64,000 bases of DNA, from positions 3,782,001 to 3,846,000 of the forward strand of contig CM052842.1 of NCBI GenBank assembly GCA_028534125.1. Reading direction: 5' to 3'. How positions within the stretch are numbered: the stretch's first letter is position 1; each line of letters begins with the position of its first letter. Shown one piece after another: positions 1-64,000 of this stretch. The translations under genes and the position numbers were made by a program. This DNA is from Lama glama (taxonomy: Eukaryota). The notes under the pieces are model-generated. The model was not told the DNA's origin. It did not search any database and was given only the letters and a program-made list of their open reading frames with translations.

Positions 1-40
1 CAGCCGCGGAGACCCGGGCGTTGGGGCTGCTGGCCCTCCT
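1..40 (+). CDS. COL22A1: COL22A1 exon, 5'-truncated by window edge: (G)SRGDPGVGAAGPP
   Basis: c agc cgc gga gac ccg ggc gtt ggg gct gct ggc cct cct | GTGAGT donor at 41. Confidence 0.9.
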
Positions 41-2554
41 GTGAGTCCTTACTCATCCAGCACTTCCTTGCTTTCAGGGCACACAGTCGTTCCGTGCTGG
101 CTCCCAAGGGAAGGTGCTGCCTCGGCCCTACTGCAGGGACACTCCTTGTCCAGCTAACGCAGTGGCGGCCCCTGATGTCTGCTCAGTCAGGGTGTAGGCC
201 TGTCCACAGTGGCTGGTGTTGTTACTAAAACTTGGTGTACTTCTTATGGGAATAAGGTTTGTGGGGAGACCAAGACATGTCTGATTCAAAGAGGAGTGAG
301 AGAACAAAAGTCGTTAAAATTGAAAAAGAAAAAAGGGCTCACTGACCAAACTTTGCAAAACCTGAGTCATAGCCAGTGAACTGGGACTGGCTGGGGAGGG
401 GTGTGATGTGGGAGAAGCAGCATGCTTGCATGCGTTTCAGGCAGAAACGAGTTCATGACCCCTCGTCCTCCAGTTAACATACAGATGAGAACACAGAATC
501 AAGAAAGGCTTTTATCCCCAGTGATGGGGTCTCCTCACTGGCAGTTCTGAACCCCCTACACCCGCCCACTGGGGTGAGCTGGCAGACTCCCCAGAGGGCT
601 GCAGCCTGGCGTGGCCCTGCCATCATTTCACCGGTCTCTCCATGTCCCAGTCCACTCCCTGAGGGTTCATCTACCGAGCCCTTCCTCGGGAAGCCGGGCC
701 ACCTCCCGCTCCAGAGCCACCCAATGTCGCCCATGAAATATGCTCCTACCCGAGTGATGCCACTGGAAAAGTGATTGGCTGGCTCCAGCCAAGAGGCTGT
801 AAATCAACTGTTCAGTGTCCTTCCTCCACCTCAGTTATTAAAAGCTTCCGTGGTGGGTGAAACCTTATTGAATTTTCATAAATCCTGTCTTTGGCCAGTA
901 GCCTAGGCTGCTTCCTAATGGCCCGGCCATCTGCGATGAGGGTTCAGGGCTGTGCTGCGAGCAGGCATGCGGAGACGGTGGAGGAGGGCGAGGGCGGACG
1001 TGAGTTCGGACGGGAAGCAGGGCCCATTTGCAGGAGGCCTGCCGTTTGCTGAGTGCTGAGGGCTGAGTCCAGAAGCATCCACACGCTCAGTCCTCCAGGC
1101 CTGTGAAAGCTGGTTTGCTCCTTGGTGAAGGCTGGGATTCTACAGAAGCATCTCCTGAGAACAGGATTCAAGGACAAGGAGTCTGTTTGGGAAAGTAGCT
1201 CAGCCATCACCCCTCCGGGAGAGGCAGCCTCCAGTGGCACCTGCCCCCCTCCACCCTGGAGACCGATTGGTGCAGACATAGAGCTGTGCTGAGAAAGGGG
1301 TGACACAGCGGGGGCTTGTGTGCCAGCTGCTGTTGGGCGTGGGTCGCACACAGCCCTGGGGAGCTGCCCTGCACGCCGGCCGAACGTCCCCTTGTGGCTA
1401 CAGGAAGCCCTGGGCAGCACCTGCAGCAAGCAGCTGCCTGGTGGGAGCGTGCCCAGGGAGTTAGGAGGGGCCCCCGATGGTGTCTGCTTCATCAGCGTCT
1501 TCCAGGTAAACATTCTGAGGTTCAGAAGGTGAAGTGACTTGGCCGATGTCCCGTAGCTGGGCCAGGGCCAGGGCTGGGACACAGAGCTCTTCCTACCTCC
1601 TCCAAAGTCAGGTCTCTTCCTCTGTTTCACCTCGCCTGTGGCTGCGGCAGGACGGGCAGGAGTGTTCATTTCTGTCACATTCTCACGTTGAGGATGGAGT
1701 CTCCTCGTCCTTCCTTCCGTGGTGCTCTGCCTACTCCAGGGCCTCTGGCTTCCTGTAGCAGCACCGACTCCCTGGGAGGGAGCCCAGGGCTTTCGCTGCC
1801 AGTGCTGTGCACATCACCGCGCAGGGGTGTGGACGGGGAGGCCGTTCTTTGGTGTTTTGGCCTCCCGTCCAAGATGTTAACCAAAAAATCCCTTTAATCT
1901 TCAGATGCCTCTGATCTTCCTTAAGCAGCGTCCGAAATGCTTGAAAATGACCCAGTTCCGCCTGAGGGCAGATCTAAGCGCCAGAGACCCCCGCTGACCC
2001 TCGGAGCCTAAGGTCTGCAAGGGCAGGGCTCCTTCTGGCAGCCTGCGTCGGTCTGAGCAGTGGTTTCCTCGTGGGCCAGCGGGGTGGGGGGGACTACAAC
2101 GTGGTAATATCGCCGGAGACACCTGGTGCCCTGCCTCTGACCTTCGGGTGTCATGAGAGTCCTCCCCCGACACCTCCCTCAGCCTTTGCCACCTAAAATT
2201 GCCCTTCCTCTCTCCAGGCCTTTGCCTCCCGCTCTGAGATCACTTGCTCTGGCAGCTTGCTTTGCTCAGGCACTGAGGGTCCCCATACAGACGCCACCAG
2301 CCCTTAGGAGCCCTGCGGCCTGGCAGAGGACAGAAGCTTGGAGCTGAGCATGTGCAGTAACACACATCAGCCCCCCGAGGGGGGTGGCTTCCACTGCCCC
2401 TCTTCCCGGGAGTGACAGAAATGAAAGCCACTGAAAGCTGCAGTGACCGTGATCACAGCTCGCGTCGCCCCTCCGCGCAGGGCAGCGCGTCTGTCTCCTC
2501 ATTTAGCTCATGGGCGCCCTCTCATTTACTTCTCCCAGCAGCCCTCCCAGGCAG

Positions 2555-2675
2555 CTCCTAGTCTCCCTTTCATTTTACAAATGAGGAAAAGCACTTAAGA
2601 GATGTGGCGCTTGCCTGAAGTCACAGCTGGGACGTGGAGGAGCGAGGACTGGGTGCCAGCATTCTAGCTCTGAGC
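2555..2675 (-). mobile_element. MIR SINE fragment
   Basis: cattttacaaatgaggaaa...cttgcctgaagtcacagctgg MIR core. Confidence 0.7.
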
Positions 2676-3589
2676 AGGCACCCAGAGGACGGAAGTTCGC
2701 GTTTATACGGCCCTTCCTGGTGCCGGCGTCGTCCCCACGCAGCCTGCCCCTCAGCTGTGACCCGCAAGCCCAGCAGCTGCCTGCGTCCCTGTCTCATCTG
2801 CCGGCTCAGTCCGATTCCCTCGGTTCTAAGAGCCAGGGAGCCCCCTGCTGGCCCAGGAATGAGACTGAGCAGTTTCCCTTCGACAGGGGCACGTGCAGCC
2901 AAGCAGCCCCACCGGCCGGGCTGCTGCGGGACACCCGGTGTCTCTCAGTGGTTACGCCCCGGCCGACACCCGGGGCCTGGGCAGGCTTCATTCGCTGACT
3001 TGGGCTCTTGTCCTGTTCCACGCACGGAGCCAGATCCCGGGGGGCTCGGGGTGGGGGCGCAGCACAGACCCCAGGGCAGGGCAGGGCTCCGTGTATAACC
3101 AGCAGCTCGGTATCCCCACCGTGGCTTTTAGTCCCGGGATTCTTCTGCTGATGGAAAGGAAAAGGATTTTAAATAAGTTCCTACTCTCACTTCTGGTTGG
3201 GAACTCTCTATCTCAGCACGGCCTTTGGCTGCTCCTAGTAATAGTTCCGGAGGCACGCTGAGCGCCGTGCACGCCCTCCAGGCCCCTGCGAGGCCCGACG
3301 TGCCCTGGCTCACCCTCCCTGGGGTCCTGCGAGCTTGTGCTGGCATCATCTCTGGCTCACAAATGAGGGGGCCCAGAAGCGGGCCTGGCTCACGTGGCTA
3401 AGCCACCCCAGAGCCCAGCACAGAGCCCGGTACCCTGCGCCCTTCAGGAAAAAGACGTGGGGATAAAATGCACTGTGTTCTCAGATAGCTGTCCGTCGGA
3501 GTTATGGGGCGAGGGGGTCAGCTTTCAAATTTCTCTCAATATAAACTGCAGTTCTTTAGTTGACAAAAGAAGACTTATTTTATTGTTTG

Positions 3590-4380
3590 GTCTCACAGAG
3601 CTTCCCACGGTCTGGACTTAGCTCGTGGACCAGTTTAGCCCGCTGCTGTGTCCGTGTGTTTCTTACCCATCCGTACATGGGCCTCAAGGCTAGATGACTC
3701 AGGTTTGATCTCTTTGGCAAGAGTTCACAGAGGGTGTGTTCTTCCACAGGAAGCATAGGATGTCTGGGGGGCTCTTGTTGTGAAGTTCACACCCTTTGAT
3801 GTCCAGAGCTTAGATCGCTTAGCGCATCAAGACTTGCAAATTGATGCTATTCTGGTTCAATCGGTTCCTTTTTATGTGTTAGTTAGAATATTTCTATACA
3901 GAAAAGACGCTCCGTCGTTTGGATTTGGATACCCAGTGGGACAGTCCGCGTGGAAGGCAGAATAGAAGAGCTGGTCTTTGCCTTTTGATTATTTTCAAGT
4001 AACGACTTGAAAATCTTACAAAGATGGCATCTTGCAAAGATGATGGATGAGGCGGTTTTGTTTTCTGTCAGTCATTCCAAACTCCTGGATTTAAACACGT
4101 TTGATCTGATTTAATGTTGCAGGTGTTCTTCCTTTTGATGCTCAGATTGTCGTATTTTAGGCAGACGGGAGCCCATGCAGGTTGACCCGAAGTGTTTCTG
4201 ACACCAGCCCAGCAGCCGCTGACGGTGTCCTTGCTCTGTGGAAGGACAGGATGTCCCGATCCGTTTCTGTTCCTCACCCAGATCTGGGGTCAGTCGTCTC
4301 TCCAAGGCGCTGTAGTTCCTTTTAGTGGAAATGGTATCAAAGACCAAAATACGTGTTTTAGGTAATGCGACTCCTGAGCA
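3590..4380 (-). mobile_element. Ancient L1 (L1MC4/5-like) 3' fragment
   Basis: ...tctccaaggcgctgtagttccttttagtggaaatggtat... resembles L1MC 3' UTR consensus as recalled. Confidence 0.5.
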
Positions 4381-6320
4381 AACCCATCAGAGGGTGTAAT
4401 CTTGGAACAGAGGGTTGTTAGTCTTGAAAACATGCCCAGGCTTCGGATTTAGGAAGGGCATCGATCGGGAAGCCACCCTGCGACCCCTCCTCCACAACAC
4501 ACTCCTCTGTCTCCTCAAAGTATAGCAGCAACTGCCGCGGGAGTGCCTCTCACGGGCCAGGCTCTGGGCTGGTTCTCTCCTTAGGTGTGTCCTCTTACTT
4601 CTGATCACACGAAGCGAGGGGCTCGCCAGCTCTGTGTCAGGATCGGGCAGACTGAAGTGCGGAGAGACTGAGGCCAAACAGCCGATAACTGGCAAAGCTA
4701 AGATTTGATAGGAGGACTTTTTTGACAACAAAACCCACCCTTTACCTGTAGATTTTATATCAAATGACATAAGAGAGGGATTCGGAGTTCAGTCTAATGA
4801 AACAATTAAACTCTGGAGATGGATCGTTGGGTTTAATTTGGAAACAGGAGGTGCCAGCAATAGACCATCGCTCTGCCACGTCCTTGGGGATAAGTGTGCA
4901 GTCTCCGTAAGGAACGACTGTGAAAGGAACGGAATTCGGACGTGTGCGCCCTGGCCCCTGCATCCCGCTGGCCTACGACTTGACAGAGCAGTGGGAACTA
5001 ACGGGGAGAAGGGACGTGTGAGTCATGTGGACCCCAGGGGGGTTCTGAGTCCATTTTCTTACCTGCTTGGCTTAGGCCTCTTGAGGTGTCCCCTACCTTC
5101 TTGAGTGCTCAGCTGTGCACTTAAAATGCTTGTTTTATTCTGTCAGGCAGCTCTGGGACACATGAGACGGGCAGGCTTTTAGGTGTCCTGGTCTGTTGCG
5201 CTGCCGGAAGCCTGTGCCTTGGTCTGAAATCTCTCCTCCCTCTTGGGATGCCCTCGGGAGTTCTCACGGGCCCTGCCACAGGGGCACACAGATGCACTGG
5301 GCTGCGAGCTGGTGGTGGGGCTGACGCCCCTGGCGAGTGACTCTGATGTGGCTTGGGCAGGTCCTTTGTCTCCTTCAGGCCTTTGACCATCAGTGAAAAG
5401 GAAGGGTGATAATAAGTGATTTTCAAGTTCTCTTCATACCATCCAATTGTAAGTTTAGTGGAGTGCCGTCCGTTTGCTGTGCTCTGCTGTGTCCGGACGA
5501 CACACGGGGCTGTGCTGAGGACTGGAGGGAGCACGTGAGCACGGAGCTGAGTGCCCCCAAGGCAGCGCATGGTCCATTCAGCAGAGGGCACAGAAGGGCC
5601 AGGAACACTGGGTGGTCCATCCTAAACAGGGTGCACCCGGGGGCTAGAGACCACTTCTAACCAGCCTCCTCGGGGAGGCCAGGGATGACTTTCCTAGGGT
5701 GCTGACATCTAAATTGAGAACCAGATGTGACCAGGCAGAGAGGCAGAGCACAGTGCAGCAAAGACTCAGGGCAGGGACAGTCCTCTCACTGCAGGACCTG
5801 GAACTGTAACACTAATGTCACAAGAAGGAATGCATGTTAAGTGCAAAATCTGGAAGCCGAATCATAGGCTGGTCACACTTGAAGGATGACAGATCCATAC
5901 CTGTGTGTGTGTGTGTGCATGTGTGACCCACGTGCAGGAGTGAGGAGGGACACCGTGCAGCATCAGGCAAGCAGGCCACCCAGGGAGTCTGGTCCTGAGT
6001 GCCGCCCCCCCCCCCATCCCGAGCAGGAATACAGCATGAGGATGTTGGGATGCTGGGTCCCAGAGCTAGACACGGGCCCAGTGCGTGCCAGGAGGGGGTG
6101 GCACCAGTTCAGTGGCAAATGCAGAAGGTTCCAGTGAAATCTCCATGTGCAGCATCAGTGGGCGGTGGTGAGAGGGTGTGACCCTGTGGCTTAAAGGTGG
6201 GAGGAGGTCAGCTGTTCCTTTTAGGACAATTAAAGACCAAGCTCAGAAGTAGGCACTGCAGCATGTTCACGTAACTACCCCATTTCCATTTCGCTTGCTC
6301 ACCTGTTTGTTTGCTTTTAG

Positions 6321-6356
6321 GGCCCTTCTGGACCGCCAGGAGAGAAAGGGCCTCCG
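6321..6356 (+). CDS. COL22A1: COL22A1 exon, 36 nt: GPSGPPGEKGPP
   Basis: ttgcttttAG acceptor, four Gly-X-Y triplets, GTACAG donor, phase 0/0. Confidence 0.92.
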
Positions 6357-7222
6357 GTACAGTATGATTTAAATACGGGGCTGGGTTTTGAGGGCGGAAA
6401 TTATGTTCTAATGAAAGCGGTTTTAAATTGGAGTGTCCAGAAGGCAGACGAGTTTCAAAAAAATCCCTAACATGAAACTGGGCAAAGTCTCCAAAATGTG
6501 AGCCCTGACCTATGGGCTGGCGGAGTCTCCCAGGGCCGGGAGCGTGCGCGGTGCTGGGCGGGCGGAGGCTGCCTTTGCTCCCCGCCGTCTCTGCTTCCAG
6601 ACGGGCAGTCGTGGTTTAAGGAGCGTAATCAACCTGCCCGAGGAGCTAGCTGTGCATCGTGGCTTCCCCACCCCAGCCGCGCAGCCACGAGCAGGGGAGG
6701 GCTCCCTTAGCCTGGAAGGCGGGGGAAGAGGCGGGGAAGTGCCCCAGGAAGTCAGATCCTTCATGAGATGATTTGTGCCAATTTCTGGTACTGTCTGGAA
6801 ATTTTCAGCAGAATGAAAATGATTTTCCTATAAAAAATAATCACCGTCAGCTGCGTGCTGAGCTCTGTGCTGGGCCGGTCCCCCAGCCCCCGGGGCCGGT
6901 TATCCACACGGCGCAGGGGGGTGGGCAGGACCAGAGCTCAGGCCCGTTTCGCTGCAGGAGCTGCCTCTCCACTCCAGAAAGCTGCCTGGGCAGTCCGGCT
7001 CACAGGGAGGGCTTTCCAGAGCGTCCCCAGGTGCACTTGGCGTGTCCACCTGCATATGCGCAGTAAAGTGTGTGACTCTGACCCGCCTGCTCCCTGGCAC
7101 ACCCATTACATCAGCTTCCCCAGAGCAGCAGGCCGTCTGTGCAAGGAGAGCCCCCCCAGGGAAGGCGGCACTTGTTTTGCTTAAACTGATGGGGGGGGGT
7201 GTCATCTTCTCTTTTTCTTCAG

Positions 7223-7276
7223 GGATCTCGAGGCCCCCCTGGATTCCCAGGCCCCCAGGGACCAGCCGGCCAGGAT
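7223..7276 (+). CDS. COL22A1: COL22A1 exon, 54 nt: GSRGPPGFPGPQGPAGQD
   Basis: ctttttcttcAG acceptor, six triplets, GTGAGT donor. Confidence 0.95.
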
Positions 7277-8452
7277 GTGAGTAAAGGCGGCAGTGCAGGC
7301 CAGTCCAGGTCCTCCAGACCCCCCGGGAGCCCCCTCCGCTGTCTCCGGCCTCCTGGAACCAGGACACCCCGGGAGGAGCTGTCCTGCCCCACTAACCCCT
7401 GCCCCTTTCCCGTGTTTTCTTCTTCTGTTCGTTGTGACTCACAATCTTGTATTGCCTAGTTTCACTTCTCTTGCTTTTGTGTTATGCTTTCAGAAACCTG
7501 TAAGCTCCTGGGTACCCCATCACTGTCTCCTGTCATTTTGTCAGTGTTCTTACATACCTAGCTGGTCAGTTCTGCTCAAATCAGGCACGAGCTTCTCCAT
7601 GGACTTGTTCCCAACCTGTCCCTGTAAGGGCTTCTCCCTTCAAGGGAGCTCTGCACACTCACCTGATGCTCACTGAGGACGTATGCCTCCCCACTTATGT
7701 GACAGTGTTAATCACCTCTCATCTTTATGGCCTGACTTTTGTTCAGTTAGATCTGAGCTCTAGAAGGTAGGAACCATGTGTCTCAGGTTTCCTTGATGCT
7801 TCACAGAGTGGCAGGTACACAGAAGTTGCTCCATACAGACTCCCTGAAACGGTTTAATGACGACCACGAGTCCTCATGGAGCAAAGACGTCTGGCGCCGC
7901 TATGCAGTGGTACTTGCTGCGTCCCTCCATCTTTCCATCTCTGTAGTTCGGCTTCACATAAGTAGGAACAATAAACTGTCCTCCCCTTCCCTTCCTTAAG
8001 TTCTGTTTCAGAGAAGAAAGTTGCCCTCTAAATCCCGCCTCCAAATGCTTGACTTTACCTGCCCCACTCGCAGGGTTACATTCTTACAGCCAGTTCAGCA
8101 GAAACCTCCTCTTTTTCAAAGCCACTCCTTCCACTTGTGTTTGGGAAAGGATGGAGACATTTGAGATAAATGTGTGTCCGTGCATGAGTTGTTTTGGGTT
8201 TTGTGTTTCGGATAGGAGCTAATAAGGGGAGTAGCTTACTGTTTGGAACATTTGCCACAGTTAAATATTTCCTGAGAAGCTTTGGGTATTCAGCTGAGAC
8301 TGGAAACCGTGAATTGTTACTGGTGCCAGTCTCCACGGTTGGGTTATTTTTTCCCCTGAGTTACAGATACAGATGCTGGGAGAGGGGGTGGACAGAGCGG
8401 ATCAGCATTATGTGCTTCGCACAGTTAATGTTTTCTTTCTTTCTTTTCTTAG

Positions 8453-8497
8453 GGTATACCAGGAAATCCAGGAGAGAGAGGGCCTCCTGGCAAACCA
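8453..8497 (+). CDS. COL22A1: COL22A1 exon, 45 nt: GIPGNPGERGPPGKP
   Basis: Long pyrimidine tract + AG, five triplets, GTATGT donor. Confidence 0.94.
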
Positions 8498-8532
8498 GTA
8501 TGTCATCTAACTGTTCTGAATGAATATTGACC

Positions 8533-8965
8533 ATCAGTCAGGGACCCAGCCAGAGTAAAATACAACTCGGATGGTCCCAGAGACTTTGAAAAGGGGGCTT
8601 TTTACAAAGCTGCGGGCAGAGGGAACTATTCAGAGATGCTGTGATGCTCAGAGATAAACCACAGAGATGCCAGTGCCACCTGCTGCTTATCTTCAGAGCA
8701 GAGAGAGAGGGTGGGGGGAAGGGGCTGCCAGATAGGAGCTGTGGTTGTGGGTTCAGAGCCATCGCAGGACGCCTGGCCACCGCCCACCCCCCGTACCCCC
8801 TCCCCAATCTCTTGCTGTGTGTCTCATTGGTCCAGCTCGCCTGTGGAGCAGGCAGCAGGCAGGCGAGCCTCGTGATACGTCCCCAGGGTGCAGCCTCCGG
8901 GGCCTGGGGGAGGACAGAGAAGGAAGGACGGTGTTTTGGGGTGAGCAGACGGGCAGTAGCAGTGT
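8533..8965. mobile_element. ERVL LTR, LTR33-like
   Basis: tcagtcagggaccc...tttacaaagctgcgggcag...ctcattggtccagc...cagcctccgggg follows the LTR33 layout as recalled. Confidence 0.5.
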
Positions 8966-10092
8966 TCATGGCAAGGTCCCGACCAGCCCTTGCCCTGCCC
9001 TTTAGTTCAGTAATGTCCGTACCTCTTGGTTTCCCCTCTTTGTAGTAAAAGAGACATTCTCTCCTCTCTCCCTGTGAGAGCAGCGATGCTGCAACAGGCT
9101 GAGCAGAAACGGACAGCCCTGAGTGTCTGGTCCCGGGCCGTGGGGCCGCGCTCCAGCCCGCAGTTCCTCGTGCGCGGTAGAGTCACCTTCTAGGAACACC
9201 CACCCCACCCCAATTAACTCAGCAACACCAGAGAAGCCCCAAAGGCTCCGCCGAGGAACCAGGCACAGGGCGGCCCTCCCGGGGAGGGATGATGAAGAGG
9301 GACAGGTCTGGGTGAGCGAGGAGGCAGCGTGAGGATACAGGAGAAACGAGTCCACTGAAAGGTGCTACCCGAGGTGGGAGAGACGGTGGCAGTCACGACT
9401 CGGGAGGCTCAGGCCTCAAGGCTGCTTTCAGAAACCATTATGCAGAATCTTCACTGCAAGATGGATCTGAAAGGCCATCCGGCTCCTCTGTGAGCCTGGC
9501 TGCTGCAAGTTTCAGACAAGGACCCAAGGCACGGGGCCCCCAAGGCTTGAGCCTCTCTGCCTTCGGGGCCCAGGCTACGGGGCACATCAGAGACCCCGAG
9601 GGGTGGCCTGGTCCTCCTCGAAGGGTCCTGAGACCGTTCCCTGAAGGCCTTCTAGCGGGAGGAGTGAAAAGTCCTGCTGGAGGGTAGGGACAGCTTACTC
9701 ACACCCTCCTCCTCTTCTGTGGAGTCAGATTTACAGCAGCCAAATTAACCTCACAGAATCCACCTCGTTACCCAAGTGCAAGGCCCTGGTGCAGCGGCTG
9801 GAAGAGGAAGGTTCAGACCAGAGGCTGAAGAGGGTTCAGACGACTCCTGCCAAGTCTAGACCCTGACACCCCTGCCAAGAGAATTAAGCCAGCAGCGTCC
9901 AGCTGGCAGTGTGGACTAACCGTGACGTCTGACAGCTGGTCACCGGCAGAGCAGACTGAGAGAAGTAGAGACAGACAGAGAGGAGGTCTGTTTTTGACCA
10001 CCTTCAAATTCACTGCACACACAAACCCCCCGGATGGTCCCAGGGACGGCAGGGGAGCCCTCAGGGTCTCTATCTCACTAATCGGATGAGTC

Positions 10093-10663
10093 ATGTTTTC
10101 AGGGGTCCCAAGACTCCCCTCAGGCTCTCTGACTCACCAGGAGGACTCCAGGACTCAGGAGAGCGCCTCCACTCGGGACTGTGGTTTCTCACAGAGAAAG
10201 GATGCAGGTGAAGGTCAGCACAGGGGCGAGATGCTTAGGGCAGCGTCCCTGAGCGACGAGGCCCCTCCCCCAGGGAGCCGGCGCGGGCAGCCCTCGCTCC
10301 TCCTGGCGCTCACATGTCAGCAGAGGCACGTGGGTGACAAGTGCTCTGGAAAGCACCAAGTGTCGCCACTGAGGGTCGCTCCCCCAAACCTTGGTGTGCA
10401 GGTCACGTAGACGTGGCGAGCCTGCACGGCTGGCCTTGGTCTCCGTCTCCAGCCCTCCCAGGGGCCAGACTGATACCCCATGGCCCAGGCCCCCGCCATA
10501 GGTTTGGTCGTTAGCATAAGCCACCTGCCCGGCCCAAGACCCTGGCGAACAGAGGCACTCTTCTCAGGCAGGGCGTTCGTTAGGAGCCAGCAAGGGCCGA
10601 GCCTTTGTTTGGCACGGGCAGGGTTTGGGCAGCCCAGGCCTTCTGAGTTACCCCTTCCTGCAG
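10093..10663. mobile_element. ERVL LTR, MER77/MER68-like
   Basis: ggggtcccaagactcccctcagg...ggactcagga...ggtcacgtag...gcagggtttgggcagcccaggccttctgagttacccctt. Confidence 0.55.
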
Positions 10664-10744
10664 CCATCACCCCTCGGTGGAGATGGGGGCCCAGAGTGTC
10701 TCTCCAGCCTTGCGCCCAGGGAATTCCCGCGCCAGGAGCCCCCT

Positions 10745-11010
10745 TGCTGGGCTTGGTTCTCCAGAAGCAGAGCCTCTGGTGGGGATTCCCGTGCCAGCGA
10801 GTGAGCCAGGGGAGCCCTGCCGGGGTTGGAGAAAGCAGGACGGGATAGCGGAAAGGTAGTCAAGGATGTGGGTTCAGCGTGAATCTGCCCTCAGCCTGAT
10901 CCCGTGGGGAGCTCAGGTGTGGACGGCACCGCACAACTGGCCCATCTTGAGTCAAGAAGCTGCCCCTCTTCACCTCTGGGTCAGTCCGTAGTGGGCTGTG
11001 TGACCTCCCC
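10745..11010. mobile_element. ERVL LTR, LTR16-like
   Basis: ccagaagcagagcct...caaggatgtgggttcagc...ctcagcctgatcccgtggggagctc. Confidence 0.55.
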
Positions 11011-12852
11011 GGCCTTCCCGGCTGGCGCTCCAGGCAGCTGGCGGTACCCGGGAGGGGAGAAGGAGCCAGCAGGGCGCGGGCGCGGACTTCTGCACCCCAG
11101 CGCTTCCCGCTGCTGATTCCCTGCGCTCAGCATCCACCCGCCAGGTGGGGCCCGCTCCTCAGAGGCGAGCACGGCACTCCGCTCTGCATCCTGTGTCCAC
11201 GTTCAGGAGGCCACCGTCCCCGCACCGGCCTTGCTCCTGTGTATCCAGACCTATCTTGTGGGGCCTACAGAAGGGGGTCACAACAGACGTTAATTATCTC
11301 CAAGGCCACGCTGCCCCTGGACAGAAATTCACCCCTCGTTCTCTCTCCTTTTGAAACTGACGTCCAGCCCTGCTGCTCACTCTAATTATACAAAGGGTTT
11401 ACGTGACAACATAAAAATGTCCCAAAGAACACAGTGCCAGCACTGTGAAAAGTGTCCCAGTTTGGACTGTATGATTCATGTTACTAACTTCCCAGGGAAA
11501 ATAAAAAACTTCAGAAGGAAACCCCTCCGCCCCCTTTTAAAGTTCTAATCGATCAGCATTGCACAGGTCAGCCTTCCTCCCGAGGGTCGGTCTCAGGTAA
11601 CTGAGGACACTCTCGGTTTCGTCTTCAGCAGTTGTGACCTAAGTGAGCTCTCCCTGCAGGGCTGGTCGTCCCTTCAGCACGTCCAGACCCGACTCCAGCC
11701 CCGGCCTCTCCTGGGCCTCCTACCCTTGTGGTAGTCGGGGGGGTTGGTCGAACACTTGAGCAAACAGACGTACGCCCAGCCTCTGCCGAGTTATCCTGCA
11801 CAAACATACCCAAAGCCGCTGTCACATGGCTCTATTTAGCTGCAGGATGCGGCAGGAGCCCTGTGGGGTCAGGAGAGGAGGCAGCCAGGAAAACAGTCTT
11901 GGTTTCAGCCTCCGTAAGGCGCTAGACTGGACTCATACTTCATTAACCAGAACTCAGATTTATTCAGAAGAAATCAGCCACCAGCAGTCCGAGTGTGGCC
12001 GCAGGCTCCCCCATTCTAGAGGAATGTCGACCCCTTCCCTCTGGAGAACGGGTTCTCCGGGACTCCTTTTCCAGTACAAAATTTAGAAGTTTGCAAAGTA
12101 GCACGCCAGCCTCCAGTTCTTCTGAGAATCCTTTCTTCCCTTTAGGGTTTGCCTTTTAATTTCCATTTTCCTTCCCAGCTTTGTGTCCCTTACACCCCAG
12201 TATGAACCCAGCCCTCCATTCCATCTTGGGCTCCAGGTTGGCCCCATCGTGATGTACCACATCCCAGCTCACCGTTGTGAACGTGAATTCAGTGACCTGC
12301 AGACCCCGCACTCCTTCAGAGGCTCTGCGATTACGCCTGACTTCTGAAATCTTTCTGAAGTTAGAGACTTCTGACTCGTGATGACGAATGAAGTTCAAAA
12401 TGCTGTTTTACCTGGGACAGCTAAAGAAGTTACTTGAAATTCATACTAGATTGTGAATGACTGATAGTGACAGCTGTTACCCATCTGGGGAATACAGGAG
12501 GGTCGGCCCCCTTTGTCTTCTACAGTACCCATAGGACCTGTTGGTGTAGAGGGCAGTGTGGAGGAGGGACCACCAGGAGAAGAGAAGGGACCAGTGCAGG
12601 GAGCCTGGGGACCAGAAAGGCTGATGTTAGCTAGACTCAGGACCGGCAGTCTGTGCAGTCGCTGGCTCAGCGGAGTCTTCCCGTGGCTCCCGGCGTGGGG
12701 TGTGGACCGGGCTGCTTGCATCCTGTGCATGGTGTGGCCATGTCACGTGGCACAGCTTGCACTGTGAAGGCTGCGCACTGCCTGGAGGAGCACAGGGTAT
12801 ACAGAGTGTGGGCATGTGTGTATGTCTGTATTTATTTATTTTTCTTTGACAG

Positions 12853-12900
12853 GGACCCTCTCCACTACTGTCTCCAGGGGACGTAAATCTCTTGGTTAAG
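12853..12900 (+). CDS. COL22A1: COL22A1 exon, 48 nt, non-collagenous interruption: GPSPLLSPGDVNLLVK
   Basis: tttctttgacAG acceptor, AAG|GTAAAA donor; resembles recalled human GLSSLLSPGDINLLAK. Confidence 0.92.
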
Positions 12901-13061
12901 GTAAAATCATAAAATAAATGTGCATGCGTTGTGAAACTGGTCTTGAGGGGATTGGGGATTTCAGTAACGTGCTCTTTTTTGTGTCTGAACCACTGTGTTA
13001 AGAATATTAACAGTATTAGCAACACTGGCTGAGACCTCACCGTGTGTCAGCGATGGGCTAA

Positions 13062-13269
13062 ATGCACTGTCCAGGGCAGCAGCCACTGGCCACGTGTGTC
13101 AATTTAAATTTAAGATAACTAAAATTAAGTGCAATGAACAGTTCCAGTCCTCGGTCGCACTAGTCGCATTCCAAGTACTTAATCACCACACGTGGCTAGT
13201 GGCTGTTTCACAGGACAGTGCAGATACGGAGGATTTCTGTCGTCGCAGAAGGTCCTCTGGGCAGGGCTG
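13062..13269 (-). mobile_element. MER3 (hAT-Charlie DNA transposon MITE)
   Basis: Internal palindrome agccactggccacgtg...cacgtggctagtggct around an AT-rich core, with ctgtcc/ggacag ends. Confidence 0.75.
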
Positions 13270-14782
13270 TGCTAAACACTCCGTGGGTGTCTCTTACTTA
13301 CTGTCCACAGTTACTCTCTGATATTGGTACTGTTTCTGTTTTTGCTTTACTTGGTGGAAACCTGAGACACCGTGAGGGTCAGTGACTTTCTGGGAGTGGA
13401 ATCCACGCCCCACGGCTTCCAGTGGCTGGCCTGGCCCCCCGCAGGACTGCCTCCTCGAGCTCTCAGAGAGGGGCGTGGGCAGGGTCAGCCAGGTCGGGCG
13501 GGGGCCTCTGGCATGAGGTCCGGAGTGCAGGCGCGGGGGGCTGGAGCCCGTGGCCGGGGTGAGTTCAGACCTGAGTGCAGACTCAGCTCATTTTCAGGAC
13601 CACGTGCACTTTGCACGAGCAGCAGACGCCCTGAGCTGAGCGTGACTCTGCTGAGACAGGGCGGAGAAAGCTGGGTGCCCAGGACCCTGGCCGAGGACCT
13701 CTGATCTTAAATAGAGGAGACCCGGGAGAGGCTGTGAGCCTGACAGAGACAGGAGAAGACTCGTGTTCCAGGAGGAGCAGTCCTGCTGCCGCGGGTGTGG
13801 AGGACCCTTTTGCTGCCTCTGTTTCCAGCCTTTGTCTTCACTCTGGGTGAAGCTTGGCACTGGATTTTGTGTGATCAGCCCCTTCCTCACTTCCTGTATT
13901 CTGAAGACCACTTGGGTGGTGTCAGAAAACACCTGGTTCTTGCATGAAAACGGGAGGAGAAGGAAAGGGAGAAGAAAAGCTCCTCAGAAGCCGGGACGTG
14001 TGATCCTCTGCACGTCGAGCTGCCCTGAGGCAAAGTCATACTTTGTGTTCAAGATGCGCAGCAGTGGGGCGGTCTTTCCTGATTGTTCTTGACAAGAGGG
14101 AGGTTTGGTTTTTCTTTCACAACCAGGACGTGGCAAGAAATCATTGTCTATTGATTTAAGCCTTATTTATTACAGGCTTTTATAGCCTTGATGATTTTTT
14201 CTTAATTTCCGCCCCATTGAAAGGCACTGGGTTTGCATCAGCCCCTTTGCCCCCACCGAAGGATTTCAACTCAGGGTGTCCCAGTCTTCAGGGCAGTGAT
14301 GACAGCAGTGAGTCCTGCATGGGTTAAGACCGTTCTTCATGGCTGCAGCCCTGAGAAGGGCACTTAGTCGAATCAATACTTCTTACCTGCTGAAGGATGC
14401 AGCTGTGTTCATCAGAGCAGCCAGGAACCACGGAGGTCACGTGAGCGCCTACGTTCAGGGCAGCGCCTGGAATTCCTTGGTCCTGTGGAGTGTGCTTTGC
14501 CTGGAAACCCTGTAGACGGGCGCCTGGGCCATGTGGGTTTGCTCAGGTCTGCCATAGCTCCCTGTTGTGTAATCACCTGTTGCCACGTTGATGATGTGGG
14601 TTAAAGCTGATGGTCTGGTCCAGGTGGCTGTGGACAGGCCCCTCCCTTGCTGAGGATGCATCCTTTACTACAGAACACTTACCCCATTCTGAGAGTTGGA
14701 AAACTGCCTGGGTAGGAAGTTCAGCTTTAAGGAACTTGCGTAGCTGGAGCTGTGCCCAGGGAGGCCGTCCTCAGGGCTTCCC

Positions 14783-15282
14783 NNNNNNNNNNNNNNNNNN
14801 NNNNNNNNNNNNNNNNNNNNNNNNNNNNNNNNNNNNNNNNNNNNNNNNNNNNNNNNNNNNNNNNNNNNNNNNNNNNNNNNNNNNNNNNNNNNNNNNNNNN
14901 NNNNNNNNNNNNNNNNNNNNNNNNNNNNNNNNNNNNNNNNNNNNNNNNNNNNNNNNNNNNNNNNNNNNNNNNNNNNNNNNNNNNNNNNNNNNNNNNNNNN
15001 NNNNNNNNNNNNNNNNNNNNNNNNNNNNNNNNNNNNNNNNNNNNNNNNNNNNNNNNNNNNNNNNNNNNNNNNNNNNNNNNNNNNNNNNNNNNNNNNNNNN
15101 NNNNNNNNNNNNNNNNNNNNNNNNNNNNNNNNNNNNNNNNNNNNNNNNNNNNNNNNNNNNNNNNNNNNNNNNNNNNNNNNNNNNNNNNNNNNNNNNNNNN
15201 NNNNNNNNNNNNNNNNNNNNNNNNNNNNNNNNNNNNNNNNNNNNNNNNNNNNNNNNNNNNNNNNNNNNNNNNNNNNNNNNNN
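14783..15282. other. Assembly gap, exactly 500 N
   Basis: N run; the fixed length suggests a scaffolding placeholder. Confidence 0.99.
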
Positions 15283-15861
15283 TGAGAAGTGTAATAAATT
15301 GAAAAACCCAGAACAACATTTGTGGAGAGAAATTTTGCAGTACGTATCAAGCACCTGAGATATTATTGTACTCTGTCAAGTAGGTCATACTTTGGGGGAC
15401 CATGCTACAGAAAGAAGAAAACTGCTAGGCATGTAAAATAACCTACTGTAGATTTTTAAAACAGTTATAAGATTTGTAAGTCAACAGAATCATATATATT
15501 ATGGTACCCTTTTGGGTAGAGTGTATGTAAAATTTATGAGCATTTAATGCCAGTGTGGAAGATAGAAAATGTTTCTATTACCACAATTACTTACTACAGT
15601 TACGTATGTATATGGTGTGTTGATTGACAAGTGCGTGTGTAGAGAGAGATGAAAATTTTATTTAGGTAAGTAAACGACAAATATAAACATAAAAGAAGAA
15701 TGAGACTAAGACTGGCTTTGGTTAGTGATTATTTTTCTTCTAGTTTTCTGTAATGCCAAGAAGTCCTCTAGTGAACACTCTTTGCTTTAACAACGGTGCA
15801 ATATAGTTTTCTTTGCTTATTTTTGTAGTAAAGAAACTAGATTTTTTTAAATGCCACTTAC

Positions 15862-15915
15862 TGGGATGCCAGGTAATCCAGAGGGGCCTTGGGGGCCTGG
15901 AGGACCTTCTTTCCC
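15862..15915 (-). CDS. COL22A1: COL22A1 exon (inverted contig, 6th of 6), 54 nt: GKEGPPGPQGPSGLPGIP
   Basis: Minus strand: atcttttAG | ggg aaa gaa ... atc cca | GTAAGT. Confidence 0.93.
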
Positions 15916-17436
15916 CTAAAAGATCCAAGACACAAAGCACCATTAGCTCTCTGGGACTAGCTCTCTGTAAGTAAGTGATCTCACCCAGAACTGGTCTCGT
16001 GGGGTGGAGGAGCCTCAGCGAGGAGCGGCAGATGCTCCAGCCCACCTTGCTGCTTCCCAGGCATCGCCTCCTGCAGGGCAGGGAGGCACCCTGGACAGAG
16101 CATAAATGTGCCGGCTGGTGTGCACACTGGGACTCATCCTGGCCTTATTATATGGACTCAGGGAGAACTAGAGATTGGGAGGCACAATGGGAAGAAGATA
16201 TTGGAGCTTTGGGGTCCACAAGATCTGGGTCAAGATCCAACTCTGCACTTTGTCCCCAAACTGCCTGAGACTCAGGACCCTGCTGACAGCACCGACCACA
16301 GCACCCGCAGGTGTTCCGTACACAGGATTCAACACAAGTAAAGAACTGACTGGGACGCGTGTAACGGGCGGTTTTGTTACTATGGCCCTCTTATCCAGAG
16401 GTCCGCAAACTTTTTACCATCAGTGGTCGCTCTTAGTATCCCTTTCCCCCATGAAATCCACCTTGACAGATTGTGTTTACAAAACTGCATTAATTACTAA
16501 TTCATTTCCCATTTTATTCACCAAAAACACACATCACTGTCAACCAGAGCTTCTAAATCAGATGAAATCATTTTTATCATGACGGGCATTTTCATACCAT
16601 CTTGTGTCTCTACCAGGAACATTTTAGAATTCCTGGTAACTTATAATTCCCTGCCAGTTTCTTTCGTAATAAAAAATGCTGATGTCAGGTTTTCACATTC
16701 TAATCCATATGCCACACAAAATGAGATGTTCTTAAAGGTTGTGACTTTATCCCCTCCGAAGAAAAGCAAAAGCAAGTAATTTTGATATTTATTTCAGATT
16801 TATAGAGAGTTTATGTATGGTCATATAAAGGTCCAATCAGGGGACAAAAATCACTTCCTTTATTAAGCACTAGTTACACTCAATAAAAACTGAAGTAACT
16901 GAATTTTATTTCCATATGTAAAGAAAATGAAAGATATCACTATCATATCTTTAAGGTACTGAGAATTTTTTGTCATAGACCCTTGGGAACTGATGAAGAA
17001 AGGACAATGTTTTAGGTTCACCACTGGTTTGTGAAAACCTTTTCTCAAAAGTATCTTCACTCTGCATATCCACGTTGAGTGGCTGCTCTTAATTTTTTAA
17101 AAATGAAATGCTGTGTTTATGCATTTGCATTGATAATAATTTGACATAACCTGCATCTCTGTAGACTTTTGTTGCATAATATTCGGGATTGTTTATACAT
17201 ACTGCCACTTACACTGGTGCGAAATAATAATAATAAAACAAAAAATGTTTACCCTCCCCCATATCCCAAATATCTGCAAACACATTAATAAAAAAGGTGG
17301 ATTTTTGGTCAACTTTGGCCAAAATTCCATCACCATTAGGAATTTTTAAATATTGATAACAGAGCTTCCTAGATTCCTTCTTGGATGCTCATTATTTCAA
17401 ATATCCTAGTATGGAAACACTAGTGATCTGGGATAG

Positions 17437-17615
17437 GAGGTAGCAAGCTCCAGCTCTCAGCCTGTTTTTGCAAATAAAGTTTTACCAGAACACAGCCTTG
17501 ACTGTTAGCGTACACATTTTCTGTGGCTGAGTCACCTTTCCATGGCAGAGATGAATATTTGCAACAGAGATCATATAGCCCATAAGACTAAACTATTTAC
17601 TGTCTAGATTATTTT
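17437..17615 (+). mobile_element. MER58A-like hAT MITE
   Basis: cctgtttttgcaaataaagttttaccagaacacagcc...gcaacagagatcatatagcc...tatttactgtct. Confidence 0.65.
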
Positions 17616-17649
17616 TTGTTCCCATCTGGTGAACTGAAGACTCAATAAG

Positions 17650-18230
17650 GAGTCAGTATGGTTGTTCCTAAACCTGCTTTCACAACTTGTTTGCTATGGA
17701 AATTATATAATTTAATTATTCATTACGTAACCCAATGAAACTTAGGCGGAAAAAGAATGATCTTTTTATGCAAATTAAGACATTGAAAATAGATAAAGAT
17801 GAGACACTCACTATCTAAATAAATAGATAGCTGTTAGCTGTACCGCAAGACAGCTATAAAAGATTAGCAAAAAAATCCTAACAAACTAGGATTCTACATT
17901 CAAATTGCTTCACAAGTGTTGATATATACTCAAACCACCCTTTAAAAAAGCAACAAATAGTAAATGGGTGGATGTTCTTTTTACAAGAAAATGACGAGAC
18001 TCCATTCAGGGGAATAGAAATAAAAATGAGGGCCTTCAGTGTAAGGCAAAAAAACTGGCAAACAATTTTTATGGTTTAATTCAAAATGCAATGGAAATGT
18101 TTTAGATTTTTGTGTGTACTTTTTTCTTTTTCTTTTTTTTTTTTTCCTATGCCCCATTTAACTTTCTTTACTTCTGTTTTTTAACTACCGACACTCATTT
18201 GTGCTAAGGAAACTTCTGCTATATTCTGGA
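17650..18230 (+). mobile_element. Tigger13-like DNA transposon remnant
   Basis: Degenerate transposase-derived tract (aaagattagcaaaaaaatc...ggattctacattcaaattgcttcacaagtgt...). Confidence 0.45.
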
Positions 18231-19631
18231 TGGATGTTAATGGTGAAATATCAGGACCACGGACAGCTTCAAGCACAGTCATAACTCGCCAGGACAGAAT
18301 CAATGTCTTATTAAACGTAGTTTAATTCCTAGGAATACAATGATTTACATCTGGGCCCTACATCTTATTCTCCTTGGGCAAACGGTCCATTAGTTTTTAT
18401 CGGGGAAATCGTTTTCTGTCTGAGAATCAATAAAAAGCTACCTGCAGTATGGTTTGTATTTTATTCATCCTGGGACTTCTAGGTGGGCTGCTTCCAAAGG
18501 ATTGACCAGACGATGATCGTAGAGAGAACCACATGTCTCTTATTTTTCAAATTTAACATCCCTCCAGTCCCTAACCCAACCCTCCAACACAGAGGGTCAA
18601 TGTGGAGTAATAGAAGGAATGCTGAAATGGGAATTTTCAAACTGACTGAATTCCCAACTTGGATATCAATTTCCTATCTGTCCTTGAATGAGTCACCTCA
18701 CCCACCAGACCTTGACTTCCCCATCTGAGTAGGAGGAGGAAGATGTCCTGGGTGATCCCTAAAGTGCTCTTGACCCCAGGGTCCAGAGACACCAAGGCAG
18801 AGTTGACCTGTTTGCTAGCAATAGCCCTACCTAGAACGTGATGCTGGGATTCCTGTAGAGCAGGGCTGGCAGCTGGCTCCAACATCTCCTCACCGTGTGG
18901 CCTTGAACTGGTAGTTTCACTTCCCTGATGCCCAGTTTCTTTATTTATAAAATGGAGATAATCCTCGTGATGGGACAGTCAGATGAGATAATGGACCATA
19001 TATTCCTTTAGGGGAACATGCATGTAGTGACAGTGAGCACATGCCTGCCAAACTGAGGTTCACCTTGGCTTTATGGTGTTGAAACCAAGAGTGGTCCTGG
19101 CAGCTTCATGCAATGAATACAGTGCTGGTTTTTGAGATAAAAGCCTTGGGTTTCAACCAGCTCCACCTGTGTGGTTTCAGTACCTTGACCTGTGACTTCC
19201 TCTTTCTTAATTTCACTCTGCTTTTTGAACAACTGGATAACAGTGGCTACCTCCTGTCTGACATGCTGCCTGGCTCCCACCACAGGCTCAGGATGGCTTA
19301 GCACCAACACCTTCTGCTTGCCTGTGCCTGTTTCAGATGGAAACTGCATTGAACAGGAATAGAGAGATGGGGTTAAACCTTGGGCCAGTTTGAACTGGTT
19401 GCAAACTGAATCCTGGAATCACAGATTGCTAGGTCATTTCATCCAAGCCTTCATTTCAGAGGCAAGGTAACCAGGGCTCTAAGGGAAATCAACCCCTCCC
19501 GTAGTAACCAGCGGTGCATAAACCCTGGGGATGTGAGCCGCAGGAGGCAGGGGCGACCAGGGCAAACTCTTGGGGTTCTGGGAAGGTCCAAACACAAACT
19601 GAAGGTGGATCCCATCCACTGAGGAACTTAC

Positions 19632-19685
19632 TGGGGGTCCTTGGATTCCTGGCGGTCCAGCAGCTCCCGCAATTCCATCTGCTCC
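19632..19685 (-). CDS. COL22A1: COL22A1 exon (inverted contig, 5th of 6), 54 nt: GADGIAGAAGPPGIQGPP
   Basis: Minus strand: catcctttAG | gga gca gat gga att ... ccc cca | GTAAGT. Confidence 0.93.
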
Positions 19686-20169
19686 CTAAAGGATGGTAAA
19701 GCAGAAAGCCGGTTTGTTGTGTACTGAACAGAGATCTTTAGCACCTCCTCTTTGTGTGTGAGGCAACGCACAGATCTTGTATCCTGTGCCCCTTCCCAGC
19801 TGCCTGAACCGTTCAAGTACTCCCGAGATGCTTCTGCCCTCCGCATCAGGCTGGGATAGCCTCTGGGAATACAAAGATGTTGGGAGGACAGCAGCCATGT
19901 TTCATGAAAGGCCAAAGCATTCACCAGCCCATTACCCACAAGACAAGAGTAAATGGTCTCCCTTCAGAGTGGACATTTTCAGCTAACATCAGGGAACATT
20001 TCAGGGCAGACAACAAGAAACAGGGCAGACAACAAGAAACAAACAATTAGATTTATCTTCTAGGGAGATAAAGAAGACAGTTGCTTGTATCAACTCAGGG
20101 ATAAAGAGATGTACATATAGATAAAGGGGAGAGGAGTTCTACACAGGTAAGTGGTGTGAAGTGAGCCCC

Positions 20170-20482
20170 AGACGTGCTTCTGTCCCAGGGCTCTTGCACA
20201 TGCTGTTCCTACCGCCAGTAGTCTAACCCTCCATGTGTCAGGGCTCATATGCTGCCTTCCTCCACGTTGTGACTCAGGTGTCAGCTTCTCAGTGAGACAT
20301 TTTCTGCCTACCAGATCCAAAACTGAATGTCCCTGCTTCTCACCACCCTTTTCTGTTTTTATTTTTCTGTAGCCTTTACTTCCATTTGACATCTTAGTGT
20401 TTATCACCTTATTTGTTTATTGGGAACAAAAACGATGCCTTGGAAATAGTGCACACTCAGTATTTCTTGACTAGATGAATGC
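20170..20482 (+). mobile_element. L2 3' fragment
   Basis: cccagggctcttgcacatgctgttcct...cactcagtatttcttgactagatgaatg. Confidence 0.6.
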
Positions 20483-23400
20483 TCGCTGGCCGGGTGATGC
20501 AGGCAGAGGCCCCTTAGACTAGCCAATACGTTGCTTCCTACTTGCTTTGATCGAGTGGCATGAGGCCACCATGCTTCGGTTTCCTTACTGCCCATGCCAC
20601 ATGGAGGTGGGGGGTAAACGAGGCACTTCCTCCAACGTGCTTAGCATGGGACAGAGGGCACCAGCGAGGGGCACACCCTCCCAGAGCCAGAGCTCCTGGG
20701 TCGGCGTCCTGGGTCCCCGCTGACTAGCTGTGGGGCCCTAGGGAAGTTATTTCACTCCTCTGCACCTCAGTTCCTTTGTGAAACAGAGAAAAAGAAAAAA
20801 GGCAGCACCTATGTAACCTGAGTTGTTGAGAGAACTCAGTCAGGTAACACACACACAGAGTGAGCCCGCACCAGGCCACGTTAGGAGATCTCCACAAAGG
20901 GCTCTCCATCATCCTAAGTCTCGTGACAGTGGTCTTCTCAGTGTGTCTGTTGGCCAACCCAAGACCAGGAAACTGCAGACAAGAACTAGACACGGGATAA
21001 CGAACAAGCAAGCTCTCACAGCACTTCACTGATACCTTTCCAGCAGTCTGTAGTCATTTTACCTACACTTATTGGGCTCCTATGTTGTACCAGGTGCTGG
21101 CAAAGGTTTAGGGATACAGAAATGACCACACGGTGGTCTTAGACCTCAAAGAAACTTGGTATAGCTGAAGGAGAAGTGTCTTAATTTTCATGTAAAACAA
21201 ATCCTGGAGACAAGATGCAGTCTGATTTGCCTCCATGCTTTTCACTAGGTGATGACCCAGCAAAAGTTCATGAAACAAAAAGATGTTGATAATATTTAAA
21301 CAAACGGCCTACAAGGTTCGTGTTTCCCTGTACCTGGGCTGCTGCAAAGGAAAATCACACATCTAGTCCAAACCTAACGGAACAATCGAGCTTCTACTCC
21401 TAACCTGGATTCTTCTACGTAATTTTGCCGAAAGCTTCTGGCATCCTGGACTCTGGAATCTAGCTAAACTAGCAGGTTAGAAACAGGGTAAGGGTTTTAC
21501 CTGGAAGAAGAATGCAGACTGAGCACCAGAAAATAGACTACCAAAGAAAGGAGCTTTGTCTGTTGGCATCGCTATCTAACACACAATAAACACTCAAAAA
21601 ACAATGCATGAATGATGAAGAGTGGTCATTTCCTGCTCTTGAGTTCCTATTGCATGGCTGACCCCTAACCCTGAGTGGGCAGCTGACTCAGCGTCTATTC
21701 CCAAGGGCAGTTAACAGTCCAAGGCAGGGCACAAAGTGGAAGCTCATACACATCTGCCTGGTGCTGAAAGAACACACCAACCAGCTGAAGGCAGACAAGC
21801 TGGCTTCTGCTTGTGACTGTGAATCTCAGATTCGTCATCAAACAGGAGAATAAGCCATTTGCTACTGTTGTCATCAGAGTTCGAAGTCGCGGCAGCTCCC
21901 AACGGGAAGAGAACAGGGCTCCACTTGGGCTGGGATGTGTTTTAGGCTTTGGAGCTACCAGGGTGGGAAGAGGATGGGGCTTTAACTCAGTACTTTTTAT
22001 GAGCTCTTCAGCTGCTTGGCTGTGCAGGGAAGCTACAGCCATCATGGTATGAAATGAGTCATTCAAGAACCGGGCTTTTTTATATGCTAGTATTTCCCTC
22101 TCAAATGTCCCTTCCTCACTTCATGCCGATGCCTTTTCCCGCTATCGGTACTGCTGCCATCTTGATCAGTCTTTCTCTTTGCGGATCAGATGCCACAAAA
22201 TCCAGTAACACACACAAACACAGTGCAAAGAAATTCCCTGCATGAAATTACACATTTTGAAACATATGCAGAATTTCACAAAATCAAACGATAGCAAACG
22301 GATCATTTCCCTACCAGGTCATTCACAAATGTGCAGACGGCAGAGTTGGAACAGTTAAGACCTGAGGCCGAGAAACTGAAAAGGATGTTAACAGCAAAGG
22401 CACTAGAAAGAGGGGGATGGAACGAGCTGAACATGAGAGATCTCAGGCAGGCTCTGTGGGCAACTCGGAAAGCTTCAATACTTTTGTAGACGATTTACCT
22501 TTCCACGATTTTGGTGGAAAAATCTGTCATGAACTGAAAGATGTTGTTTCATGTTCTCATGATTTTATTGAAAAAAAATACACTTAAAACAACTTGATTT
22601 ATTTTAAGAATTAACACATAGTTACAATTAGTAGCCAACTAGACGCCGTTGAAAAGGAGACACAGCAAGCTTAATTTCATACATTCTAACTTCACGATCC
22701 TTCATTATTTACGACAGGCTGGTCCCTATCTGAAGCAGGTTCCCTTTCAGGGTCCTTTAGCCATTACCAGTGACCTCTTCTCTGCAAGGTCTGGGAGACC
22801 AGGGCTCCTGAAGAACCCATGGGAAACCCCAGGGGACCAGGCCTGGCTTGGTGAGGATGCTAATTCCCACAGCCCGTTACCATGGCTACCGCGGGTAACC
22901 ACCACAGTGGACCGAGCAGAGGAGGGACAAGAGTAACCCGTGGGCCGCCTAGACCAAAGGGAGGCAAGGTTGCTGAGAAGAGCATCAGTCAACATCAGCA
23001 CCACGGCCACTCTAAGAGCAAGGAGAACACTTGCCCTGGGGGGTGGGGTGGGGCAGGGGAATAAATGGGGTGATACTATGGTGGTTGCAGATACACTGAT
23101 AACAAGGGCCTTAGAATGCTAATGAATGAACTGTTGAAAATAGTCATGCTGCACAGTAATAATAATCCGTAGTTATTATTACTGTTATCAATTATAGTAA
23201 ATCCAAGCAAGTCTGAGCTTGCATAAACACCCTGTGATTCCCAGAGCCTCTTACTATGGGACAGGTTTCTATGGGAGAGGGACAGTTGCTTCTCCATTTC
23301 TTACCTAAGATTCTAACCTTGGAATTATCCCCAACTCCCCCCTCCCAAGCTGGATAAAGAATAGTAAGTCGATCCTGTCCATCCCTTCCAAAGCCTCCCG

Positions 23401-23625
23401 TCCCAGGAGCATTCTAATTACACTGTCCCTCAATGCTGCTCAAGACCCTCCGTGCTCACCCCACATGCCTCTGGGACTGCACTTCCAGTTCACCCCTGGA
23501 CACCTCTCAGGTCAGCCCAATCTTTCAAATAAGAGGTACGTCAAGGTGACCGCACCTCCAGTGAGTGTGGACGTGTGTACTGATGACAAGGCCAAAAGAG
23601 GAAGGGATTAAAAATAATTACTTAC

Positions 23626-23679
23626 CAGTGGCCCTGGGTTCCCTGGGGGCCCCATGAAACCTGGAACTCCTGGATGACC
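23626..23679 (-). CDS. COL22A1: COL22A1 exon (inverted contig, 4th of 6), 54 nt: GHPGVPGFMGPPGNPGPL
   Basis: Minus strand: gttttcctAG | ggt cat cca ... cca ctg | GTAAGT. Confidence 0.93.
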
Positions 23680-24436
23680 CTAGGAAAACACAAAGCAATT
23701 CTTTTAAATGATTCGTAAAAAGCTTTTCACTTATGAAAAGTGAAGTTTTTCACTTTCAGACAACAAGCCAGAATCTATCTTCTAACTCAGATAACAACCC
23801 TGGAGATACATACTTTTATGTATTTCAGTAGGTGGTTGAGGAAGTATCTAACAGTGCTTACAAAACCAAACCTATCCTGGACCTGGATCTGCTTCACAAT
23901 GATGTGGAGGAAGCAGGTGTGGGGGAAGCGGTGAAGGGTACAGAGGGACAGAGGAGTGGCCCCAGAGCTGGAGGGCGCTGTGCCTGGGCGACAAGTGCCA
24001 GGCGGACACATTTTATTACACTCTCTTCTTTTTATGTACGTTTGAAGTATCCCATAGCGAAAATTTAAAACAAATAAATACATGCACACACCATTTATAT
24101 CCACAATGGAAACTGTTAGGTTAACTGAACGACAGAATCTATGAACCTATTACAGTTATTATAAGAGATTCATGTCCCCACGTGGAGAGGAGTCCACGTG
24201 TATTACAGGATGAGCCACACCGGCTACAGGGCAGAGTGCACCGCGTCTCACGTTTAGCTTAGCACAACAATGTTATAAAAGCGAACAAACCACCATGAAA
24301 GAAGTGATTCTCCTGAGTCCCCCCCATCCCTCCGCAGGGAAACACAAGCTGCAGTGACGCTCAGCAGAGAAGCACTGCCGTTCACAACTCCCTCCTATAA
24401 GAATAACCCAAACACATGTTGTTTTTCAAGATACAG

Positions 24437-24932
24437 ACGGAACTCTAGCCGAGTCTGTCGTTCCGACCTTGCGCGCAGCTCTGATGGCACCGCCTCCGCG
24501 CCTCCGCTCGCGCGCCCCGCCCCCTCCGGTAAGTGAGGCCGGGTTCGCGCGTTACTCGCCCCGCATCGCAGAGCCCGGGGCGGCGCCAGCGCGGGGCGCC
24601 CACTGAGACGGACGGAAGGCTCAGAAGGAAGGAGGAAGGCCAGGCGGGAGGAGGGAAGGAAAAGCAAAGCGGGGAAGGAGTGGCAGCAGCACAGCCCAAG
24701 CACCACAGCCAGTCTGAGTGCAGGAAGGCCGCTAGCGGCTGAGCAGCGGCGCTGCGGGGTGAGCGGCGGCGGCGCCCCGGGCTGGACGGGAGCCGCGCTC
24801 GGCGCGAGGCGGCGCAGCACGTCAAGGTCAGCGGCGCCCCCCCGAGGCCCCGGGAGGAGAGGCCCCAGCGGGGAGGGGGTCTGCGAAGCTCTCGGCTGCA
24901 GACGGGGGAGTCTCGCGGGAGGCAAGAAGGGG
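24437..24932. promoter_or_regulatory. Intronic CpG-island-like segment (~500 bp)
   Basis: Very GC- and CpG-dense block with a GC box (24514-24523), set abruptly in an AT-rich intron. Confidence 0.7.
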
Positions 24933-25234
24933 CATTTGGCATTTTGTGATGAATGACCACCATCTCAGTGAGCAAGAAGCTCTGAACGAGCACAACATTT
25001 TAAAACATTTTTTTAAAGAAATGACAAGACAGGATCCTCAGATAATGGGGGAAGGGGAGTGTGCCAGTGAACCAAGGTGGAAACCACAAAAACATGATTA
25101 AAAAAAATCCTACCGAAGACAAGAGGCAAGAAATGATTTCAGAAATGAATTTGGTGATCTGGGAATAAAAGTTACCTAGAAAAAACAGTGATGTTTCTTC
25201 AGGGTGGATGGTTCCTCATAAAATAAGTTTTTAC

Positions 25235-25288
25235 CTGATCGCCTTTCTGCCCAGTCTCACCATCTGCACCACGCTCTCCTTTACTTCC
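25235..25288 (-). CDS. COL22A1: COL22A1 exon (inverted contig, 3rd of 6), 54 nt: GSKGERGADGETGQKGDQ
   Basis: Minus strand: tttttctcctaAG | gga agt aaa ... gat cag | GTAAAA. Confidence 0.93.
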
Positions 25289-25799
25289 CTTAGGAGAAAA
25301 AAAGAAAGAAGGACCATTACTGAAAATCTGGCTAGAGCTTACCTTGCAAAAGAAAAATTTTGGCATTACATCCTTCCACTTAATCAATCACTCATTCTTC
25401 ATTAGTCTCTTGTCAAGACAGTGCTGCAGGCCAGGCAGGATGTCAGCAGATGAGAACAGTTAGGCCTAGTTGAGGGACTGTTGGTGCAATGGCTTAATTG
25501 GGCTGTAGGGGGCAGGATGGGATCAGCAGAAAATGGGGCTGGGGATCCAGGCAAAGCCCACTTCACTGACAATCTTTTGTGTCAGCCCGAGAATCTGAAT
25601 TTACTTGTAGGCTCTGGAAACCAGCAGAAGGATGTAGGACCACCCTAGGCTTCAGGAGGGTGCCTCAAGCTGCGGTGCAGGGTGGGCTAGAAGGTCCAGG
25701 ATGAAGAGATGGGGTCAGTTAGGAGGAAACTGGGATGTTACAAGTGTGGGAAGGAAAGGAGCAGAGTCAACACGGTGTCTGTGGGCATCGCAGAGTAGA

Positions 25800-25916
25800 C
25801 CAGCACCACCACCGCCCCCTCCTCCTCGTCACCACCGTCACCACATCGCTCACCCCCAGCACCACTACCGCCCCCTCCTCCTCACATCATCATCATCTTC
25901 ATCATCACAGTCATCA
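25800..25916. repeat. Degenerate (CAC/CCT/CAT)n low-complexity tract
   Basis: caccaccaccgcc...cctcctcctc...catcatcatcat. Confidence 0.8.
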
Positions 25917-26819
25917 AGACACCACGTGCAACCTACCAAAATTATAGTTTCACAGACCAACTCGAAGTAATATTCAAAGGTTCCAATCTATCTTAATGGT
26001 CACCTATTTGGCCCCATGTTTCCCATGCTAACAAGTGTATTTCAGTAAAATGCTATTAAACAAAAACATCCCAGTTCCTTTAAAAGAATGCACTACGCAG
26101 TAGAAGAAGTCACTGGGGGTTAGCCGCCTTGGCTCTGGTGCCAGGCCCGGCATCCCTTGTCTTTGCGGCTTGCAGAAGATTATGCTCTTTCTTCACTCTG
26201 TTCATCCGGTAAATGAAGGATAGGGGTGTATGTCAATCTATGAAGGTCCTTCCAGCTCCAGAACCCGACAGTTCTCTCACTGAAACATCACACCCACCCT
26301 CTTCCCATCCCGACTGCGGTACCACATCAGCAGTTCATGGGGACAGTGACTACCGAACAGCACGCTGGCTGCCCCCCTGCAGTGTACCGTGATGGTTAGG
26401 TGATCTCGTGCCTGCAGAGCGCCAAGTGCTGTTGTTTAGAGGAGAAAAGCAGTAGGTTCAGAGGGGAAGAGCATTTATTCCAACATGTTTGCATGTAATT
26501 ATTTCTACTGTTTTTAAGTCGATAAAGCCAGCACACTGTCTGCAGCCACTTTGTAATTTCAACGAAAAGCAGTGACATAGAACAGCACACTGGTTCTCTG
26601 ACATTAAGGACAATTGCCTTAAAAGTAAATGGTTTTCTTTCAATTTCCAGCCCTCAGTTTGGCCTTAGAGTGGTTTCAACCCTCATCTAACAACTAAAAT
26701 GTCAGCAGCTCAAGGCTGGCCACAGTTGTCCTTGTCTCCTCCACCGCAGCTGGGAATCAGCACAAACACGGCCACCCCCAAGCCTGACTCAATTCCTTCC
26801 AGAAAAGAGGGCTGACATT

Positions 26820-27110
26820 TACAGAGCCCCTACTCTGCCGGGCACTCTGCCAGGGCTTTCGCATGAGATCTCATTCCATGTTTTTCTTTGTTTATATCCC
26901 GAGCTGGTGCAAAACAACATTTACTAGTCTATGTTATCTCATTTAGCCAAGACGACTGCTTGACGTAGAGGTTATTATCAGAGTGTATTAGTAAGAAACC
27001 TGAAGACCAGAGAGGTTAAGTCATTCGTCTGAGGTCACAGAGCTAATAAAAAACAAGATGTGGCATCAAATCCAGATCTGTCAGTATCCAAACTGCCTGC
27101 TCTGACCAGG
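26820..27110 (-). mobile_element. MIR SINE
   Basis: ctactctgccgggcactctgccaggg...agaggttaagtcattcgtctgaggtcacagagcta. Confidence 0.65.
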
Positions 27111-27360
27111 TTACTTTCCTGGTTATTTTCCTAGGTTGTGACGCCTTGTCCCACTGGTTTTATGATGTGCAGATCGCCGGATTTAGAGTCTGATTGATCA
27201 TGCTCTGGGAACCATTCTATGCACAGAGAATACAGCCATCAAAGACAGATTAGAAACAAAAAAAACAACCTGCCCCCCTGGAGCCCACATCCCAGGGTCA
27301 TTACTAGTTTGCTACTTGGCTATCTCAGTTCTCTTCAGCAGATGTTTACTGAGGATCGAC

Positions 27361-27760
27361 TGTTAGGGTTTTGTTTTTCCTGTTGAAAATCAGGGAAGGA
27401 ACTCCCACCACACCCCTTTTATTAGAGCATTTACTTTAGAAAACTCGTCACTGTGAGTTCTTTCTCTGTCGCTTTGAAATGTATGTAAGCCTTTTCCAAA
27501 GCTAAGTAAGCCTTTTGCCAGCTCTAGGTCCCAGGAAAGTCTTTCTCAAGGACCTGGGAACATTGTTTTGAAATGTAATCATCAAGGAAAATGAAACCCC
27601 ATCTCCCAGGTTCTGCAGGAAGGGAGGAGCCTAACTACAGGGCCCCTTGTTCCAAGCTACAAACTACCTCCAGTTAAAAAGACGTCAGAAGTTTGTTTTG
27701 TTTTGTACAAAGCTAATTCACTAAAGCAGACGGCCACCCCGCTTACCAGGTGACCTTGTA
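27361..27760 (+). mobile_element. ERV1 LTR, MER34-like
   Basis: Starts TGTTAG; tagagcatttactttagaaaact...ctttgaaatgtatgtaa...tctttctcaaggacctggg...gaaatgtaatcatcaagga. Confidence 0.55.
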
Positions 27761-29980
27761 GGTCTTTCTTCTCCAGCACATCAGGCCCTAAAAGGCATGG
27801 CCCATATCTGACCTAACTCTATACCTCCTGACTTGGAAGGGAGCTGTTCAAGGCCATGCTTGGTGAGAACCTTCCAGGATCAAGGCAGCTGTAGGTGAAA
27901 AGACTTCTCTCCTGAAGACAGCATGGACTAAATGGCTTTGGGCTGCCTTCTGGGCAGAATGGGATTCCAGGACCTTTTCTGGCAGAGGAGGTATGACTCT
28001 GCCTCCCAGACTCGTGGGCTCCAAGCGGGGGCTTCTGCTCATTTAGTGTCTCCAGTCCTACAGCTCCCGTTACATGACTGGTGCACATGTGGGTGAGAAG
28101 AAAACCATGTTTTTCGTGAAGGACAGAATAGTCAAACTGGAAGAGGCTTTAACATCTGACTCTGCAGAAAATTATGTGTCCAGAAAATCATGTTCTGATT
28201 ACCATCTTGCTTCTTCTTCCTCTACATGGCTCATAATCAAACAGCAGCCACTACCTCAGACCCTAACCCGTAGAGTCAGTGTCTATGCGGTCTGAAAGCT
28301 CTAGATCGGAGCTCTGCAGTTGATGATGTCAGTGACCTCCCCAGACCCGGCAGCCAGAGGGAACAGCTGTAAATCTGCAAGACAAATCTTAGGGAAGCTG
28401 GTTTCCCAGATGCTGGATCACAAGCTGCAAACAAGCAAATCAAACCTTCCTGATGATGCATGTGACCAGTGGCCACCCAGGACCTTTGGTTATAAAAGGA
28501 CATTAACAGTGACCATAGATGCTCCATTATGAGTAGCATTTTCAATTTACAAATTCATCTTCGTGCCCCCAGGTCTGGCAGCGATAAGTGAAATTCAGCA
28601 GAAAGGAAACGAAACAGTCCTCTGTTCTGTTTCCTGGAGATTGGCTTCGGATGAACCAAGAGCACAGAGACAGGTTTGAGCTTGAAGCCAAGAACCAAGG
28701 CAAGCCGGTGAGTCCTCTGCAACTCATTCTCCCAACAACAGGCGGTCGTAAGGGGAAGCTGTTACAGGATCATTACCAGAGGCAGCTGGCTTTGCCCTCC
28801 TTGGGAGCTGTCCTTGGTGCTGGCGCTGGAGGTAGCGTTGCTGGGGTCTAACAGCAGGCTACTACCGTGGGGCATAGTAGGGATCACCTTGGCTATACCA
28901 CCCACTAGTTTCATAATTCTAGCACTTAATCTTGCCAAACTCTAGTTTCCTAGTCTGTAAGGTGGAACAGTATCTCTGCCTCCCAGGATGATGCTGACCT
29001 TTGCAGGAGGTAGTACTTAAAGCAGGTAAACTGGCCTTAGCTCTTAGCACACCAGGTATCTCACCTACTGGCTGCAGCTCCCTGGGAGTTCATTCTGCAA
29101 GTGAACCCTGAGAACTTCTCAAGGTCGCCATGGACTCCCAAGTGGAGAAGCAAACCCCTGTCTCTCAGATACAGCATTAATTTGTGTTCTTTCTCTGGAT
29201 GGAAGCTTTCTTTGGCTTTCTCTTGATTATGTAAAGGAACAAATCTCCCTTGAAGGGAATTATAGAAGAACAAAGGCAGAGCCATTGTCCCAAGACATCA
29301 GCACTTCAAGCGGGGCTGGGCTGATAGAGAAAATAACTCCTACTTAGTGGAGGGAACTCCTTATCTGTTTAATTGATTTGCTTTTGTTTCCCTGAATAAA
29401 GGCCATTCCCTGGCAGGGGCAGCACCCAGCAGCCAGTAAGCTGACAGCGAAGACTGCATACTTAAGGCTCAGTTGAAATTCCCCACCTGCAGAGTCCTTC
29501 AGCGAGGAGTTCAGCCACCACCTATGACCCCAGAAAGGGAGGGTAAGACTCAGTTAATAGCCCCTCAGTTAATAGCCCCGAGGCAGCTATGCTTTGTGCA
29601 GTCTCTTAACCTAACGCTGCACCAGGGCAGTCTCTCGTTCCAGCAACACTGAGACCTGATGCCTGCAGTTTGTGAAGCAGTAGTGTCGGGTCTGTCAAGA
29701 CCCTACGAAACTTCAAAGTCTATCGGACAACAGCAAACGCTAGATGTGGTGACCCGCCAGCCAGGGCCTGGGTGACCTGGTGGTTCTCCACCTGGATACC
29801 CGACAGGTGGCTGTCACACCACAGTATTTCTGTTTGCTTCCTTGCTTTTAACAATAGTGAGTGAGTTTTCTGATTTTAGAACCATCATTCCTCTACACTG
29901 GACGTCACTCGTCCTCAAACTCAGGTTACCCAGTGAGATGAGCAGAATAATTGTACACAGTTTTATGAAGGCTCACTGAC

Positions 29981-30034
29981 CTGTGGTCCAGCTATTCCTG
30001 GGGGCCCTGGGAGGCCTCTGGGACCAGCATCTCC
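29981..30034 (-). CDS. COL22A1: COL22A1 exon (inverted contig, 2nd of 6), 54 nt: GDAGPRGLPGPPGIAGPQ
   Basis: Minus strand: gatgctacAG | gga gat gct ... cca cag | GTCAGT. Confidence 0.92.
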
Positions 30035-30067
30035 CTGTAGCATCAACAACAAGAATGAGTGTCTGGA

Positions 30068-30345
30068 CCAGAACAGACTCAGACATAGAAAACAAACTAT
30101 GGTTACCAAGGGGGAAAGTGGGGCGGGGGATAAATTAGGAGTTTGGGATTAACAGATACACACCACATATAACATAGATAAACAACAAGGACCTACTGTA
30201 CAGCACAGCGAAGTAGAGTTAATTTCTTGTAATAAGTTATAATGGAAAGGGATCTGAAAATATATGTATGTATATGTATAACTGAATCGCTTTGCTGTAC
30301 ACCTGAAACTAACATTGTAAATCAACTACACTTCCACAAGAAAAA
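30068..30345 (+). mobile_element. 5'-truncated artiodactyl-type L1 3' end with A tail and a decayed 17-bp TSD
   Basis: acagactcagacatagaaaacaaactatggttacc...ctttgctgtacacctgaaactaac...aatcaactacacttc + A-rich tail; TSD at 30051-30067 and 30346-30362. Confidence 0.85.
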
Positions 30346-30688
30346 AAGGATGCGTGTTTGGAGCCCACACCCAGAGTTACAGCAAGCCACCCCCTTACAC
30401 ATCTAGTCACTGATTTCCCACTGAGATTTCCCTGTCCCCTTCCCACCCCCAGCGTGTGTGAGCTAAGGGGGCAGACGAGTGGTGGCGACAGGAGCACGGC
30501 TATGTGTTCATGGGCATGACCCACCGCTACCGTGCTAGCTGGCGTGCTAGCCAGTCCCCAGGACGACCCCAGTGACCTCTGCCCCCACAGCCACACCCCT
30601 GAGTAGAACCCTCCCGTGTACCAGCGAGGCAACTCTGGGGTCTCCAAGATGATGCAATGGTAAAAACTGTTTCCTATTTTCTCCTTAC

Positions 30689-30802
30689 CTTCTTCCCTTC
30701 TGCGCCTTCTCTCCCTGGCTTTCCTGGGAGACCTTTGTCCCCTTTAAAACCTGGCAGACCAGGGAGGCCCGGGGGGCCAGGGGGGCAGTCATTGCACATG
30801 TC
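30689..30802 (-). CDS. COL22A1: COL22A1 exon (inverted contig, 1st of 6), 114 nt: [38 protein letters not shown]
   Basis: Minus strand: tttctttcAG | gac atg tgc aat gac tgc ... aag aag | GTAAGG. Contains CxxC and continues directly from the + strand exon ending at 12900. Confidence 0.95.
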
Positions 30803-32467
30803 CTGAAAGAAAGAGCAAACACATGATACAGTTACTGGCAAAACAAAAGGTGGCCCAGAGCTCCTCCTCTCCAGACAGGAGGAAGCCAGCAAATGAGGAA
30901 AGAGCAAGCAGGTGGGTTGAGTCATTACCCAAATAGCTTGTGTCAAGCTTTGCATTTTTCTCTTAGTCCTAAATTAGATTTCAGTGCTGATATATCTGGA
31001 TTACTACCCCATTTCTCCCTGCTTCTGGCCAAACGGCTGAAACACAGCCCAAGACAAAGATGTCAAAAGTGCATGTACCAGTATCTGTGAACATCTGGAG
31101 ATACTCACAGTACAGGTTTAATGCAAACACTCAGCATTGTTTACAATAGCACGCCCTGTCCCTAAGGCTAGAGAGCGTCCTCGGTCTCATGGGTTTGCCC
31201 AAGTGGTTCCTGAACAAAGCAGCAAGACAAAGAAAGCAACAGGTGCCCGCCCTCAGGACTCTGCTGCCTGGCACATGCGAACCTCCCCAGGCCTGGCATT
31301 CCTCTCTGCCCACAGTGGGCATTTAACAAATGTTCCCTGGAAAGGAGCTTTGCTCTCCTTCTTTGAGGCAGGCAAGTCCCCAGAGTGAATGTAAAGCCCT
31401 CAGCCCAGGGAACAGGTTTTCTAACTTGTCTGTGTCATCCCCAGATCTTACAGCTTGGAGCACAGCAAACACCAAATAAAACTCACGGGCTTGACCACAC
31501 CCCTGCCCGTCTCACCCCCCAGGGGCTTGGGTCGCTCCCTCCACGGCCTTCTCGCTAACCCTCCCTCTCTTCCTCCCCCACTCTCTCCTTTTGATGAAGG
31601 TGTCAGCTCCTTCCCAGTGCACTTGGCTATTTCTATTCATTCATGTGTTCACTCAGCCGCTCCCTCAATGAAAGAGCATTTACTTGCAAAGCAACCACTC
31701 TGTCAGGCACCGTGCCTCTCCGCTCTGAGACCACAGGAGCACGCATCCTGAGGGCTCTTGGTCCCGCGGCACCCACGGACACGCAACACACACACTGACA
31801 AGGGCCTCTGGGATGCTGCCCTGGAGCCACCTGCAGAGTGTCCTGTAGGACAAGGTGCACGTGTTCACATTCAGTGAGGTGAGCTTTCAGGCGACCTGGC
31901 ATTCATCTTGGTGTCTAATGCAGGATGGACGGGCTTTTTCCATCAAAAAAGCAACTTTGAACAGTCTACCTTCCTTTGACAAGCTCACTCCTGCTCAGTC
32001 TCTGCAGACTCTTCAGCTGTGTCCTCCTCCAGGACGTCCCCCAAGAACTGGGGGTGTGTTCCTGCTTCCACGGACCCAGGAATTCCCGCTGTGGCAGCAC
32101 GTGACCCACTGTTGATGTGGTCTGTTTATAGCTCCATGCCCTCCCCACCAAGAAAAGGAAAGTGTGACTCTCCGAGAACAGCGGTAGAGTCTTTATGCAT
32201 CCAATTCAGAGCAAATAACCTACTGCAGAGCATGAGTTCCGTCAGTGGGTGAGCCAGCCGACCCGACTGACCGACCAGTGACCTGCTGGCATCCAGGGCC
32301 ATCTTCCTTAGCAGGTGGTTCCAGAAGCTGGCTGAATTTTTAGGGGAAGGGTGAGGAGCATCAAATGTTTTCGCTGCTGCCTTTTGTTTGGAGGCATGGC
32401 AGACGTGGGAGGAACTCACGTATTCCCAGACCTTCTCTTATAGTTCTTCAAAATGAGACACATCCAC

Positions 32468-32967
32468 NNNNNNNNNNNNNNNNNNNNNNNNNNNNNNNNN
32501 NNNNNNNNNNNNNNNNNNNNNNNNNNNNNNNNNNNNNNNNNNNNNNNNNNNNNNNNNNNNNNNNNNNNNNNNNNNNNNNNNNNNNNNNNNNNNNNNNNNN
32601 NNNNNNNNNNNNNNNNNNNNNNNNNNNNNNNNNNNNNNNNNNNNNNNNNNNNNNNNNNNNNNNNNNNNNNNNNNNNNNNNNNNNNNNNNNNNNNNNNNNN
32701 NNNNNNNNNNNNNNNNNNNNNNNNNNNNNNNNNNNNNNNNNNNNNNNNNNNNNNNNNNNNNNNNNNNNNNNNNNNNNNNNNNNNNNNNNNNNNNNNNNNN
32801 NNNNNNNNNNNNNNNNNNNNNNNNNNNNNNNNNNNNNNNNNNNNNNNNNNNNNNNNNNNNNNNNNNNNNNNNNNNNNNNNNNNNNNNNNNNNNNNNNNNN
32901 NNNNNNNNNNNNNNNNNNNNNNNNNNNNNNNNNNNNNNNNNNNNNNNNNNNNNNNNNNNNNNNNNNN
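32468..32967. other. Assembly gap, exactly 500 N
   Basis: N run; same length as the first gap. Confidence 0.99.
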
Positions 32968-33189
32968 AGTACTAAAGTAGAAGGTGAAACATGTAAAATT
33001 CTCAGCTGGGTGACAGGGACATTGTACGTGGCTCCCTCAGTTGGTGCTTTGGCCACGATTATATGGGAGGAGAGCAACCAGGTTCCCTGCCTCTGAGCTG
33101 GCTGGATTTGGGATTCAAGTGTCTTCAGGGAAGATGCTGGGACCCAGGCAGGCCCTGTCCCCCTCCAGGGAAAGGGCACTGGCCTATTT

Positions 33190-33390
33190 CAAACAGTGGG
33201 GGGCACTGTTTATCTCTTTTACAATTCTCACAGCAGCTCTGCAGAAGTAGCTTCTACCCCCATTTTACAGCTATGGAAACTCAGTCCCAGTGAAGAGAAG
33301 GAAAGCACCCAAGACCCGCAGCTAGAAAGTGGGGCGCCGTGGTTCCGTTCCAGACCCGACTCCAGAGTCAGCCCTTCTCCTCGAACTTAC
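33190..33390 (-). mobile_element. MIR SINE
   Basis: ccccattttacagctatggaaactcag...cccaagacccgcagctagaaagtgg...cagacccgactccagag. Confidence 0.65.
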
Positions 33391-34442
33391 TAGCATAGAA
33401 CGCCCCTTTCTGTAGGTTAATCCCGTGAAGCTCTGCCAGGTGTGTCTTCCTACCCTCATCTCACAGGCGGTGATGCTAGGACTCTGAGGGGTAAGGTGAC
33501 TCCTCTGAGGTCACAGTGGTTGAATCTGGAATCCAACTGAGACGACGTCCTCTTCCTCCCGCTCCTCCTCCCGCCCCTCCCAGGGCCCGGGAGTGTCCCT
33601 CTCCGCCGCACCACCCTGATCCCACCCTGGGGAAGGACCTTCAGAGCCTCCCTCCCAAGACCACCCATTCTCACCCCCCAAGTGGGGCGGAATCACACAG
33701 CACGTCTGCAGGGTGCTAACTGCAACCCCCCACAGGAGCGGTGCCAGCCCTGAGGGCTGTCTTCTCCCCGGAAGGTCTTCACGTGCTTTCTGAAACCAGG
33801 AGAGAAAATCGGGAGTTAGGGTCTGAGAAGGGCCTGGTGCAGGCAGCCGCAGGCGTTTGGCCTTGGCCCCGAGGGCCCTGTCGGGCCACAAACTGCTGCC
33901 TCCTTGAGTGGAGTGTGACGTGGAGGGATGTACGCTGCAGTCAGACAGACCCAGCTTGGAGTCCTGCCTCCACCACTTACTCTCTGTGATTGGCCTGAGC
34001 TCCTCATCTACAAAGTGGGAAAAACACAGCCCATCCTGCAGGACCTCCCTGTGCTGTGATGGGAGCACGTGTGATGACCGTGGCGGGGACACGGCCGGGC
34101 TCCGCAGATCGGCTCTTCCTCTTTCTCCTACAGCGTTATCCCTCCTCCCTCCCTCCCCCCCAACGCTCTGCGGGTGGCATTTGTGTAACAGGCCCCTGCA
34201 GCCCTGCCCACTCGCAGAGTGCCCAGGAGGAAGGGCCTCTCCACCCAGGCAGTCACCAGGGACCTGGCCCGTGCCTGGTGCCGAGCAGGGCCCCACACAC
34301 TGCAGCTGGTTACGGACGAGGGCAGTCAGGAGAGGCACAGAGAGAGGGCTCTGGGCTCAGCTGGGCTGTCTCGCAGGTGTCTGTCCAGTCCCGAGCTATC
34401 AGCCTGACCTTTGGTGGACTAACTTCATTCTCTTCCTTCTAG

Positions 34443-34487
34443 GGCTTCAAGGGACACACGGGCGATTCTGGCCCCCCTGGCCCCCGA
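34443..34487 (+). CDS. COL22A1: COL22A1 exon, 45 nt: GFKGHTGDSGPPGPR
   Basis: Consensus branch point GACTAAC, pyrimidine tract, AG; GTAAGT donor. Confidence 0.95.
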
Positions 34488-35295
34488 GTAAGTGGGCGTC
34501 TCTCCATCCGGCCACCCCGGGTGCGCCTGAGCTGGCCCTTCTAGCAGGGCCCTGGGCCCGGCCGTGGCGCTGTGCTGTGTCGCCTGAGAGAGGACAGTGG
34601 CATCACTGGGAGCGTCCTCCTCGTCTAGTGTTTCTAGACATTTCTCCTGGGGACCAGACCCCGACATACAGCCACCTTGACTGAGTCAGCCTGGAGTCTG
34701 GTGGGTCACTGTCGGCTGTGCTCCCCGCGGACCTGCTGTCACGAGTCCTATGAGGCCAGGGCTGTTACGAGGCCTGCTTTACAGAGGAGGGACCCGAGGC
34801 CCAGAGGCTGTGGGTGGCTCCCCCGAGGTCCCAGAGCTGATGTGTGCAAAGCATCGGCTTTCCCCAGATGGCCTGGGTCCTGTCTTCTTCTCCGTTACCT
34901 TCCTCCATCTCTTCCACGTGCCCGAACAGAAGGGATCTCAGGGTCCACCGGTTAGCCCCCCGCCCTAACCACGCTCTGTACGACGAGGAGAGAGCTGAGG
35001 TGCAGAGGGCCAGGTGGGTCAGCAGGTGAGGAGGTAGAATTCAGGCGGTTTCCTGACCGTCCCGCAGGTGTCTCCCTGCAGCTCAGAGAGGCAGAGCATG
35101 GCCCAGGATGCAGAGCTGGCCCTGGGGCCCCTGCTGACCCAGCCCAGGGTCAGGGCTCAGCGGGGCACTTTCCAGTCCCCCAGGGGCTGTCCTCCCAGCC
35201 ACCCCCTCAGATGCTCCAAGACCACCGCGGCTGAGACAGCAGCATTCTGCATCTCCCCCTAACAGCACCTGTTTTGTTTCTGCTTCACCTCCTAG

Positions 35296-35349
35296 GGAGA
35301 GCCTGGTGCCATGGGGCCCCCTGGCCAGGAAGGGTCACCAGGAAAAGAC
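35296..35349 (+). CDS. COL22A1: COL22A1 exon, 54 nt: GEPGAMGPPGQEGSPGKD
   Basis: cacctcctAG acceptor, GTGAGT donor. Confidence 0.95.
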
Positions 35350-36397
35350 GTGAGTCTGGGTGTCCTGTGGGGCCCGGCCGGGCCTGTGGGGGTGGGAGGG
35401 GATGTAGAGAATGTGCTTAGTGAAGGACCAAGAGATGCCCCGAAATTGGAGCAGGGTGGTTGGTGCCACCGCGGAGGGACTCATGGGTGAATTCTAGGCT
35501 CTGTTGATGGTGTCTCACCTGCCGGCAGCACGGGCCGTGGGGTCCCAGACGAGGCCCTGGGATCTGGACTTCCACTTGATGGCTGGTGCCTCTGCTATGT
35601 GCCAGACGAGGGGGCTTTGCTGAGTCAGCCCGGAGCTCTCTGTGGGCATCAGTGATGTGCTGCTGGATCTGGCCTCAGACGAACGTGAGCGGCATTGCAG
35701 AGCCTCTCCCCGATCGTTTCCCCACCTCCGATGTTCTGTTGGCTCAAGAACCCATCATGGCTCCGCCGCCGCGTGCTGTGGAGCGCTGTGTGCTCCCCGC
35801 CTGCTCCCTGACTTGTGGCCTTGGGATCAGGGTGGGGCAGCTCATCTTTACCCCCATCTCACCGATAGAAGAAACCAAGACCCAGAGAGATCAAGAGACT
35901 TACTTGTCACACAGAGAGCCAGGGGCAGGGGGAGGCAGCAAGGAGCCCAGACCCATCGGCTCCGCACCCCGCAGGCCAGGGCGACGGTCTTGGCACACGA
36001 CACCCTGCAGGGAGGTCCGACGTGCGTGCACACAGCGCGGCCTCCTGGCAGCGGGCGCTTGGCCAGGAGCATGAGCACAGGGTCCTGAGGTCCAGAGCAG
36101 CCCCCTGCCCGCCCCCTTGTGTCCTCAGGACCTGCCTTTCTGCGCTGTGAGGTGTGCTCCGTCCCCTGGCCCCCGGTGTGCATTGTCTTCTTGGATGATG
36201 GAGCCACAAAGGACCTTGGGAGAAATCCCATCTATCACCTGCTGTTCCCCAGCAGTGGAATCCATTTCACAAAACCAGCCTAGAGCACGGAGGGCCCGCA
36301 TGCAGTTAAAAGCAGAGCAGCTGCCTTGGCCCGGGGCCGCGAAGGCGCCTCTTAGGCGCTGCAGGGCCGTTGAAAATCCTGGTCGAATCAATCCCTC

Positions 36398-36568
36398 TTT
36401 TAATTTTTTTAATTTTATTTTACTGAGTTACAATGTTGTGTCAATTTCCAGTGTAGAGCGTAGGCTTCCAGTCATACATGAACATATATATATTCATCAT
36501 CTCATTCTTTTTCACTGTGAGCCACCACAAGACCTTGTATGTATTTCTCTGTGCTACACAGTATAATT
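36398..36568 (-). mobile_element. Young L1 3' end, camelid-type
   Basis: T-rich tail then ttacaatgttgtgtcaatttccagtgtagag...catacatgaacatatatatattcat...ctgtgctacacagtataat. Confidence 0.7.
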
Positions 36569-37281
36569 TTCTCACTTGAATTTCAGTAAAGGGCGTGAGA
36601 GGAGCTCCCCAGGCGGGAGTGTAGGTGGGCTCAGCTCACCCTGCAAGGTCAGGGACAGGAGCCTGGGATGCGAGGTCAGAGTGCAAATGTTTTCTTCCCT
36701 CCCTCTCAGCTGTCTGACTTTTCATTTAAAAATGCCATCTTCTAGAGCGTTCTGCCGTCTCATTTGTGTAGGAGCATGGCCGAGCTTGTTGTCTCATGTA
36801 TAACATGGGGAGAATTATCCCCATGTCAGGAGGCTGCCGGGAAAACCATGGAGGTGGTGGCGGTGAACCGCCCCTGCTGCACCCCCGGAAGGTGGGCTCT
36901 TCCTTCCCGTGGTGACTGAGGCAGGAACGGTTCCAGGTCACTGTCCAGTGACTCAGGAGCACAACTCCAAGAGCAGTCCTCTTCCCTGTTTCTCCCCTGG
37001 GTTCCAGGCGGAGCCCCTGAAATCCCTGTGGGACCAGTGGAAAATGTCTAAGCAGGTACCTGAGTCAGTGAGTGTCAGGGCCGGGGGGTGGTTCCTGCGT
37101 CTCCTCGTCTGCTGGGAGCAAGCTGATCCACACGTGGCCGGAGGGGTGATTCATGATGAAGCGTCTTGGACACCGTTGCTGGTTCCCTCTGGGAACTGGG
37201 TGAACTCTGGTCCATGTTTGGTGCTGCGCCTCCATCGTCTTCCTGTGACAACTGTGATAACTTGACCTCTCTCTGTTCCAG

Positions 37282-37335
37282 GGTGACATGGGACCCACAG
37301 GGCCACAGGGTCCCCAAGGACTGAGGGGCCTGCCG
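37282..37335 (+). CDS. COL22A1: COL22A1 exon, 54 nt: GDMGPTGPQGPQGLRGLP
   Basis: ctctgttccAG acceptor, GTGAGT donor. Confidence 0.95.
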
Positions 37336-37644
37336 GTGAGTTTTGCTTTGGGACCAGCCTGCTCCGTGCTTTGGCAAGGCCTCTTCCTATGGTGGTGTTT
37401 GGTCGGTTCATCCTGGTGCAGCCCTCTGGGTTGTTGAAAAAGTGACAGAATGTCTTAGCAGTTGGTAGATAGCCGCTGCCCTGGGCCCCGCCTTGTGGCC
37501 CCACACACATTCCCAAGGCTCTCTTCTGGGACCACCTCCCCACAATCCAGAAATTTAAAAGCTGCCCCCTGGCACGGCAGGGGTCCTGTGGGACCGCCCC
37601 TCCAGTCCTTCTCCAGCTTTAGGACGTTCTGATGTTCGGGGCAC

Positions 37645-38120
37645 ATTCCTCGTTCACTCGAGCTATCAGAGCAAAGAACCAGACAGGGAGGGGCTTGAAC
37701 AACAGAACTTACCGGCTCTCGGTTATGGAGCCTAGAAGTTCAAGACGTTGCTAGCCTCACGCTCTGTGAGCTGGAAGTCCCGGGTCAGGGAGCCTGCAGA
37801 TCTGGCTCCTCCTGCCGGAGAGCCGTCCCGTGCCTCTGTTAGCACCTGGTGGCTTGCAAGTGATCCCCGGCCTTCCTGGGCCTGTAGAAGCATCGCCCTG
37901 TCTCTGCCTTCATCTTCAGTGGTACTCCCCCTGTGGGCATGTCTCTGGTGCAACGTCCCCTTTTTATAAAGTCACCAGTCATTGTATCAGGGCCGCCCCA
38001 CTGCAGTATGACCTCCTCTTACTGAATGACGTGCGCATTTCTGAATAAGGTCAAGTTCTGACACGGGGGGAGTAGGACTTCACGTGTGGGTTGGGGCTGA
38101 GGGGACCCACCACGTGGTTA
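37645..38120 (-). mobile_element. MaLR LTR, MLT1B/C-like
   Basis: gcttgaacaacagaa...tgtagaagcatcgccctgtctctgccttcatcttca...tttataaagtcaccagtcattg...gtatgacctcctctta. Confidence 0.75.
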
Positions 38121-38838
38121 ACAGATGTTTTGAATATTATCTCTGCCCCTTTATGCACTTAAGCAGGTCATTCTCTTATCCAAGAGCAGCCTGAGAGAAT
38201 ATGGGAGAGGGAGGTCGGAAGCGGTTACTCACATTCCTAGGTCTGTGCGAAGGGGGGCACACACCCTCCCACAGGGGCTGCTGCGATCTGCGCGCCTGGG
38301 TGTGGGCGCGCGGACGTGATCTGCGGGGATGGTGCAAGGACGCACGCGGAATGGGTATTACAAAGCAAAGACAAGGCTGCCTCCTCATCCCCACCTCCCA
38401 CAGAGGCAGCCGCTGTTAACAGCATCTTGCGTGTCTCTGAGAATATTTTCAATACACCTACTAGCATATAGACAGAATGCACAATTGTCACACAGTTTTA
38501 TCTTTGCAGCTTGCTTATTTTGCATAGCTTGTGTGTACGTGTGCATATTTTGAATGAGTAATGGAATAAATGAATGAGTGAACTTAGAACTCACGGGCAC
38601 ATGAGCTCATTCAATTCCACAACAATTCCACACTCGCAGTATATCAGACTCCTTTTACAAGTTGAGACGCGTCCTCTAAGCAACGAGGTGGGTTTCTGAG
38701 AGCCGTGCTGTCTGAGTCACAGCTCTAAGTGTGAAATCAGGCCCTCCACATCGGGCAGCCTCGCTGTTCCACCGTCCTGCTCTGTGACATCCTGGCCGAG
38801 AGTCCTGGCAGAACCCTTCCTTCTGTCTCTTCCACCAG

Positions 38839-38892
38839 GGTAAGAACGGACCGCCTGGCTCTCCAGGAGACCCTGGCGCTCCAGGAAACCCC
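38839..38892 (+). CDS. COL22A1: COL22A1 exon, 54 nt: GKNGPPGSPGDPGAPGNP
   Basis: tcttccaccAG acceptor, GTGAGT donor. Confidence 0.95.
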
Positions 38893-40072
38893 GTGAGTAC
38901 GGTCCCACTGCTGTGATGGAACCAGGGCGAGTTTTGAAGGGTGTGTGGTCTGTCTCCATTGCGGGGAGCATCAGATGCAGCGTTTGGACCATGGGACGAG
39001 GCTGGAGGCCAGAGGCTCCAAGAAGGACCTCTTTCAAAGTTTAAAATGCATGTGATGAGGCACTGCGCATGCTGTTGTCTATGACCATAGGCATCAACAG
39101 GGCAGGACTATTTAAAGACTTAAAAAAAATGTGTGATCAGGTTGCACGGTGGTTGTCTGATGTTTTTAGAGGGTGGAGGGCCAGGGCAGGCCAACTGCGC
39201 CTTGCCAGCTCAGCAGGGTCAGCGTGTGTGGTGGGATCGGGTGTAGCGCAGACCTGGCTGAAGAGGGTCCTCCTCCTGGTTAGGAGGCAGGGGTGGGGAG
39301 AGCACTGTTGCTTCTCGCCACTGACAACCAGCAGGTAGAGGAAGAGGGCGGCACGAGTCATCAGCAGAGTCCTGGTCTCTGGGTCGAGGATCCAAGGTGT
39401 GGGGTTCAGGCCTGCTCAGTGCGGAGACATGGTGGGGAGCATGGGACTTTGATGGGTCCAGGGGTGCGTAAGTCAGGCCTGACCACTAGTCTCCTCCCGG
39501 CCCAGCCTTACTGCTTATTCACTTGCTAAAACTGGCACCCTTATTGAGAAGGCCACCCTCGTGGTGTGCTGCTCAGGCAGTCATTTCACTGGGCAGCGGG
39601 CAAACCAGTCTGGCCGGCTCACTGTGGTCACCATGGAAACTAGGGTGACCCGCTCATCCTGGTTTGCTGGGAACCTTCCTGATGGTCGCCCTGAAAATTC
39701 TGCCTCCTGGGAAACCCGTCATCCCCAGGCCCACTGGGCCTCCGGTCATCCTAGGAGCTCCGTCTTCCCGCTGGGCCGGGGACCGCCGCGTGGAGTCTGA
39801 CCCCTTAGCACGAGTGGTGCTGTTCCGTAGGAGCCACTGTGTGAGTCCTGTCACTGCTGCTGGGACGCTGCAGCCAGGGCCAGACTGGGCCACACTGGGT
39901 CATGAGGTGGACCCGTCCCCGGTGCAGAGCTGGCCTCAGAGGAGGGGGCCGCCTGTGGTGGCTCCCCAGAGAGGTTGAAGCTGAAAGATCCTCAAACACT
40001 TTTTCCAGAAAGTGATCCTACCAAAGCAGGAGAGTTGCCGGCGACTGGGAAGAGGAACTCTGCCCCCCTGGG

Positions 40073-40089
40073 AGGTCACTGGGAGGTCA
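40073..40089 (+). promoter_or_regulatory. Perfect DR5 nuclear-receptor motif AGGTCA-ctggg-AGGTCA (candidate RARE)
   Basis: The motif is exact; function is untested. Confidence 0.35.
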
Positions 40090-40395
40090 CTGGGAGGGAG
40101 GGCCCCCAGCACATCAGGGTGGCTGGGTTGAATGTTTGTCCCTTTCTATTTCCGTTGCCTTGAATGGAAAAGCCTCTGACTCTTTACAGGAAGCTCTCCT
40201 CCTGCCCCCCCGCCCCATGGCTGGGGGCCCACTGCCCCCCGGGTCTCCCCCCAGCGCCCCCTCCAGTACAGGAGAGGGCTGTTCTTCTGCTTTGTCCGTG
40301 AGTCAGGCCTTCGGGGTACAGAGGGGTTACACGGTTTCTGCATCTTCTTGAGTTGGCCCTGGACCTTGAGGAATGAACCGCATCTCCCTCTGCAG

Positions 40396-40467
40396 GGCCA
40401 GAAGGGCACCAAGGGAGAACACGGCAGCCCAGGACTCCCTGGCTTCCTGGGTCCCCGTGGGCCTCAG
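40396..40467 (+). CDS. COL22A1: COL22A1 exon, 72 nt: GQKGTKGEHGSPGLPGFLGPRGPQ
   Basis: ctccctctgcAG acceptor, CAG|GTAAGC donor. Confidence 0.95.
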
Positions 40468-41439
40468 GTAAGCAGAGCGTCCCGGTGGGGGCCACAGTGC
40501 CTGGCTCTGGGTGTGAGGGTCACGTTCAGCACGTTTCCTACCACCTCTTGCGTCCTCAGGCGCACCTGCTCTGCTTTGGGCGCTGCGACCTGGCATGCGG
40601 TCAGAGTCGCGTCGTGGTCTGGGGGACATGGGAGCGCGCTGACGAAAGCGTGAGCGCAGAGGTGACTCCTGCGCGGGGCGCTCGGCTCACCACCCCCGCG
40701 GCCCCTGCGCCTTGGCTTCCTCCCTAGTCAGGCGGGGGTGACGGCAGCGCCTGCCCGCGAGGACTGGCCCAGATGACTCCAGAGGGGGCAGCAGCGGCAC
40801 CCCGCCCACCGCTGGCACTCAGCGCCTGTAACCATGAGAGGTGGCCGTTGGGGGAGGGGGGCCCTAGAACTTCAGGGATCCTAGAAGTGGTCCTAAAGGA
40901 GACTGAGGCCGGGCCGGAGGGTCAGACCAAGGTGGTGGTTTATTCAAGGCCACATGGTCAGTTTCTGCTCCCACTGGTGCTGGCATCTAGCGCTCCTGAG
41001 TGACAGCTCGATGCAGAGAAGCTGGAGGCGGATGCTTGCCAGGTGTCCGGGCAGAGGGATGTGAAAGGACGCCCCACGTCCAGCTGGGCCCCCTGGTTTC
41101 TTCTGCACTGGCCTGCTGACCGGTGACGAGGGTTGTATGAAACACCCAAGAGTAGATGGTCTTCCCACGTTGCTGTCCTTCCCCCTCCGGCTGAACTCTT
41201 GTCTCTGAGGGGGACCCACGGCCAGGCCTGCACCGCCATCCAAGTGGTGACCCCTCCTCCCTTGTCCTCCTCGCAGCCTGAGCCCTCACGTGCTCTGTCC
41301 ACTGATCCTCACTTGAGCCTTATTCACTTGGCTGCCCCGCTGTTAAAGGCCCAAGTCCCCTCCTGTACCCCCGAGTAGTAATCTGTGCCTCCGGTCAGCA
41401 GGTGCCAACTCTTCTGCACTCAGTTACCCCTTAGTCACG

Positions 41440-41610
41440 ATGGTGGCAGGTCATCTGTCTGCACCATACAGCTACTAGTCCCATTTTAGAGTTGAAGAAA
41501 CTTAGGCACAGAAGGTGTAAAGAAGTTTTAAGGAGACTGTCCAAGGTCACAGATCCAGTAAGTGGAGGAGCCAAGATTTAACCCAGACAGGCGACTCCAG
41601 CGCCCAGTGT
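41440..41610 (-). mobile_element. MIR SINE fragment
   Basis: cccattttagagttgaagaaacttaggcacaga...gtccaaggtcacag...gatttaacccagacaggcgactccag. Confidence 0.7.
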
Positions 41611-41938
41611 CTTACTGGTCGTGAGCCTGCTTCTCAGAGGAGTCTCCTGCACAACTAGATAATCTGTAAAATGGACATCCCAGAGGCCGCCTGGTGGCGT
41701 CACAGCCATCCCGTTGGCGAGGAGCCAAGACTGGTGATTCTGCTTCCTCCCCGGGACCGTTGCTTGCCTTCCTCTGCCCAGGCTGAGCGAAGAGCCCCAT
41801 CTGAGAAACCCTTGGTGGGCCGCTGGCAGTTGTCTTTGCCGGAGCAGGACTTGAGTGAAGCGTCTGTTTCACAGACGGTCACGGGCTTGGGCTGTGCTGC
41901 CACAGCAGAGCTAACTGGGACCTTGTTCTGTTTCGCAG

Positions 41939-41974
41939 GGAGAGCCCGGGGAGAACGGAGTCCCGGGCAAGGAG
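41939..41974 (+). CDS. COL22A1: COL22A1 exon, 36 nt: GEPGENGVPGKE (GC donor)
   Basis: Branch GCTAAC, tttcgcAG acceptor; the frame requires the donor GAG|GCAAGT. Confidence 0.9.
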
Positions 41975-42189
41975 GCAAGTACCGCACCCCTCCTCCTCCG
42001 GGGCCCCTTTCCTCGGGGAGACACGGGGTCGCTGCACGGGCGGCGACACACGCGGGCTCGCGGGCCTCTCAGGACTCCCGCACTTGCCCCGTGTCCCGCC
42101 ATCGCTGTGCTGAAACCCCTAATGCTTTCTGAGGAAGGGTCCGCGCTTTATTTTGCATGAGGCCCACAGATCTTGAAGCCGGTCCCCCG

Positions 42190-42815
42190 TACCATCTGGA
42201 TATGTCTCTTTCACTTCTCTGTCTCTCTGCACCCGATCCTTCAACAAGTACGTCGCAGCTCTGTCCAGCTCCCCCCTTCTCTACCGCTGGGCCCTAACCT
42301 GGACCGCCATCATCTCTCACCCGGGCATTTGCAGTGACCTCCCATCCGGCTGCTTTGGTCCAGCCTTGCCCCTCTTCAGTCTTGCTCCACCCAGCACCCA
42401 TGGTGACCTCTGGTGTAGAACACACGTGAGGCCATGTCAGTTGCCAGTTCAGACCGGAGCTGTCAGCAGAGTCCAGGGTGCTCCGAGACCTCTCGCTTTC
42501 TCCGCGCCAGTCGCTCTGGCCTTCTGGGTCCTGAAACATGCCATGTTCTTTCCCAAGTGCTTTCACACACACTGGGCCCTGTTTCCAAAAAGCCCTTCCC
42601 CGGCTTCCCCACCCTTCCCACACCCATTCCTGCTCATCCTGAAGTCTGTGCTGAAATGTTGCCTTTGCCCGCTTTCCTTGACCGCCTTGAAACCAAGCAG
42701 ATACCCCAGTATCCTCTGTCCTCTCACCCTGCTCTGTTCTCCTGTGGCCCAGGTGCCTGGGACAGAGCAGATTCAAGACTCCGATAAATTATGAACACAA
42801 GAGTGAATGAATGCA
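42190..42815 (+). mobile_element. L2 3' fragment
   Basis: caccatcatctctcacc-type tract ending ...gtgcctgggacagagcag...gtgaatgaatg. Confidence 0.55.
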
Positions 42816-43154
42816 GAGGAAATAACCCAGAGGCTGTGTCTGTGAGCTCTGTGCAAACTGGCTTGTCTCCTTCAAAGTCCGCACCCTCCCTCCTGAATGA
42901 GGAAGACCCGTTTTCACTCTGCACCATGGCTGGTGCCGGCGGTCCAGGGTGGGCCTTGGCCGGAGGAGAGGAGATGGAGGGAAGTGGGTCAGGCCTGCAG
43001 TTTCTGCACAACTGGAGAGGACTCCCGGACGACCCACCTTCTCCAGGACCCCTTGTCCTTAGCACACAGCGGCCTGCAGAACCGGGAAGGGCAGAGGTGC
43101 CCAGGCAGGTGGGATGGCTGGTTGAGTGACCACCCTCCCTCGGTTTCATTGCAG

Positions 43155-43199
43155 GGGGCCCCTGGGAAGCCTGGAGAGCCAGGACCCAAAGGAGAAAGG
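43155..43199 (+). CDS. COL22A1: COL22A1 exon, 45 nt: GAPGKPGEPGPKGER
   Basis: tttcattgcAG acceptor, AGG|GTAAGT donor. Confidence 0.95.
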
Positions 43200-45472
43200 G
43201 TAAGTGGGGTCGTGGTCACCTTCCACGGTGGCAAGGGGACTGTGTCCAAAGCTTTAGGAAGCAGCCTGGCGTGGAGAGCTGGCTCTGTGGTGGCTTCTGT
43301 GTTCAGCGTCCTCCGAAAATCATGAGCGGAGGGAGGTTCCCCCCGATGTCGTCGCAGTTGGAGTTGTTGGTTTTCCCCCTTTTTTTTTTGGGGTTATTTT
43401 AAGGAGTAAAATCATCGCAATTACAAATTCAAAGGCGAGTGCTTCCAGACTTTGACAGATTCCTCTCTCCTTCCCTCTGTGTGTGAAAGCTTGTGCGCGG
43501 CGTGCTCAGAGCCCAAGGTGCCAATTTGCCAGGAGCCAGATTTGTCCCCGGAGGTGACAAGGCAACAGATTTTCCCATAATGAATCTCCCTGGCGCTGTG
43601 CTCTAAAGGCCTTTCTTTACACTGTATTCCTCCAAAAAACACCTTTTTTTTCAGAAACACCAGTGCGGGGAGGGGGCCTTCTCCCACTCCTGACACCTGC
43701 TGCTCCTTTCAGAGAAACTAAACATCTCGTTCACCCACAGCCCTCCATTTGGTCCGCGGTCACACTGTCCCACTTTGCATGACACGGACGGCGCCGTCAC
43801 CCCACACTCGCCCTCGGCTCGTTTTTTGTGGTCCTGCGAAGACTGTCTCTGCTTTCCTTGCAAGCTGGTTGAGTGAGGAGCTGGTTTCCCCTACGAGCTA
43901 GGAACAGAAAAATAGAAGCAGAGAGCGTCAGGGAGTCTCACCCCCTCTTGACCTCTCTCCCTCCTTCCTTCCCGGTGACTTCGGGCACCAGGGCTGCTGG
44001 TTCCTGAGGATGGAGCGGGAGTGGGTAGGGGGCTGCAGCTGAGAAGGCACTGAGGGTCCTGCCGCCCAGGGGCTTGCGGCCGCCCATGGAGCCACTGCGT
44101 GCGGGGAGCGGCTTGAGTATTGACGGGGAGCCAGGGCACTCAGACCACAAATATGAATCTTCTCTAATACCTAATCAGTGAATGGAGTCTTCTCTGATGC
44201 CGAGTTAGTGACAGAGAGCTGCCCTGCCCTGGATAAGCGGCGCCGTGGAGCGCTGCCAGGCAGCGCTCCGGGGAACGTGTGAAGCAGGAGACAGGCCCTC
44301 TCGCTGCCACGGGAGGCCGAGGGCTTGGATGAGCCAGGAGGTGCCGCACCACAGTCCTGGGCACTGAGGCGCACAGAGCGCCCGGACTCCCGCGGACCCC
44401 AGCCTTGAGGTCACCTGCGAACGACAACAGCGTCCCCGTGAGACGCATCACCTTGTGGAGACCCAGGTGCCCCCTCAGATCAGGCTAAATTCTCTTTGTA
44501 ATTCACTGTTCTGTTGGTTGAACAAAAGCAGCGTGGAGACATAGTCACACAAGGCAAATCGCGGAGCAGACACTGCAGCGAGGAGGAGCTGCCCCTTCCA
44601 CCGTGGCCCTGGCCCCGGCCCCTCGGGTCCAGGTCCGTCACCGTGCGCGTGCTCGGCGTCCTCCCCGGGACTGTGCGCGCGGGCCTGCACGGGCCTCCGC
44701 TCACCCCCAGGACGTAGCAGCCTCTGCCCGCTGTTTGGCTCTTCCCGTTTTCACGTGTGTCTGTCCCAGGTGGCTTCATAACTGCGCCGGCCTCCTCCTC
44801 ATGTCCACCATTGTGGCGGCCCATGTCCTGTTGCCATCTGTTGCTCTTCTTTTTCTCCCGGTTCCTCCCTCTCTGCTGCTCCCTGCAGTGGAGCTTTTAC
44901 ACCCTGAGGCCGTTCACGTGGCCTTTGTCCTTTCAGACTCTCCGACAACTGAGGCTTGCTGGTCAGATACACAGTGGCACATGGGGCAGAGGACCGGATG
45001 TCCCGTGGTTGCCATGGTTCCCAGATCATTGATCCAGGGCTTCAGTGTCTGGGCCAGAGATGGAGGGAAAGAGGCCCAGGCAGTGTCCGTCCTCCCCGGG
45101 TCCCCTAGAGCTGCGAGAGGTGGGGGGGCGATTACTGAAAGTGAGACACTTGGGTCTGACGACTGCCACTGGCCCTCCAGCGGACAGGGGACAGAATCGG
45201 GCCAGAACCGGGCCAGAGGCTCCAGTGTTGGTCTCGGAGGCTGGCCTCTGTAGCCAGTGCAGGAGCTGCACCGCTGGGACGGAGCACGGGGTTGGGACTT
45301 GGAGATCAGAGCTCCCGTCTTGTCCTCTGCAGACTGCCGCCAGGACTGAGGGTTCCTTTCCAGGCCTGCCGGAGGCCGAGGACCGGGGAATGCCTCCTGC
45401 ATCTGCAAGTCTTGTCTGGCCTGGGAGCACCTTCCAGTCCTTTGCTTACTGACACGTTGTTTTCCCCTCTAG

Positions 45473-45652
45473 GGAGATCCTGGCATCAAAGGTGACAAAG
45501 GACCTCCTGGTGGGAAGGGCCAGCCTGGGGACCCTGGAATCCCAGGCCACAAAGGTTATACAGGCCCAATGGGCCCCCCAGGGCCACCTGGGGAGAACGG
45601 GCCAGTCGGGCCTCCGGGGCCTCCGGGCCAGCCAGGATTTCCCGGACTGAGG
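45473..45652 (+). CDS. COL22A1: COL22A1 exon, 180 nt, 20 Gly-X-Y triplets: [60 protein letters not shown]
   Basis: Branch TACTGAC, ttcccctctAG acceptor, uninterrupted Gly-X-Y, GTAAGG donor. Confidence 0.96.
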
Positions 45653-47218
45653 GTAAGGACACTGGTGATGCCTCAAACATGGGGCTCCCCGTTTACTTCT
45701 CTCTGAGCCTGCCCTTCCGTGTCTGCCCAGAGGGGTGAGGATAGCCTCCTCCTGACAGGTGTGTTGAGGTGGTTAAGTAAAAAACGCGTGTGTGGCGTAA
45801 GAAGCTTCTGAAGAGTAGAGCCTGTCTCCTGCTCCGCCCTTGGCCACTGGGCTCTCCTGCCCAGGGGCCCCGTGCGACAGGCTCCCGAGAAGATGCCAGC
45901 GGCTCTCTGCGACCGACCTGCCTCCGTCCGATGCCTGGCTCTGCCTCTCTCCTCTCTGCCTGTCCATAGCACACGTTCTTCCCTCTGAGTCTTGCTTTTC
46001 CCAAAAGTAAAAGGAAAGGTTTATTTAGAGCAGTTTTTTTTCTTCGAACACATTTTATTCTAGTGGCAGAACTCTTACTTTGCACAGACTGCTAACATCG
46101 GCATGCGTTAGCTGTAGAGAGAAAAAAGCAGAGCTCAGTGGAAGTGCCGGTGGGGGCTGGTTGCCAGGTCCGTGTGATCCTACCTCCCCTCTCTGTGACC
46201 CATGTGGTCTTCTGGGGACCCTCACATCCCTCAGAGCACAGGCTTAGTGACCTCCGGTGCCCCGCTGGCTCTGTGGTCCTGTCACTTCCCAGGGACCATG
46301 GTCAGCTGGAGTTTCAGCTGCCCTGGAAGAGGCCGGGCAGCCAGATCCCATCTCTCAGCCAGGTGTGGGGTGCCGGAGATGGGGGGCTTCCACAGCCCCA
46401 TCCCCTCTGTGCTGAGTCTTTGTCGAGTTCTCCTGTTCCTGCGGCTGCGGGTAGCCATGGGCATTCCAGGACTAACATAAAAGATTAGTAGCCAGAAAAG
46501 AAAAAGAATAAGGAAACGGAATCCATCTCATGTGGTGGCAGGTGCCAGGGCTGCCCAGATGGGCACAGGAAGAGCTGCACCCTTGGGATGGACTCTGCCA
46601 GGATGGAGTCTGAGGATGAGGGAGGAGCCCTCTCTCTCCTGCGGGCTGTTCTCACGGGTCCTTCTAAGGAGCCCACGTGACCGTGGGAGCCCAGAGGCAG
46701 CACTCGGCTTCTGTGACCCGCAGCCTCCTCTGCTTCTGTGACCTGAGCCCCAGGAATGTGTCAGACACCTGCACAGAGCCAACGTGTACAGAGCAGGGAA
46801 AGCCAGACCCTGGGGTCCAGAGCGGCCAAGTGGCCAGAGGGAGGCAATCAAACACAGTTCAGTGCAGGAGGCCACCTGGGAGCTGGTCCTGCAGGTCCCC
46901 AGGACTTTGGCGGGGAGAGCGTCAGAGCGGGCCTCCGGTCCAGTGCTGGGAAAGAGCTTTGTGGGGAAGGAGACCCAGCTGAGAAGTGGGAGGCGTGGAG
47001 GGGAGGGAGACGCGGCAGGGGCCTCAGGAGCCCGGAGTCCAGGGCATCATCCAAGACTGGAGATGCTGCCTGTGCGAGGGGGTGAGAGGAGGCGACTCCG
47101 GATGTCACAGGGACTGCACGAGGGAGATGTGACCCCCCCTTGTCTCCTGAGCCATCAGGGGTCTCAGGGTGCAGGAGCTCCTGGAAAGATAAATGAACTC
47201 CACCTTCCTCCCTCCTAG

Positions 47219-47285
47219 GGGGAGTCTCCATCCATGGACATCCTGCGGCGGCTCATCAGAGAAGAACTTGAGAAACAGCTGGAAA
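47219..47285 (+). CDS. COL22A1: COL22A1 exon, 67 nt, NC2 helix: GESPSMDILRRLIREELEKQLE(T)
   Basis: cctccctcctAG acceptor, phase-1 GTGAGT donor; amphipathic helical NC2 typical of FACITs. Confidence 0.94.
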
Positions 47286-47959
47286 GTGAGTAGATTGGGT
47301 CCTGGGTGCGCCTAGCCCCAGGAAGCAGTCCTTTCACTGGTCCTTCAGCACTTCTGCGGCCTCAGAGCGGCTCGTGCAGAAACCAGGATTGCAGGGCAGC
47401 GGGCAGGCTCTGGTCAGCTCCACGCTTGTCTTTGGGGAAGCTGGAATTGCCTCTGCTTGATTACCTCTAGGAAGGAGAGCTCACCACCTACAGAACCAGC
47501 TTTGAGCGTTCATTTTTTTTTCTGGGCATTCGGTTGTTTATCTAATCAGCGAGTCACTTTGGCAGGCCTGGGATGAGCCTCACAGAGCTCACAGCCCCGG
47601 AGAGGAGACGGAAACGCAAGCAGACAAGATGACTTCGGTACAATGGGAACACGTCTGCGATTTAATTTGGCACAGAGGGTGTTGAAAGAGGACAGATGAA
47701 AGTACCTAAGATAGCTTTGACGGTGGGGAGCAGGTGAAGGAAGGCTTCCTGGAGGAGGGGCCGTGTGGGCTGAAAGCAGGGATGAGACCCCAGTCCTTTG
47801 GAACAGCACGTGCAAAGACCCTGAGGGGAGCCAGAACACGCAGAGCTTTCGAGGAACTAGAATCCTTTTAATCCTTCTGGCTGGATTTGCTGCTGAACCC
47901 CAGTCTTGCACGAGCCCGGTTCATGGCAGGTGCTCGGGAAGAGAGCAGTGGGAAGGCAG

Positions 47960-48170
47960 TAGTAGTAACGCCAGCGTGCAGGGCTTGCCGTACTCAGGTG
48001 GGGCTGTCGGCGCTCACACGGCTCGCAGAAGCCTCCGTGAGCCTGTGAGGCGTGTACGACGGTCAGGCGCAGAGATGCTAAGTAACTTACCCCAGGACGA
48101 GAAGGAGGTGAGTGACCAGGGTTTACATGCAGGCAGCCTCACTATAGAATCCAGGCTCTTAACCACCCCG
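47960..48170 (-). mobile_element. MIR SINE
   Basis: aggcgcagagatgctaagtaacttacccagg...atccaggctcttaaccac. Confidence 0.6.
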
Positions 48171-49745
48171 TTCTCTTGACTAGTATCCACTCCCACTCCC
48201 CTCTGTGGTGGAAACTGTTAAGAGAAGAAAGTCGCAGACAGCCCTGTGGGAGGAAGGATGCGAAACCCACAGCCACCCCCAGCACAGATGGACAAGAGAG
48301 AAGGACCCATTAATCACAGGGTCGTGTTCAGACAGTTACTTGGCACCCGCCATGTGCCCGACTCTAAGCTGGGCGTGTGGATGCAGTGCTGAGCACGATG
48401 ACCCTCGTCCCTGCTGTTTTGGGGTGTCCAGGCGAGCGTGGTCTGTCTCCACACACGGGAGAACCGAAGACCGTTCCTCTGAGCAGAGGGCACAGAGCCG
48501 GGCTCGGCGGGGAGGGAGGGGACGAAAGGAAGGAAACCAAAGGCTGGGGTGGCGGCCCCCACTGTGCGGGGCGTGTCCCGGGGTCTCCTGCGTGGGAATC
48601 TCCACCTTCTGCTTTTGGGGGTTTGACTTACTGGGGACAAAAAAGGTCTCCGCCCTGAGGCGTGTCCACCCTTGGGCACAGACGAGCCCTGTTTTGAGCC
48701 AGTTTGGACAAAGCGCCTGCTGGACCAAGTCGTTTCTTCCAAATGGCCTTCTGAGGAGGAAGCGTCGGCTCCACTTTAAAGATGGGAACATCAAGACTCA
48801 GAGGAGTTAAGGAGTTTTCCCAGGTCTCAGAGCCGGACCGGCGCCCTCGGGCTTCCTGGCGTGGCGGGACAGGGCGGGGGCTGCCTTGGGGAGCCCGTCG
48901 GCCGGGCAGTCCGAAGACCGCCACCCGGCCCTGGTTTTACCAAGACCCCGGGGGTGTCGCCCTGCCTCTCCGGCTGGGTCAGACCACCTGCAAGATGAAG
49001 GGCTTGGCCTGCTTGCTGGACTGTATGCAAACAGAGAAAAGCTCTTGGTGGCCATCGGGTGGGCACTGCGTCCCCAGTGCAGCAGAGAGGCGGCCGGCCA
49101 TTGGACCTCTGGGTTTTTGAGCCAGTTCTGTGATCGTAGCATGTTAGACACCAAAGGATCGTTAATGACATCATCCCCAGCCTTTCCTCTGTGGGTGAGG
49201 AATTCAGCACTTCCAAAGGGAAAGTCGCTAAATAGCTTTGGGTAAGCCACTTAAGTCCCACCCCCAGCGACCTCAGCTTCCTCAGATTGACAGTGACAGC
49301 CACTCCTGCTGCTGGTGCCCCTGTCAGAGCTGCCGTCCTGCCTGGATGGTCGCAGCGATGTCCCCGGGCACTCACCTTGTGCCGGGCACAGTTTTAGCAC
49401 CTTGTCTCATCTGTTCCGTCTTCCCCCCGACCCAGCGGGGTAGGTGCTCCCTCCCTGCCTCCGTCTTGCAGAAGAGGCAGCAGAGGCTACGAGGTCGAGT
49501 AGCGGTGGCTGCACTGGGACCCAGCGCAGGCAGCCTGGCCCGGGAAGCAGTGCCCGTGAGCAGCGCCCGAGTCCGCCCCAGGCCAGAGGGCGCGGGCCGC
49601 GCAGCGTGCTGTCCGCGGGGTCTTTGTTGCTGTTGTCTAGTGGCCGTTACTGTCTCCTCGGTCTGAGCTCTGCAGCGAGTCGTCGTCCTGCCTTTGGCCC
49701 TTTATCCCTCCTTGGTGAAATGCCTCTGTTTTTCCTACTCCACAG

Positions 49746-49928
49746 CCAAACTCGCCTACCTCCTGGCCCAGATGCCCTCCGCGCACGTGAAGGCCACCCA
49801 AGGCCGACCCGGGCCCCCCGGGCCGCCTGGAAAAGATGGGCTTCCAGGTCGGGCAGGCCCCATGGGGGAGCCAGGACAGCCTGGGCAAGGGGGTCTGGAA
49901 GGACCCTCTGGACCCATGGGTCCCAAAG
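49746..49928 (+). CDS. COL22A1: COL22A1 exon, 183 nt: (T)[60 protein letters not shown](G)
   Basis: ctactccacAG acceptor, phase 1/1, AAG|GTGAGT donor. Confidence 0.96.
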
Positions 49929-51289
49929 GTGAGTGAGGACCCGGAAGATGTGCCTGGTAGACGACTCGGGGGCAGAGGAGGAGCCAGGGTGTGTGGCGCT
50001 CGCTCCAGCTGCACATGCATAATTCATGCCCTTCTCATCCCCGGCAGCTTGGTAACACCCTGAGTTTTGGCATCATGTAATTTTTTCATATGCGTAGAGG
50101 TTTTCATACTTGACATTTCTGTAAAATTATGCTTCTGCCAGGAGGATTGAATCGGTTCACTCCTACTTCCTTGTTCTCTCTCCATCTCCGTTGTCAAGTT
50201 TCAGAGGGTAACGCAAAATGCCCTCTTCTCTTGAGTTTGGGAGTAACTGATGAATAAGACCATCTCCAGGCAAATGGGCATTAAAAGCCAGCTTTACATT
50301 TGAATAAAGTGGTTTGAGCTAAAGCTGGAAATGGTCACTAGCTGTCCAGCTCTCAGGTAGGGCCCTTAGCTGGGCACGGCTGCTCTGGACAGCAGAGGGC
50401 CCCCCCTGCGAGGGCCAGCGCCTGCCCTGCGTAACATAGCCCACAGGTGCAAGCAGGCCAGAAGGCAGTCTCTTTGCAGGCTGACAGCTGTGAAAGGGCG
50501 GGGAAGGACCTGACCCCAAACTCATCCACCTGGTAATTCACTCCTTCTCTCTGTCGAGAGAAAAGCATGGGGCAGGGAAGGAAGCAGTGGTCTGATTTAG
50601 CTGCCACTTGGTGACTGGCGTTTGGGGAAATGCATGCCGGTAACATCTTCCTCCTCCAATCTTCCTGTCTTAATTCTTCATTCACTGACTTACTCCTCGT
50701 CATGCGTCTTCTAATGGCTGTTTAAGTTTGTGTCCAAGTCCTGCTTCTGTTGGTTAGTAAGGCGAAATACGCGAACTAAACGTCAGCAAGGGAGCATAAT
50801 GCACAGAAAACATCGGGCTGTGACTGACTGATTGTAGTCATTACAATGGTGAATAAGAATGGCCTAAAGTCTCCATAAACTAGCAGCATTTCAATCTGGA
50901 TTCTAAAAGAAAACGCAGTATGTTGCATACAAGAGGTATCCTGGAAACAACATAGCAAAAAAAAAAAAAAAAAGAATGGTGAAAAAAATAGTTGCGAGGG
51001 ACACTTCGATCAAATCTGTATAGCGTTAACCACAACACAATCTCAGACACCCTTCCGGAAGGAACGGGCCCGCTCTCTGCTGCATCTCTGTTGTGGCGTT
51101 GAATTCCTGTGATCATCAGTGCTTACGCAAGTCTGCTTCACGTCAGAGTGTTCCCTGCCCCACTGCAGCTGCCTCACTAGAATTCAAGCTTCTTGAGAGC
51201 AGAGTCTTATGCAAATGCAAAATTGTGTATCACCCAGCTCCTTCCTGAGAAAGGCTCGTAAAATGCTCTGAGGACACCGTCCTGCAGGC

Positions 51290-51580
51290 GAGTGAGTGGA
51301 TGTGTGTGGCCATGGGGGTGTGTGTAGGAGAGAGTGTGGGCGTGTCTGGTGTGTTTACGAGGGTGTGCGTGTACGTGTGAGTGTGCGTGTGTGCGTGTGC
51401 AGTCGGGTCGTTGTACCCGGGAGCACATGTTTACACGTCCCCACGTGTAATTGAACGTGTTTTGGAGGGAGTGGCCATGCATTCTGGCGTCCCGTGGGCT
51501 GCTTCTGAACGCAAGTGGGTGCTCGAGTGAGTGGCGTGAACGAGTGTGTGAACAGGACCAGGGTGCGAGTGTGTGTGGGC
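51290..51580. repeat. Degenerate (GT)n-rich tract
   Basis: gtgtgcgtgtacgtgtgagtgtgcgtgtgtgcgtgtg... Confidence 0.75.
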
Positions 51581-51694
51581 AGGGGAAAGCCGCACCAGCA
51601 GTGCTGGCCCCGCACACCCCACCCCCGGCGTGGGGAGACCCCTCTGTCCCTCGTCACGGGCCTCTGCCGTCAGAGATGCGTGTTTTCTCACCAG

Positions 51695-51772
51695 GTGAGC
51701 GAGGAGCCAGAGGTGACCCAGGTGCCCCTGGAGTCGGCCTCCGGGGCGAGACCGGCCCCCCCGGAATCCCAG
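51695..51772 (+). CDS. COL22A1: COL22A1 penultimate exon, 78 nt: (G)ERGARGDPGAPGVGLRGETGPPGIP(G)
   Basis: ttttctcaccAG acceptor, CAG|GTAGGA donor; contains the GVG helix imperfection typical of the FACIT COL1 domain. Confidence 0.95.
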
Positions 51773-53721
51773 GTAGGAACGGTGCTGGGGTCTGGGGCTG
51801 TGGGGGGCCGTCTGCCGGGGGTGAGAAGCGCACCCCCCAACACACACACACGGCAGCTCCCTGGCCTGCGCGGCCACGGGCCCCAGGAGAGGCTGGGAGG
51901 TGGGGTGGGAGACAGGAGCACAGGTTGTTTTGTTAAATCCGTCTAAAGTGCCAGCTCCCTGGCGTGCTGTGAGAACTGTGCTGCATCCCATGAGCTCTTG
52001 AAGTGGAGCCCGTGAACTAACATCCTGAGAGCTCCTGATTTGGGGTTAGAGAAGTCTGGACAGTGCCGGGAACTGGGCTTCCCTTAGACACCCCGGTTCC
52101 AGTTACCTTCTCTTACGCGCTGTGAAGGAACCTGGCGTAAAAAAGTAACACTCGTTTCAGTTAAGCCGACATTTTCCACACTCACTTGATTGTAGGATGC
52201 CTTTTTCCTTCACGATGTACTGACTCTTCTCAGAGCATCCTGTGGGGAATGCTGGCCAAAGGGTAGGGTGTCCAGCCGCCCGGCCGTCCTGGGGCTGAGG
52301 GGTCCTGGGCCGAGGCGCCTTCAGGTTTACGACCTGGACAGGCTGGCCTCCTGCCTGGCGGCTGACGGGGAGGCCTCCGGAACACAGCAGCCCCGCGTTC
52401 CGAGATGAGCTGTGGAAGAAATTAGGATGAACTGTTACCAAACTCCACCTCACTGAGGCGTCTGCTTTTATCTAAATTTAGTTTCTGTGACTCCCTGAGC
52501 CCATTTTTGAGTACCCAGCCTGTAGGGGCTCTGACTTTCGTATTTCTGTCTTCTTGGTTTTCCAGATTTCCTGCGGGGCGCGTGTGTTGTTGTTGTCATT
52601 AGCGAAGATAACCGGAAATACATTATAAAGTGTTTGACAGCTTGCCTACTTTTCAATGGCTTATAATATTAAGAATATTTTAAAACAAGGCAATTCCAAA
52701 TGGAGATTAACAGGCAGAACAGAAACCATTTAGATGGGGAAATAATTGTACTAATATGAGGTTGAGATAATGTCTGTACTTTAGTGGTTCCTACCTGAAG
52801 GAATGAATAACCCTGCTTGTCTCAAAACTTGATAGAGGCAGGAGTACAGAATAAATGACCACTACCAAAGCACGGACAGAATTCATGCAGTGTCAAAAGA
52901 TCTTTTAAAGGAAAAAGTTCATTATTTTTTTCTTTTATAGAGGAACTTGGATTTTCTAACAGGGTGATTACTAAGACTTAAGAAAGAATATCACTGTCAA
53001 GGCTAACTACAACACTTAGCATTGAGCTTCCCAGTTGCCAAAGCAAAAAGGGAGATAGATTGATTATATATATTATGATGCATAAGAAATGGAGACATAG
53101 AAGTGTGTCTTAAGTAATATTTTCTAAGTCTAAATTTTGACTGCTGTCAGTTACTTACTTCTTACCTACATTGTCTTTGACTATGATTTGCAGAATAGTT
53201 TAACACAGTCCCAGTATGTGGTTCGAATTTAACACATAGATAAAGCATAGAAACTACAGAATAAATGGGACAATTTGGATATTGGATAATGAGGTGTCAC
53301 CAGGCATCTCTAAGGATGCATGGATTGGAGCTGATGGGTAATTATGAGGACTTGGTGTCCCACTCCCAGTTCAGATGCGTCTCCCAGAACCACGTGAGAA
53401 CATAGAAGGCCTGGTTTTTCATAACAGAGAGCGTGTTCCCTACCCGGCCTCATTCCCCTTTGTTCATTCCTCCCCAGAGGCACCCTGATTATTGTCCCAG
53501 TCCAAGCAGTCAAGGCAGCCCCTTCTGCATAGCAGGGTTCCCTGCTGTCTGGTGTCCATGCGGACCATTGTAATCCCTCCGGGCAGAGCGTCCAGACCAT
53601 GGGGTGTTCTTCTGAGGATGTCTGAGCCCTTACTTTGTGTGGGATGGAAGATGGGAGAGCAGGGCTCATTTGCTCCAGAAGGAACCTGAGCCGCCTTCTG
53701 TCTCTTTTACTCCTCGGGCAG

Positions 53722-53912
53722 GTCAACCCGGGGAACCTGGCTATGCTAAAGATGGGCTCCCCGGCAGTCCCGGCCCTCAAGGGGAGACAGGACCAGCTGG
53801 ACACCCTGGCCCCCCAGGCCCTCCCGGCCCCCCTGGCCATTGTGACCCCTCCCAGTGTGCCTACTTCGCCAGCCTCGCTGCTGCCCAACCTGGGAATGTG
53901 AAGGGTCCCTAG
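53722..53912 (+). CDS. COL22A1: COL22A1 last coding exon: (G)[62 protein letters not shown]
   Basis: ctcctcgggcAG acceptor; FACIT COL1/NC1 C-X4-C motif; TAG stop at 53910-53912. Confidence 0.97.
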
Positions 53913-54105
53913 AAGATTCTGGAATGCCAGGAGACGGCGGTGGATTTGTGAAACTTGAACTCAGAGCCCAATGGGAAGCCAGAGGTCTTAAAGCATTTCA
54001 GCCATGTGTTTTTTCTTTCTTTCTTTCCTTTATCATTGGTTTTTGTTTTATTTCCTTAAGAGACCTCAAGATTATTAAAACCAACAGATGCTGCCGGTCG
54101 GTCAG

Positions 54106-54170
54106 ATTAAGATTAATATTATTATTATTGTTTATTATTATTATTATTATAATTATTATTATTATTATTT
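54106..54170. repeat. (TTA)n microsatellite in the 3' UTR
   Basis: attaatattattattattgtttattattattattattataattattattattattattt. Confidence 0.95.
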
Positions 54171-54914
54171 CATATGATAATGCTTTTCAAGTTTTCCCCT
54201 CTCCTCTAAAGTTGGGAAAACTTGATTTTTGAGGAGTGGATTGTCACTTGTTCTCCTGACAGCCCCCATTTGGAAGTGTAGCTGCCAATTTTAAGGAAAC
54301 TCTTGGTGCTATGAAACCCTGCCAGTCACTTGCCAAATGTACCTCTTTCCTCAAAAGGAAACTTTAAGAAAATGAGACAATAGCCTTCTATTCTTCGTTG
54401 TGCCCAGAGGTCGCCCAGGGAGAAATTATCCACAAGTCGTTACTTCCCAGGAGAGAGAAGTGAAGCAGAAAGAAGAAAAAATTTGTAGCCACGTGGAATG
54501 TTCTCTCCTCCTGATGGAAAGCGCACAGAGCAGAGCTCAGAATCCGTCCTTGGGGAGCAGACTTGGCCACCTCAGGGTTTCAGACCTGCAGAAGCGAAAT
54601 TATGTCACATGGCTGGCAACAGCGTCGCAGAATGCTATGGCTGGGCCCAAAATGGGGCGTCTGGTGTGGAAAGCAGCCCCTGGGCGCTCATCTGGCGTCT
54701 AAGCCATGGAAAGGACCCCTCCCAGCTCCTCGCGGTTGGTGTCACTCATTTTAATTTTAAAGCAAGGAGGTCCAGAGACCCATGTGCTCGCCTCACAGTG
54801 GGCAGTTGGCCGGGGTGCTGGCCAGGGCTGGGAAGTCTGGGCCTCCAGCTCCCATCTCTGAGACAAACCGCATCGAGCCTGTGTGTAAGCTCCGCCCGGC
54901 ACAGACAGGTGCTC

Positions 54915-54920
54915 AATAAA
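54915..54920 (+). terminator. Probable COL22A1 poly(A) signal AATAAA within a MIR 3' end
   Basis: ggcacagacaggtgctcAATAAAt, followed by pyrimidine/GT-rich sequence. Confidence 0.6.
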
Positions 54921-55187
54921 TCCGAGTTTCCTGCTCCTCGGTTCCGCGTGGCAGTTCCTTTCTCATCTCCTGCGTCCCCCTGTGCGTGGCCCTTCGGGCC
55001 TGGGTTGTCCTCCTCCCCCGGGGGGAGCGCGTGCGCAGGGGCGTGCGTGTGCGGCTGGGCTGGCTCCTGGGCGACGGATGCCTCTCTCCCCTGCGCTGGG
55101 TGCTTTAATCCACAGAGGGGCCAGGAGTGCAAGCATCCAAAGATGTTGGAAGGTTCCATGTGTGGAGAAGCATTGTTGCAATGATTT

Positions 55188-55344
55188 CATCATTATTTTG
55201 TTTTTGTTTTTGCTTTTTTTTTTAATTGAAGTATAGTTGGTTTAGAACATTGTGTTAATTTCTGGTACAGCATAGTGATTCAGTTGTACACACACACACA
55301 CACACATTCCGTTTCATATTCTTTTTCATTATAAACTATTACAA
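55188..55344 (-). mobile_element. Short artiodactyl L1 3' end with (CA)n, TSD AATGATTT (55180-55187 / 55345-55352)
   Basis: T tail, ttaattgaagtatagttg...gcatagtgattcagtt; the right TSD abuts a TTTT/AA endonuclease site. Confidence 0.8.
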
Positions 55345-57789
55345 AATGATTTTAAAATAGGATCCAAGACCAGCGTCTCTCGTTCAGTCAGTCGGTGCTG
55401 CATCTGGAGGTCGGTGAGTGTCAGGGTTTGGGGGAGCAGCGCCTGTCGGTGCAGAATGAGACGACCCACCTCCTGGCCCTCTGCTCGCCTGCCACCTCAG
55501 TCCACGCGCACAACCGTGTAAGACATGAGGGTGTGATTCTAGCCTTTTCTATTTGAAGAAACAGTCTCAGACACCTTGGAAAACCTCTGATCCAGTGACT
55601 TTAAAAATGTTGACCATAATCCACTGCAAGAATCAAACTTCTTTGCGACTCAGTATACACACCCCTAAGTGTATCTTAGTGATATGGTGCTTACCATGGC
55701 CACACACGCCCTCGACTTTTGCTGTTTTATTTCCTTTTTATAAAAATGCTCATCACAACCCACTAAAAAGATGTCACGACCCACCAGTGCACCGCAACCT
55801 ACAGCTTGAAAAGTCGCGCTCTAGTTGAGAGGGAAACTGAGGCACAGGGAGCCTGTCTAGGGCACAGAGCTTGGTGTAGAATCCATATCTCTGATGCCGT
55901 GAACGTCTTTGTCCTCTTCACGTTCCACTTTGCTTCTGTATGTTAAGCCGTCCCTCACAGGGACCAAGAAGAAGGGTTTTCATACAACAGGAAGAATGAG
56001 TTGGCCGAGTCCAAAGAAGGTTTTGATGGTCAAGGTTCTCCGACACTCGGGGTGGGTGTAGGAGGAGGCATCCAGGTTTTGTTTTCGGCCTGCTTTTCCT
56101 AACTTGTTTCCTAAATTGAGTGCCTGTGAAAACCTTTGTGTGTGTAACAGCGTGCGCTCTGCTGTGGTTACGTCTTTCTCAAAGTAGGGTGTATCTTAGT
56201 GTTAATGGAAGGACTTACGTGTGTTTACGGTGAAAAAAAAGAGAGACATCTCTGTCTGTCTCGCCCTGTCTCTCTCCGGTATGTCTCTCTGCCCATCCCC
56301 ACCTCTGACAGACCGCTCCTCCCTCCCCGACTGCAGTGCGTCTCTCCCTCTCACCTCACGCGGTGCCCCCCTGCCCTTGTCGGTCTCGCTCCCTCAGCGT
56401 GTCCAGCCGTGCCTTTTCCCCAGGGTGCTGCCCTTCCCGATGAGGGCTTCCTCTCTCTGTAAGAACCGCCACACACCCACACCGTGATCCGGGCGCCGTG
56501 GCAGAATGAAGGAGGGGTGAGTGGACGGAGCAGAGTTTAGGTCTCTTGGGAAGCGAGGCGGCCCGGGGCCCCTCACAGGTAAATGGAGGCTAATCACAGA
56601 GCATCTGGAGCCGAGGCTGGTACGAGGTTTTTATTCTGTGGGTAATAAGAAGCGAGTAAAATTTTTTCCTGTGAGCCAGTGAGGCAGTTTGGCCCGTGTT
56701 TCAGAAAATCAGTGATTTTCTGCACGTTAGGTTCATGAACCGCTGAGTCAATGAGAGGGAGTAATTAAGAGAGTTGTTTTTTTTTAAGTAAGGAAGTGAT
56801 TGAGAGAGATGGAAAAAGGGAATGCAGGCAGGGTGAGCAGGTCATTCTGACAGCAGCCTAGAGGCGGGAATGGAGGAGAGAGGACCGAAGACCACTGGGA
56901 GGCTCCTGTGAGTGGGAAGAGGAGCCTGTGACGGACAGATTCCGTACCCCAGATGGCGGGAGGAGCAGAGGGCTGCAGAGGCGGGGCAGGGAGCGTGCTG
57001 GGGGACCCCAGGGAAAGAGGTCGCCTGTCCCATGGGAAGGGCATCTTGCAGGCTTCCCACCAGCCCTGTTCACCAACGACTCCTTGCTGTCCCTTTCGCT
57101 GGAGTGACTTTTGTCTCCAGCCTTCTCAAGCACCACATTATCACAGGTCCCCAGTTGAGAAGAGTTTTGTAAGAAGATAAATAGCATGATCACCTCTGTG
57201 TCCATCCACATGACGTTATTGCACTGAGCAAACATTAACTGGAGCTGCTGCTGCTAAAACAAGATTAAAATCTAAGCAGGATGTTCAAGAACTGCTTGTC
57301 CTACCTTCCATGTGAGGCATGAATCTCGGTTCATATCTCTTTGTCTCCTCCACCAAGTTTTCATTATAACCTACGCCATCCGCTGCAGAGATGCAGTCAT
57401 CTGTTCCACTAGCCCCACTTGCAAAGACCAAGTGATATTTCACATCTGTGTGAGTGGAGCGGTTGTGTGTCTTTTTATGGTCCCTGTTGAGAAACTGGAC
57501 CTAGAGCTGTCCTTGGTCCAGCCCAGGGCACGCTCTCTAGGGTAGGGTGAACAAGGAGAGACAGCCAAGGGACGTTCCTGAGCCTCCTATCCATCCAGAG
57601 CATTCGGTTCAGAAACAATGAAAGGACTAAAGGACATCTGCCCCAGGGGCAGGGTGGGGGAAGGGCATTGAAACCGAAGACAGATGGAATGCCAGGTCCC
57701 TGCAGGGCAGCCTGTCGGAGAAGCCCCATCTTAGAGACAAGAGCCGTGATCAGTCCAGAGGTGAGAGCCTTACTGTCTAGAATCAGAAA

Positions 57790-58412
57790 AAAAAACAAAC
57801 AAAACTGAGAGATCCTTTAAATGTCAGCTGCTGCAGTAATTCCATACCAGGCACGCCACTGGCTTCCCTTCTCATTCAAAAAAAGCCTGATCCCTTACAG
57901 CGAGTTGGAGAACCCTACATTATCTGTACTCGCCCCTACTCCATCCTCCCTGCCCCTACCCACCTCCCTGACTTACTCTGCTACTTCCTCTTGCCCCAGC
58001 CCCCTCTGTTTCCACACTAGTTCCTTAATGGGCCTCAGCTTATACAAGGTGGATTGCTGCCTCAGGGCCTTTGCACGTGCAATCTCTTTTGTAAACCTCT
58101 TTTCATGGATAGCCAATTGACCATATGTCACTTTCTCTGGTCTCTACACAAATGTCAACTTGTAACTCGCAGTAAGAGTCTTGTACTAATTACCCTGTTT
58201 CCTAATTTCAGATTCCTATTTAGCTTGATTGTTCTTTGTCTCCACACCAGTTATCAGCATCTAACACAAGTGTTTATTGTCTGTCTCCCTGCTCTAGAAC
58301 GTAAACACCACGAGGGCAGAACTTTGTCATTTACATCGCTGTTCAATATTCAGGGCCTATCACATTTTCTGGAGCGTATATGGGCTCAACAAATACTTAC
58401 AGAGTGAACGTA
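57790..58412 (+). mobile_element. L2 3' fragment
   Basis: tgcctcagggcctttgcacgtgc...tttattgtctgtctccc...gagggcagaactttgtc...gctcaacaaatactt. Confidence 0.7.
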
Positions 58413-59577
58413 TAACTTAGTGACTCTCTATACGTGGATTAACAATTCTCAGTGAGTCAGGAAACACTGCAACAGAGTCAGGAATTCCTCACTATCACGA
58501 GTAATGAGTAATGAGAACAGGTACTGGTCCAAACGTCTGGAACTTGACTTGCATTCCTAACTCAATCCCCATGAAGAACCTCTAGGTTTGCTAGTAATGT
58601 GTCTTTTTTTTTTCTCTTTTTACTGCTGAGTTGAAAGAATAAGCACAAGGACAGAAAAACTGAGCGACTTGTCTTCAATTCCACCACAGTGAAAGGAAGA
58701 GTCTGATTGCAGAGTCTGTGTCCTGAGCCATGGTGGGGATCATAAGCGCTGTCACCGAAGATTTCCGATTTCACTTCTTTTTGAACACAGGGTGTGATAT
58801 TTTTAACATTCCTTGAAGTTAGTTGGATTCTCTATGGCCAAAGAAAAATACACCAGAATACCTTGTGTTACTCCTGGGGTGATGGGGGTGATGCCTTCAG
58901 TGTTTTCATGGCCTCCTATTCACCCCACTGGTGGCAAGGGATCCCCACCCTGGGGTTACAGGGACGGCCATTCAGATGGCCTTCACCACCGGACAGATGA
59001 GGCCAGCAGCAGTTTATCACTGACCCCACAGCCCAGGGGTGAGGACGCTGCATGCCATGCAGGGACATGTGGGGCTGCACCTGGGAACAGAGTGAACAAG
59101 GAGAGACTCTAGGAGGCAAACTTCATAGCATCAAGAGGGAGGGGTGTCCCCTTGGTTCCGGTGGGCCTATGTGCTTGTCTTGTTTGACTACCTCTGTGGA
59201 CTGGCAGGGCACCAGGGATTCTCAGGGGTGAGCAGGAACTGCATTGGTCCCCGTGATGAGGGGGCTACTTCACTGGGAGCCTTTTCCACAGGAGCAGAGT
59301 GGTGGGGGCCTCAGGGTGAGGCCTCTCAAGGCCCTCCTACTTGGACCAGATGTTGAGGCAATATGCAGCATCTAGCCTTGATTTTAGTCCTGATGCCACA
59401 CAAAGAGGGTGTGGGGTGAGCCTTGTGTCCCTCCCACTTTTGGGGTGATCCTAGAGGGACATATGGAGACAAAGCATCTGTAGGCTGGGCCCCTGACTGA
59501 CTAGGGTGTGCAGAGAAGCCTCGTGGACCCACACTGAACCCGACTTGTAAAGTGAGAGAGAAATAAACTCACGATGA

Positions 59578-60157
59578 CGTGGCAAGCTGACTTCTAACAC
59601 AGCCCCCAGGGTTCCTGCTCCCTGGTGTGCACACCTTCTCCCACTTATTCAGGCCAACAATGTTGTAAGGGCTGCTGTGAAGGGATTTTTGCAGATGTGA
59701 TTAAGGTCCTGGGTCAGTTTAATAAAAAGGGAGAGTGTCCTCGATGGGCCTGAACTAATCAGGTGAGCCCTTTAAAGAGACTGGAACCCCCCCCCCCGAA
59801 GGGAGAGACTTGAAGCACGGGAGGGCGTCTGGAGAGGGCCACACGGCAAGGACCTGAGAGTGGTCTCTAGGACCTAAGAGTGGGCTTGGCTGAGAGCCAG
59901 CAAGAAAATGGGGACTTTAGTCTTACAACTGCAGGAAATTGATTCTACCAACCATCTGATGAAGCTTCCCCAGTCGTGCCTCCAGATGAGGACACAGCCC
60001 CGGCTGACATGTCAATTTCAGCCCATAAGACCCTGAGCTGAAGAGTCAGCTAGAGCGTGCTGACTCCGACGCACAGACTCAGTGGGGTGATACATCCCTG
60101 TTGCTTTCAGCTGCTAGTTTGTGGCATATGACTGCACAAAAATGCACAACTGATACA
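59578..60157 (+). mobile_element. MaLR solo LTR, MLT1E-like
   Basis: tttgcagatgtgattaaggtcc...ctaatcaggtgagccctttaaa...gccagcaagaaaatggggact...gcctccagatgag...ctagtttgtgg...aactgataca. Confidence 0.8.
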
Positions 60158-61469
60158 GGTGTGCTAGTCGTGTTAAGTGGAGGCATGGTTACTATTATTG
60201 GTGCCGTTACTACAGTGTCATCTGCCCATTTTGACTGGTAAAACCTTTCTGGACAACTGCCTCCTTTGTGTCTCATTCGTCATTATCCAATGATCCAGTT
60301 ATTCATCTCCTCAACCAGAGTATGTGCTCGAGGGAGATCATGTCCATTGTGCTCACTTTGGTGCCCTTGGCATTGAGCTGTGACTCTGCCACACAGTGGA
60401 CAGCCAATGAATGCTTTGAAGTGAACATGCAAAAGGAGAGGGGAAAATCGTGTCCGCTGGTGGCACCAAGGAGAGGGAAGTCAACCGGGCGTGGGGGAAG
60501 GAATCCTTCAGGGGGAAACACTCAGGAAAGGTGATGGGGTACAAGAAGGCAGACAAGGTGGGGAGGAACCCCGGGCACAGGTGACGACACTTAAAGAGGA
60601 GGCTGGTGACAGCGCGGCCCACGTGAGCCTCTGCCAGGAGTTGGGAGGGGCTACCGGACGTGGAAGGGGTGAGATGGGAAATTGAAGCGTGAGGCTGTGC
60701 AAATCTATCTGAGCACACCAGCGGCTTTAAAATGTCTCACCTCGTCTCTCCACGACGAACTACAGATTCCGATCCAAGTGGTGAAAGCTGTCAGAAGGTA
60801 GTGAACAGTCACCAGTAAGTGTGAAATTACAGGGTTTTTTTCCCCCTCAATAAAAATATAAAACTAGAGCTTGACAGATCACCGGGGGCCAACATTTTTA
60901 AAAAACCATACTTTAAAGCTGAAATCCTCATAAAGATGATTTTGGTCTGACAATTACCTATGATGGGAAGCTCAAACCATTCAGCTGCCAGTGCACACAT
61001 AGTAAATATTCTTTTGCAGCTTCTCTTTATCTGTTTAAGATGCCAGACTGAAAAACTGAACCCATTCGTGTGTTTCAGGATGCACCCGAGACTTGAGGCT
61101 TAAAGAAAGCAGTAGCTTCCAATTCTCTAGCTCCTACCATGTGCTGAGGGCTCTGTGCGCTCTCCCTCAGGACGCCGTCCAGACTCTGGTTTTCTGTGGA
61201 AGAAATGAAGCGGCGGGAAGCTGTCTGATTTTCCCAGGGTCACAGAAGTGCCTGTTGTGCTGGTGGTTTTGCCGCAGGGCTGAGCGATCTCAAAGTCCAT
61301 GTCCTTTCCACGATGGCAAACTCTTCCCAAATTGTTCCTATTTAAATAGCAGTTTGGCATGTATGAAACATGCCTGTTATCTCATGTGTTTCCTCTAAAT
61401 ATTTTGAGATGGCTGGAACATTTTAAAGATGGAGCAATGAATAATTACACACACTAAACTCTGATCTCC

Positions 61470-61540
61470 GTTTTCTTCTCCCTCCTCCCTCCCTCGCCTC
61501 CTTCCTTCCTTCCTTCCTCCCTCCCTTCTTTCCTTCTCAT
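61470..61540. repeat. (CCTT/CCCT)n polypyrimidine tract
   Basis: cctccctccctcgcctccttccttccttccttcctccctccc. Confidence 0.85.
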
Positions 61541-63879
61541 GCTTTGCTGATCAAACGGATTAATCAGATTGCTAGACCACAATGAATCAAACGAAGAAGG
61601 CCCTCTGCACTCAGGGAGCTCAGAACCAGTGGTAAAGTCTGATTCAGAAACTCAGACAGTGACAAATGCTGTGATAAAAGAATGTGACATATTAATGAGA
61701 CCACAAAAGTGGGAATTAATAACTGAGTCCTGATATGGTAAAGCTTTGATAGGCTGCTGGGTGAGTGATGACAGATGCTTGGCTGGGACACACAGGGGCT
61801 TGTTTCGAGGAGAGAGAAAACTGTGCTCAAGAGCAAAGACTCTTCATTCACTCAGTGGTGGTTTGCTGGCAACTTAGTATGTGTCAGATGCCACGTGAGG
61901 TCTTGGGACAGCAGTGTCCTAGAGGGATGTTAGCTCTCTACCATCATGAAGTTTAACAGTCAGGAAAACAGGCTGTATCAGCCCCGGCCCTCTGAGCCAC
62001 GGACATCAGCGTTAGATGAAGGGTGTAAGGTAATTAGAGTTTGCCTGTGTGAGTAGAAACAAGGCAGGGAGCCAAGAAGAAGCTGGAGAGCAGTCGGACT
62101 GCGATGCTGGTCTGACCTTGAGTGAAGGGGAAGAGGAGAGACCGTGGGAGAAGCTGCCCAGGTGGCCACTGGAAATCCCAGAGCAGAGCCGGCTGTCAAG
62201 GAGCCCCCGTCTCCAGGAAACAGTCTGCTTTAGTGTCCCTGCTGTGTGCAGCCCCGGCTGGGAGTGGCCTGTGGCCTTGTTACAAACACAAGGATGGACA
62301 TAGAAGCACAGGACCTGGGACCCTCGGCCAGTTCTGTTCCTTGTGGTTAGAGGAGGCTGAGGTGCACGTTGACGGCCACCACAGGGACATTAACCAAGGA
62401 ACCACACAGAAATGTGCATCGGGTACTAAGGAGACACAGTCTCCCAAGGGATGGTGAGAGCTGAACAAGCCAGAAGGACAGGAAAGGCTCTCTGAGACGG
62501 GACGCATCGGCTTAGGTGCGAAGTACTGGGCAAAGGGGCAGGTGGCAAAGAAAAGGAGAAGAACTACAGTCAGAGAGAAGAGATGCACGTGGACTGCAGA
62601 GGATGGAGCCCATCAGAGGCTCGTAACCTACCCCTGGGGAGGGCAGAGAAGGTGGGGGCGGGATGTGTGCTGAGGTCTGCAAGATAAGCAGAGGCCCCGC
62701 TTAGATTTTTTGTTTTGGTTCTAAAACAGGGAGAAACCACTAGAAGCTTTTACAAGGGAGGAGATTTGCATTTCACAAAGTTGGCCCTGGCCGCTGCTGG
62801 AAGAGGGGATGGGGCAGAGACTGAGACCGAAGCTGGGAGGACAGTGAACTGGTTGCCTCAGTAACATACGCTTAAGGGGAAGGAAATTGGCCTGAAGCTG
62901 CGAAGGTTGGTGGCAGTTCATGAAAAGTGAGCAGATGAGATATTTAGGAGGCAAAAACCCCCGGACTTGTGGTAGATTAGAACCACAAGCCCCAGGGGGT
63001 GGTGCCGAGAGGGCGCAGACACAAAGACAGCGGGAGGGAGTGAGGACAAAACTTGGTGACCAGGCATCTTATTTCCCAAGAGCCAAGGCCCTTCCTGGAC
63101 CTCCACATTTTAGCTCTGGACTGACCCTCACCACACAGCCTATGTCCGAGGGATGGGGGCATCTGCCCCAGACTTGCCTTCCCTCTGTCTACACCGAGTC
63201 AGAAACTCAGCAAACAATGTTACAAAAGCACGACCTTGCTGGGCAGCAAATTCTCCAACACGGCTCCGTCACATCTGGGCAGGCCGTTTGAAAGCCTGAA
63301 AAACTGCTGCCGGACCTCACCAGGTAGACCTCAGCAAAACATGATGTGAAGCAGTGCCTGTCACTGGGCCAAGCAAACAGGAGATGCATTTCCACTGTGA
63401 GGCACCGTGTCCTGAGCCACAGCTTGGGTGGTGTTATTATTAAGAGAGGAATGAAGACTAGACACTAGAGATGGCTTAGCGGTCTTTACCTCGAAGATGC
63501 GCTTGACAACCACACACTAAATTGAGCTTTAGGCGCCCACTGGCTCTGCAAACAGACGCGCAGGATTCAGCATCTCCTCCACGATCAAATCTGCTCAGGC
63601 TCAGTTTTCTGAAAATCCAAGGAACTGGAGGTCCATCTTTCACTTTCCCCCTTTGGTTTGGTTTGAATTAGATGCAAAAACGCTATCTGTATTATAGGAA
63701 AGACGGCTCTTCAAGGACAATGATAAATGCCAAGTGACAGCCTCCTGGTCCGGGAGGAGATGGAGTGGGGTGGTGGCCCCTGGAGCTCCTCGTCTACCAG
63801 AGGCAGAGGATAGCAAGAAGAAATGCTGGATTACTCACCATGTTTTGTTTGTCTGTTTGTTTTTCAAAAATCAAGGCTT

Positions 63880-64000
63880 TCAGAGACATGGAAACAACCT
63901 AAATGTCTGTCGACAGATGACTGGATAAAGCTGTGAGTGTATACACAGATAGATAGATAAAGATATAGATAGAGGGCTGCTACTCAGCCATAAAAAGAAA
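63880..64000 (+). mobile_element. L1 ORF2 3' fragment with an inserted (GATA)n, runs off the window
   Basis: gacatggaaacaacctaaatgtc...gacagatgactggataaag...tactcagccataaaaagaa. Confidence 0.8.

Follow-up and report, generated by a model that had tools for sequence, protein, structure and literature searches.

The window analysed here is a 64,000-nt stretch of the Lama glama genome (GCA_028534125.1, CM052842.1:3,782,001–3,846,000, forward strand) carrying the end of a gene that, judged by its sequence similarities, is COL22A1. One of its exons (45473–45652) has 90% identity with a rodent model of collagen XXII (P0011), which the terminal exons match too, and the other 119 matches listed for this exon do not exceed 66% identity. 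The exon encoding a CxxC motif shares 23 of its 38 residues with a fish collagen XXII model (P0088), from residue 566 onward. Collagen XXII gives both the best and a high identity, and the encoded chain is a Gly-X-Y domain with interruptions, that of the CxxC motif included, which stays open to the stop codon. In the accessible sections of PMC6307901, collagen XXII (COL22A1) is a FACIT collagen of tissue junctions, and the long, interrupted Gly-X-Y domain described there is present in the llama locus as well. Set against the same sections, the corrected llama gene end shows no difference, the comparison being confined to the window, which takes in the gene end and leaves the N-terminal vWA and thrombospondin domains outside.

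The window contains only two runs of N, each of exactly 500 N, and these delimit a block of inverted appearance (Table 1). The initial annotation had set the block edges at the two gaps and had described six COL22A1 exons on its minus strand in reverse order. Both observations are borne out: the edges fall exactly on the gaps, and all six exons have intact AG/GT splice ends and a length that is a multiple of 3, and none contains a stop codon. The plus-strand exon chain does halt at 12900 and resume at 34443, as had been claimed, and both flanking exons are phase 0, which makes the skip an in-frame one. The composition skew flips within the block, being positive in 28 of the 34 1-kb bins of the flanks and in 2 of the 17 bins of the block (p = 3e-6, for bins that are not independent), so the run of minus-strand exons is not a product of chance. 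The skew shows that minus is the sense strand of the block, and it fits an artefact and a recent inversion alike.

Table 1. Features of the COL22A1 locus in window coordinates, or in piece coordinates where the exon lies on an unplaced piece.
Feature	Position	Strand	Remarks
Last COL22A1 exon before the block	12853–12900	+	48 nt, phase 0, non-collagenous interruption
Gap 1, 500-N placeholder	14783–15282		True content is an intron sequence of 2,037–2,044 bp, 14782 to 32467 (reverse complement)
Mis-oriented contig	15283–32467	- (COL22A1 sense strand)	17,185 bp; the two 500-N gaps enclose no other contig
COL22A1 exon	15862–15915	-	54 nt; precedes both gap-2 exons in the corrected locus
COL22A1 exon	19632–19685	-	54 nt
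COL22A1 exon	23626–23679	-	54 nt
COL22A1 exon	25235–25288	-	54 nt
COL22A1 exon	29981–30034	-	54 nt
COL22A1 exon with CxxC motif	30689–30802	-	114 nt; next after exon 12853–12900 in the corrected locus
Gap 2, 500-N placeholder	32468–32967		True content is 7,562–7,568 bp linking 15283 with 32968
Gap-2 COL22A1 exon	L110:310–363 (G000:C43137)	+	54 nt, AG/GT ends, unplaced piece
Gap-2 COL22A1 exon	L054:1429–1376 (G000:C983693)	-	54 nt, AG/GT ends, unplaced piece
First COL22A1 exon after the block	34443–34487	+	45 nt, phase 0
Last COL22A1 coding exon	53722–53912	+	Terminates at the stop codon

The orientation of the block is settled by sequence that the assembly itself contains. The assembly has 1,072,352 contigs, about 1 million of which are unplaced scraps that overlap one another by exactly 199 bases, and the two gaps were closed by walking exact 199-bp overlaps among 107 small unplaced pieces. 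From 14782, the walk crosses 2,037–2,044 bases, each step an exact 199-bp overlap, and arrives at 32467 in reverse complement; the gap 1 graph consists of 47 small scaffolds and 192 paths, contains two node-disjoint paths that represent separate alleles, and has no exit. From the left end of the block, at 15283, a second graph of 56 small scaffolds and 1,536 paths leads through 7,562–7,568 bases to 32968. Pieces L054 and L110 are obligatory in the gap 2 graph, where the second allele was fetched in part (as L041 and L109) and two places were sampled in the middle of L054. The closing paths take up 103 of the 107 pieces, and the other four are collinear with the corrected locus at 96.4–99.1% identity. 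Among the 107 pieces there is no path for the joins drawn in the scaffold (14782–15283 and 32467–32968), nor any exit from the two closing paths. The possibility that a repeat had produced a false join was rejected: gap 1 does contain an old interspersed repeat, yet of 40 matches scored (481 candidates) the 18 with 98–100% identity all come from this locus, and none of the remaining 22 exceeds 81%. On its plus strand the window contains no 199-mer more than once. Since the overlap graph derives from the same assembly, it speaks for the short-read donor animal only.

Once the block is reversed and the gaps are filled, all 20 exons checked lie on one strand and in order, with an intron of 5,584 bp between the last exon before the block and the CxxC exon. 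The corrected chain has 24 exons and 578 codons, no internal stop, and an open frame to the stop codon, whereas the plus-strand chain that omits the block has 414 codons, also in frame to the stop. The initial annotation had put the loss at about 164 aa, CxxC motif included, and attributed it to the six block exons. The total is correct and the motif does lie in one of the skipped exons, but the six exons encode just 128 aa, and the remaining 36 aa reside in two exons on unplaced pieces of gap 2. With these two exons hidden in the gap, turning the block round would not be enough to make the gene complete. Across gap 2, five consecutive exons align without gaps to residues 639–725 of the fish model P0088. 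The gene end in the corrected locus is ordinary and intact.

Protein homologues otherwise give weak support for the exon order. Chains were compared with nine fish collagen XXII models, themselves incomplete and of low complexity: the top score went to the corrected chain with four of them, to the flip-only chain with one, and to a chain with the block exons reversed with four, while the plus-only chain scored lowest with all nine. The protein homologue searches found no clean full-length mammalian collagen XXII, and mapping single exons to their best position was mostly uninformative because of the low complexity of Gly-X-Y repeats. Fourteen of the 24 public runs listed, from five studies, contain at least 0.91 of the words from 29500–32467, which shows the presence of this sequence and not its orientation.

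The positions of the gaps are explained by heterozygosity. Gap 1 shows 22 single-base differences (10.8 per kb), and each of the four contig ends breaks off a single base short of a heterozygous site. Many of the unplaced allele pieces at both gaps are 200–900 bp long, and one exon-bearing piece measures 5,145 bp. As far as the available part of PMC4779211 describes them, de Bruijn bubbles of the DISCOVAR de novo type resemble the near-identical small pairs and quartets that flank the contig ends here, and in both cases single bases or small indels distinguish the members of a bubble. Unlike the DISCOVAR bubbles, which are flattened into the final assembly (PMC4779211, same part), many of those found here are kept as separate scaffolds.

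The 199-bp overlaps presumably point to a k=200 assembler, and the 500-N gaps to what we take to be 3D-DNA scaffolding. From these two features and the 1,072,352 contigs we infer a pipeline that combined the two programs. A 500-N default gap of 3D-DNA was not found in the accessible portions of the scaffolding literature, 10.1101/254797 among it. For short-read human contigs scaffolded with 3D-DNA, the accessible portion of PMC7672694 gives a local orientation error of 4.3% when the threshold is 15 kb, with a higher rate among short contigs, and misorientation is common for contigs of the size seen here (PMC7672694, 10.1101/254797, as excerpted). Relative to the error type described in these excerpts, the llama block is likewise a lone short contig in the right place with the wrong orientation to both neighbours, shorter pieces are left unplaced and the gene structure is disturbed. 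The block is one whole contig between fixed-size gaps, is joined in reverse to both flanks, and at 17,185 bp was placed, just above the 15-kb threshold (PMC7672694, in part), while the 5,145-bp and smaller pieces were not. Unlike the cases in these two excerpted sources, the llama error is demonstrated without a reference genome, through overlapping unplaced pieces of the same assembly.

The appearance of an inversion is an assembly artefact. It is as good as certain that the 17,185-bp contig was placed backwards, probably when a short-read assembly was scaffolded with Hi-C data, and that the COL22A1 of this animal is normal and open to its stop codon. The main reading of the initial annotation, that scaffolding had turned a contig round and that the inversion is not real, is upheld by the closure of both gaps. 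Dense heterozygosity split the assembly into many 200–900-bp allele pieces at both gap sites, and these, together with the 5,145-bp exon piece, stayed unplaced, so that the real sequence behind the 500-N gaps amounts to 2.0 kb at gap 1 and 7.6 kb at gap 2. The scaffolder probably retained the 17-kb contig because its length exceeds a threshold of about 15 kb; it would have located the contig rightly, lacked the signal needed for its orientation, and written fixed 500-N gaps on either side. A plus-strand gene predictor could then join 12900 to 34443 with the frame preserved, at a cost of 164 aa.

Since the graph represents a single animal, a real inversion might be carried by another, such as the Hi-C donor, or segregate in the species, the scaffolder having oriented the contig to that allele. 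This is very unlikely. Nothing speaks positively for it, and the skew flip is as compatible with a recent real inversion as with the artefact. Both breakpoints would have to fall in assembly gaps, whose positions heterozygous sites explain. Inverted repeats or homology at inversion breakpoints are common, though not obligatory; here, an inverted repeat of at least 20 nt is absent from the block ends, the three inverted pairs of 21–30 nt found in 12900–35000 do not pair the two ends, and a tandem repeat search returned nothing at the ends. The junctions of a true inversion, at which the left end of the block would adjoin the left flank and its right end the right flank, do not occur among the 107 pieces. 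Contigs of this size are, moreover, often misoriented (PMC7672694, 10.1101/254797, excerpts). If an intragenic COL22A1 inversion of 17–27 kb did nonetheless segregate in the species and the Hi-C donor carried it, which we consider very improbable, it would drop 128–164 aa in frame, CxxC interruption included, from a myotendinous-junction collagen.

That the assembled animal itself is heterozygous for a real inversion, with the scaffold showing the inverted haplotype, is more improbable still. The second allele was traced through part of gap 2 only, which leaves this reading some room, but it needs a breakpoint in gap 1 as well, where both node-disjoint allele paths link 14782 with 32467 in reverse complement and no fetched piece leaves the path; it is largely refuted by these allele paths. 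Least plausible of all, to a vanishing degree, is a separate nested antisense collagen gene or duplicated gene fragment, which the intact exons on the opposite strand might suggest and the closed overlap paths across both gaps refute. The block exons are those missing from the plus-strand chain and fill it in frame, the searched stretches at both block ends have one place on a large scaffold, and the block showed neither a start exon nor a stop exon.

The biological weight of the flipped contig is slight, and its value lies in a caution about gene models and in a check that can be reused in this genome. With all exons here in phase 0, a false COL22A1 model short of 164 aa would keep its reading frame and look valid, and turning the contig by itself would still leave the protein short by 36 aa. 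As the overlap graph is kept among the unplaced scaffolds, apparent inversions, missing exons and gene losses at a 500-N gap in this assembly can be tested by 199-bp walking with no other data.

The window is interrupted by two runs of N, both exactly 500 bases long, and the Gly-X-Y exons change strand with the contigs that these runs delimit. The summed TA + GC skew is −0.07 in contig B vs +0.07 in A and C, with 2 of 17 bins above zero in B vs 28 of 34 in the flanks. N runs, exon strands and skew flip together confirm the six backward COL22A1 exons between two gaps reported in the initial annotation.

Contigs, gaps and COL22A1 exons at the locus (window coordinates unless a fetched assembly locus, L, is named)
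Feature	Coordinates	Strand	Description
Contig A	1–14782		Gly-X-Y exons on +
Gap 1	14783–15282		500 N, separates A and B
Contig B	15283–32467		17,185 bp; Gly-X-Y exons on −
Gap 2	32468–32967		500 N, separates B and C
Contig C	32968–64000		Gly-X-Y exons on +
Last exon in A	12853–12900	+	48 nt
Exon in B	30802–30689	−	114 nt, AG/GT, phase 0, stop-free
Exon in B	30034–29981	−	54 nt, AG/GT, phase 0, stop-free
Exon in B	25288–25235	−	54 nt, AG/GT, phase 0, stop-free
Exon in B	23679–23626	−	54 nt, AG/GT, phase 0, stop-free
Exon in B	19685–19632	−	54 nt, AG/GT, phase 0, stop-free
Exon in B	15915–15862	−	54 nt, AG/GT, phase 0, stop-free
Hidden exon, gap 2	L110:310–363 (G000:C43137)	+	54 nt, AG/GT
Hidden exon, gap 2	L054:1429–1376 (G000:C983693)	−	54 nt, AG/GT
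First exon in C	34443–34487	+	

By sequence comparison, the gene in the window is COL22A1. The exon at 45473–45652 shares 90% identity with P0011, a rodent collagen XXII model, against at most 66% for the remaining 119 matches listed, and the terminal exons match P0011 as well. A zebrafish COL22A1 knockout is reportedly the subject of a preprint. COL22A1 belongs to the FACIT collagens and is found at tissue junctions (PMC6307901). The collagen exon at 41939–41974 (+), 36 nt long and in frame, has a GC donor, the sole non-GT donor among 20 exons checked, and a trinucleotide microsatellite of ~19 units (54112–54169), 200 bases 3′ of the stop codon, probably lies within the 3′ UTR. Read in the +1 frame, exon 30802–30689 and P0011 agree at 28 of 37 positions; P0011 and the database proteins P0121 and P0122 are among several collagen XXII models frame-shifted over parts of the collagen domain, and look like faulty gene models.

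The assembly under study, G000, comprises 1,072,352 pieces (2.35 Gb); the window occupies G000:C27:3782001–3846000. Searches of it with the contig ends flanking the gaps led, for all four, to pairs of tiny unplaced scaffolds, which share exactly 199 bases with the end, extend beyond it and diverge from each other immediately past the overlap. We take this overlap to reflect a k=200 assembler. The pairs show the pattern of allele ‘bubbles’ in a de Bruijn graph, for which PMC4779211 gives an account in the case of DISCOVAR de novo. The overlap graph holds 107 of the 118 loci fetched, the 11 excluded being four stretches of the window's own scaffold, four distant repeat copies and three partial L054 copies.

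Walks from the end of A and the right end of B meet in gap 1, leading from A (+) through 14 small pieces to reverse-complemented B, each step being an exact overlap of 199 bases. The sub-graph (47 pieces; 192 paths, each 2,037–2,044 bp) contains two node-disjoint paths, so both alleles were followed end to end; none of the pieces fetched exits the path. The intron hidden here (L064–L077; G000:C644245, C718490 and neighbours) contains an old interspersed repeat, which by resemblance may be an LTR relic, with 481 candidate places in G000 and best other copies 77–81% identical (40 matches scored). Because the walks meet inside it, a false join via the repeat was tested. Among the 40 matches scored from the 481 candidates, 18 are 98–100% identical, all from the COL22A1 locus, and the other 22 reach at most 81%, too diverged for an exact 199-base overlap; such a join is rejected.

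In gap 2, walks from the left end of B and the start of C meet as well, leading from reverse-complemented B through 20 pieces to C (56 pieces; 1,536 paths, 7,562–7,568 bp). L054 and L110 are obligatory nodes, because the second allele was fetched there in part only. For the joins in the scaffold's orientation, from A into B(+) and from B(+) into C, the 107-locus graph contains no path; 103 of its loci lie on the two paths and the remaining four are collinear with the corrected locus at 96.4–99.1%.

B is thus mis-oriented, as had been proposed: overlap paths close both gaps with B reversed, and the joins in the scaffold's orientation are without one. It is almost certainly a textbook local orientation error within ordinary COL22A1. 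That a different animal carries an inversion allele is very improbable: nothing speaks in its favour, and no inverted repeat pairs the ends of B. Of 24 public runs listed, 14 contain a fraction of 0.91 or more of the words from 29500–32467, which attests presence only and does not address orientation. Heterozygosity of the assembled animal for a real inversion is less credible still, as it requires a gap 1 breakpoint and both alleles were traced through that gap without any. A nested antisense collagen gene in B is refuted by the closed paths.

Two COL22A1 coding exons, both missing from the window, are confined to the unplaced scaffolds L054 (5,145 bp), L110 (623 bp) and L109 (535 bp; second allele, G000:C102267). 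The corrected locus spans 72,599 bp, with 20 of 20 exons checked in order on one strand, and a chain of 24 exons, beginning at 6321 and ending with the stop codon (53912), has 578 codons and no internal stops. Chains with B flipped but lacking the gap 2 exons (542 codons), or using + exons without B (414 codons), are open too. The initial annotation's loss of ~164 aa holds as a sum, with 128 aa from B and 36 aa from the hidden exons. The five exons spanning gap 2 align gap-free to residues 639–725 of a fish collagen XXII model (P0088), with 4–6 non-glycine identities each; whole-chain scores favour the corrected order in only four of nine fish models. Homologues lend the exon order modest support; the verdict is carried by the overlap paths, not by them.

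Local heterozygosity is high at both gaps, with 22 single-base differences across the 2,037 bp of gap 1 (~11 per kb) and 38 in gap 2, counted where both alleles were fetched. The first base past each of the four contig ends is an allele difference; therefore, the contigs were broken by heterozygosity. The small allele pieces were left unplaced; a Hi-C scaffolder probably kept the 17-kb contig B, above a threshold of ~15 kb, oriented it wrongly and inserted fixed gaps. Presumably, 500 N is the gap size of the 3D-DNA pipeline; this size was not found in the literature passages searched. For 3D-DNA on short-read human contigs with a 15-kb threshold, one source gives a local orientation error of 4.3%, worse for short contigs (PMC7672694), and another gives correct scaffold orientation in 91.64%, with errors chiefly from short scaffolds (10.1101/254797).

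Since over one million small pieces are retained in G000, and every one fetched at this locus overlaps by exactly 199 bases, its assembly graph is probably recoverable from the released sequence and usable to audit further 500-N joins. The value of the result lies mainly in this reusable overlap-walk check; for COL22A1, annotation of the chromosome-scale scaffold would lack both gap 2 exons.
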